Made by a program: the position numbers and the translations under genes. DNA of 64,000 nt from Takakia lepidozioides (lineage: Eukaryota > Plantae > Bryophyta). Below, piece by piece: positions 1 through 64,000 of this stretch; the first letter of the stretch is position 1, and the number at the start of each line of letters is the position of its first letter. Under the pieces are notes generated by a model. That model worked only from the letters and a program-made list of their open reading frames with translations. It had not been told where the DNA came from and did no database searches. The DNA lies in NCBI GenBank assembly GCA_030704615.1, contig CM060733.1, forward strand, positions 64,976,001-65,040,000, given 5' to 3'.

Positions 1-236
1 TGGAGACCTTATTAACCAGAAAGACCCTATGTCCGTCTTTTATATGTATTTCCGCTGACATACATACCACCCCTATAACATCCTGTTCACGCTGCGATTT
101 TTTTGTGCTCACGCGATACCAACCCCCACCGTAACCAGTCCGCTCTTGTGTAGCATCCGTGTGCAGAAGGGCTGTGATCTAGGCATCGAGTGCAGCTGGC
201 AAGGCGTGCAGGCGAGGGTGCGAAGGGCAGGAAAAG

Positions 237-1247
237 ATGGCGAGGTTTCCGGTGCGTCTGAAGGAGGTGTGCTACACGCTGTCTCCCAACCACCAGAAGG
301 TCATGAGGGGGTTGTTCAATGATGTCAGCTACAAGCTGGGAAAGAAGTTCCATGAGAACTGGATCTCGGCACTCTTCCTGGTTGTTCCTGTTGCTGGAAC
401 TTACTGGTTCGTTTCCCTACCCGGTTTACCACCATGGATGATCTGTGTTTGCGTCTTAGCGTTGTGTGCGCTCCCTGAGACCGATTCCTTTGTCTTCTCC
501 TCACAGTTACTTGTTTATTTTCATTCTATGCCGTCACGTTACGATCCGCAGGATTGAGGTTATTATGAGAATGGATCATGAGTTGGAGGGATGGTTACAC
601 TGGTCAGAATCCTGATGGAAAGCTGGCCCACAATCCGAGCACACAATCTATGGACTGCTGTGCACCAAGGGATGCGTTAAGGTGACTGTTTAGTTATCAT
701 CATTGCGCTAGCGAACGATCCTATATAAACTGTTTCCAGGTGCATCTAGATCGGTCTCTAAACTGTTCGCAGTCAGAAGGGCAGGGTTGTGCAGGGATAT
801 CTGAGGATCCCGTAGTCACCGTTTCCTGTTTACCAGTGATCTGTCTGGCCTCGACCTCTCTGAGATAAACGCGGCCTGGATCATTCGCGTCCCAGAAGTA
901 TGGTTAAGTTTGTTAAACAAACTTCATGGCTGAGAAAGGCCTCATGTGAAATCCATTCTCAAGGTTGGATTCTGGCAAATACGAGCTGGAAATCTAGATT
1001 GTCCTGATGGATGAGAGAAAACCACAGTAGAGAAGGGATACAATTTGATGTTTTCTGCCATAGCGAACCAAATGGATGCTCAGAGTGCAGCTGGCAATAA
1101 TTCGAGGCTTGCACAGCAGCCATCCTGTTTTATGCCTCACGGACTGGGAAAACTTCCAATAAGAGTGGACTAACAACGAAGACAATCTGTGTTTGCAGGT
1201 ATGCGGAGAATTACAGAGAGCAGGAGAAGCTACACCACCGTTACTAA
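237..1247 (+). CDS. QCR8: Cytochrome b-c1 complex subunit 8 (72 aa, two exons: 237-406 and 1199-1247)
   Basis: Spliced product MARFPVRLKEVCYTLSPNHQKVMRGLFNDVSYKLGKKFHENWISALFLVVPVAGTYW/YAENYREQEKLHHRY* matches plant QCR8 (…ENWISA…GTYWYA…EQEKL.HR) in length and motifs. GT donor at 407, TGCAG acceptor ending at 1198. Confidence 0.93.
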
Positions 1248-2980
1248 TGGCTAGCTTTCATTCCAAGCCTCACTGATTTTCCGTCACGATGGAAGTATGT
1301 GTGATCCTGAGTACAGCACTCTTTTATAAGTTCTTGCTGGGCCTCTGTGTCTACAGATTCTTGGTGGGCTCCCCTGTAGAGAGACAGTAGTGCATATTGT
1401 GACTCTGATCTGCTGCTACTGCTTCATGACTTGTTTTGAGTGACCTACGGTGTTCTACTGATTCCACCTTCTTGGCATGTTCATTTATTCACGCTATCTA
1501 GACTTGAGATGGGGGCCTCCTAAGTTCTCTATTAGATCTGATACACAAGGAGAGACAATGTTCTGGTATTCGTCTTTTGTGTAGGAGTTGATATTCTATG
1601 GATAGTGATGGTTGGATGGCTGATAGGATTGCTGCCGAAGCTGTGATCAAAGCATTAGATGACTGCTGGTTTCTAGTTGATTGGCTTGGTGCGACATCTT
1701 TGATCTGGCTAGTTGTCTCAGCAAGTTTTTCTTTCTCGAATTTTTCATGTGATGCCCATGCCATGTGAGCTAGCTGCTTTCTCACAAGCACAATTTTGGA
1801 TGACCTCTTCTCTGCATAAGCTTTTTTGTAAGAGCTAGCATGGATTAGCTCTCCACACAAGGAAGTCAAGTTGGCTGCGGCTGCTCAAAGAATGTGTGGC
1901 CCAAGATTCAACCTTCAATTTGACAAGGCAATTCAGGGATTGATCACGTCAGTGGCAGCTTTTGAAGAGGCCATGAAATAGATTACTACACTCGAGGTAA
2001 TTACAGAATGCTTTGTCAGAAGGCCTAGCTCAGGGTAGAAGCATCCACAGAGACACTGAATTGACGACTCCTCAACCATCCCTCGTAGACCCCTGAAAGT
2101 AGTCTGCTTCCCAAAGGACATGTAAATAACCTCGGATTTGCAGAGAGATTCAAATTGCAGTACACCAATTGTCCTGCATGCAAGACTTCAGGACCATTTC
2201 TGTTGCCAAGTTGTTTTTATTTTGTAGAGTTGGGAACATGTGGCTACATCATATCCCCCCATCAATGGATATGACTGTAGACCCTACACTCAGTTGTGCA
2301 CCAAAATGGCTAGGTTGGAGTTTCTCGTTGGGGTCTCTATCTGCACTACAAAAAACAGCAGCCTCTTTAATCAGCTACTGATGAAGACCTGGGTTCTGCA
2401 TTCTTGTTCAATTTACAATATTGATTTCCTTAGAAAGTGAAAATATACAGGGCTTGTCAGAGTCATAAGAAACTAACTGGAGTATCAGCTATTTATGCTC
2501 CTTTGAAAACCGCCAACTTAGGCTTGCCAATGACTCTTGAGCAGTTGCTTCGAGGCACCACCAAAGCATGGAAGCTCGCCACCCACAACTTAGTTTGTTA
2601 AAATACTGGCAAGTAACATCTGGAGGGAAGCATTCATTGTCACTTCATCCATCGTTGCCGTCATAGGCCTGATTTTCAGAGACAACCAAGCAGTTCAGAA
2701 ATGAAGAGAGATGGTCCACAAACCAGCTAGCATCTAGTAAATCATGACGAGAATATTAGTGGGCACTTGAACAACCAAGGCCGGACAATCCAAACACTGT
2801 ATGCTGTACATATACTGGAAATGTTACCATTGTTCACCGCTGACATCAGAGACCTGCTTTGCTACATCTGATAGACATAAAATAAGGAACTGGCATGGCT
2901 CTTGTTATGATCACAGTTAATAAAATAACATGATGTCTACCACCCTAATCATGCAAAAAAACACTTGATGAAAACCAGGT

Positions 2981-5900
2981 TTAAGGGCCGGGGCAGTTTT
3001 CTAGAACTGACCTTTTCCCCAAAAAGCGCTGCAACCAGGCTGACGCCTTTATCATCTGTTTCAGAGAAGGATATCTCTGCATGCATGATGCACATCCTGC
3101 TTCCATCCATCCACACCAAGCTCACATTCAGCCCCTTCACTGGCTGCTAGCTTTTCTCTCTCTGTGCAAACGCCAGTACATTCTCTCTCTGTGTAAAGCC
3201 CAAACTGGGCACAGGGTCCATGCCCACAAGGTTATGGCAAACAACGTCATATGAGTACATTCCCTACCTCTCTGAGTCCAAGGGCAATGTCCACACCAGG
3301 CCACAAACACGGAAGCCCTCTGCAGTTACGCTTTTGGCAAAATAGTGCATCATATTGAATATACTCCACTTCTGTTTGAGGTTTTACAGAATGTCAACAA
3401 AAAGAAATGGCTATGCATTGAAGAGCACCTGAAACTGTGATGTCCCATAGATCTTCCTCTTCAGCAGGCTCCTCTAGTCTTTCCGCCTGCCGCATCCAAA
3501 GTTAAGTCAGGTTGAACAACATAGAAGTCTTTAGAAAAAACTGCCATGTTTTCAAACATTTGAAGTGACAATAAATTGCAAACAGATGGAGCCCATAATG
3601 CAGATAACTTATAATCATTCAAATTCCTATGGCTACAAGAGCACCAAGGGTCTAATTAGTGGTAACCAATAAGGACAACTTTAGATACTCATTTCGTGAT
3701 TTTGGATCATGAAGTTTACTTACACGTTGGCATCGTTCTAAGTTGATCAAGATGAGGTGGAAAATAGTGTGCAAACCAGCAGGCCCAAACCCTGGGAACT
3801 GTAAGAGGGCATGCTCATTGGTCAAGCCTAGCACCATAGTGCAGAGACTGGCTGCCAATGCACCCTCCATCATCTGCTTACCTTGCACTGCCCCCACAAG
3901 CACCCAACTTGCAGTCAGCTCTGCTTTATGGCTCATCCTTCTTCATTGACCATGCCAGACTTCTCTTCTGGACATACCCTCTGTTTCTCATGGAAAAGTA
4001 CTCACTGCTTTGTTTGACGCATAGTTTGTGCAATGCATTGGTGGATTTCACTTCCCATAGTCTAACCCATAGACCCCATACCTGATTTGGACAATGCAAA
4101 ACGGGCTTACAATTTGTGTAAAGATCAAATCAAAACTCCAAACTGACTTTCAAGAGTGGACAGACCACATAGAGGACATAATGTGACAGAAAAAGTCCAC
4201 ATTACAAAGAAACGAGGACAAAGCACAACGTCTCTGAATTTATATTCACACCTGCCCAGGCAGCCAATGCAGGTAAAGCAGGAATGAAGTCAATAGCCTT
4301 CACCATAGATCCCACTCCATCCTTCTGCAATTATCAATTCCAAAGCCAACCAGCAAATAAATTGTTTGACAGCCACACAAGGGAGGACATTAGGCATCTT
4401 CCAAGACAAAATTAACAAGATCCCCACGTTACTACCTTGGGCTCATGTCTCAAGTTGAACTGCCTGAAGGTGAGAGACACGTATGCCAAACAGAAGAAAT
4501 CACTGGCTCCTGCAACTCTTATGAAATGCAGATCAGGCTGTACTGATCCTGATCACTATCTCTGGCATGACAAAATGCTAGATCCGACGAAGTGCCACAA
4601 TCCCGACAACACGAGAGGGGCTGTCCAGTAATGCCATATTGACTTGGAGAGCTCATAATAGGTTCCTCCAGAGCAGAATGCTAAAGTTGACGGCAGAGAG
4701 AGCAAAGGTAGAACAACATGTGATGGAAGGTCATACAATCCTATGTCTGGATTATTGTGACAAGGGAAGACCTTAATAAGAAGATTGAGAAGGGTATCAC
4801 AAGCATCCACAACAGGTCCATGAGTATCTTGCCCTCCATTTTGCACCGCTACTCGCACAAACTCAACAATCTGCAAAGAAAAGAACTCCATTTCAACACC
4901 ATGATACCATGCAGAGCATACAATTTGCACATCATAGACCTTGACATGGCAAATTCCAGTACTTACCTGCTTATGCCCTCCGCAATAGACAAGTGCCTTG
5001 CAACCTTCTACCTCAGTCGTCATTTGGGATAAGGCAGGGAGCATAAATCCCACAGCTTGCACAGCGGCCCTGCACCCATAACTGAATGTAAGCATCTTTC
5101 TCCATGTCACCAATCACTTCAAACACATCTGTACAGTAGTCATGAGAGAACCCTTCCACAATGTTTCACCGACAGCATGAAATTGCCATGGTGTTTCCCT
5201 TTGACATCAGAACACTGGTCTCAGGATAGCCTACAGCTCACCTTAATTTGGAGATAATGTGGAGGCTGCTGAGAGGCATGGGTGAGTATCTCAAGGATGA
5301 AAATTTAACCTATAGTGTTTATCTTTGTAATGTCCTACCATTATACATATGCTTGGGTAACTACAACCTGAATGCCCCACCAATTGTGCCCTTAAGTCTA
5401 GCACTCATAAAGTTTAAAGTAAGCCCAATTTGCACGTACCCCTCTTGGCCCTCTCTTGTGACAGAGAGGAGCAGACCCAGTAATTTAAAAGTGCGATTGC
5501 GATGCGCAGACGGTGCTTCAGCCAAATACCTGCGGCACCCACGGAGCAGTACAGTGAACAGAACCAAACTGATGATAGGGGTCTTCACATTCACCGGAAG
5601 GAAAGCTTGTGGTGACAAAGTTAGCCATTGCCAAACAGTCAAAATGCGACCGACCTCATAGAATGTTGGCCACCCCCAAGGTTTCAACGACACCACCATT
5701 TACAGTAGGGATGGGATGGAATGGCTTCTGCCAGTGGCTGGACACAGAGAGAACACTCAATGGACACTAACCTGCCTACTAGACGAACGGCTGCAAGGAG
5801 CAAATCTCCACAAGTGGCTCCATGCTCCTGCAAAGAAGAGAAAAAAAGTAGTCACACGAGGGGCACACACTGGAGCACCAACTCTCTGGGAGTCAATAAT

Positions 5901-8900
5901 AACACCTAGCCCCTTCATAAACTTCAGAGTGTAAGACTCCTCTTGCACTCACGGTAGTACAGTAGCCTCCAAGAGTTGTGACTAAGAAGCCCATTGCACC
6001 AAAAGATTGAATGCACCAACCTGACTGGCAGATGTGTTTCAGTTATGATCACAAGACAAGCACTTGCATAAACATTCCAGCAAAACTACATTACATCACA
6101 GCCCTTTACTTGGACCAAAAATGGGTCTGAAACAACTGAACAAGAGTCGGAGCTGAACCTGGGCATCCTCAAGAAACCAAAGGACAACGCCCACAACCTC
6201 ATCCAAAGCAACCACTGATCTTTCCATTGCAAACTCCCCCAGCCTCCCTGCTGCTTCTGTCCCACATGCACAACAGCACACTGTTTTAGACCAGATGTTG
6301 AAATCAACTTACATCTAATGATCAGCCAGCTATTCATCATGAGTCAGATTTCTTAACTTTGGTACTGTCACTAGGGTGCATGTCACTGCTTCAGCCCACA
6401 CCCTCCAACCATTCCCCACCAAGTACTCCAATACAATGTAGATTGTCCCTTGCACGTAACTGTGCAATTCCAGATGCCCTAAAGTCAGAGGCTTGACTCA
6501 AAGTGAGAACTTTCCAGACAAAATAGCAACAGTCATTTGTATTTGGAAAATAGTGACTAGACTCAAAACTCTTGTGAGAGTCCTCAAATGCACCCAACTC
6601 CAGCAGGAGATGTATGATTTATGAAAAATAGAGATGGGTGTTGGATGCACGTATTCAGGAGTGTATGTCACAAACCTTGCTGTTCCGAAACAACATTCAT
6701 GACATGCTCCAGTAGAGAAAAGAAGGTGGCCAGCCCTTGCTGATGCTTTGTGGCCTCTGCTGTCTGTGCAGCTGCACCTCCACCCGAATCAAATGTCATT
6801 CTGGATACTTCATTAAGTAGTACAGCAGTCTCAACCCTCAACGTCTCCACCACCAGTATAAAAAACCTGCATCCAACCAATGATATTTTTTCCTAAATGT
6901 TAGGAATACATCTGTCAGAATGACAGTAGAATATAACTAAAAGCATCTATTTAAAGTTTGAGGTTACAAGGGTGCCGTCCAACCTATCTTCACAACATCC
7001 TTCACTCAAACATTCCTCACTTACTGATAAAGCAAGCAGGTATGCAGGTTAAGCAGCAATACCTATCAGAAGGGTAAGACTTTGTTTCGTCTGCAAGGTG
7101 CATGGGCCCACTGAGCCAATTCTCCCCAACAAGTTCAACTATTGCCTCTGCCACTTCTAATATGGACTGCTTATGCTCCACAGCTGAACCGCCAGTCATC
7201 CACATCCATCAACTTAAGAGTGGACATAAAGGTATAGCAGCTGTGCTACCCAGAGCATGTATGTAAATCACTTGAGGCCTATGAAGGCCCTAATGATGGC
7301 TACGACACACAAGCAAGTTAGCTGGCACCCTCCAAACTCAAGTGTAGTGCAAGAAAAGCAAACATCAAACATATGTCAACTGAGGAGAAGAGTAGAGGCT
7401 TGGCATACCCACGCGGTTATGCAGCATCAATCCAACCCCTGAGCGCACTTGAGCAGGCCAATCAAGATTGAGAGGAGCCCTTTGTACGGCAGATCGGATG
7501 GGCATCTGCACATCAGAATAAAATACCATATGTTGAAGCATTGTAATTCTACCAGGTAATGTAGGAATTCCTGGATATTGTGGTCAGCAAAGCCACCTCA
7601 TAAAATCAATGCTTGTTCCAAGGAAGCCACTCCTCTTAATGCTAAGCTCCCTTGGAGAAACAGATGGATTTCTGATCGAACACATGAATCTGAGATTACC
7701 GAGAAAGGAGATGCTAGAAGAGAGCGTAGGAGAGAAAGGGCTTCAAACTTGAGCACATCCTGCTGGTAAGCCAGTTGCCTAGCTACAACTGGAATCTGCA
7801 CCATCAAGCCATTGTCCCATCATTCTGTTAAGATGATGCATGAATGATCGAAACAGACTTGACAGTAACCTCAAGGCAATCAACACATCTGAATGTGGAG
7901 AAGGAAACGGCCACTCCATGCATTCTTGGCCAAGCTGCTGTCTGGATAGACTCAGCAGTCTTCTGCACTTCAATGGCAGCAGAGAAACTAATCCCGGGAA
8001 CAGAGTTTGTACATACCACGCCTGAAAGAGCTTGAGCAGACTCTGCAATCTCTTTGTCAACAGTTGCTGTCACCAGTAAAAACTGCAGCAACCTCAGTGC
8101 CACTGGAATCCATGCTGCACCTGAATTACCACCGACAACCAATCTCGGCTAATGAAAAGTGGAATACTGACATTCACCTCGTAGATCTGCCTCACTAAGT
8201 ACTGGAGGAACATTGATGTAATGAGTCACAAATATTTATAAACTGAATAAGACATTGCAGTAAAGACACACGGCTGCCTAGCATCACGTAAACCCTGCTG
8301 CTAAGATGCATGAGAACATCCTTACTGCCGTTCATGATGACCTTGACACACATAAATGCTGCCATCAAGATTAGGGTCATTGTGAAGCATATACAATACT
8401 TCTTGATTGGCATTAAATTGGAACAGATAAATGCGCTTTTTTCTACTTCAAATGGCAGGGTTCACAAAGCTAACCTGGAGGAGGATCCTGGACCTGGTGA
8501 GCAACGACGGAGAGTACTTTGTGGCGGTGCAACATCTCAAGTCCCTCTTCTGAAGCGGCACCTATGGCCAGCAAGCACTCGAAGCAATCAACTGCTACAG
8601 CTTCATCTTCTCTGCTGTGGTCACAAATTGCAACTTAGCACCAAGTCCAAAGTCTTCAAAGGACACATGGCCCTTCATATTCTCTTTCAATCAGTGACAA
8701 TGCATTGCACTTCTCTCTGCTCATTTGAGGATGAACCTATCTACATGAAGGTTCCTTGAAACCCACCCGACAAAGCAGGATACAAACTGATGATCAACGA
8801 CACTGCTACAAATGCAACAGTACTCAAGACATGAATTGTCTCAATACAGTGAATTCTACACGTTATAGCAGGCACTCTAGTTGCTGCTGCATTGCCAGCC

Positions 8901-9713
8901 ACTTGAGCCACATACATTCACTGTTTGACACAACTAGAAAAATAAAATGGCATGACCCTTGGTTGACAATGCAAAAGGAGGGAGATAAATTATACTTGCT
9001 TGCTAGAGTTTGAACAAGAATTGGGACTTTACTGATGCTATCATCCATCGATGCCAGCTCCGGCACCCGACAAAATGCAGCTACAATTGAAAGTGCCAAG
9101 TGCAAATATGCTTGCTGCTGCTCTCTGTCCTGCTCGCCTACTCCCCTAGCCTGCCCTGTCCCTGCATGATCCCAGTCATCCCCTTCCACTTTCTTACTGA
9201 TAGATAGGTGATCCAAGTATGGCAATCTGAAAGCTCCAGCTTACTTGTAAATGAAAGGATTATCGAAAGTCTAAGACGAAGCCGTCTCCGAGCTACTTCT
9301 GGCAATAGTGCTCTAATCGTGCTCTAATCCAGTGAATCGTGAAGGAGAGGGGTACCAAGTCAACACATTCCAGAACCCTGGAATTTCCACATTACTCCCA
9401 CCACACCTAACCAACTGTGAAAAACAAACTTTTCATTGTCATTTCCTCCCGCTCCAAAAGAAAAATAAAATCAGAAAACCCGATCCAACTCCTTGCCAAG
9501 AAAGAAGCCAGAAAATTCCTCAAAACCTAATTCCATGAAGCAGGAAAATATACCAGTCTTGAGGAGGCGGTTCAGGAAGGGGAAGCCGATGGCATCAAAG
9601 ACCTTGCGCACGGCCTCTGGATCATCACCAGCGACAAACTTGGTGGCCAGCAGCAGCCCCACCAGTCGCTGTTCGTCATTAGTCCCTTGCAAGAGCTTCA
9701 CACACTCTTCCAT
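2981..9713 (-). CDS. Neurochondrin-family (ARM-repeat) protein, multi-exon; 3' end uncertain
   Basis: Exon 1 MEECVKLLQGTNDEQRLVGLLLATK…IGFPFLNRLLKTG is the neurochondrin N-terminus. Further GT-AG bounded exons include AYLHLALSIVAAFCRVPELAS (9161-8996), VDCFECLLAI, KFEALSLL, VGENWL, LVVETLRVETAVLL, GDLLLAAVRLVG/RYLAEAP, FMLPALSQMT, EEDLWD and CMQRYPSLK. Confidence 0.85.
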
Positions 9714-12089
9714 AAGGTCCCCAGACGCTCCTACTCCTCTTTCTGCCCACCCTCTCCCTCCGATCTCTTACACACTTCTCCTTCCACTTCCTTGTCTCCC
9801 TCTTCCTCTTTTGTTGCCTCAACACCGAGGGCCTGAGACCTGCCACCGAAGTGCCGCGTCAGCAGTACAATGGATTCAGGCCCTCGTTCTGCTCTACCGC
9901 GCGAGAATGACAGTCCTTTTGGGCTCTCAGTTGTTGAGGTCAGAATCCAGGTGCCGACATGGAGATGCAGTTGTGAAAGCGGCCTTTCCACGATAGCTGC
10001 ATACCACTGTTTCTTTAGATTTTATTTAGGTTTTCCTTTTTGCATTTTAAATTTTAAACTATCATACCCATGGCATCATTAGTAGTGACCTTGCTTACTA
10101 CGACAAGTTTTCTCTTTATATCTTGAAGGGTTTTTGGATTCTGTTTTTCTTAAGAATATATGATGTTGGTGTTTTTTTATTGGATGACTCGACAGGAGCG
10201 GAAGAAAATGCAAAGCTTGGAAGGAAATTGGGAGGCTTGGGCCGTGTCGAACATTAGCTTAGTAGAAATCCAACTTCGGCTAGTCTCCGTTTGGCAGAAA
10301 AAGAAAATTACAGCAAGAAGACAAAACTGAAGAGCAGTGTGATATTGTATGATGCCCCAATGCTACTTACATTATTGGCTAGTCACTTTCCTGACCAAAC
10401 TAAGCACCATTTTCACACCCAGCTTGCAAAGATATATTCCTAGGAATATATGTAATTTCAATTTGAAGTGTGGGAGGACTGCAAACGGCCATCTTAGACC
10501 CCTCTTAGGCGTGTCCCCATCAGCCCGTAACAGGGACCGCCTCCGTTACGGATTTGGTTGCTTATTACGTCATTGTTTTTACTAATAATATTCGTTATTC
10601 CCTGTCCACGCCTGCACATAATGGATGTAATGCGCCGGGAGTGCCGATTGTGGTCCGTAATGCTCCATTTTGCTTTGCTGTTCCAATCAGATGTTGACAC
10701 ATGGAAAATAAGCACCAAAATCCTTAACGTGCTGGAAAGGCCTCGCATCAGTGCATAACGCTACTACGCAATGCTATCAGAATCCGGGTTTCTGTGCCGC
10801 TATTAATCTGAACGGGTCGCGGTCCATTTAATGGGAAATGGACTCCTCCTCCTCGAGTGGGGTTCAGCGAGCTTGTGACCTGGACGTGCCAACCACCGCC
10901 TATAATAATCTGTGATAATAATAATATATGTCGCCTCCCGAAGGAAGCGGAAATTATGGTGTCTCTTGACCCTGAAGGGCTACTGCCTTCCGGTAGGAAA
11001 GGTGGACCCTCATGAGGTTAGATATGCTCACACACAAGCACGAATATTCGGTATGTTCCCCCATATACCCAAAAGATACACCACAGCGAAACGAGAATTG
11101 AATGTGCTCACGCAACAAAAATTGAAAAACTATTTTCAACTTTATGTGAGCACCAATCACTACAAATAAGAATTATGTTAAACATGTTACTCTCATAGGC
11201 GTGGATTGTGCCCAGGCTCTGCTCACGCCATTTTGCTCACACAATTCCAGACCCCCTCTACATGATAGGGCAAGAGAGGATGGTGGGACGAGTCATAGGG
11301 ACTACCTACTAGCATACCATCGTGCAACCACGAAGAGAGGTGCCACCAGAATTTGGGTTACGGGTTTCCTTTTAGATTTCTGTGTATTTTCGCTACAAAA
11401 CTTCCGGTTGTGGATTTTTGTTTATTATATCTTTGGCGCTTTGCAATTTGAATTTTGCCTGAGAAACCCTACATGGACAGACTAGGTTATTTGGGTGGGC
11501 TTATTTCAACATGGTTTTATTTTTGTTTAAAAACAGAATGGGGTGGATGGTGGGAACTTGGGCAATCTTGGATAACTTATAGCTTATATCGTCTCTCTTT
11601 TCCTCATTCTACCATAGAATCCTTGAAAAGATGTTAAGTTATTTTTAGTTTGTATTTTTCGCTTACGGAATTAAGATTTGTAATTTCTTGATTCTTGCTA
11701 TACCGGGGGTTGGTAGAACGTGAGCTGTAGAGTGGAGAAAAATGGAGGCGTGGGCATAAATAACTCTAATAGGGTACCCATGTTTCCACAGAAATAGAAT
11801 ATGAAGGACAGACATAGGGATCCTACACGCAAATAGGCTCTTTTACTGTATATTCCATATATTTTACAAATTGGCATTTTGCAAAAAAAAAAAACACGGA
11901 GGGAAAACAAAGTCACAAATACCAACACCATCCAAAACACATTGTCGTGCGCATACATATCGCTACACAACTACATCGTTGTCCAATCCACACAACACGT
12001 ACAAGAGACACACATAATGTCCATCACAATGAAATGATAAGGAAAATTGCATAAGAAACCATTACTGAACCTTTGCATTTCACTCATGA

Positions 12090-12251
12090 AAACATGGAGT
12101 CAAGCCAAGTGCACCCCAAGCTGTGGGGAATCTACACTGTGGCGCCATAGCGAGACGCGGGAGGCTCAACTCGAGAAAGTTGAGCCTCACCGCAACTGTT
12201 GTGAGGATAACCACGTCTAAGTGCCTAAAACATCTTGATCCCACTAGAACA
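12090..12251 (-). mobile_element. 5' end of an LTR related to the LTRs at 39190-39847 and 54052-56761
   Basis: Begins TGTT on the minus strand at 12251 and carries the ~100-nt hairpin motif shared with the other two LTRs. Confidence 0.55.
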
Positions 12252-12494
12252 GGAATGGATTTTTTTCACACCATGGGGGTATCACACTTTGCATAATCCA
12301 CGCACTTTATCACATATGTGTGGAGTAAACCAAACTCTGCCACAAGCCCGACCAGGAATTGTGGGATGTCTCATACCCTCTCTAATTTATGTCACACCTA
12401 GATGGTCAACGGTATGCAGCTTACGGTTGACCATGTTATATGTATGATATTTTATGTTTTTTATTGGGCATAAGTGTGAGATGTGTCATATCAC

Positions 12495-12868
12495 TGTAGC
12501 AAATGCATCGCGAGTATGATGAGTCAGCATCTCAGTGTTGAAAATGGACACGTGGCACGAACGGTGGACGTGTAACTTTTACACGCTGGCGCACGCATGC
12601 TTCCCGCGCATTAGGGTGTGCACTAGGGAATGCGCGCGCATTAGTATTCTTCATTGTCTGCTTAGTGATTGCGCAGCGTATTATTGAGTGAAATTAGTCT
12701 GCGTTCTCTATCTTAATCCGGTAGCTTGCATTGTCCATTAACAAAGTTCTATATTATAAGAAGGACGTGATTGTGTCTGTGAGTGGCAAGCAGCAGCAGA
12801 TAGAGTGTCGATTTCAGGTTGCCCAAAGAACGTGATCAACTGGGTTACATGGCGGTGAGGCTGGAATC
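12495..12868 (+). mobile_element. Probable LTR (TGTAG…TTACA, 12495-12849) followed by a PBS-like TGGCGGTGAGGCTGG
   Basis: TG…CA termini, internal TATA-like TATATTATAAG near 12750, TGG immediately after the CA end. Confidence 0.4.
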
Positions 12869-13119
12869 AAAGACAAGCAACGGTGTCCACAAAAAGGGAA
12901 AGGAGTGCGCAGCCCCCATGTCACAGATTCCCCCTGTACTTAGGTGCGTGGCTGACAATCCATAAGCTAGTGTAAAAAAAAGAAATTTTGTGGTATTATG
13001 TGCAATTTGGGGACATTGGGGGGTTGGTGGACAATGAGCCTCTTGAGCAGTACTTGTATGAATTTCAATGTCTCCAGAATTGTTGGCTTGTCAGTGATTC
13101 TTTTGGAAATGTGGTGCAG

Positions 13120-13290
13120 GGGTGTGCTACAAATTGTGGTCACTTTTGAGTTGCATGGCACTGGGTTGCTCAATGTTAAAGTAGAGGACAAAGACACTGG
13201 AAAATTGCACGAAGCAATCATCACGAATGATGAGGGATGGTTCAGACAAAGGGATTACATTGTGGCGATGGTGAAAGAGTCCAAAGATGT
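13120..13290 (+). pseudogene. HSP70/BiP gene fragment (substrate-binding domain exon)
   Basis: GVLQIVVTFELHGTGLLNVKVEDKDTGKLHEAIITNDEGW…MVKES aligns with HSP70 GVPQIEVTF.VDANGILNVKAEDK.TGK..ITITNDKGRL…MVKEA. Preceded by a TGCAG acceptor. Confidence 0.8.
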
Positions 13291-13507
13291 TTCTAGGAAT
13301 AGCTCGAAGATGCCAATTATGCCATCTGATGTCGTTTTGAGCGTGGTTGCCCGCACGTACAACACACGCAAGGGAGTTCGGGAGGGCAGGGTGGCCTCTC
13401 GAATTCGGCACGAGCATACGTATGAAACTTCAATGGCACTGTGAATGCCTGGACATTGCAGTGACGGCCACATATATACTCGAAGTGACCTTTCAAAAAG
13501 GGGAATG

Positions 13508-14215
13508 AAGGAGGCGCTCATTAGGTGGAGCCCCGCCAACCGGGTTGCAGTGGGGGGCTCCGTGTGGGGTGGTGGTAGCGTAGGCGACAGGAAGGGCTTT
13601 TGGCGCAGTTTGGCAGGACACTAAGGGACGTGATGAAAGCAGCCAATGCCACTTCCATTAAGGCGAAGTTTAAGGTGAAGCCTAAGGAACCCTGCACCTT
13701 CGAGGGTATCCAAAATCGGAAGGTACTCAATATCTGGCTCCTGGAGCTAGAGCAGTGCTTACTACTTCCGGGCGGCCAAGTTGAGTGACGAGGATTGGGT
13801 GGAAGTGGCACCCACCTACTTGAGGGGCTACGGTCAATAACGGTGGCAGAAACGCCTTCATGATCAAGGGCCGAATCGAGAGACCTTGAGCTGGAGTGCG
13901 TTCCAGGAACTAATGCAAAAGTAGTTTGTACCTCTTAACACGTCCTGGCTCGCCCGGGACAAGATGAGGAACTTGAAACAAACAGATGACATTCGGGGAT
14001 ATGTTCAGGCTTTCAATGTGCTACTGCTTGAAGTCGCGGATATGGCGGAATCAGAAATGGTCTTCAACTTTGTGGCGGGACTGGCCCCATGGGCCAGGCG
14101 GAAGTTGGAGGAGAGGCCACCAAAGACTTTGAACGAGGCAATTGAAAGGGCTCAATGCTTCTCGGATGTCTCTAGGGGTAAAAGACAGGGCCGTACAGAG
14201 CTAAACCACAAGAAG
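13508..14215 (+). mobile_element. Deleted, degenerate copy of the chromovirus at 27380-34260 (LTR piece fused to gag)
   Basis: 13508-13580 matches the LTR at ~27510-27580, then jumps to gag AQFG…KAKFKVKPKEP…MRNLKQTDDIRGYVQAFNVLLLEV, near-identical to 28376-28960 but with stops. Confidence 0.88.
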
Positions 14216-15788
14216 GTCCGGCCATTTTGGTCTCAACTACTTTACAAAAGTTAATAAGCCAATAGAATTGATTGCCTTTGCATCAATTAAAAAAAAGGGT
14301 GTACCAATTCTCATTGGCTCACTCATCGTAGATGTTGTGGAGAGAAGAGAACCCCCCCCCCACCCCCTATATATAGGTTTTTCGTAGGTTCTTTTCTACG
14401 TTATATTCTCGCATACTTTCCGATTCTGACAAAGGAAAAAAAAAAGGCGGGCTCATGGTGACTCCTTCCGACCGGAGCTTAATGAAGAGATGCAGAGGTT
14501 CACTTGGTAGAGATAGGTTGGCGGCAAAGTGTGGAGCCGACCAAAGTGCATGGTGGCAGGGTTACCATTAATAAAATGATGGCTGCAACTTGGTTAGAGA
14601 ACCCAGGTTAAAGAGGCGGAAGTGCCATTTTGCAATAGCATGGATAAGGAGTTAGTTGGTTGTTAAGGATGAAGAGATGATGATCTACCTGGGTTGAGCT
14701 TCATAAAGAGGGTGGTTGATTAAAAAAAAGTCTTTAATCGATTTTGAAAAATTGCCAGCCGAACAAGATCGAGAGATATTCGTGACTAGAAACCCCTTTA
14801 AGGTTACCAGTAGAACTTCGATTTGAACCAGTGTTGGGCGGGTAAATTGATTTCAATATACCCTCAGGGTCCGGGTTACCCCTTTTCAATAAATAAAATG
14901 GACCCTCCAGGTCCGGATTTCAAATTTGTGTGCACATACAAGAATAATGAGCCGGGTCAGGGTATGTCCGGGTATTCAAATAACATACCCAGGGCCAGGG
15001 TAAATTAAGGGTCCAGATAATAAGATGTATCCTACCCTTATCCGTCGGGTATAATAGGGTAAAATAAGGGTAGGGTATGTTGATGCTATGAGCATGTTCT
15101 AGCCACGACCGAAGGTCGGAAGCTAGTTTAGCGTAGAGCAGGAATAGGGTGCCATAGTGCCATGTCATCATTGCCACGTTTCGTCGCCACGTTTCGTCGT
15201 CAATTTTTTTAGACTCTGCCCGCCCGAAAATCACCAAAAAAAAACCCGGGAAAGATGCGCGCGGGGAAGGGAGGACGACGGGAGGATGATGCCCCCCCCG
15301 TGCTTGGCGCGGAGGCACGATGGTGGGACAATCGCAACCGCAATTGCAAGGTGTGGCTTTTTCTTAATGTACGATGTGAAGAAGTTTGTCGATCCTGCAA
15401 ATGTGGGCTCTTGGCTCCTGTTAGTACCATGATTTGGTATTCTTCCTGATGTTCACAAGGTTCTTGGGAGATTCAGCTTGGTCTTAGCTAGCATGCCGTG
15501 TTTCAATCTCTGCCCGCTCGGCTGCACCGTGGTGGTTCTCACAGACCAATCTGACATTATTTGACTACAGACATAAGCAGCTCCTTTTGGGTTGATGGTC
15601 AGTCAAATCCTCCATGGGTCATGCCACAATAGAGAGTGGGTCCAGATTCATCCAAGAGGGCCAGATCTCAAGCACAAGATTACGTATGATTCCCTGTGGA
15701 TCAACAACTACAAGAAACCTGCATGCGTAGATGGTCAACTAAAGGCAGCAGCTGTAGCGGCACAGTTGATAAAATCAGGTACCTCAAC

Positions 15789-16310
15789 ATGACCACAGCT
15801 TCTGGAAGAGGATCAAGAGAGGGATTCCACAATGCCTCTTCTGGCACTTCTGGGCATGTGAAGATGCTTTGTGAGGCAGGCAGACTGAAAGAGGCTCTAC
15901 AGATTTTAAACCAAGGAGGCATTTCAGCAGATTCAGATACGTATGTCTGTCTCTTGCATAAGTGCATCGAGATGAAAGGCTTGGAAGCTGGAAAGCAGGT
16001 GCACATTCACATTATCCAAAGTGGATTCACGCCAAATGTTTTTTTTATTCAACACCCTTGTCAACATGTATGTTAAGTGCGGGAGCATCATGGATGCTCA
16101 GCAAGTGTTCAACAGAATGCCTCAACCATCTTTGATCACGTGGAATATAATGTTGGCAAGATTTACCAAGCATGGGTGTGGTACGAATGCTTTGGAGACC
16201 TATGAGCAAATGATGCGCGAAGGGGTGAAGCCCAACCACATCACGTTCGTTTGTGTTTGCAATGCCTGGGAGCCCTGGAAAAGGGGAAAGAGGTCTATGA
16301 TGACATCGTC
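15789..16310 (+). pseudogene. Truncated PLS-class pentatricopeptide-repeat gene
   Basis: LCEAGRLKEAL, TYVCLLHKC…GKQVH.HI, NTLVNMYVKCGSIMDAQQVF.RM, TWNIML…ALETYEQMMREGVKPNHITF are typical L/S/P motifs. Frameshifts present; breaks off at 16310. Confidence 0.85.
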
Positions 16311-16687
16311 CCTGCAAATGTTGGCTCTTGGCTCCTGTTAGTACCATGGCTTGGTATTCGATGCTCTTGGAGTCGCAGCAAAACTGCGACGCTTTTGGCG
16401 GCGTAAGGCGCCCCTTGCCCCCCCCCCCCCCCCCCCCCCCCCCAAGACGCCCCACCCCCCAGAAAACCCCAAAGGCGTCCGTAAAAATGCGACGCTTTTG
16501 CAGCGCTTAGCGTCCCCCTGGGCGTCGCAGTAAAACTGCGGTATTTTTTTTAAAAAAAAACACACAAAGTAAGAACAAGCAACAAATCTTCCGTCCCTTG
16601 AATTAAAACAATATAAAACCCAACCCCAAATTTGAAAATTACATCGCAAAAGCAACGCAATTTTTTAAATTCATATCTCGCGATGGG

Positions 16688-17109
16688 TGATAATCATCCA
16701 TCACGTGCTAAAATCGATGAATATATGCCCATGTCCGTCGGACATGGGCAACATTCATCCCCTATCTATCTCTCTCTCCCCTTGTCGAGTGGCTTTTACT
16801 CACCTATCCCTTTGCTATCCTAGGTGGGAACTCCAAGATAGAAGAGTTGGATATCTCTAAGCACTCAGCCCGCTCAGAACAATCAGTCATGACCTACAGC
16901 TAGTGTATCATGGTTGTGCTTCATGTTTGTATTTCTTCTTGCTTTCATGTTAACAAATTACCTTGTGGTGTATACTTAAGCATCAGATTGCTTCAGTAAT
17001 CTTTCAGGTTCCATTCACTCATCCATTCATTCCACAGCTTCACTCAAGTCTCTTTACATAGTGTGTTTGTATCGAATAAGTATCGGATTAAGATTTATCA
17101 GGTATCAGG
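16688..17109 (+). mobile_element. Possible LTR (TGATAA…TTATCA, 16688-17100) with PBS-like GGTATCAG
   Basis: 6-bp terminal inverted repeat and an adjacent tRNA-Met-like PBS fragment; no partner LTR in the window. Confidence 0.35.
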
Positions 17110-17722
17110 CCGGTGCCATGGTGTCCCTAATCTGCTCTACAGTCTAAATTCTCTCTCCTAATTGGCTGTTGCCTCCTCGGGTAACCTCTAAATTCTTTCC
17201 CCATCAGTGGACATTCCCACCTGGAATGTCCACTAGGACAGCACAAGTGGCAAAGATCCCCCTTTGTTGTACGTGTAAAGGGTTCCGTTACCTGTTTCCT
17301 GGATGCATTAATGGGCCCACAATTAATTTTTACTGTTGTACTGGGTAGGTACTTCGATGGCCCATTTTGTCTTTTTGTATGATTACACCCGCTAACGTAG
17401 TACATACAAAGCGGAGTGCTTTGCCTCTTAGGCCACGTGTTTGAACTCCAACACTCTCCCGTCTCCCTCTGTCCGCGTGGCTTTTTCTCCGAGTTTGACT
17501 TCTAAACTTCTTTTACCGGGCACCTTTCTGTTGTTAACCCGCGTCCACCTGTCACTGACCCTATGGACTGTGCAGGGCAGTGACAGGCTGTGTCAAATTG
17601 TGACGAGCTGTGATAGGCTGTGTCACACTGTGGTGGCCTGTGATGACTGTGTGAACACCCGTGTTCTATGTTTAGGCCATACACATTCGACTTTACGACA
17701 AGTGCCTCATGCTCCGTTGGTA

Positions 17723-18247
17723 TTACCGGTGTAGTCCGTGACTGCTTCTGTGTTTCATATGCAAATCATGCTGCAATGGTTTATCATGGATACCACTGTA
17801 TCCCTTCAACTTATTGGCATTAACTCTTCCAAGCATATCTTTGTTAATGGTTTGTAACATGGCTGTGTTGTTATCATACATCTTCTGTATGACATAAGGT
17901 CCTTTCCATGGTGACTTAAGCTTAGAAGCTTTGATCTTTCCCTTCTTCTGCAACCACAGTACCAAATCGCCCGTCTTAAAAGTTTTCAATTTACCTTCAT
18001 CAAATTGATCCTTCCTCTTCATCTGAATTTTGGTCATGTTATCTGCTGCATCAGCACGTACTTCTTCCACATGATATAATTCATGTTTCCTGACTTCAAT
18101 TGAATCCTCCAATTCCATTCTCCTTCCCCATTTTGGTCTCATAGTAGGTAATAAGAATTCCACTGGGAGTAAAGCTTCCATACCATAAACTAATTGGAAT
18201 GGTGTATACTTAGTGGTGACTTTATATGAAGTCTTGTATGACCACAA
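17723..18247 (-). pseudogene. Integrase C-terminal part (GPY motif)
   Basis: Continues in frame from 24018 once the insertion and one TSD are removed (…LLTALWS|YKTSYKV…). Confidence 0.88.
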
Positions 18248-20099
18248 GAGGTTAGCTATTTCATGAGCATGAGCGGCATGAGCGGCATGAGCGGAGTAGC
18301 AAGACAATCGGTTTTCATGAGCAGAAGTACAAATTTTGAAAATAAAAAACATTATAAAACATTAAATTAATGCAATGTGTCAGAAAAAACAAATATATTA
18401 TTCGGCACCTTGAAGGGAAAATTGTAGTTTTGAGAGTTGTGCTCATGATATTTCGTCTTCCGCTCATGCCAATTCCCAGCGACATGTGCAAAAATGGCGC
18501 CGAATTTCGCGGTAATAGGGTCCGTAACCGGAAAAATCCGCAACGTATTTTGCGGTAATAGGTCTCTCTGGCGAAAAATGGTGCCGAATTCCGCGGCTAT
18601 CGTCCCCTCATGACAGGTATGTAAGCCCAAAATTTGGAAATGTGGCGCCGAATTTCGGTACATGGTGTGCCGGGGATTGCACAGATGTTGGGCAGTTCTG
18701 GGTCATGTAACTGGAAATTCGGCGCCATTTTTCCAGACATCATTCCCGTGCATGTTCGGACTTAGCCAGTTTTCGGCCCAAAATAGGGAAATTCGGCGCC
18801 ATTTTTCCAGACACATCCAGACCAGTGCATGTTGGGACTTAGCCAGTTTTCGGCCCAAAATAGAGAAATTCGGCGCCATTTTTTCAGAAATGGCCCCACA
18901 ACTACTTCTGTTGGATCTCAGTTTGAATGAAATATTGCCTCATTCCAGGAGTTTTGGGGTGCATTTCATTACACTGCAAAAAAAAGTCTGATACATGAAA
19001 ATGCAATTGAAAATATCCATATGGAGGATTCCCTTTGCCCCATCAATGATTTCTGGATTCCCTAAGGAGGAGTTTGTGCAGCTCGTTCACGCTCAACGCA
19101 TCGGATGTGGGCCTCTTCGAAGCAATGGCGTGTCCCGAAGGCCCTCTCGCAAGGCCGCCCGAGGAGGGAACTCAAAGAAGATATTACCGTCGACGTCTGC
19201 GGGAAGGCATGTAACCAATTTAATTGCAAACTTGCTGTAGTCCAGCCCGGCCAGCTCCGAGCGGTGTCCCTCCATGTGAAGCCCTCGCAGAATTTCAAGA
19301 ATGGATCGAATTGCGGTGCTCGTGCTGGGAATATGACTCCCTCGTCCACTGACGTCCATTGAGGACTTGCCTGATCTCCAGGACGATCTCGGAACTTCCA
19401 TGACCTCGTCTGAGTCGGACAGGTTGTGAACAACCCGGTTCTCGCTCGTCTTCATTGATGGGTTCGGCTCTGGATTTACTTCGTTGCGGACTTCTCTCTT
19501 TGAGGTACCCACACTCTGATTCGCGGATTGTTTCGTGGAAGGCGCCAGGATAGAAGGTGCATTTGGCGGGCAAATGAAGTCCCCAACAGCCCTGTATATG
19601 ACGTTGTCCGATGGTGGAACTCGTCATTCCCTACCATCGCCGAAATCATCGTGGAGCACAACAATACTCTCGACAACAACGCCGTTTGAGTCCTTCTTTT
19701 CCTCCTCCAAAAAAACCGACCCCGGTTTCAGGTGGTATCGAACACACAGATATTTCTCCATCACACGGCAGATGTCCCCTCTACACTGAAATGAAGCTCT
19801 ATGCTCGTGAGGAGGGCAGTACACTGTAGCGCTCGGGTTTTCCGCCATGGGAGATGTGCACACAAGACAGCCAGGATGGCGTGCCGGCAAGCTCCCTGGT
19901 AGAAGGGGGATGCAACGATGGGAAGGAATGCGGTGCCGATTTGTCCGTGCAACAAAGCCTGATCCAAATCCAGGGATCCAACTATCTCAAAAATCCACAG
20001 TCAGAGTGTTAATGAATCTTGTCTCCGGAATGCGGCCCCTGGTCTTTGCGCAATAACTGCCAACGGTATGCAGTCAGAAAGTGGGGGGCCGTCCGGATG

Positions 20100-21250
20100 A
20101 TGTCGGCTGAAGGGGAGAAGCCGACACCGGGCCGTCACATTACTACCCCTGGATGGAAATTCGACACCGAATATCCAACAGGGGCCGCCCGGTTGAAGTC
20201 GCCTCGGGCAGAGAGGCCGGCACCTGTCCGACAGAGAACATCCCCCGGATGGAAATTCAGAGCCGAATTTCTATCCAGGCCACCCAAAGGAAGTCCTGTC
20301 GGGGGGTCAGGCCGAAAACTGGCCGACATAAAAACCTCCCCGAATGGAAAAACAGCGCCGAATTTCCATCCGGGGCCGTTCGGATGCAGTCGGCTCGGGG
20401 GGAGAGGTCGGCACCTGGCTGTCACATTACAACCCCCGGACGGAAATTCAGCACCGAATATCCAACAGGGGACGCCCGGATGAAGTCACCTCGGGCAGAG
20501 AGGCCGGCACCTGTCCGACAGAGAGCATTCCCCGGATGAAAATTCGGCGCTGAATTTCCGTCCGGGCCCCCCCCAAAGGAAGTCCTGTCGGGGGGCAGGC
20601 CGAAAACTGGCCGACATAAAAACCTCCCCGAATGGAAAAACAGCGCCGAATTTCCATCCGGGGCCGTTCGGATGCAGTCGGCTCGGGGGGAGAGGTCGGC
20701 ACCTGGCTGTCACATTACAACCCCCGGACGGAAATTCAGCACCGAATATCCAACAGGGGACGCCCGGATGAAGTCGCCTCGGGCGGAGAGACCGGCACCT
20801 GTCCGACAGAGAGCATCTCCCGGATGGAAATTCGGCGCCGCATTTCCATCCGGGCCCCCACAAAGGAAGTCTTGTCGGGGGGTCAGGCCGAAAAGTGGCC
20901 GACATAAAAACCTCCCCGGATGGAAAAATGGCGCCGAATTTCCATCTGGGGCTGTTCGGATGCAGTCGGCTCGGGGGGAGAGGGCGGCACCTGGCCGTCA
21001 AATTACAACCCCCGGACGGAAATTCGGCACCGAATTTCCAATAGAGGACGCCCGGATGAAGTAGCTTCGGGCGGAGAGGCCGGCACCTGTCCGACAGAGA
21101 GCATCCTCCGAATGGAAACTCGGCGCCGAATTTTCCATCCGGGCCCCCCCCGAAGGAAGTCGTGTCAGGGGGTCTGGCTGAAAACAGGCCGACATAAAAA
21201 CCTCCCAGGATGGAAAAACGGCGCCGAATTTCCGTCCGGGGCCGTTCGGA
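20100..21250. repeat. Tandem array: ~96-bp monomers organised as a ~289-bp higher-order unit
   Basis: GGCCGACATAAAAACCTCCC recurs at ~20321, 20609, 20897 and 21187. A GGAAATTCGGCGCCGAATTTCC-like core occurs in each monomer. Confidence 0.9.
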
Positions 21251-21359
21251 TTTCCCCCTAGCAGTTGAGAATTCCCTGAAAAACGTGTCTAAAAGTGGAC
21301 TTCAGCCAAAAAACTAAAGGTTTAGTGTCTTTTTTGACCAAAAACCTAGCGGCCACGCT

Positions 21360-21985
21360 CAGAATTACCTGCAGGATGGTAATTTGGCGCCGGATTTCCG
21401 TCCATCCGGGCTCCAAATTACTTGCAGGATGAAAATTCGGCACCGGATTTCCATCCATCCGCTCTCCGAATTACCTGCATGACGGAAATTCTGCGCTCCG
21501 AGTTATCTGCAGGATGGAAATTCGGCGCCGGATTTCCATCCATCCGCCCTCCGAATTACCTGCCTGACGGAAATTCGGTGCTCCGAGTTACCTACAGGAT
21601 GGAAATTCGGCGCCGGATTTCCATCCATCCGCTCTTCGAATTACCTGCATGACGGAAATTTTGCGCGCCGACTTAGCTGGCGGATGGAAATCCGGCGCCG
21701 GATTTCCATCCATCCGCTCTTCAAATTACCTGCATGACGGAAATTTTGCGGGCCGACTTACCTGGAGGATGGAAATCCGTCGCCGGATTTCCATCCATCC
21801 GCGCTCCGAATTACCTGCATGACGGAAATTTTGTACCTGGCGGATGGAAATCATGCGCCGGATTTCCATCCATCTGCTCACAAGTAACCTGCATGACAGA
21901 AATTTGCAGCGCCGACTTACCTGGAGGATGGAAATTCGGTGCCGGATTTCCATCCATCCGCTCTTCGAATTACCTGCATGACTGG
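21360..21985. repeat. Tandem array built on the 30-bp near-palindrome GGATGGAAATTCGGCGCCGGATTTCCATCC
   Basis: Repeated palindrome alternating with GAATTACCTGCATGACGGAAATT. Confidence 0.85.
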
Positions 21986-22009
21986 AAAAATGGCGCGAAA
22001 TTTCCGATT

Positions 22010-23210
22010 TTGGTGCCAGTCAGATCTGGGACTTAGCCATTTTCGGCCCCGAACTGAAAAAATGGCGCCGGAAAAAAAAAAAAAAACAAAAAAAAAAACG
22101 CCATTTTTCCAGTTCGGGGCCGAAAACGGCTAAGTCCCAGATCTGACTGGCACCCAAATCGGAAATTCGGCGCCATTTTTCCAGTTCTGGGCCCAGTCAG
22201 ATCTGGGACTTAGCCATTTTCGGCCCCGAAAATGGCTAAGTTCCTACGGTGGCTGGAACCGCAACTGAAAATTCGGCACCATTTTTCCAGTTCCGTGCCC
22301 TATCAGATCTGGGACTTAGCCATTTTCGGCCCCAAACTGGAAAATGGCGCCATTTTTCCAGTTCAGGGCCCCGAAAATGGCTAAGTCCCTAGGGTGGCTG
22401 GAACCGCAACCGGAAATTCGGCGCCATTTTTCTAGTTCCGTGCCCAGTCAGTTCTGGGACTTAGCCATTTTCGGGCCCAACCTAGGAAAATGGTGCCGAA
22501 AATGGTTTACGAGCGCCATTTTTCCAGTTCCGGGCCCAGTCAGATCTGGGACTTAGCCGTTTTCGGCCCCGAAATGGAAAAATGGCTAAGTCCCTAGGGT
22601 GGCTGGAACCGCAACCGGAAATTCGGCGCCATTTTTCCAGTTCCGCGCCCTGTCAGATCTGGGACTTAGCCATTTTTGGCCCCGCACTGGAAAAATGACG
22701 CCATTTTTCCAGTTCAGGGCCCCGAAAATGGCTAAGTCCCTAGGGTGGCTGGAACCGCAACCGGAAATTCGGCGCCATTTTTCTAGTTCGTGCCCAGTCA
22801 GTTCTGGGACTTAGCCATTTTCGGGCCCAACCTAGGAAAATGGTGCCGAAAATGGTTACGAGCGCCATTTTTCCAGTTCCGGCCCAGTCAGATCTGGGAC
22901 TTAGCCGTTTTCGGCCCCGAAATGGAAAAATGGCTAAGTCCCTAGGGTGGCTGGAACCGCAACCGAAAATTCGGCGCCATTTTTCCAGTTCCGCGCCCTG
23001 TCAGATCTGGGACTTAGCCATTTTTGGCCCCGCACTGGAAAAATGACGCCATTTTTCCAGTTCAGGGCCCCGAAAATGGCTAAGTCCCTAGGGTGGCTGG
23101 AACCGCAACCGGAAATTCGGCGCCATTTTTCTAGTTCCGTGCCCAGTCAGTTCTGGGACTTAGCCATTTCGGGCCCAACCTAGGAAATGGTGCCGAAAAT
23201 GGTTTACGAG
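22010..23210. repeat. Tandem array (sub-units ~147 and ~203 bp, ~350-bp period)
   Basis: AAATGGCTAAGTCCCTAGGGTGGCTGGAACCGCAACC recurs at ~22375, 22579, 22726, 22928 and 23075. Related units at 18480-18900. Confidence 0.88.
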
Positions 23211-24017
23211 TGAGTGGTCGCATTGTAAGTTACCTCCTGATTTTGTGAGGCACCTCCCCTCGCTCTTTTATTTCATTGAAAGACCGTTTCTGCTTCTGCT
23301 GGTATTGACATTCTTCAAGTGGATTTGTTCTTACTGTAGGATGCCAAGTACTGTAGGAGGGACGTCCACACCGCAGTTCATGGGCAGGAGGAACGTGCAT
23401 TTTTTTGTCAGGGGGGATTTCATGCCTAGTCCAGAAAGGGACTACATCCTTCCTACTTATGTTGCCCGGCTTGCTTCGGTGTCCATTAGGAGGTGTTCCG
23501 AACCTAGTCATGTACAGCAGATTTTAGACGAGGCAAGCCTCAAGAAAATGAAGATGAGGGAGGAGGCTGCAGCTATTAAAGCCCGTCAGGCTCGTAGATT
23601 TGTCTTGGATTCAGCTGAGGAAAGTGGGGGAGAAGATGCAGAAGATTCCCAGGAGGTGAGGTGGACAGTCCCCCAAGAGGACGGAATTTTTGAGAGGCAT
23701 AGTGGAACTGATGCATCACAGAGCTCGGAGGATGAGGGGGATGAGGGGGATGAGGAAGAAGGTGGGGCAAGTTCCTCGGAGGGTGTAGGAGAGTAGTGCC
23801 CATTCCGGCTATGACAGTTAGAACACACTTGTATAGACGTGGCTTGCCACAAAATTTGCAATAAAATGTTGCATTTCAAGTCCACTGGTGCCACATTCCA
23901 ACTTCACATGACCCTATTTCCGTGCCTCCTAACCCTATTTCCGTGGACACACAATGGTCTGCTCATGTTTTTTTTTTTTCCGCTCATGCTCATGCCGCTC
24001 ATGAAATAGCAGCCCCC

Positions 24018-24710
24018 TGACCACAAAGCCGTCAGCAGCTTTGTATAACAATCCGTTCGGTTTGCATTGACTATCTTAGCCAAGATAGTACATAGTATTT
24101 TGATGGTGGCCTCTGCCTGCCCATTACCCTGTGGGTAATAGGTCGTACTCTTCCTGTGTATAATCATGAACTCTTTAGTCAATAATTCTATGGTCTCATT
24201 AATGAAGTGACTTCCCTGGTCACTGATAAATTCCAGGGGACAGCCAAATCTTGTAAGTATGTTTTCATACAGGAACCTTCCTATAGACTTAGCTGTGTTG
24301 TCCCTCAGAGCCTTAGCTTCCACCCACTTTGTAGTATAATCAGTGGCTGTGATTATATACTTGTTCTGTGTATTTCTGGCTGGTGGGTTTATTGGTCCAA
24401 CAAAGTCTAGTCCCCATTTCTGAAATGGTTCAGTAGGCATCGTCGGATGCAAGGCCATCTTTCCAGATCTTTGCAATGGTCCTAGCCTCTGACACTCATG
24501 ACAACTCTTGCAATACTTATGCACATCTTTGAACAGAGTAGGCCACCAGTAACCTGCAAGTAGTATTTTTCTGCTGGTAGTCTCCTCTCCAAAATGACCT
24601 CCAACCACTTCTTTATGAACTTCTTCCAAAACTTTATTTACTTCATGGTGATACAAGCATCGTTTAAGAACTCCATCAGGTCCTAGCTTATACAATCTGC
24701 CACCTATCAT
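24018..24710 (-). pseudogene. Integrase zinc-binding and catalytic core
   Basis: HKEVVGGH…CHEC, D (LDFVG), D (SDQG), E (QAE). Confidence 0.9.
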
Positions 24711-24735
24711 AGTGTAAGGTAAGCCTTGATGCTAT

Positions 24736-25944
24736 CTATTCTCTCTGTTCCTTCCCATAACTGGGTGGGCACTGACCATGAGTAAGGTAGTATCTGCTTG
24801 GCCACTGCCAATCTAACCAATCATCTGCACTTCTCTGTACCTCCACAACAAATAAACTCGCATCAGGTAGTTGGTCATCCACTCCCGTGGCGGGCTCTCC
24901 TGTTGATAGGCGTGACAAGTGATCTACCACAAGATGCAAACGGCCAGGCTTGTAAACAACTTCGAATTCAAACTCGTGCAAGATTATTAACCATCTTGCT
25001 ATCCTGCCACTTATCAAAGGCTTGTTCACCAAATAAATCAAAGCCTGATGATCCACATAAAACATAAACTTCCTTCCCAATAGGTAATGCCTGAATTTCT
25101 TGACTGCATAAATCATTGCCAATGCTTCTCTTTCAGTGGTGTTATAGTTCCTTTCAGCACAGTTCAACAACTTGCTAGCATAATACACAGGTGAATCTAT
25201 GTTTCCTATGATATTTTGGGCTAACACAGTTCCCAATGCTTCTCCTGAGGCATCACAATGTACATGAAATACTACATGCCAGTGTGGGTTAATCAGCACA
25301 GGTGTAGTTGTTACTGACAATGTAAGTTCCTCAAAAGCCTGTTGACATTCAACTGTCCATGTAAACACTACATCCTTTTTCAAAAGCTTGCTCAATGGAG
25401 CTGCCATCTGTGCATACCGTTTGACAAACCTTCTATAATAACTGGTTTGCCCAAGGAATCTCCTTAGACTTTTAACATTTCCTGGTGGTGGAGATGCTTT
25501 AATGGCCTCCGTCTTTCTGGGATCCACAAGTAGTCCCCTCTTACACACAATGTGTCCTAGAAGTACCCCTGAATTCACACAGAAAGTACATTTTTCTGCA
25601 TTCAACCCAAGACCTCTCATCCTGAATCCGGCCAAGCATAATTCCAACTTCTGCAAGTGCTCATTCTTAGAACTATACACACTGAAGTCATCTAAGAACA
25701 CTTGCATGAAATCATCCAGATACTCATGGAAGGATTCACTTATCACTCTCTGAAAAGTTGCTGGTGCATTACAGAGTCCAAAAGGCATGACTTTGTATGC
25801 ATAAGCACCCCAGTCTGTGATGAAAGTTGTCTTTCCCTGGTCTTCTTCTGCCACTTGCACTTGGTTATACCCACTGAAGCCATCCATGAATGAGTACATC
25901 TCATGGCCTGCCACAGTGTCTAGTACAGCTTCTGTGAATGGCAA
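24736..25944 (-). pseudogene. Reverse transcriptase plus RNase H
   Basis: 402-aa ORF with gypsy RT and RNase H motifs. Confidence 0.92.
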
Positions 25945-27379
25945 AGGAAATGGATCTTTCTTTGTACAAGCATTCAGTATACAACTTGGTTGTCACCCAT
26001 TGTGATGGTTCCCAAGAAGAATGGCAAATTGAGAGTTTGTGTGAACTATAATTGGGTATATGAACTTAGCCTTAGCCAACTTCTTGATCTCTTCCCCAAC
26101 CTTTTGTGCATAGTTAGGATTCATCCTGTACCTTGCCTGTTTGATTGGCATTGACCCAGGTTCCAATTCAATCTTATGCTAGCAAATCTCAGGTGGTATC
26201 CCTTTCAGATCCTCATAGCTCCAAGCAAATACATCTCTGATGAATAGGCTCTTAGCTTCCTCAAAGAATTCTGGCTCCAAATCAGCCCCTACTTTCAACA
26301 TTCTTGGTTCCTCCTCAGTTCCCACATTCACGTCTCTCACCTGCTCTTCAGCTGTGATTGTCCATCCAGCCACTACTTCATCCTGTAAACTCACAGTGGC
26401 TAGCTGGTTCTTCTAGGATTTCCATTTCGCCCTCTTTTTCCTCATAGAAATGCGGTGGGTAACTACTTGTTTCCCCCTCAATTGGTGTTGCTATTACTGC
26501 ACCACAACAGATACCCTTAAAACAACTCAGGCCTCCCAGATGCATTTCTGCAACCTGCTCCCACTCTGGGTATGCAGCAAACAGGGTAGCTTCCTGCTCT
26601 TGCCACAGCATTCTCTGTGGTCTTCCCTCTTGTGGCAAGGACCACCATACATCCACCATCATCCGGGAGCAGCCCCGCCAGCCCAAACCCGGCTCTCCAG
26701 TAGTCCTCAGTAAACCTGTTCTAGGTGGGCACACCATCCAGGCCCTCCAGCAACTCCCAGGAGGGGCCCCAAGGGAGTGACTCCGACGACGACTTTGTGC
26801 AAGGTCCTGCAACTGCTGCTGCTGCTACCAAGTCACCGGTCGTCCGGGTTCCCAAGTCAGTTCGGACAGGGACTGGCTCTGCCAAGAAGTTGGCATTTGA
26901 GGGCAAGCCTACACGGCGGTATTCGGCGGTGACGTTTCCGCATAGGCCAAAGCTAGAACCCCCAACCATCATCCAATGCGTCAATGAGAGCTTCCTTGAC
27001 GCTCTGGCTGCCAGGGCGAAGAAGGTGGCACACAACAAGTCTCTGGAGGAGCTGAAGGGGAAAGCCAAGAAGAGGGTTGCCGCTACAGAGCCTAAAGACA
27101 CCCCTGGTTTGGAAGCCATGATGGAATTCTTCACGGCTGTGAGGCCTCCTCTGGTGCCCCGGCGGTTTTCTGTTTTTTGGGGATTACTGTACTCCCCTGT
27201 TTCCGTGTCCTTTTCTTTTGTCCTTTATTCTTCTCATTCAATTTCTCCTGAATACCTGCCTGAGCAAGCTCCGCCGCTTTCTTGGACTTGGCAAGCGCTT
27301 TCGCCTCCTTTGAACCCAGCGGAGCCCGGTTTCGTCGGGCCTCCGCATCCAGCTTCAATTGAAACTCGGATGAGTCGAG

Positions 27380-28090
27380 TGTCGCGGCCCTTTGCCTTGA
27401 GGGCAGGGGGTCGGGATACATGAGGGGCTGCCCCTATGGTGGGGGCATCGGCAGCGATAGGTATGGGGGGCTGAAGCACCCTTGAGTGCCCAAGGCACTC
27501 AAGGAGGCGGAGGCGCTCACTAGGTGGAGCCCCGCACACCGGGTTGCGGTGGGGGTGGCTCCACAAGGGGTGGTGGTAGCTTAGCGGGACTTAGTGGGGG
27601 TGGCATAGGACTCACCATGGGGGCGGAGACCTCGTGGTGGGAGTCGTGGGAGTCTTGGGACTCATCACGGTCCATAGGGGCCGTGGTGAGTGGGCCAAGA
27701 CTCACCGGGAGTCGAGGGTTTTCGTGGTGGTTCGCCATAAAATGGCATGGCTGGTTGTGAAACCCCGCGGACAGCTACAGAAGTATATATATAGGGAGTA
27801 GTAACCCGAGAACGGTGCAAGCCCGTTGGTGACCAAAAACTAGTGAGTAAGCGAGCGAGCCGGAAAGCGACCAAAGAGTGGGGAGCTGTTCCGGACTGCC
27901 ATCTACCAAAGGGAATTCCACTAGTCCCAAATAGGTGGAGGGTTTAGTGGGAAGCGAAGGGGGACCGTTATGTCCCGGTGAGCAGCCGAAGCTCCAAGTT
28001 GGCCCGGCGGCCAGGTTGGGAGTCAGGCGCGCGCATCAAAGCGAGTAACTATGACTTGAAGGGGAGCTTACCGAAGTGAGGTGCGCGACA
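27380..28090 (+). repeat. 5' LTR (711 bp)
   Basis: Direct repeat of 33551-34260 with TG…CA ends. Confidence 0.95.
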
Positions 28091-28092
28091 CT

Positions 28093-28104
28093 TGGTATCA
28101 GAGC
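28093..28104 (+). promoter_or_regulatory. Primer-binding site, tRNA-iMet
   Basis: TGGTATCAGAGC, 2 nt after the LTR. Confidence 0.92.
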
Positions 28105-28145
28105 TTAGAGTTCAGTACGCGATCGTCCTTGGGATTGGCCTCATC

Positions 28146-29299
28146 ATGGGGTCGGGCAAGCCGAAGCGAAAGCGGAACGGCCCAAAAGATGATGATCCTG
28201 GTGAGCCCGATGGGGGCGACGTGTCACCGAGGCGGCCGTTTGAGGAAGCGATGAATGTTTCCGAAAACGAGGCCGCTCAAGAGCGGGAGGAATCCGAGGA
28301 GTCGGAGCCCGAGGAATCCTTGAGAGCTCCGACAAACCAAGAGATGCCTCCCATGCCGGCAGCTTTTGGGAAGGGTTGTTGGCGCAGTTTGGCGGGACGT
28401 TGAAAGACGTGTTGAAGGCGGCTAATGCCACTTCCACTAAGGCAAAGTTTAAGGTGAAGCCTAAGGAACCCGGCACCTTCGAGGGCGTTCGAAATCGGAA
28501 GGCACTCAACACCTGGCTCCTGGAGCTAGAGCAGTACTTCCGGGCGGCCAAGTTGAGTGACGAGGATCGGGTGGAAGTGGCTCCCACCTATTTGAGGGGC
28601 TATGCTCAACAATGGTGGCAGAAACGCCTTCACGACCGAGGCCCAAGCCCGGAAACCTTGAACTGGAGTGGGTTCAAGGAATTGATGAAGAGACAGTTTG
28701 TGCCCCTCAACGTCCTGGCTTGCCGGGACAAGATGAGGAATTTGAAGCAAACAGATGACATTCGGGGGTATGTCCAGGCTTTCAATGTGCTGTTGCTCGA
28801 AGTCGCGGACATGGCAGAACCAGAAATGGTCTTCGGGCTGGCCCCATGGGCCAGGCGGAAGTTGGAGGAGAAGCCACCCAAGACTTTGAACGAGGCAATT
28901 GAGAGGGCTGAATGTTTCTCGGATGTCCCTAGGGTGAGAGACAAGGCCGTACGGAGCTGAACCACAAGAAGACCCGGCGGGAAGGTGACTCCTTCCGACC
29001 GGAAAAGAAGTGGGATAGGCCACGCGGCGACAATGGCACGTGGAAATCGAAGGGAGGCCTTCACACGTCAAGGCGGCACCGCTTCGAAAGGAAAAGCGGG
29101 TGGAGCGGCTTATGGCGGACAGAAGGCGACCTTTGATGGAGTGTGTTTCAATTGCGGGGAGCCCGGGCACATGGCCAAGAAGTGCACGAAACCCGCAATT
29201 GAACATGACTCGGGCAACCACGGAGCTGTCGGAAGATACCATCAGTCGCTTGGTGGAAGCGTGGTCGCCAGGACTTGCAAGGTAGGCAAATTCTTGTGA
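28146..29299 (+). pseudogene. gag: gag (frameshifted) with CCHC zinc knuckle
   Basis: YLRGYAQQWW, LKQTDDIRGYVQAF, CFNCGEPGHMAKKC. Confidence 0.88.
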
Positions 29300-29300
29300 G

Positions 29301-32300
29301 TTGTATCAGGAAACTGGCGCCCTGCGTAAAGGGAGTCAGTTATTGTTCGTGGATGGGATAATATCCGGAACTAACGTGTCGTTGTTGGTGGACACAGGAG
29401 CGTCGCACTCCTTCATGACGCCGGCAACGGCGCGAAAGTTGGGACTCCCGACAAGTGACGTGGGGGCCTCTATTGAGGTGCGTTCTGCCAAAGGAGAACC
29501 ACAGTTGGCGACAAGGTTGGCGTTTGATGTTCCTCTTCAACTGGGGAGTTGGGAGGGACGTGAGAACTTCACCATCTGCGAGATCGATGGAGTGGATCTC
29601 ATTTTGGGGATGACCTTTTTGAGCAAATCCGGAGCGGTCATAGATGGCCGCAAGAGAGTAGTCACGCTGCCATGTGGGAATGGTGGCGAGGTTTTACGAG
29701 TGTCGGAAACGCCCAAATCCGTGGGAGGGCGAATAAACCTTCTGTCAGCAAGGGAGTGGGCCGTGGAGGAGGCACACGAGCCCCAGTTTTTGCTTTACAT
29801 TAGAGAAGTGAAAGGAGAAGGCGATGGGGAGCCGAGCCCAGATTGGATCAAGGGGATTTTGGAGAAATACCAGGATGTGATGCGGAGGATTTACCAAGCG
29901 GCTTGCCACCGCGAAGAGGAGTTGACCACAAGATTGAGGTGATACCGGGATCGGAACCGCCTGCCAAGGCCCTACCGGTTGAGCCACAGAGAGTTGGTCG
30001 AGCTGAAGACTCAGCTCAAGGATCTAATGTCAAAGGGGTACATCCGGCCGAGTAAGTCACCTTACGGAGCCCCGGTGCTATTTGCAGACAAGAAGGATGG
30101 GACGCTGCGGATGTGTGTCGATTACAGGGCTCTGAATAAGGTGACTATAAAAACCGGTACCCTTTGCCAAGGATCGACGACCTCTTCGATCGGTTGGCAG
30201 GAGCGAAGTATTTCAGCCGGATCGACTTGCGCTCCGGCTATCACCAAATTCGGGTGGCGGAAGGAGATGAGGAGAAGACCGCGTGCAGGACAAGGTATGG
30301 TTCATATGAGTTCTTGGTGATGCCTTTTGGGCTCACCAATGCACCAGCGACCTTTAGCACGCTGATGAACAGCCTTTTCCAGGAGTGGTTGGATGACTTT
30401 GTGATCGTGTACATCGACGACATCTTGGTGTACTCGAAAACAAAGGAGGAGCACCTCAAAAGGGTGTTCCAAAATTGCGGAAGGGAAGCTGTATGCCAAA
30501 GCTTCAAAGTGCGAATTCGGGGTCAAAAGTGGAGTTCTTGGGGCATGTGATTACACAGGATGGGATCAAAATGGATGACAGAAAGGTGAGGGCGATCTTG
30601 GACTGGGAGCCTCCGACTTCGGTCCCGGGAGTGCGATCCTTCCTAGGACTCGCCTCCTATTACCGGAAGTATGTGAGAAAATTTCGCCAAGATCGCGGGG
30701 CCGCTGTCAGACCTTCTGTGTAAATCAAAGTCTGGGCATGGAACACCTTTTGTGGCCAAGCTTTTGCTGAATTTGAAGCAGCGGATGGCGGAAGCTCCAG
30801 TCTTGAAAATCCCGGAGTTCGATCGTCCGTTTGAGATTCATACAGATGCGTCGGACTTCGCGATTGGGGGTGTACTGATGCAAGATGGACGTCCAGTGGC
30901 TTACGAAAGTAAGAAACTGAATGAAGTGGAGCGACGGTGGCCGACGCACGAAAAAGAGATGAAGGCGGTGGTGCATGCCTTGAGCTTGGCGCCACTATGT
31001 TGGTTCCAACCCAGTGAAGGTGTTCACGGACAATGTCACGGTGAAGTATTTTGCCACGCAGCCCAAGTTGTCCCCAAAACAACTTAGGTGGCAAGATACT
31101 TTGGCGGTGTTCGACGTGGATATCCAGTACAAACCGGGACGGACAACGTGGTGGCCGATGCTTTAAGTAGAAAAGCAGCTCTTGTTGGTGTACAAGGGCG
31201 AGACGGCGCTCCAAAGGAAGATCCGGAAGGCTTGCCGGAAGGATGAGCTGGCGAAGTCCGTGATGCAGGACTTGAGGATGGGGGTTAAATCGCAGTTCCA
31301 CTTGCAAAATGGACTGCTCCGGTATAAGCAAAACGTCTCTACGTGCGAAGGGAGGGATCAGAGATAGCCTCTTGAGAGAATGCCATGATAGCCCGCTTGC
31401 GGGCCACGGCGGAGCCAAGCGCACTGCGGCACTCTTGAAGAAAGAGTATTTCTGGCCCAAACTGAGGGAGGAGGCAGAGGAGTATGTCAAGACATGCACC
31501 ACATGCCAACAAAACCGGAGCGAGTACAAAAAGCAAGCGGGGCGGGGCTGTTACAACCCTTGCCGATTCCAGAGGGGACTTGGGAAAGCGTCTCGATGGA
31601 TTTCATGACTGCTATGCCGCTGTCAAAAGGATTCGATGCAATCATGGTGGTGGTGGATAGGTTCAGTAAAATGGGCCATTTCATCCCCACCAAGGAGACG
31701 GCAACGGCGCAGGAGACAGGGCGACTTTACTTCGCCCACGTCTTAAAGCATCATGGAGTCCCGAAGGATATTGTCTCGGACCGCGATCCAAAGTTTACGA
31801 GTAAATTTTGGAGAGCACTTTGGAAGAAGATGGGGACGAGGCTGAAGATGAGCACCGCCTTCCGACCTACGACCGACGGCCAAACAGAAAGAGTGAATTC
31901 CGTAGTGAAGCAGATCTTGCGGAATTACGTGTCGGCAGACCAAACAGACTGGGTGGAACACTTAGACGCGGCAGAGTTCTGTTATAATAACACAGAACAC
32001 TCCGCAACGGGAGTTTCCCCTTTCGTATTGGTCTATGGAAAAGCACCTCTGGTGCCGACAAGTTGGGCCGCCCAGGACGTTGAGGAACCGGCAGTAGCGG
32101 CGGTACTGGAAGAACGCGAGTTTGTTGAAGCTCGCAAAGTACAACATTGCCAAAGCTAGGAAACGGTATGAAAGGCAGGCGAATCGGAAGCGGAGGGAAG
32201 TGAAGTTTGAGGCAGGCACGGAGGTCTGTTGAACATCAAGAATTTCCGACTACCTCCGGAAGTGAGTCCGAAGTTCGTACCTCCGTATGCGGGACCCTTT

Positions 32301-32660
32301 CGCATTCGGAAGGTTATGAATGAGGATGTGTATGAATTGGAGCTGCCGGCAAACAGCAAGGTGCACCCAGTATTCCATGTCTCCCTTTTGAAGCCTTACT
32401 TCAAAGATGAAGCGCGTCCGAATCGGCATCAAGTGTTGCGTCCGCCACCTATGCTGTTGGATCATGAAAATGAACCTGAGTACGAGGTGGAGGCAATACT
32501 TAAGTCGAGGAGGTTCAAGAACCGAGAAACGGAGTATCTCGTCAAATGGAAGGGCTATCATCATGTGGAGGCATCTTGGGTGCGTGCCTCAGAAATGGGA
32601 AACGCATCCGAGGCGGTTGCAGCTTTCGAAGGGCGACCTCAAAAGCGGAAGAAGCGTTGA
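29301..32660 (+). pseudogene. pol: pol: protease, RT, RNase H, integrase, chromodomain (frameshifted)
   Basis: LVDTGASH; IDLRSGYHQ…YIDD; TDASDFAIG; SMDF…SDRD…TDGQTE; GPF; EYEVEAIL…YLVKWKGY…SW chromodomain. Confidence 0.92.
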
Positions 32661-33550
32661 TGGGGACATCAACCTTGGAGCGTGGGGGAGGAAATGCATG
32701 CTTAGCCCGGCTTAGCTAGCTTAGGAATCCGATTGCAAAAACTTGTATTGTACAAAATTTGTTATAAATGAAATGGGTTCCAAATGTTGTGCGTCCTTTT
32801 GTTTGGAATGGTGATGCATGGTATGGTTGGCTAGTGTGTAGAATGCATGCTAGCTTATAAAAGTGGGAGAGGTAAATTGGGTTAATCGTGTGTTGCGTAG
32901 TGCCGAAATCGGGTGACCCCATCCAAGGGGCAAGGAAACTTGCGCCTTCTTTGGGAGTTCACGTGCTAGTGCGCACCTGGCGCGTGCGCGTACTATAACT
33001 GCGCTACCGAGGGGGTTGCCTTGTAGTGCGGGCTAACGCGGAAGCTACGTGCTTCCGTTCACGTACTATAATCGTGTAGCCTCGGGACGAAGTCGTAGTG
33101 CGGCTTCGGCGTGTTCCCGTACCTCAGGCCAGCATTCCAAGGCGGACCCAATTGTAGTGATTGGGGCGCACGGTTGGTTCAAGTTATCTTCCTAGTCAAA
33201 AGAGGTTCCAGGTGAACCCTTGCTCAAGGTGATGCCAAAAGCGGCAATCGCAAGCAATGTTGTTGCAGTAAGGCGATTCGATCCTCGGGGAGGATCGTTC
33301 CTTGGCCTTGAAGTAGGCCAAGAAGAGTGCACTGGGAGGAGCTGGAGAGGCTCCACCCTTGGCCGGGACTTGGAGGAAGTCGGCCGAACTAGCTAGTGGA
33401 GAGTAGAGTCAAGTGTGGGGTTTGGTTCTTTGCCATGGGACGCCATGGTACGGAACAAACTCCTTGATGTGGGACGCCACAACTTGGATGTTCGTTTCTA
33501 CAAAATGGACAAGTCGATGAGGACATCGACTCCCTGTTGGTAGGGGTGTG

Positions 33551-34260
33551 TGTCGCGGCCCTTTGCCTTGAGGGCAGGGGGTCGGGACACATGAGGGGCT
33601 GCCCCTGTGGTGGGGGCAGCGGCAGCGATAGGTATGGGGGGCTGAAGCACCCTTGAGTGCCCAAGGCACTCAAGGAGGCGGAGGCGCTCACTAGGTGGAG
33701 CCCCGCACACCGGGTTGCGGTGGGGGTGGCTCCACAAGGGGTGGTGGTAGCTTAGCGGGACTTAGTGGGGGTGGCATAGGACTCACCATGGGGGCGGAGA
33801 CCTCGTGGTGGGAGTCGTGGGGAGTCTTGGGACTCATCACGGTCCATAGGGGCCGTGGTGAGTGGGCCAAGACTCACCGGGAGTCGAGGGTTTTCGTGGT
33901 GGTTTGCCATAAAATGGCATGGCTGGTTGTGAAACCCCCGCGGACAGCTACAGAAGTATATATAGGGAGTAGTAACCCCGAGAACGGTGCAAGCCCGTTG
34001 GTGACCAAAAACTAGTGAGTAAGCGAGCGAGCCGGAAAGCGACCAAAGAGTGGGGAGCTGTTCCGGACTGCCATCTACCAAAGGGAATTCCCTAGTCCCA
34101 AATAGGTGGAGGGTTTAGGGGAAGCGAAGGGGGACCGTTATGTCCCGGTGAGCAGCCGAAGCTCCAAGTTGGCCCGGCGGCCAGGTTGGGAGTCAGGCGC
34201 GCGCATCAAAGCGAGTAACTATGACGTGAAGGGGAGCTTACCGAAGGGAGGTGCGCAACA
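33551..34260 (+). repeat. 3' LTR (710 bp)
   Basis: Direct repeat of 27380-28090, preceded by purine-rich GGTAGGGGTGTG. Confidence 0.95.
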
Positions 34261-34559
34261 CGAGCGAGCCGGGCGGAAGGTCCACATACCAAGGGCAGTC
34301 GCGCAAATGCTCCAGATGCGACTCCTTCACGATAACGTCAGTGTACATGGAGTCAACTCCAGGGTTCCTCCATTGCAAGAGTACTCGGGGGGGGGGGGGG
34401 GGGGGGGGGGTGAGAGAGCCTGCAATATGATTCTCCTCGATATTCCAGATAAGAATGGCAGCTCAAAGGACAGATGACCTTTCTCCAACAGGGAGAACTC
34501 AAGAAACACACACAGAATCAGGTCCCGGGAATGAGGTTAATTTTTCGGAATGAAACTGC

Positions 34560-35360
34560 AAAAAAGACGCCAAATTTCTATGCGGGGTGGGCCCGGTGGT
34601 CTCGGCTCTCCGGGGTGTCGTGCAATGAAAGTGGAAATTCGGCGCCATTTTTGCCGTGGGCGAGGGGGCCCATTCTGGGACAACCGTTTTGAGGCCCACT
34701 CTAGAAAAATGGCGCCGAATTTCCACTTTCCGGCTGGGGTGGCTGGCACCGAAATTGGAAATTCGGCGCCATTTTTCCAGGTTGGGGCCCAGCCCTTTCT
34801 ACCACTTTCGGACCCAGCCTGGAAAAATGGCGCCGAATTTCCAGTACCGGGCCCCGAAAATGTCTAAGTCCCGGGGGTGGCTGGCACCCATTCTGGAAAT
34901 TCGGCACCATTTTTCTAGGTTGTGTCTGAAAATGGCTAAGTCGCAGCAATGACTGGGCTCGGAACTGAAAAAATGGCGCCGAATTTCCAGAATGTGTGCC
35001 ATCCGCCCCAGAGACTTAAGCCATTTTCGGGGCCCTGTACTGCAAATTCGGCGCCATTTTTCCAGGCTGTGTCCGAAAATGGCTAAGTCCCAGAAATGAC
35101 TGGGCCCAGAACTGGAAAAATGGCGCCGAATTTCCAGAATGTGTGCCATCCGCCCCAAGGACTTAGCCATTTTCGGGGCCCTGTATTGGAAATTCGGCGC
35201 CATTTTTCCAGGTTGTGTCCGAAAATGGCTAAGTCCCAGAACTGACTAGGCCCGGAACTGGAAAAATGGCGCCAAATTTCCAGACTGAGTGCCAGCCACC
35301 CCCGGGACTTAGCCATCTGCCCCAGGGCCCGAATCAGGAAATTCGGCGCCATTTTTCCAT
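34560..35360. repeat. Tandem array (~147-bp period), same family as 22010-23210
   Basis: GAATTTCCAGAATGTGTGCC at 34981 and 35128; GGAAAAATGGCGCCGAATTTCC cores. Confidence 0.85.
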
Positions 35361-35459
35361 GGACTTCTTCACAACTAATTTTCATGCGTCACATAAGGCG
35401 TCTTACATCCTAGAAATGTAGGGACTACAATGGCCACGGATCAAAGAAAGACATTGCGT

Positions 35460-37690
35460 ATCTACCTGTACAGAAGGCGCATTGCCGCTTTGTCCGCGTT
35501 CGGCTGGTCAGTGAACTCGTGGCTCCGGCGGGCATGGGGTATCTCTCGAAAGAATAGGTCGGTTTTGTAGAGCAGAAAGTACCTCGTCACATAGTCGCGT
35601 AGGCTCTCTGCTTCACCAGAAATCTCTAGCTTGAACTGATGTGCTTGTGTGTTAAGCTGCTCTTGCGCATTCGTCGTCACCTGAGATTCTCCATCAGACC
35701 GCTTTTCTCAAAAAATACAATAAATCCACCCGATACAAGAGTAGAAGCGCCAAATGAAGCGTGGGAAAGTACCTGAAACCACCATGTCATGCGGTTCATC
35801 TGCATGTCGAATGTGGGGTCAGACAGTTTGTCGAGTTTGGGGAAGCTCCACATGTCCTTTGTACTTTGGGAACCATTCCAGATTTGGAGCCATCGGGTCT
35901 GTCCAACCACCGTGCATATTAGTAAGCACCAAACACCACAAAAACGAATTGTTGCCACGACAATTTGGTTAAGAATGTATAACCTTTTCTGTTGCATCCA
36001 CACAGGATGTGGCTAGACGATGCAGCTTCTCCAATGTCATCGTGGCCTTCAGAGCGCAGGAGTAGTGCTTCCCGACCTCCACCAGAAAGTCGGCACCAAG
36101 GGCGGGATCAGCTATGGCCACGTACTTTACCATCCACGACTTGTACTTGATGCGGGCCTTCGCCTCCGCAGCTTTGAGATACGATTCCAGTGCCGGGAGG
36201 GTTAGTTTCTTCTCCTCTGACTCAATGTAGAACCTCCGCGCATGTGCCAAATCCTGCTGAATTTTCGTCTGTCAAGAATGCGCACATAAGATTAGAAATC
36301 CTGGTCAACACTTTTTCTTTTATTGGGGGAGGAGAGACAAATTAGCTCAACAAAACAGTTAGGAGCTTTACCCAAAATATGTAGTCCACCATGGCGTCCA
36401 TGCTCATCCTATACCAGGTTCTGTCTGCGAATTGGCAAACTCTTGCACCCCCTGCTTCCCGACATCCGTCATGTAAAACATCTTTCCGGACAAGTGCTGG
36501 AAAAGAGGATCAGTAGCAATCAATTTCTCGAACTCCTCATTTCGCCTTTGCCAATGGGGACCCCATTTGTCTACCTCATCGGAAGTGTGGGCACGAGAAG
36601 CTCCGTGGTCGTTCTCAATGGAAACGTAAAATGCGGTAGACCCCATTCGATATCCCTCCCGGAAAGAGAATTTCAGCTTGTCGATATTGTCTAGGAGTGC
36701 AGGTCTCACCACTTGCAATGATACTAAGCGGCAAAGGGGAATCCGAAGCTTGGCCGGGTACACCATGCCCCCCAAGACCCTGCCAATGTTGTTGTGGGTT
36801 GCCTCCAACATCTTGGCAGCGGCCAACTTCATATCCGCCTCCGACATGACGTCTGCTGTAGAGGGGTTCTCCGGCAGCCCACCAGGACCGCCAAATCCAG
36901 CCTGTATGCTCCGGGTTTGGGGCCTGGGGATCTCCGGGAGGATGTCATCCTGGTCAGAAAGCTCCCTCTCGTCGTCCTCAACATGGTCAACCACCGGAAG
37001 CACCTCGAGCCCTCTCCCCGGCTTCACCTCAAACTCCCACAATCCGTGCTCTTTGTGGTGTTCTTTCCCCTCCTCCAGTCTCCACCGTATGGGTAATTGC
37101 GGGGGCTGCTCTCACCCGTGATGGTATAACCGGTAAGGATGCAGCCGGTGTGTTACTGCCTGTTTCTGGTGTCTTGGAGGGATCCACCGTCTCTGTGCGT
37201 CCCTCGCTTACATGGGCATTTGTCATTTCGACACCCTTGGCCTCCTCAGTGGCCTTTTCTCTTGCCTTCTGGCTAGCCTTCTGTCTAGCCTGTTCTTTTT
37301 CCCTCTCTTTTGCCCTCTCACGGGCCTTCTGTTTCTTACTAGGGGTAGCAGCAGGGGAGGCCTCCAGGACGACCACCTTTGATTGAGGCAAACTGACACC
37401 CTCACGCGCCCTGTTCACTCCCCCCTCCGCAGCCTGTAATGGCTCTCTCGCCGGGGATTGCATGTGCTTGACTTTTTTCTTCTTCTTTGCGTGGGCGGGC
37501 CCTCCTGCATGTGCATCAGCTTCCTCGATTGGCGGATCTGATGTCCTCATCCGACGCCCTTCACCTGCCATGCCGATTGCACCAACCTCCCGAATGCCTA
37601 TTCTAGCGTACTCTCGTTGCAGGTCCTCCCGTCCACCAACAAAGGAGCAAGATTTTGTTTGCCCTCCCGCTTGGCTATCCAAACATGCAA
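35460..37690 (-). pseudogene. Fragmented transposon-associated gene: low-complexity N-terminus plus a possible ParB-like segment
   Basis: Consecutive minus-strand ORFs (217, 212, 93 aa) between the two satellite arrays; IPLCRL…VRPAL…KL..SF.EGY…FYVS…KMFY. Confidence 0.45.
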
Positions 37691-38859
37691 AGCACTAGGT
37701 CCGACGACTACTGCCGACGACTGTCTGACTGCGCTTGATGACTAGCGTCTTTGGGAGTGACTGCTCGAGCAGTTGGTGCTGTCGATGATACCACCACCGT
37801 GTTGCGCTCGTCTTCACTCTGTCATCCCCAACAATCGTGAGAACCACCATCGCAATGAAATGGAAGCAACAAATGAGCCACAATCGTGAGAGGCAGATTA
37901 TGGAGTGGCATGGAACAACAATGAAAACAAAACCAAGCAATGGCTAACAATCACATGCAGAAGCAGCAGAAGGATGCCAAAACAAACAAAACAAAGCGAA
38001 GAAGACCGCACATGCTACATAAAGTGAAAGAAGCAGGGGCTTGCCTGAGAGTGCTCGGCTTCAATTGGTGCGGGCTGTGAGCAAGACAAGGGGATCTCCT
38101 GCTGGAGCTTCAGTTTGGCCATGCGAGACGTTGGACGCCGCCCGTAGTACAAAGGCTTCAGTTTGTGCTGCGGTCTGGATGTGGGGTTTCTCTCAGGAGA
38201 GCCACACCCTTCTCCACGCGGCATAAGTCCGAGTAACAGAAAAATCTCCCGCAGAATGCGTGTGTACAGGCCACGAATGGAACTTCATCCACCCGTCACA
38301 TCAGGTGTCGAAGGCGTATCCGGGAAGCAAGCGCGGAGTCCGTGTGGAATGTCCGGTTCAAAACCGACGGCGGAGGACATTAAATGTGCAACTGCGCCCT
38401 TCAATGTCATAGGTATGGAGGTCGGCCACAGGCGCCACCTGGCCCACCCTCCCCCCGAGACCTCATCATTCGCCCGCTGGATGGAAAATCAAATTTCCAT
38501 CCAGCGGATGATTAGGTCGCAACGTGGCCCTCCCTCCGCCCGAGACGGATGGAAAACCGGTGTCGAATTTCCATCCTGCAGGTAAACCGGAGCGCGGCCG
38601 GATGGAAAACCGGCACCGAATTTGACTCCAGCGGACGACATTGGTGGGAATAACGTGCCAAAAAGTGGCCCGCAGGCAAAAAACTCTAAGTTGAGTGTCA
38701 GATTAGACAAAAAAATGTGAAAAACTTGATGCAACGACTGAAAATTGTTGACGAAGGGTCGATACGGGCATCTGTGGATGGATATTCGGCGCCGTTTTTT
38801 CATCCTGCAGATGATCTCTGTCGGCCTCTCCCACCGAGACGACTTGATCCGAACGGCCT

Positions 38860-39152
38860 TGGATGGAAATTCGGCGCCGTTTTTCCATCCGGGGGATGTT
38901 CTCTGTCGGCCAGGTCTCGGCCTCTCCCCTCGAGACGACTTCATCCGACGGGCCTCAGATGGAAATTCGGCGCCGTTTTTCCATCCGGGGGGTGTTCTCT
39001 GTCGGCCAGGTGTCGGCCTCTCCCCCCGAGACGACTTCATCCGACCGGCCTCAGATGGAAATTCGGCGCCGTTTTTCCATCCGGGGGATATTCTCTGTCG
39101 GCCAGGTGTCGGCCTCTCCCCCCGAGACGACTTCATCCGACCGGCCTCAGAT
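38860..39152. repeat. Three 96-bp tandem units, inverted relative to 20100-21250
   Basis: ATGGAAATTCGGCGCC at 38863, 38959 and 39055. Confidence 0.92.
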
Positions 39153-39189
39153 GTTGATTGTCCTCCAAGTACCGTAACAACTATTTATC

Positions 39190-39847
39190 TGTTGCTGGCT
39201 CCTTCATGCAAGTTCTAGACACTTCAATCCAGCTTTACCGTGGCTTCCTTGCCATCCTCCTGCCTGTGCTGCCACTTCTCAAGTGCCTAGAAAGAAAGTG
39301 AAGTGTCCACAAGCTGACTCTCATACCTCATCAACAGGTCGTTTCTCGGTAGCAGCCAGTGCTAGTACGTGAGTTTCCCCACGTCCACTCTTAAACAACC
39401 GCTCTAGCTGCTATTGCCTATCGCTATGCCATATGAATCTACGGACTTATAAAGTATGGATCTATATAATAATATTGTTTTGTATAACTCAGCATGTGTA
39501 GACGATGGCCTATACCTGTACATACCATTGCAAAACTAATACTAACTATCTCATCACCATAAGACACTCCTGTCAGTCATGCTTTATAGACTTCAAAACC
39601 TACTTGAAAACATAGTGCTGAAACAATCGAACTCTATCTAGCATAGCACTGCAACGCTATATAATGATCTCTCTCTCCTAAATTCATGACAAATATACTT
39701 CCACTCATAAATAGGAGTTGAGCCAAGCACACCCCAAAGCCCTGGGGAAATCGCACTACTATGCCATAGCCGACGCGAGAGGCTCAAGTTGAGAGAGATG
39801 AGCCCCTCCGCATCTGCCGTTGGAGAGCCTGTAGGTTGCGGATGACA
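39190..39847 (-). mobile_element. LTR (TGTCATCC…GCAACA) related to the DNMT-gypsy LTR, probably a 3' LTR
   Basis: Same termini as 54052-56761 (TGTCA…GCAACA) and the shared hairpin motif at 39715-39814. No TSD found. Confidence 0.6.
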
Positions 39848-39899
39848 CAGCTATGTCATCCTCCGTGCCTGTGCTTACGATGACAAAGTGTTTTGCAGT

Positions 39900-40660
39900 C
39901 AAGACTTCATGTTGTACTGAGAGCTAAACCAACTTCAACATGGCTGATGTACATAAATCTTTGCGAACTTGTGCTTCTACATCAACTCTCACGACATCTT
40001 TACTGGCTTTTATCTTCTCCATTTCTAAGGCTGAAAGAAACCCATGTGATTGCTTCTCGTCCGCCTCGCAAATGGTCAAGTATCATTGCCGCTCCTTAAT
40101 GGCGTCCTCTGTGTACGTTTTGCCAGACTGTCTGGGCCGCATTACTCCTACCTTTGTCTTTGGCCTGCTGAGATCTTCTTGGTCACTGAGCGCTTCCTCG
40201 TTTGAAATGTCACAGTCAATGGTGCTTTTTATCTCTCCCCCCAAGGCCTCGGCACTTTGAAGTCTTTGCAACTTGTGCCTGTTTTTCCAGTCAGTCAGAA
40301 CGGCCCAGTTCACAAGGCAACCTTTCCTTTCACAAACAATGCCTCTTGCGATTGCCTTGTTTATCATATGATGAGCAGGAACACCAATGCGTTAGTGTGC
40401 GATCATATAAATCCGCTCTACCCTTGCAATAAGTTCAGAATCTGATGGATTAAACAAGTAGCTGTAACCATTCTTGTTGAGCGGCGGCCCAAATAGTCTA
40501 GCCACCTCTTCTTCTCTGCAGTTTCTATCTATTTTGAGTCTCTTAGGGGCTACACCCTCATTGCAAATACCATATGCATCAGCAAATGCCTTCCGGAACA
40601 CTGGAGTTTTTCCATCAAAGATTAGAATTGGAGGCGTTGCGTGTAACGGTGCTACATAGA
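39900..40660 (-). pseudogene. Unknown accessory ORF just upstream of the LTR
   Basis: Two in-frame ORFs separated by one stop: …KNGYSY…ELIARVERIY…INKAIARGIVCERKGCLVNWA…. Confidence 0.45.
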
Positions 40661-41221
40661 GCGAACGTTGTCGACATTTTCAAAATGATCGCACTGACTG
40701 AACGCTTACTTAATCTATATTAGGCTGACAAGCTACACTAAGCTCACAAGCTTCAGTACGACCAGCTTACACAAATCGTGCCCAGCTTACACGGATCTCA
40801 GGTATAAGATAGCAGTTCGCCATGACAGAAAATCAACCAAGTACAAAGACATGGCAGGGTGGGAGTGAAAGTCACCGACGCACCGGGCAGGACCCGGTCA
40901 TGACCTCCTAGCGAGGCACATTGGGAGTCTCTATTGAATAGTCCCGATGACTCACCGGTAACCCCATGCCTTTGGCGCGACGATTTTCAAATTTCGATTT
41001 TTTTCTGCACCAATAGAAATAGGCGCAAATCACGCGGGGCCCGCCCATGGACTCTCGTGGAGTGGCACATCTGCCGCTTTTGAGCCACTGTAGCTTGTAC
41101 TTACCCTCGGGATCGCAGCAATTGCCCCAACGGGGGTCTCACCCCGTGGAACTTCTCGCCCAAGTCAGGGGACATTTTTATATTCCTGCAGGATTGGATA
41201 GACCAGTCTCAGCAGAGGCGG

Positions 41222-41665
41222 GTGAGCCTGTCCGCTCTAGAGTTCCTGCCTGGCTTCCACGATCAGCCTCGCGGGGACGGGCTTGCACAGCTCTGGTGCT
41301 TGCGCATCGTCGATCTGCAGTGTCCGCCTGCATGGGACATCCCCAAAAGCCGCACAGCCTTTCTGTATCATTCGAGGTGCTGTCAGTGGGCCTACGACGA
41401 TTGCATCGGGTGTACGTACATGCCTCAGAGGATTCCCTCGCAAACAGTCTATGGGGACATTCTCATAAGCTACGAGGATGAGTCCTATGGACATAGAGTC
41501 TCTACAGCAAAGATCTCCATTTACGATGGTGCATATATCGGAGGACATGACACCGTTGTCCACTACACCAAAGAGGAGCGGGCTGCATCCATTGTCTTCA
41601 CCTACCGACACCCTGTGAGTCATGAGCTTGTTGAGAGGCCAATTGAGGTTCCAGCTTCTTGGTGA
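41222..41665 (+). CDS. Hypothetical 147-aa ORF or exon, unknown function
   Basis: Open frame with protein-like composition after a possible acceptor; no family recognised. Confidence 0.25.
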   Translation: MSLSALEFLPGFHDQPRGDGLAQLWCLRIVDLQCPPAWDIPKSRTAFLYHSRCCQWAYDDCIGCTYMPQRIPSQTVYGDILISYEDESYGHRVSTAKISIYDGAYIGGHDTVVHYTKEERAASIVFTYRHPVSHELVERPIEVPASW

Positions 41666-42529
41666 CAACAGTGCAACACGACAGCATATTCCCAACTTAG
41701 CTGAGCATGGATTGCATGCAGTATACTTCTGGCTTACCTCGACTTGTGAGGGCATGCATACTTGTCACAGTTCATTATATGAATAAAAAAATTCTTTTGA
41801 ACCAAAGTTCCATTTTTTGTGCAATGTTGAATTTTGTTGAATGTTGACTTTTGCCTGAGAGGGTCCAACACTCAAGCTTGTAGTCAGACCCTCTGGAATG
41901 CCACATCTCTTTCAATTCCCTCTGTCCATCGGGAAGGTGCTTGCACGCTCGTACCCCCACGCTTCTCGTCAGATGCCGCAATTATTGTTTGTGCAGGGCA
42001 CCTGCACAGGTCTGCAGCCTTCTGACTATATACCGTTGGTAGTTATTGCGCAAAGGGCAGGGGCCGCATTTCGGAGACAAGGTTCATGAAAACTCTAACA
42101 GTGGATTTCCGGAGGACCCGGATACGGACTCGGTGGCGACTGTGGTCTCGGCAATGGAGGGGAAGAGACACGTAGGTTGGTATGAGGGATCTCGCATGGA
42201 GGTAGTACCAGCCGAGATAGCCGGGATGGCGATGGTGATGAGGAAAGAACATGTAAAATAGGAGGAATAGACGATGCGGATGATGGTGATGATGGGGGTG
42301 CCAATGTCGAGGATGACGAACTCGGACTCGGTGGCGGCTGTGGTCTCGGCAATGGAGGGGAAGGGACACGTAGCTGGTCGGTATGAGGGACCTCGGATGG
42401 CAATGGTGATGAGGAAAGACCATGTACAATAGGAGGAACGGACGATGCGGATGATGGGGGTGCCGATGTCGAGGATGACGAATGTGTGTGCGTAGGTGGC
42501 AAGCGCCTGGCCCGGTGCCCAAAAATAGA

Positions 42530-43146
42530 AAAACACGCATCGTACTCTGCTACCTCACAAACTGCATCTACGTCATGTTGCGAGAAAAAAATGTTCACAT
42601 CCGGAACGGGGTGGGGCTCGTAAGAAGAAAGAAACCCGCATCGGTATGCCTCTTCAGCAAAAAAAATTGCGAGCTTGGACATCAAGACGAGGCTGCAAGA
42701 TGCATGAAATGAAATGCATCAATACTCAGTTCACAAACGCGAGGTTTCATTAGCCTTAGTACTTTTAATTGAGGAGTACGTGAGAAGATATGAGGACGAC
42801 TTCCCTTTGCTGCATCAACAATCTCGTACTTGGCGTAATATTTTTGCACAACATGGGGTCGTCGCATCATCGGTGTGGTCCTCCCAACTGGTAGTCGTGC
42901 CCAACACCAACTACACCAACACTCAATCTTGGGGAGGCGGTCCCGGCGGGGTCTCTCCGGGGCTCGTGCCTCTGGACTCGGCGGCCTACGACCTCGGGGT
43001 GGTGGCCATGGGGGCAAAGCTGTGCGGACATGGCAATGCCGCCTAACTCGTAGACGAGGCGAACGTGCTGTCTCGCCCTCAGCAGGTGGTTGTGGCACAG
43101 CCGGCAACGAATCCTCAAGCGTGACACGTCGATTGACACGCGGCAT
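42530..43146 (-). pseudogene. Frameshifted unknown gene with a likely 5'UTR intron (~43190-43501)
   Basis: Overlapping minus-strand ORFs from ATG 43146; GTGAGT donor at 43501; CT/GC-rich leader upstream. Confidence 0.3.
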
Positions 43147-44110
43147 GACCTAGCACAAGAGAGAGGTAGAGTACCGTATTGTGACCCACTGTAACCTCCG
43201 AAGGAGTTACACTCCCAACCCTTGGAAAAACTTGAAAAAAAAAACCTACAAACGTAAAGCCATATGTCCCCACCCCGCAAAAAAATGAAACCCTAAAAAC
43301 AAAACTATATTGCAGCTAATCCTAAACTAACTATATTATAACTAACCCTAAACTAAACTATGAAACTAAACCCTAAACTAAACTATGTAACCCTTAAAAC
43401 CCTAAGAACCAAAGACCCAAAAACCCAAATGATCCCTGCAAAACCTTATAACCCAAAAAACCAAAAAATAAATAAATAAATGAGAGGCCTCTTCAACTCA
43501 CCTCTGCGCCAGAGCTGCGACTGCCGTGCGACGTCCCCCAGAGGCAGCAACGCCGTGCGATCCCCAACGTCGCAGCGGATCCTCCTCCTGCCAAGGTGGC
43601 CGCCCTTCTCTCCCCTTCTCTCTTCCCTTCGCGAAGGCGCTTGATCGCGCCGAGGTTTTCTGGCGGGGTTGCCACACTGGCGCGCCGCAGCTGCACCGAC
43701 CGCCTCTCACTCCCCCTCTCAATCTCTCTATCTGATCTCTCTCTCCCTCACCCTCCTCCTCTCACTCTTCCTCCCTCCCTCCCTCCATCCCTATTTTTTT
43801 TTTTTGCTCTCGAGCTTTCCCGGACGCAACTACCCCCACGTGCCGGAGCGTTTTCCAGCAGCGGTGACGCAGCACTGACGCGCCACGGCGTTCAAACCCG
43901 CGTGGGCCCTCTCTCTCCGTCCCATTCCCTCTCTCTCATTCTCCCTCTCCCTCACTCTCTCTCTCCTTTTTTTTTTTTTTTTTTTTTTTTTTCGGTTGTT
44001 TGAGGGAGCTGGGAGTACGCCCCCGCGACCTGCTGGTGGAGCGCCAGCGGAACGCCAACGCCACGGGAGGGACCGCCAGCGTGAAGGAGTTGCCGTGTGA
44101 GGGAGCTGCC

Positions 44111-45717
44111 CTCCCTCTCTCTCCCTCTCTCCCTCTCCCTCTATAACTCTTTGGATTTCATCTGGCCTTAACCTTTTGAGGTTATTTAGTTTTTCATCCC
44201 TGCCTTTTTCATCCAAATCTGGATGATTTTATTTTATTATTGGATGATGAAACTTAATTTACAAAAAGCTAGAGTTACCATCTATTTTTTTCATCTAAAC
44301 TGGATGATCTACATAAATAATGGTTACCTATTATAAAATCCAAGAGAATAATAAAACTACCTTCATAAATGATGGCAGTTATTAAACCTAAGCCTATACC
44401 GTAACCCTAAAAGATACATTTCTATGGGATGTCATCCAGTGACAAAATGCCCTCTCTTGGTAAAATGTGATATTTCATCCATCCTGGATGAAAAATCGGG
44501 AAGTTTTGCCCTAAGCAGGCCGACACACTTGACAACACTGAACTCGTGCTTCAGTGAACCTTGATGATGCGCCATATAAACCTGCTCCCCTGCTGCTACA
44601 TGGTACTCGTGATTGCTAGCTCTTGGGATGCGCATTGGTGGTTAAACAGATTCTTCTATGGCAGACGACAAAGCCGTGATTGCTCTGATCAGGAACTCAT
44701 GGTTCTTTATTTTGCAGCGGCGCTTTTACTCCTTGTTGGGAAGTACTCTATCCCTATTTATCTACAGATTACATGTTGCTCTCTCTTTGTGTATGAGCCA
44801 TTCTCTATCTGTGAACGCTTCTACTCTGATTGCGTTCTATTGGAGACGATCTGTTGGACGCCATGGCACAGGGCATACCACAAACACTCAAGGTTTTTTG
44901 AGTTTACCATGTCTTGATTTCTTGAAGCTTGCAGTTCCTGTTCTTGCAAGTGTGGATACTGCTGCTGCCTAAGCTGCTGATGCCATCTGCTGTTTCAAAC
45001 TGCCACCATGCCGCTTCAGACCTGCTCCAAGATGGCTCCAATGAGGATCTGCTTCTCTCCTTACCCCTGTTTATGGTTTTTTACAACCACATTTGCATGT
45101 GTAGGAGTTTAGCTATGAAGGATACAATGATACAAAATAGCAGTTATTACTTTGACTGCCTTGATACTTGGCTCTGAAATGAGAACTCTTGGTATGACTC
45201 TGATGGATCAAAAGGATAGGCTTTGATAGATAACACACATTCTTCAAGGCCCTCATATCATTTTGGTCTCATGGCTTGATAAAAAACAGGGGTTTCTGAG
45301 CTGCTCTTTCACCTTGGCAGAACTATTTTATGAGGCCTTAAAATACCATTCTAGGCCTATACCTGCTTAAGGGGGCTCTACCCTGTTGTTTCTTCTTCCT
45401 TTTTAAGAATCTTGCTTATATCTTGGTTCTAAAACATCATCTTCAAACCAAACCTGCAATCTGGTTTTTGAAATGAGTTTAAAATGGATTCTTGAGATGA
45501 TGATGTGTACTATGGTGCTTTCATGATATGAATGACCTGGAATCCCACCCTCCCGCCCTGTTTTTTCAGAGACCTGAAATGTAATTGGGTATTCAAATGA
45601 GATTGTAAACATGAAAGAGAATGTTAGATGGTGCCCTGTAAAGGGCTGTTTTGTCTTTCAATGACAATGACCTTAGCGGTCTTGTCCATGTCTCGACACA
45701 TGAATATCTTCCCTCTC
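44111..45717 (+). repeat. Left long direct repeat (pseudo-LTR or tandem copy)
   Basis: Near-identical to 50021-51710 except small indels and a ~130-bp gap; no TG…CA ends. Confidence 0.93.
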
Positions 45718-45944
45718 TTTATTTGATCAGTGTACTTAGTGGTTTTGTACACACCATCTACCCTTACCTTTCTCCTTTTCACCTTCTCATTTTGATATAT
45801 TGACAAATGTTCTCGGGGGGCTTTGACAGAAAGTCACCAAAGGAGGTCCTAGCTAGAATGAGGACCTCATAGCCCTGGGGTATCAGTCCCCACTACCTCC
45901 TCCAATTCCTGCTGTGCAGGCAACCCTCGCACAAGTCACACCAA

Positions 45945-47344
45945 GTGACTTCCATGCTGCATTGCAAAAGATGGATACTGAGGCCGTGTAAAATTCAGGT
46001 GATGAAAACCCCGTGTTATTACTTGAAAACCTTGGCTTTGGAAAATTGGGTTGCACTTGGCATCATGGCAAATAAGAATGGCAGGTACCTGGAGAAGCTC
46101 CAGGAATTCAATACTAAAATGATTGAGGTACTGGAAGATGATGCCGAGGAGCTGATACAATGGGAAAAGAAGGGATCAGCCATTGAGGCAGCTCTTAGAA
46201 TGGCGAACCCAGAAGATGACCAGACTGTCTCCACACAGAAATCTACAAACACATCTGAAAAAGACTTCATCCCTTCTGTAAGTAATCACCCAATCCTTGG
46301 GCACATGATTTTACCGGATGAAGAAAAAGAGGCAGTGAGAGAATTATGTGAACAAGTAGAAATCTCACAAGTGGAACAAGAAAGGGCAGCAGGTGCCACT
46401 CCTGGAAATCTGCAGTTTGTCCCTTGGTTGCCTCCCCGTGCAGTTGAATTAGAGGTTGCCAATAACGATCACATGATGTGGCACCCACATGCTAATATCA
46501 ATTTATTGGCACCCATTTCTATTGAAATGTTGGTCAAATGGGGCAACATAACTCCTGCTGAACGCAGTAGGTGTGCACAGGATGCTAAGGAGGGTTTTCA
46601 GAGAATAAAAAATGAACCTATTGCTGTGGCATGGCCACTAAGGACCTTCTACTACAAGCTCTGTGACAAAGGTGAGAACCTTACCCTGAGGACCAAAAAT
46701 GACTTGCCGACTGGTTCGGCCAGATCCAAAAATCACAAGAGTCAACTCTTCAACTGGCATCGTCCCTACATAAGATGTAACTGTGGACAAGGAGGGGCAC
46801 CCTCTTCTTGCATTGGGAGTATTGCTTGGTTTGACCATGGGTATGGTATATGCTGAACAATCTGATTGTGTTCTTCCCTGATGATGCCTATCCTTCGGGT
46901 GCAAACCAAGTATTACAGCTGGGTATGGATCATGCGGGCTGCCCGTTCTTGCACAAAATTACCTTCCAGATGACCCGGGGCTTCATAATGGAAGCAGCTT
47001 GTGAATTCTCAATTGACCCCCAAGCCAAGTTGCTTGGGAAGTTAGGAGAATCCAAGGGGGCCAGATACATTGAGAAACTTGTGAAACCTGGGTCTTTTTC
47101 AGACAGCCTTCCCAGGCCACAATTCAATAGCTACAAACGGCAGCGTATGGAGGGGCAGACGCCTCCTCAACAAGGCAAGAACAATGCCACTCGAGGCAGA
47201 GGCACCCCTGGTCGTGGAAGAGGTCTCTACCAAAGAGGAGGACGCTCTGGCAATTCAAGAGCAACGAATCGGTCATCACTTGGGGGTTCGGGTGCTAATT
47301 CCAGTACCACCATCAAATCCACAGGTGCTACGCATGGAGCATAA
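45945..47344 (+). CDS. PLE ORF1 (303 + 164 aa, one frameshift) with RGG-rich C-terminus
   Basis: Long ORFs directly upstream of the RT gene, ending RGRGTPGRGRGLYQRGGRSG. Confidence 0.6.
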
Positions 47345-49737
47345 CTTCAAGCTCCTACGGGATGGTTCTCGCTCCGAATCACTATGCCAAACGTAACGTA
47401 TACCGAAGTCAATGGCAATGGAGTTTCCACCTGTACTTCCTCAAACAAAGCTCAGGGATGTTTGGATCATCTGATGTTGACGAAGACCAGTCGCACTCAA
47501 TTGTGATCTGTACTTGCTTTAGAATTCAACACTGACATGGATAGCAACTGTGAAGACTTGCAGATGCGTTGTTTGGTCTTGAGGATGGTTGTAGACAAAT
47601 TGAAACTCATGCCCATGGCAGGAAATTCAAAAACAGGCAGCAAAACCTGCTCCCTTGGGATTCATTCATATGTTGTACCCAAACCGTGGTATGGAGTGGA
47701 TAAACCCTAGGAACTTGATAAAAGAAGCTTTTTTGGAATTTGGACAAAATGACTTGGCTATTCTCATCGATGAGATAGTTTTGGATGGACATATCATAAA
47801 CAAAGCAGCTGAATACTATCAGCCTGCTGCTGTTTTCCGTGATTTTTGCTTTATGCAAGACCTGATTCACTCACCAGATTGTCTATGTGACAGTGCCAAG
47901 AGGTTTCATGATTTTCGGGATGCGGATACAAAAACAGAATTCCATCTATCTGGTTCTACACCTACGCAACACGTACGTACCATGGACCTAAATATTATTA
48001 GACACGCAAGGCTGAAAGAACTATTCAGCCTAGGTATGAATCACATCCCTCTCAAACGTACTTTGCTGAAAGACGTTGTTGAACAAGTGTCTTTGGCTTT
48101 CCATAGAACCTGTGAAATTTTACATATAGACCATGTGAATCTTGGGCCGCATCCTGCAGCCAATGGGTAAAAAAACACATGCTGGGATAGATTGAAACAA
48201 AAAGCCGGCAGAGGAAGGAGGACGTCTTCACTCACCATGAGCGCAATCCTCTTACTGTAAAAGAGGCAAAAGATGAACTTTCATGGCTTCTCAATCACCT
48301 GTATTTTTCTGGTCTTGACAAGGCTAACAACAACGTATGTTTTATGTGTGTGAAGCACATAAGAACTCAAGCCTTCCACAGATTGATGGGTAAAGACTTT
48401 ACACCATGCAAGCAAGCTGAGGTATGGCTGCCACCTGACCTTGTTCTAGGAAACATTTCCGTGGAAATACAGAGTCTGATTCGGAGATACCTGCTCCCTC
48501 CTGTAGATTACCTTACATTATGGGAATCTACAAGCTACATAAGAAAAAATACAGATGGATTACCAATGCCCATAAATGTGTTTTCAGTGAACTTGCTAGC
48601 CTTCTTACAAGGGCTACCATGGATCTCTACCATTGGTAAAAGAATGGGCCAAGACAAGGCTGGATACTTATGAGTAATTTTTCAAAGTATCTACTGCTAT
48701 GTATTGGATTATTGACTCCATCACTGACTTTACACTAAACCTGCCTGAAAAAGTCCATAACATCTTTGTTGCTGACATTACACAATGCTATGAGAACATA
48801 CCTTTGACAGGACAGGATAACTTAGGGGACGCCATTGAATACGTGGTGAAGATTGCATTCCAGCAACACCATCGGTCTCACCCCCGAGCACGTCATACTC
48901 TATGGATTCCAGCCAAAAACGGTACTTTCGGAAAAAGTAGATGGGGCACGTCTTCCCCAAAATCAGGTACCTGGATTGAACTTTCTGAAGTCAAACTACT
49001 TATGCTCCACAAATGGCTTATGTCACACTGTTTTGTCGCCTTAGGGGACCGTGTGTGGCAGCAGATTTCTGGAATACCTATGGGTTTTTCATGCTCACCA
49101 TTATGGTGCAACATGTACTTCCTTTCTTATGAAATCAAATTCATCTTAAGGCTTGCAGCTTTAGGACAATTCCAGCTTATGCCTATGTTTAAATCTGCCT
49201 TCAGATACATTGATGATATATGCTGGCTGAATGTGGGTGATGCAATGCTATTCCTGGACCCACGGGCAGACAGAAGCAGCAACAACCCTTGGTGGATCTA
49301 CCCACTCAATGTAGTGGAGATCAAACCTGAGCTACTACGCACTAAAACGATTCCCAATACGTGGGTTGGAAGCTTGTTTCATGAATATCCAGATTACAGT
49401 CTCAAATTGTGACACAGGTGAGTTCCATTTCCAGAAATATGACAAGAGAAGACTACTTCCTTTCTCTTACACTCAATATATCCAGTTCTTATCCAATAGG
49501 CCTGTGAATCAATCTTACAACATTGTGATTTCACAAGCTGTGCCTATTCTATACATTTCCAGCAATGCTGATTTGGCTGGGAAGGAGTGTAGCATTCTGA
49601 TTAACACTCTTGGGAGGAATGGTTTCAAGACCAGAAAACTTGCTCGTATCTTGACAAAATTCCTTGAACGTGGTTCATTCCCTGGCCTGCTCTTCCCTGT
49701 ACAAGAGCTTATTGAGAAACTGAAAGGTACTTTCTAA
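47334..49737 (+). pseudogene. PLE reverse transcriptase ORF2 (frameshifted)
   Basis: Pieces 47655-48170, 48344-48673, 48699-49412 and 49366-49737 carry successive PLE RT and thumb motifs. Confidence 0.85.
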
Positions 49738-50020
49738 AAACTTATACAGAGCTAAGTTATACCATTGAACTCTACGTTCTTTTCTAAGTGATACTATACT
49801 AGTGTTGCTATGATACATTTTATGCCATCGTTTCATTCTTGATCCGAGGAAGTGAGGATGTAGGATTCTACTCCTTTGGATAAATATTATCTGAGGATAA
49901 AACTACATGGAAGAGGGAAAACCTTATGAGAAGAGGTCTGGTATGCACTCCCTTACGGGGTGAGTGCATACCACACTCACTCCGTAAGGTTCTGCCATGC
50001 CAGGGGATTGGCTGGTGGGT

Positions 50021-51710
50021 CCCTCTCTCTCCCTCTCTCCCTCTCCCTAACTCTCTTTGGATTTCATCTGGCCTTAACCTTTTGAGGTTATTTAGTTTTT
50101 CATCCCTGCCTTTTTCATCCAAATCTGGATGATTTATTTTATTATTGGGATGATGAAACTTAATATACAAAAAGCTAGAGTTACCATCTATTTTTCATCT
50201 AAACTGGATGATCTACATAAAATAATGGTTACCTATTATAAAATCCAAGAGAAAATAAAACTACCATCATAAATGATGGCAGTTATTAAACCTAAACCTA
50301 TACCATACCTAAAAGATACATTTCTATGGATGTCATACAAAATGCCTCTTGGATGTGATTTTTTCCATCCTGGATGAAAAATCGGGAAGTTTTGCCCTAA
50401 GCAGGCCGACACACTTCACAGCACTGAACTCGTGCTTCAGTGAACCTTGATGATGCGCCGTATAAACCTGCTGCTGCTACATGGTACTCGTGTTGGCTCT
50501 TGGGATGCGCATTGGTGGGTTAAACAGATTCTTCTATCAGACGACAAAGCGTGATTGCTCTGATCAGGAACTCATGGTTCTTTATTTTGCAGCGGCTTTT
50601 ATGTTGTTGGGAAGTACTCTATCCCTATTTATACAGATTACTGTTGCTCTCTCTTTGTGTATGAGCCATTCTCTATCTGTGAACGCTTCTACTCTGATTG
50701 CGTTCTGTTGGAGACGATCTGTTGGACGCCATGGCGCAGGGGCATACCACAAACACTCAAGGTTTTTTGAGTTTACCATTGCTTGAATTGTGATCTTACT
50801 TACTTTAGAATTAGCAACTGACATGGACAACTGCCATTTACCTGCTGCATCCTCACTAACACACATCGCTATGTGGTGGTTTTTGGGACGGGCACAGGTG
50901 AGGGTCTTCACTTGTCTTGATTTCTTGAAGCTTGCAGTTCCTGTTCTTGCAAGTGTGGTACTGCTGCTGCCTAAGCTGCTGATGCCATCTGCTGTTTCAA
51001 ACTGCCACCATGCCGCTTCAGACCTGCTCCAATGAGGATCTGCTTCTCTCCTTACCCTTGTTTATGGTTTTTTACAACCACATTTGCATGTGTAGGAGTT
51101 TAGCTATGAAGGATACAAGGATACAAAATAACAGTTATTACTTTGACTGCCTTGATACTTGGCTCTGAAATGAGAACTGGTATGACTCTGATGGATCAAA
51201 AGGATAGGCTTTGATAGATAACACACATTCTTCAAGGCCCTCATATCATTTTGGTTTCATGGCTTGATAAAAAATAGGGGTTTCTGAGCTGCTCTTTCAC
51301 CTTGGCAGAACTATTTATGAGGCCTTAAAATACCATTCTAGGCCTATACCTGCTTAAGGGGCTCTACCCTGTTGTTTCTTCTTCCTTTTTAAGAATCTTG
51401 CTTATATCTTGGTTCTAAAACATCATCTTCAAACCAAAACCTGCAATCTGGTTTTTGAAATGAGTTTAAAATGGATTCTTGAGATGATGATGTGTACTAT
51501 GGTGCTTTCATGATATGAATGACCTGGAATCCCACCTCCCGCCCTGTTTTTCAGAGACCCTGATGAAATGTAATGGGTATTCAAATGAGTATTGTAAACA
51601 TGAAAGAGAATGTTAGATGGTGCCCTGTAAAGGGCTGTTTTGTCTTTCAATGACAATGACCTTAGCGGTCTTGTCCATGTCTCGACATGACATGTATATC
51701 TTCCCTCTCT
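50021..51710 (+). repeat. Right long direct repeat
   Basis: Direct copy of 44111-45717. Confidence 0.93.
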
Positions 51711-52540
51711 CTCCACATCCTGATGGGACAGAGGGAGAGAGAGCGAGAGAGAGGGGGAGATGAGGGAAAAAAATAAAAAAGAAGGTGGGGGGAGTGACTG
51801 ATCAGCTGCTGCTGCTCAATCCCCTTCCCCCCCCCCCCCATTCTTTTTTTTTATTTTTCCCTCCTCACTCCCTTTCTCCCTCTCTCCCTCTCTCTCCATC
51901 TTCATGGGACAGAGGGAGAGATGAGGGAAAGAAAATAAAAAAGAAGGTTGGGGGGGAGGCGGGGGCTGCTGCTCAGTCACCCCCCCCACCTTTTTTCTTT
52001 TTTTTTCTTTCCCTCATCACTCCCTCTTTCTCAATCTCTCCCTCTCTCTCCACATCTTGATGGGAGAGGGACAGATGAGGGAAAAGAGGTACAGAGGGAC
52101 AGAGGGAGGGAGAGGGAGAGATGAGAAAGAGAGAATATATATATATTTTAAATGGGGGTGAGGGGGGGGGGAGGAGAGATGCAGGAAAAGAGGGAGAGAG
52201 AGGGAGAGAGGGAGCGAAGGAGAGAGAGAGACTGTTGAGGGAAAAAAAAAACAAAAACAAAAGGTGGGGCGGTGGGGGAGTGACTGAGCAGCAGCAGCTC
52301 ACCCCCCTCACCCACCCTTTTTTTTTTTTTTTTTTTTCGCCCCCCCTCAACAGTCCCTCTCTCTCCCTCTCTCTCCACATCTTCATGGGATAGAGGGAGA
52401 GATGAGGGAAAAGAGGAGAGAGAGAGGGAGATGAAAAAAGAGAGAGAGAAAAAAAAATGGTTGGGGGGGGGGGGGGACTGAGCTGCCCTCCCCCACATTT
52501 ATTTTATTTTATTTTTTATTTTATTTTTCCCCCTCCTCAC
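51700..52540. repeat. GA/CT low-complexity array with alternating purine and pyrimidine blocks
   Basis: Recurring CCACATCTT.ATGGGA.AGAGGGAGAG and GTGACTGA.CAGC units. Confidence 0.8.
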
Positions 52541-54051
52541 TGCTCTGTTTACATACCATAAATCTTTGGTATAACACTTTTATGCCTTTGAAACATCAGT
52601 CAATATCGGTTCCCTCATCATTAAAGTTATGACAGGGGCTGCATTTACATGAAAGGAAAAATTCCATAGTCATCCTATTGCTATAAAGCCTACGGTTTGA
52701 TTATATCATTCATCATGACACTGATTCCCAAATTAGACTGCAACCAGAAGCCTTATGTGAAGCTTACCCTGGTTTGCAAGCAAGATTCCCTGGAGTGTTT
52801 AATTTACATGCTATGGAGAAACAAATTTACCATATAACAGCCTGATATCAGGTTATAGAAACCAGGCTATAAGGTATTACTCCAAAGCCTTATCAGACTT
52901 CGATGATATTGGTAAACTTACTCAACAAGCATAAAACTCTAAAGTCAACATCTCAAGCACTTGAATCATTTACCTTTTCTTGTACTCTAACCGTATAGGT
53001 TATGACAACAGATGATTCCAAGAACTGAGATTGTAGTTCATGGCATCCATGTTATGATGAAACATGAGGAAATCTCAGTTTTATCACACAGCACCAATTA
53101 CAAAGTTGTACCCTGAATTGATCTACAACTACAAGTCCTGGAGCTTTGACCAGTGTATGACCAGACTGTCTCTCTGGTTAAACACCTTTCAAAAACTAGG
53201 TATTCATAAACACATACCTAGCCTATGAACACATGGATCTTTAAATGAAGCTTCCATGTAAGAGCTGTTTCCAAACAAATACTGTTACCATGTATGCCAG
53301 TCCACTGTATGTTTCTGACCAGTATTGCCAGTGAACATTATGTTACTGTTTGAAACATGTATCCTACTTAGAACCAACATGAGATCTAGGGCAGAGCATA
53401 TTAATTCATGCTTTTAGATTTCTATCCCCTAGCCCATTAATCATAGCTGATTTAAACCCAGGTCCTCTGTGTAATATAATCAACCATTGGCCTATGCAAA
53501 ATGACATTAGAATCCACTCTAAGTAGTGTAGATTCCTTTGTGTTTTGTCTCATAGAGTTCCCTGGTTCTTATGTGCTACTCATCTAAAGACAAACATGGT
53601 GACTAATGAAGACCTCCTCTGTCTCCTCCGAGTGACCTCATTTGTAAATGTCATGCCATAGTCTCCAATCTTCCATTTCTCCAATGCATCCTACACCCCA
53701 AGTGTTCATAAAAGGCAGAAGACCCTCACCTGTCGCCCGTCCCAAAAAACAACACAACAGTGAGTGTTAGTGAGGTAGCTAAAGGTGCATAGCGGGTCTG
53801 CTGCGCTTGCTATCGCTTTCCAGAATGAATTCCTGAGATTGTAACATACAAAGGAGATTTCAAGTAACTAGCAAAGCTCTGAGTTCTTGAGGAAAGATTG
53901 TGGCTAGAGAAATGATCAAACACATAAAAGATTATACCATTCTGTGCACGGAATACAAACCACAAACCCTTGTCAAGTTATTTTACCACTAGTGTGAAAC
54001 TAGCTAGGAAATAGCTATTTTTTACATATTGACATTTGGGATTGGCCCAAG

Positions 54052-56761
54052 TGTCAATCCAGGGGTCAAGGCAGATTTAGGCCCTGGAGTGGTTATCTTC
54101 ACGGCAAGCGCGGGAGGCTCATCTTTCTCGAGTTGAGCCTCACCGCGCCTAGCTATGGTGCCGTAGTGTGGATTCCCCATGGCGTGGGGTGCACTTGGCT
54201 TGACTTGTATTTGAGTGATGAGGTTATATATGCCTGAGTTTATGCTTCAGCTTTGTGAGCTCGCATAAGCTTGTGCTTGTATTCTTCTTCTTTATCACTC
54301 GAGAAAGATGAGCTCGTATCTGTGAGTGCCAAATACGAGTTAGTTGTAGCACTTGTGGTTTTTGCTTGAGAATGAGAGAAACCAGGGTGTTATGCAAGGA
54401 GCACCGTGGAGCTCTTGGTTGTTAGAAGCGGAGGCGATGTGGGTTACGAGGTGGTAAACCTTGGCATGCGATCTTCAGCTTCAGAGATGAAAGCACCATG
54501 CTGCAGGTAATTCCAGAGCACCTTGATGGTTTCAGATTGTGTACATGCATGAGCAAGCACGATTGGGAAGAGACCAGTCAAGAGCAGGTTTATAGTGGCT
54601 TTGGTGGCAAAGTTGAGAACTGGACTTGGGAATGCGAGCTTTCATTGTGTGAAGGATTGCAAGACCAAGCGAAAGGGCTGATTTGGCTTGGGGCAAATCA
54701 GTGCACTTTGTGGAGTATGGTGAGATTGGGTTTCAATCTCGAGCTTCAGCATTGAGAGGGCTTTGGCATGGCAAGAGCAGGGTTGGAACAGGAGCTAAGA
54801 GGTGCGGCAAGGCCATGGAATTGCACTAGGGTTTCAGAGCTTGGAAGAAGAGCTCTTGCACCACAGAGAAGTGTCTTGTGGCTGGAAATGTAAGCCTTAG
54901 GGTTTCAGGAGCTTGGCAAAGGATGGGAGTGCTTAGTCTTGTCTTAGAGAGCATCAAGGAGCCAAGGAGCCAAGATAGGGGGCTGATATCTCTTGTGTGA
55001 AGAGGTTGCATGTGTGGAGCATGTATTCAGCTCATTGAAGCTTCCATCTTCAAGCTTGGAGGGCAAGCAAGGAAGATGGAAGGGCTGACTTCCCTTATGT
55101 GAGGGCAATGCATGTGTGGAGCATGCTATCAGCCTGGGTGAAGGCTTGCACTTTCAGGTGTGGGAGTGCAAGAAAGGAAGGAAGGGGCCGGTTTCCCTGT
55201 AGGGCATGTGGAGCATGCTTTCAGCCTGCTGAAGCTTGTATTTCAGGTTGTGGGTGCAAGAAATGAAGCAAAGGAGCTGATTCTCTTATGGTGAGAGTGG
55301 GGCATGTGTGGAGCATGCCTTCAGCCCATTGAGGCTCTTGTTTTCAAGATTTAGAGAGCTAGAACGGAAGGTCTAGGTGGTTTCCACTTGGAGTGAAAGA
55401 AAAGCACTTGTAGGGCCTATGTGAGTTGGGGTTTCAACTTCAAGCTTGAAGGGAGAGCGCAACTCTTGAAGCAGCAGGTGTAGGGGCTGGAATAGGCTCT
55501 AAGACAGATGCTATGGCCAAGGAGAGTGCTTGAATGAGTGCTCACAAGGGCTGGGAACCAGCAGGGCTTGGTGTTTGCCATTGAGTTTAGTGGCGTGTTT
55601 GGGGAGGCTAAGTGAGAAAGAAGGCTTGGTTGTGGCAACCTACCTCATGGCTTAGGGCTACTATGGTGGGTGTGGGAGCCGAAAGAGCAAGAATACCTTG
55701 CTGATTTCCTCACAGCCGCCATAGCTCGGTGGAAAGAAGCCTAGAGTCCAAGAGACACAAACCCTAGCTTGGCGTGGCTAAACCCCTTGGAGAAATGGCC
55801 AGACGGCCCCCTTGCCCTGTGGGGCTGTGGCCAAACAAGAGACATGTAATGACGGGCTGTCCTTCAGAGGGCAAAAGAAGTGACCCCCCGGGCCCCATGT
55901 GGGCTGTGAGTGACCTGTGACGGGCTGTGAGGGGCTGTGTGAGGCCTTGGGGCTGTGACCCCCCCCGGCTGTGACACGGCTGTTGGCGGCCTGTGCCTGA
56001 GGCCTTTGGGGCTATGAGGGGCTGTGAGGGGCTGTGAGGGGCTGTGCCCTGGCCTGTGGGACTGTGACGTCTGTGACCAGTGAGCTTGTGGGCCTAGTGC
56101 TGGCCCGTGGTGGCCCGTGTTGACCTGTGGACGGCCTGTGCTGACTCGTGGAGGCACTGGTGGACTTCCTAAGGATGACATGTGGTCTTGAAGGCCGAAT
56201 TTTGAGAGCTTGTGGAGGGCGGTTTTGAGGAGTATCTTCATGAGTGATCCCATGGTCATGCAAGTGAGGGAAGAGAGGAGAGGGAAGAGTGTTTGTGATG
56301 GAGGGCATGCTGGGGTTCGGCATTGCTTTAGCTTCTCTTCCTCGTAGTTTCCACCCTCTCATTAGGCCAAGACCTTTCCATAGGTGGAGGCAAAGTCAGC
56401 CCGGGTTTGGGCTGGGGTGTCCTGCAAGAGCCACCGTGGAGTTGTGTTTTTGGTGTGGGGGGAGTTGTCGTTCTGTTTCTTGTGTTTGGATCCCCTCCAT
56501 ATTTTTGCATGCTTGACTGTGCGCCATGCTAGTTTGTGTGGGCGCTTGTTTTTATAGGGATTGGTCGGATTTGATCACCGGCCAGTCCTAGAGCAGCTGT
56601 CGATGGTGAGGCTGGGGTGATGACCAGCCAGACATCATTGTTTCTCCTGTGGTGAGGTTGGAGGTGATGACCAGCCAACCATAGGAGTGCTTTGCGGTGG
56701 ATGGCAGGTACAAGGTGTAGGCTATGTTAGGAACTTAGTATTCCAACCATAAGCCGCAACA
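54052..56761 (+). repeat. Putative 5' LTR (~2.7 kb) with internal ~98-bp (55008-55330) and GGGCTGTGAG-type (55900-56060) tandem repeats
   Basis: TGTCAATCC…GCCGCAACA termini shared with the LTR at 39190-39847. The partner LTR is outside the window. Confidence 0.6.
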
Positions 56762-57035
56762 GGTTTCTCTACCGTTACCAAACCTTGTGGAAGGGGTTAG
56801 GGACATGTTCATGACCGGTTTGAGTTGTCACACGGAGTGCCAGTTTGCTGGGGACAGTGCCGGTTCGAGCACTAGCGATACTAGTGGGTACACGAGACAA
56901 GGTGTGCGGTTTAGGCCACCTTCACCTCCTGTGTCTTCCACGGAAGGTTCTGATTTGGATTGTGAATCAGGAGGACTCATACCGGCGGTGCAAGTTGTTT
57001 CTTTGCCATTGTTGTGGACACAATGGAGGAGATGT

Positions 57036-58450
57036 ATGGAGCTACAAGGGACCACAAGGTACTCTGGGGCGGTGGGCACCATCGAGTTACATGATTTTAT
57101 CCAAGAGTTTGATAGTTGGTGTGATTTGCAGCAAATGCGGCAATCCACAACTATTTACGCCGTCATGGCATGGAAAGGGCTGTTTCAGCACTTGAGGGGC
57201 CGCCTATGGATGATTACCATGAGTTCAGGCGGGGGCATGAGGTTGAGATCGAGGAGTGGAGGATGTACTGGTCACCCCGACTATGTCTCCATCACTAGGG
57301 CACTAGAGCCATGAGGGCAGTGGCTACACCTGCCGCTGCAAAAACCGGCAAGCTTCAGCAAGTAGCAGTTGAACTAGTGGAGCTGGTGGTACAGTAGCTA
57401 CGACGTCCACCCAAGCCCTACACCGCACCACCAGCACTAGCCTCGTGCCTGCCTTCAACCCTGTTGTGGAGTTCTTCGAAGAGTTGAGAGGGAAATACCA
57501 AGGGGTGAGGACAGAGAAGTTTGCGGAGCTTGCAAGAGTTCCAACGGAGCCGACCGAGAGCTTGAGGGAGGCTTTCCACTCGCATGCGCGCTTGATAAAT
57601 GTAACCCCAAGGGTTCACGGAAGCTCAGGCAGTCCAATATCTGGTATGGATGGACAAGGAGCTGAGGAGAAGGGTGCGGGATGCAACTCTCCTACAAGCG
57701 GCCCACCCACCTTAGCAAATGTGTTTTTGCTGGCAGAGCGGATAGAGCTCAACATAGTGGAGGAACGAGTGGTCATGGTGGGATTTGCTAAGGAGACACC
57801 ACGGGGTAGTGTGCTCTTAGCCAACCACTACCTCAACGTGCTCAAGGCAACAAGGGGGCTCAGGTGAAGCTCAGGGAAGGGCAGAGAGGACCTCAGAGCA
57901 GGGGTCTCTCCCTTCATTTGCTGGCCAACAACGGGCGGATGTGGTGTGCTGGACATGTGGAGGACCCCATGTCAAAAGGATTGCCCAGAGGGAGGCAAGG
58001 GCTGGCACATGCACAGCCTGCACAGTTGCAGTGTGGGCATTGTGGCAAGCACGGGCATGGAGAGGCCCAGTGTTATGGTTTGCATCCTGAGTTGCGCCCA
58101 GGCCAGTTCCAAGGGAACAATGGTGGCCGGGGGCGAGGTGGAGCAGCCCAGAGAGGACGAGGTGGCCAGCCACGAGGTGCAGGCCAAGGGCAAGCTCAAC
58201 ATGGCCAAGGACGCGGAGGTCAAGGTGTTGACCAAGGCATGGCCAACCGGCTTCAGCAGCTAGAGCAGAGGTTGCTGCCATGGCTACAGCTCAGGTGGTA
58301 CCGGCTCTAAGGCCGGATGGTCCACCTCCTGCTCCTGAGGGAGGAGATATGGGAGGCATGGGATTCATGTGTGGAGCAGCACTACCACTAGTGCAGGTGG
58401 AGTCTGCTGCAGCAGTGACTCGAGGAGCAGCACGAGTTCCTGAGCCACGA
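57036..58450 (+). pseudogene. gag: gag-like region with zinc knuckle (frameshifted)
   Basis: DFIQEFDSWCD…, ESLREAF, CGHCGKHGHGEAQC followed by an RGG-rich tract. Confidence 0.7.
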
Positions 58451-58451
58451 G

Positions 58452-60950
58452 GTGCAGAGGTGGAGTTGGATCCACAGCGTGGGGAGGCAAGCCGTCAGGC
58501 TAGGCTTCCTCAGTCATTCACATTGGCGGAGACAGTGTCGACGCCATCCATGGCACCTAGTTCTCGCCCGACTGTTACGAGGCGGAGGTTACTATGCCAT
58601 TGGGGAGAGCTACACGGTAGCACCACTACCTAGTGTAGCCAAGGCTACGGCAGCTAGTGTGCTGCTAGGAGCGGCCACATCTGTGTGCCAGGCTCCATTG
58701 TTCTCGGCTACCATGATTGCGACGCCGGGGGTAAGACCAGCTGAGGTGTTCAGGCTAGCAGCTACACTCAGTGAGAGTGGGGAGGTTACTTCATCTTCTG
58801 CGGAGATACTAGGAGGTGTAGTGCCGGAGGGATCCTCGGATTTGAGGGTCAAGACTGCCACGGCGGCGCCATGGCAAGCTGCAGCTGCCAGGTTGATGGA
58901 GCTGCCAGCTAGGCCAGCCATTGAGCGCGCCATGGTGACACCTGGAGTTGTCATTTTAGACAACCAAGATGACATTTTCTGTTTGAGTGGACCGGCAGGC
59001 AAGAGGTACCGGCCACTGCGGGTCTTGTTGGACTCGGGAGCTCAGCCACTGATGCTGGGCAGAGCTGCTATTGCAGGCTTGGGCCTCACGGAGGCGGATA
59101 TGGAGCCTTGTTCTTTCCAGATACAGACGTCTCTGGGAGGATTGGAGCAAGCTTGGGGCATGACACGGCGTGAGTTGGCTATCAGACTACGGCCGGATCA
59201 CCCTACAGATGGCTCAGTGATGCGAGCCAAGGCCATTGTGACAGACGCGGTCTCATACGATGTCCTGGTTGGTGGGGCAGTGTTGTACCCCATGGGCTTC
59301 ACCCTGGATTTTTGGGAGGAGTCAGCTTCCTATAGGCCTACATGGCAGTCAGGGGAGGGCCGGCGTGTGCAGCTCCCTGTGACGTTCATAGGAGGAGTTG
59401 CGGTTGCCCTGCGAGGCAAGATGCCGACACTAGCAGCATTCACAGCGGCAATGAGTTGGCCTAGAGAGTTGCTTGAGGGCAACGCTCATTCAAAGGATGT
59501 ACCACCTCCGGGAGAGCATGATGACATGTATGGTATGGCGGAGTTGCCTACCATGGTTGCTCAGACTCCATTGTGGGGCACGAGCAAGGATTTGCAGCGG
59601 GATGCTGATCGACGGGTGCAACAAGCCTGGGTGGAGGCTTTTGTACCGTTAGGAGAGGAGGAGAGTGCGGGGATTGCACCAGGACCACCTCAATTGTCTC
59701 CATTGGACACCACACCTATTGTGTGGCAGTATCCGGATGAAGGCATTTGTCTTCTGGACTTGTTTGGCGGGATCAGCACCGGATTGGCTGCTGTGTTACA
59801 GGCAGGTGTACGAGTTTGGCGTTACCTGTATGTGGAGAGGGATGAGACTGCACGACGCGTTTCACTTCGCCATGTTGCTCAGTTGGTGCAGCGGTACCCT
59901 GAGTTGTTGTCGGTGTCTGTAATTCGTGGATATCAGCAGGCCTTGCCAGCAGACATTTCGTTGCTGGGGGCGCAGGATTTGGAGCGGGTTGGCTCCATTG
60001 ATCTGGTAGTGGCAGGTTGGCCCTGCCAAGGGCATTCATCAGCCGGGCATGGCAATGGATTGCGAGACTCGAGGTCGGGTCTGTTTTGGGAGATGGTGCG
60101 GGTTTTGCGCCACTTGCAACTTCATCAAGCTGTATCTCCAGCATACATCTTGGAGAATGTGCCACTGATGGGCGATTCTCGGGCCAGGGTGATGGCCAGT
60201 GTGCATCAAGTCCGGTCGTGGCTTGGGTCAGTAGTGTTGCTAGATGCAGCTACAGTGGGATCACGGGCTCATCGTCCACGACTATGGTGGACTAACTTGA
60301 TGCCACCCGTACTGCTCAAGCGTGCATTTGATGGGGTGCAGCGGCCAGCACATCTCACAGTGGATAACATTCTGGATACAGGGAGGCAGTCTCAGCGTGT
60401 GAGACATGATGACCATTCGCCTTTGGCAGTGGTCAACAAGGTGGGTCAACCACGAGTAGCATTACCTACACTGCTCAGCTTCCCAGGATCGCATGCTTTC
60501 TGGGATAGTGGACCTGGCCTCCTGTGGGATGCTCAGTTGCAGCAGTTAGTGGAGCCTAATGCTGACGAGCGTGAGCGGGCAATGGGTTTTACCACTGGTA
60601 CCACGGCGGTGTCGTCTCTTTCTGAGGCATCACGTCGTCAAGTGTTGGGGCAAGCAATGGATCTCAATTGCTTGACCTGGATTATCAGCTTGGCTTTGGC
60701 TGAGCAACGCAGAGTGCGGAGTACACTTCCCTCAATGGTCTCTCTGCCTACCAAGACGGTACAGGCAGTGAGTGGGGGCGAGCATGTGAAGACCGCGGGG
60801 TGCATGCATCCATGGCACACGTGGGAGATGCTCGAGGTTCAGAGGGAGTTGGCAGCCAAGGCGGCTGTGATGGATGAGGTTGGGGATTCTTCTCGGGTTG
60901 AGGAGGTCCTCAAGGATGAGAGATGGGGCAGGATGAGGCCTTGTCATTGA
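58452..60950 (+). CDS. pol N-terminal ORF: aspartic protease (LLDSGA at ~59025) fused in frame to a DNMT3-like cytosine-5 methyltransferase (~59745-60700)
   Basis: Motif I LDLFGGISTG, II YVERD, III ADI, IV DLVVAGWPCQG, VI ILENV, VIII AHRPRLWWTN, IX ERERAMGF, X RRQVLGQAM, all in one 832-aa frame. Confidence 0.93.
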   Translation: MQRWSWIHSVGRQAVRLGFLSHSHWRRQCRRHPWHLVLARLLRGGGYYAIGESYTVAPLPSVAKATAASVLLGAATSVCQAPLFSATMIATPGVRPAEVFRLAATLSESGEVTSSSAEILGGVVPEGSSDLRVKTATAAPWQAAAARLMELPARPAIERAMVTPGVVILDNQDDIFCLSGPAGKRYRPLRVLLDSGAQPLMLGRAAIAGLGLTEADMEPCSFQIQTSLGGLEQAWGMTRRELAIRLRPDHPTDGSVMRAKAIVTDAVSYDVLVGGAVLYPMGFTLDFWEESASYRPTWQSGEGRRVQLPVTFIGGVAVALRGKMPTLAAFTAAMSWPRELLEGNAHSKDVPPPGEHDDMYGMAELPTMVAQTPLWGTSKDLQRDADRRVQQAWVEAFVPLGEEESAGIAPGPPQLSPLDTTPIVWQYPDEGICLLDLFGGISTGLAAVLQAGVRVWRYLYVERDETARRVSLRHVAQLVQRYPELLSVSVIRGYQQALPADISLLGAQDLERVGSIDLVVAGWPCQGHSSAGHGNGLRDSRSGLFWEMVRVLRHLQLHQAVSPAYILENVPLMGDSRARVMASVHQVRSWLGSVVLLDAATVGSRAHRPRLWWTNLMPPVLLKRAFDGVQRPAHLTVDNILDTGRQSQRVRHDDHSPLAVVNKVGQPRVALPTLLSFPGSHAFWDSGPGLLWDAQLQQLVEPNADERERAMGFTTGTTAVSSLSEASRRQVLGQAMDLNCLTWIISLALAEQRRVRSTLPSMVSLPTKTVQAVSGGEHVKTAGCMHPWHTWEMLEVQRELAAKAAVMDEVGDSSRVEEVLKDERWGRMRPCH

Positions 60951-61150
60951 CTGAGCAGGCAGGGAGTACTGCTCAAGAGGTTGCAACATAGCAACCACTG
61001 GACGCGTCCTCTACTTCTAAGCCCACTGGACTTAAGGTTGTAGTTACGGAGGACAATTGGGAGCCTGACATTGGACCCATTGTCACCGGAGGAGAGAGAC
61101 GACGTATACGGCGGTTCCTGAGGGCTTACAGGAATTGCTTTGCCTTCAGT

Positions 61151-64000
61151 TTGAAGGACTTGGGAGCACTGAAGGGTCAAGAGATCCGTATTGAGTTGGC
61201 CACTAACACGCCAATCTTTCGGAGACCCTATAGATACAGTGACATGGAGAGGTCTTTGATTCAGATGAGGACTCAAGATCTCTGGGAGGTAGGTTTGGTG
61301 GAGCTCTCTGGTGGAGAGTATGCTTCAGCCACAGTGATGCCAGCCAAGAAGGATGTCTATGGCAATTGGATGGAAAGACGTATGTGCGGTGATTACCGGC
61401 CTGTAAATCGTCAGACCAAGTCCGATAAGTATGTCATGCCAACACCAGAGGAGATCTTTGATGTCATCGGGCATGCTAAGGCCTTTAGCACTTTGGATTT
61501 ACGATCCGGATATCACCAGTTGCCAATCAAGGAGGCGGACAAGCAGAAGACGACATTCTGGGGGATCAATGAGCACGGCAAGGATTGCCTATATCAGTGG
61601 CGGTTCTTACCATTTGGGCTTAAGAATGCTCCTGCAGAGTTTCAGAGAGTCATGGATAGGATTCTAGCAGGGGTGGACTTTGCTCGGTGCTACATAGATG
61701 ACATCATCATCTTTAGTGTTACGATGGAGGAGCATGAGAGGCACCTTCAGGTGGTATTGGAGCGCTTGAGAGCGCACGGATTGAAGTTGCATCCGTGGAA
61801 GTGCAAGTTTTTCCACAACCAGATTGAGTATCTGGGTCACATGATATATCCTGGAGGATTGGGGGTATAGCAGACTAAGGTAGAGGCCATTGCACAAATT
61901 CCACGCCCCACGGATGTGAGCCGAGTTCGAGCTTTCATGGGGTTGGCAAACTATTATAGACGGTTTGTCAAGGGATTTAGTACCATTGCAAAGGCTCTAA
62001 CCAAGCTGACCAAGGTGGACTAGGAGTGGCAGTGGGAAGATGAGCAGGAACGAGCTTTTCAAGAGCTCAAGGCGAGGTTGACCTCGACGCCTATCCTGAG
62101 ACGACCTATCAGGGGGCGTCCCTTTCAGCTGCATACGGATTGGAGCATGTTGGGGCTTGGAGCGGTGCTCATACAAGTGGATGATGAGGGAAGAGAGTTC
62201 GTAGTGGCTTATGCTAGCCGCTCGAACAACGATGCAGAGGCTAAATACAGCTCATATGAGGGAGAGTGCTTAGCTGCAGTGTGGGCCGTGGCACACTTCA
62301 GGTGCTATCTATACGGCAATCTTTTCACCCTTGTCACGGATCACCAGCCACTCAAGTGGTTGATGGAGTCAGACAAGCTTACGGGGAAGCTTGCATGGTG
62401 GGCACTCATACTCCAGGAGTATGACTTTCAGGTTGTGCATCGACCAGGTTTGGTCAATCGGGATGCGGATGGATTGAGTCGCAATCCATGCATGAGCCAG
62501 CAGGATGACACAGGAGCTCGGTGGCATGGTGAGACGGACGAGGAGATGGTGCCGGGATGGCACACATCTGCATTTTTGTGTATCTTGGCATCAGGAGGTC
62601 AGGTTGGACCTACAACAGGGATGATTGTAGACGGATTGTCTGAGGACCCTGAGGCTAGTGATGAGCCAGGTGGTGCCAGAGATATACATGAGGATTCGGC
62701 TGTGTTGGACTACCTCCGCACGGGAGACACGGCAGCCACTGTGACTGCTAGGGAGAGGGATCGGATCCTGCAACGAGCCAAGAGGTTCAAGTGGGAGGGG
62801 ATACACCTACTTCGAGTGTGGGAGGATGGTCGGGTGAGGATTGTGCCTCACCCCATACAGCGTGCACGGTTAGTGCGGCATGCCCATGAGGAGTTGGGGC
62901 ATTTTGGAGTGCGACGCACTCACAGTTTACTGCAGGGGCAGTATTGGTGGCGTGGTATGCATACAGAGGTGCAACAGTTCGTGGCTAGGTGCATGGTGTG
63001 TGACAGGGTGCGTGCTTCATTCAACGCCCCTACACCACAGTTGCATCATTTACCAATCATGGGATTGGGCTACAGGTGGAGTCTTGACTTCGCAGGACCG
63101 TTGCCACTGACTATGCGCCATCACAGATATGTGTTGGTGATGGTGGAGCACTTCTCCAAGTGGATTGAGTTGGTTCCATTGCCTGACAAGGCTAGTGAGG
63201 GGGCTGCGTATGCATTCTTGGATCGTGTGCTTAGCCGATTTGGTGCTCCAGCTGAGGTACTCACGGACCAAGGGAGAGAGTTTTTGGGGGAGTTTCAGGC
63301 TTTGTGTGATAAAGCCTTGATAGACCACCGCACCATTTCTCGGGATCATCCTGAGGCCGATGGCTTAGCAGAGAGAGTTGTTCAGATGGTGAAGAGGGGT
63401 TTGCGCAAGTATGGCTTGCAGAAGGGACACTTAGGAGATTGGGATCTTCAGGTTCCTTGGTTAGCCATGGGCTATAGGTTCAGCAAACAAGCATCACTTG
63501 CCTCCTTCTCACCATATTTCCTTTTCTTTGGCCGAGAGCCGGATTTGCCTGCAGCCATTCGTAGGGACACTGCTCAAGTCCTTAACCTTGACAATCCGGA
63601 CGTGTGGGTACGTGCATGTGATCAGCGGGCATAGTTGTTCAAGAAAGTCATGCCCATGGCTTTTGAGAACCTTGCCATTGCACAACACCGTGATACGTTG
63701 AGGTATGCCACTATACGTGGTGGAGGATATCGTCCTGGGGTTCGGAGGTTTAGCCCTGGTGACTATGTTTATTTGCAGCAGACTGCTCCTACGACTCTGG
63801 ATGTTACTGCAGGGCGTGTTATTCTGAGGGTTCGAGAGGTGTTGCCCTCAGGGGTCCTGATCTTAGAGGGTCGGGATGGCAAGACTTGGAAGGACCATGT
63901 GCGTAATTGTGCGCCATGTCACCTTCCCAATGTCGATGGCAGAGTTGACCCAAACTTGGCAGTGGTACCTGCAGGTTTGAGGTGCATGCTCTGTGGGTCT
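61151..64000 (+). pseudogene. pol: RT, RNase H and integrase of the DNMT-gypsy (three in-frame TAG stops)
   Basis: [21 protein letters not shown]; TDWS, EGECLA, TDH; HAHEELGH…CMVC, SLDFAGP, LTDQG, GLAER. Confidence 0.92.

Follow-up and report, generated by a model that had tools for sequence, protein, structure and literature searches.

The window (the whole 64-kb stretch of DNA analysed here) begins with host genes, an intron-bearing QCR8 (237-1245, +) and an intron-rich neurochondrin gene (about 3000-9713, -), followed by fragments of an HSP70 gene (12971-13441, +) and of a broken PPR gene (15850-16300, +) which we take to be of the PLS class. Several retroelements and repeat arrays lie beyond these. 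A young chromovirus with a chromodomain and LTR segments 98–99% identical occupies 27379-34261 (+), with a partial related copy at ~13.6-14.3 kb; a second Ty3/Gypsy pol (RT, RNase H, integrase), at 23900-26000 (-) and 17700-18400 (-), is broken by satellite arrays and other insertions; and GC-rich satellite arrays with units of 96 nt, 85 nt, and about 146 nt, in both orientations, are found at 20015-23196, 34610-35345, and 38819-39153. The region 44117-51551 has long ORFs without a Pfam match (45873-49412, one with YIDD) between direct repeats ~6 kb apart and 90–99% identical; these are possibly from a Penelope-like or other divergent retroelement.

The right-hand part of the window is taken up by an element with the Ty3/Gypsy domain order Gag-PR-RT-RH-INT and a cytosine methyltransferase (DNMT) domain between PR and RT (Table 1). 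Its likely 5' end was placed where depth rises (bin 53813-54413) and contigs from three runs stop, at ~53,970-53,980. Pfam matches to RVT_1, RNase H, H2C2, and rve sit downstream of the DNMT in a second frame. Neither the CCHC zinc knuckle nor the retropepsin has a Pfam match in the window sequence itself; retropepsin homologues P0107, P0112, and P0116 match Asp_protease_2 / gag-asp_proteas. At the integrase end, intact relatives L022 and L027 have a PHD-like C4HC3 pattern, and P0034 matches PF00628. The gag region of relative L006 is predicted to fold like retroelement capsids (VIA-align Z 12.1 against Copia; Z 10.6, rmsd 3.0 over 85, against the PEG10 CTD), and through it the N-terminal region of L022 was confirmed as capsid; Foldseek alone gave no Gag match at E<=0.001.

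Table 1. Parts of the DNMT-bearing element in the window.
Feature	Position	Strand	Remarks
Likely 5' end of element	53971..53977	+	TGTCA..., compare TGTCATGAC start in relatives; position inferred, 3' end beyond window
gag capsid region	57042..57795	+	Several frameshifts; tblastn against Marchantia P0098 1-260 gives pieces in three frames
CCHC zinc knuckle (nucleocapsid)	58032..58074	+	CGHCGKHGHGEAQC, read in ORF 57810-58310
Open frame PR + DNMT	58419-60950	+	843 aa stop to stop, 832 aa counted from 58452; 3' part of ORF1
Retropepsin	58950..59390	+	LLDSGA at 59025-59042, read from sequence
DNMT3-like C5 cytosine methyltransferase domain	59736..60698	+	Pro-Cys 60021-60026, ENV 60153-60161
DNMT-RT linker frameshift	60900..60950	+	Likely private to window copy
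In-frame amber stop	60989..60997	+	TAG CAA CCA; conserved; true ORF1 end, likely leaky as judged from context
Reverse transcriptase (YIDD)	61058..61867	+	PF00078 E 9.9e-33; premature stop at 61868
RNase H	62024..62470	+	PF17917 E 2.1e-34
Integrase (H2C2, rve)	62846..64000	+	Premature stop 63632; first PHD finger residues at window edge

The window copy is a dead member of an abundant family, since its gag is frameshifted and its pol is interrupted by stops at 61868, 62021, and 63632. The gag sequence (57.0-57.8 kb) is spread over three frames, and the copy is unable to make the ORF1 protein from its own gag start. At 62021 and 63632, nearly all other copies compared differ from it. The DNMT-RT linker, 359 nt long, is out of frame through a shift near 60,920; loose contig ends lie at 60922 in two runs (X1, X6), and one X12 contig covers 60618-62789 with a single gap. 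Summed contig depth in X1, which is not copy number, reaches ~1e6 in the DNMT and RT bins, while the three bins immediately before the element DNMT have 267-822. The DNMT/RT ratio of such depths (again not of copies) is near one in X1 (1.08e6 vs 0.98e6), X5 (772 vs 745), and X6 (186 vs 145).

The sequence-only reading of this locus had placed a retropepsin and a C5 methyltransferase whose Pro-Cys and ENV motifs are intact in one 832-aa frame, and had proposed a DNMT3-like enzyme without the permuted order of DRM. Both points are borne out. The residues can be read directly from the sequence, and the PF00145 profile, suggested as a check, matches the frame with 48 bits (E 1.4e-12), the cut-off being 22. 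DNMT3A is best by sequence and by fold: it is the top PDB sequence match (46.8 bits, compared to 27.7 for DRM and 22.4 for M.HhaI) and takes Foldseek ranks 1-9 with the predicted structure (pLDDT 81.6), and the model superimposes on it with Z 25.6 and rmsd 2.6 over 257 aligned positions, as against Z 22.3 for M.MpeI. The motifs run in non-permuted order, with I N-terminal, followed by IV (PC), VI (ENV), and VIII (RxR). A DRM identity was rejected on this account, as motif I is at the N-terminus, unlike the permuted order (VI-X before I-V, with UBA domains) that marks a DRM enzyme. Among database proteins with PR-DNMT and without RT, the catalytic Cys and Glu are each present in 35 of 35. The ESM Atlas returned generic DNMT clusters only. 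Fold and motif order are shared with host DNMT3 enzymes (human DNMT3A; moss PpDNMT3b as described in the available text of PMC6453930), but the element DNMT has no PWWP/ADD, DUF3444, or introns, and identity to them is about 23–25%.

Queries with the PR-DNMT region and with the DNMT alone returned 97 proteins and 66 longer proteins, respectively, a metagenome scan found 177 relatives (80 retained), and there were 251 matches at E<=1e-30 among 1.84 billion representatives. Close relatives, 62–75% identical over the DNMT domain, are Marchantia, Calypogeia, and Sphagnum records together with the 80 metagenome loci. Marchantia polymorpha has many gene models (up to 74% over this domain) and a Calypogeia fissa record also reaches 74%; the other named records are from three Sphagnum species and, at 45%, from Klebsormidium nitens. 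No seed plant, fern, or Physcomitrium appears among the named records, which are a minority of the matches. It is these named bryophytes, irrespective of the host of the window, that sustain the earlier proposal of an extension of retrotransposon-borne DNMTs to embryophytes. RT lies downstream of the DNMT in 58 of the 67 loci with room for it; on the upstream side, 50 of 58 such loci have PR. Viral contigs gave no close relative, with 27 partial phage-type matches at 28–43% over short segments.

In the DNMT tree, a quick tree of retroelement domains only, the window DNMT groups with liverwort and Sphagnum elements (18 rows, SH-aLRT 98), and Marchantia elements group with Sphagnum rather than Calypogeia. 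Together with the intron-bearing genes and the PPR fragment, the placement of the window DNMT makes a land plant the likely host. The RT quick tree has a land-plant group (99) and a Klebsormidium group (100), whose join to each other and to the RH-DNMT-INT group described below is without settled order. Nei-Gojobori dN/dS values (own script) for the three pairs of stop-free copies L022, L023, and L027 are 0.09-0.12 for the DNMT, 0.10-0.11 for PR, and 0.04 for RT, which puts the DNMT below the Ka/Ks of 0.2 taken as the bound for purifying selection. Among three recently decayed Sphagnum-clade copies the DNMT values are 0.47-0.76, as expected after insertion.

These results bear on the origin of the domain. 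That it was captured just once from a host DNMT3, is carried as a neutral passenger, or comes from algal or bacterial contamination is very improbable. Contamination is opposed by the intron-bearing plant genes and the presumed PLS-type PPR fragment in the same window, and by the prokaryote genomes, whose only close matches are L108 (intact, 73% identical to L022) and L109, both eukaryotic DNMT-retrotransposon contigs mis-binned into bacterial MAGs. A dead window copy is what a captured passenger could look like, but the domain is intronless, occupies one and the same place in dozens of loci as well as in named bryophyte records, and is without the DUF3444 of host plant DNMT3 (PMC6453930, available text). 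One-off capture and neutrality across copies, which the sequence-only reading had named as grounds for abandoning its view, were thus rejected: the position is the same in many loci and the DNMT is under purifying selection. The domain belongs to a Ty3/Gypsy family and is conserved across its copies.

A second, larger architecture with the same DNMT type, RT-RH-DNMT-INT-PHD, accounts for 86 of the 207 classed domains (examples are P0122, P0123, P0128, P0130, P0132, P0139, P0157, P0168, and L109:3061-9516). Its domains look intact and form their own clade in both DNMT and RT trees. Catalytic Cys and Glu are present in 86/86 each, with Glu-Cys in place of Pro-Cys in 42.

Where the methyltransferase sits relative to pol has to be revised from the sequence-only reading, which had it inside pol (PR-DNMT-RT-RH-INT) with a frameshifted linker as the junction. 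In the family it is the C-terminus of ORF1, with one conserved stop before RT, and the shift is likely a private one. Linkers were scored in 58 loci and the window, 59 rows in which some insertions appear more than once, the distinct contexts numbering 41. DNMT and RT are in frame in 40 of these, and all 40 have a stop between them; a programmed frameshift at the linker was rejected because family linkers are in frame. Going upstream from RT, one meets the first stop at the homologous position in 54/59; overall, these stops are 43 TAG, 15 TAA, and 1 TGA. The intact L022 has an ORF1 of 1369 aa (Gag-PR-DNMT), a TAG, and an ORF2 of 1047 aa (RT-RH-INT-PHD), both open, and L108 has the same layout. 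Five gene models from Marchantia and Sphagnum in which DNMT and RT are joined (P0014, P0100, P0103, P0104, P0120) leave the linker out, probably because introns were predicted over the stop.

With the in-frame linkers all stopped, CAR-YYA retained, and no early Met codon in three lineages, pol is likely made by readthrough of the conserved amber stop. Tobamoviruses have UAG-CAR-YYA as their readthrough consensus (PMC3159437, available text); the nine-base context in the element is identical to that signal, but is placed between the DNMT and RT of a retrotransposon, and its activity there is predicted only. CAR-YY follows the stop in nearly all rows. The next six bases are CAACCC, the near match of the Sphagnum clade, in 47/59 and an exact CARYYA in 5/59 (window, L006, L022, L023, L027), and L108 (TAG CAA TCA) is a further case; in all six, frames are open on both sides of the stop. 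The window stop at 60989 also has A at -1. The five divergent lineages with TAG-CAR-YYA (window, L006, L022/L023, L027, L108) show differences at 0.59-0.86 of their synonymous sites, and the second codon after the stop varies between Pro, Leu, and Ser, so that CAR-YYA is kept at the nucleotide level while amino acids change. After the other TAGs in six elements, CARYYA follows in 2/673. No conserved 3' RNA structure was found after the stop (z -0.7 to -2.7 vs mononucleotide shuffles).

Expression of pol by splicing or re-initiation, with the DNMT still the tail of ORF1, is an improbable substitute for readthrough. Such a route could accommodate the 47/59 rows where the context is not exact (CAACCC, not CARYYA), though not the nucleotide-level retention of CAR-YYA just described. 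As to splicing, the TAG ends in AG and might serve as an acceptor, Sphagnum-clade sequence upstream of it is U-rich, and the TAA variants (12/49) scattered on the tree are compatible with an AG acceptor; however, the window, L022, and L027 have no U-rich tract. Ogre elements are known to remove stops by splicing. Some lineages offer re-initiation an ATG at codon 3, 5, or 14, codon 3 being that of the Sphagnum-clade CAACCC family; the first Met of ORF2 is at codon 3-14 in L018, L023, and L027, but at codon 85 in the window, 48 in L006, and 117 in L022, three lineages without an early one. GAG-PROT and RT are also commonly separated by a single stop in the non-chromovirus lineages Retand (49%) and Ogre (14%), whose GAG-PROT:stop:RT-RH-INT layout is like that seen here but which differ in having aRH, a 5-bp target-site duplication (TSD), and ordinary LTRs (PMC6317226, available text). 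The same source gives 4-bp TSDs for Phygy, Selgy, and TatI, lists no DNMT for any lineage in its available part, and has no occurrence of "methyltransferase" in the main text.

Element ends could be examined in relatives. Among 28 loci compared to themselves, split direct repeats in the order A-coding-B-A-B were found in L077/L073, L042, and L069 (L077:5905-15110, L042:1679-10805, L069:1766-10971), along with a DDE integrase and a 4-bp TSD. Repeat units are bounded by TG...CA, with two-base spacers, and the first B is preceded by a purine tract; in L077, L042, and L069 the internal B-A joint resembles two ends joined across a two-base spacer, and A is not followed by a tRNA-type PBS. The TSD is 4 bp in 5/5 loci with both ends (four independent insertions), and insertion is therefore of the integrase type.

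The nearest described system is KnitGypsy-Dnmt3 of Klebsormidium nitens (PMC5890265, available text), likewise Ty3/Gypsy, with an intronless DNMT3-like domain between PR and RT, purifying selection, and the same DIRS-like A-coding-B-A-B repeats; its KFL_009030040 (P0133) is 45% identical to the window over the DNMT domain. With repeat layout and DNMT position in common, the present family is therefore a land-plant variant of that kind. It differs in its named bryophyte hosts, and in that the Klebsormidium DNMT is in one ORF with RT-RH-INT (P0133), whereas here a stop intervenes and the DNMT is on the Gag side. In the available text of PMC5890265, Klebsormidium is the only streptophyte covered, Marchantia has no mention, and the genome list includes neither Marchantia nor Sphagnum; PMC12344493 and bioRxiv 10.64898/2026.05.21.726589, in their available parts, say "streptophytes" with a citation of that paper and name no land plant. 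In the literature searched, no report from liverworts or mosses and none of a readthrough stop was found, and figures, supplements, and subscription papers may hold bryophyte members.

Taken jointly, these features suggest, with somewhat better than even confidence, a decayed Gypsy copy whose intact relatives would use a leaky amber stop after a Gag-PR-DNMT ORF1, and whose packaged DNMT would methylate the element's own cDNA. ORF1 would yield Gag-PR-DNMT at a high level, with low-rate readthrough extending a small share with RT-RH-INT-PHD. The DNMT would be packaged one-to-one with capsid, freed inside the particle by the protease, and able to methylate element cDNA before or at integration; a leaky stop behind the DNMT would give the enzyme in capsid-like amounts, and so it could methylate every new copy. 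New copies would likely profit by arriving already methylated, and so being treated as silent heterochromatin or evading a response to unmethylated DNA. A broader version is held more tentatively, and somewhat doubtfully: that this is a widespread land-plant lineage with an active de novo DNMT at structural abundance, where every capsid subunit would bring one, RT and INT would be rare, and insertions would be pre-methylated.

It is unlikely that the DNMT, though active, works not on cDNA in the particle but chiefly in trans on chromosomes, whether on copies already inserted, at the insertion site, or on rival elements, with the plentiful ORF1 product supplying the enzyme and the integrase PHD finger selecting chromatin. 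High expression is predicted from a place in ORF1, a PHD finger does stand at the integrase end, and the moss host DNMT3b carries out de novo CG/CHH methylation in heterochromatin (PMC6453930, available text). On the other hand, fusion to Gag-PR predicts co-packaging, and the DNMT is also kept inside pol in the 86 RT-RH-DNMT-INT proteins, which fits action on cDNA or in the integration complex.

Base composition is a point against methylation of the element's own cDNA. CpG o/e of the element (0.49-0.61) is within the range of neighbouring elements without a DNMT (0.23-0.86), and there is therefore no self-methylation footprint in it. The G>A spectrum (CHG 0.23, CG 0.18, CHH 0.07) and the CpG depletion look like ordinary host methylation decay, and are not evidence of self-methylation.

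Why transposons retain an enzyme that silences them has been an open question since 2018, partly because Symbiodinium and Klebsormidium are hard to handle. Marchantia polymorpha carries the family as many annotated "hypothetical" gene models and is a tractable model, so the question of retention can be tested there. The conserved stop leads to a prediction of dose, with DNMT at the level of capsid rather than of polymerase. If the packaged-DNMT reading is right, part of bryophyte heterochromatin methylation could stem from transposon enzymes. Bryophyte DNMT counts can also be inflated, as the transposon frames end neatly at the stop and look like genes.

Other retrotransposon-borne C5 methyltransferases are SymbioDIRS-Dnmt3, SymbioLINE-Dnmt, and EpiLTRs (PMC5890265; bioRxiv 10.64898/2026.05.21.726589; available texts), which belong to other retrotransposon classes or DNMT clades; the window family is without a Dam domain or chromodomain. 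According to the available text of PMC5890265, SymbioDIRS-Dnmt3 methylates CG de novo in yeast, while the Klebsormidium enzyme, in its only published test, gave no methylation there; this is a further point against the cDNA-methylation reading, though the authors called their result inconclusive. One protein met among the database matches, P0142, combines a DNMT with a Dam domain and a weak match to RT, and is probably from a DIRS-like or EpiLTR-like element.
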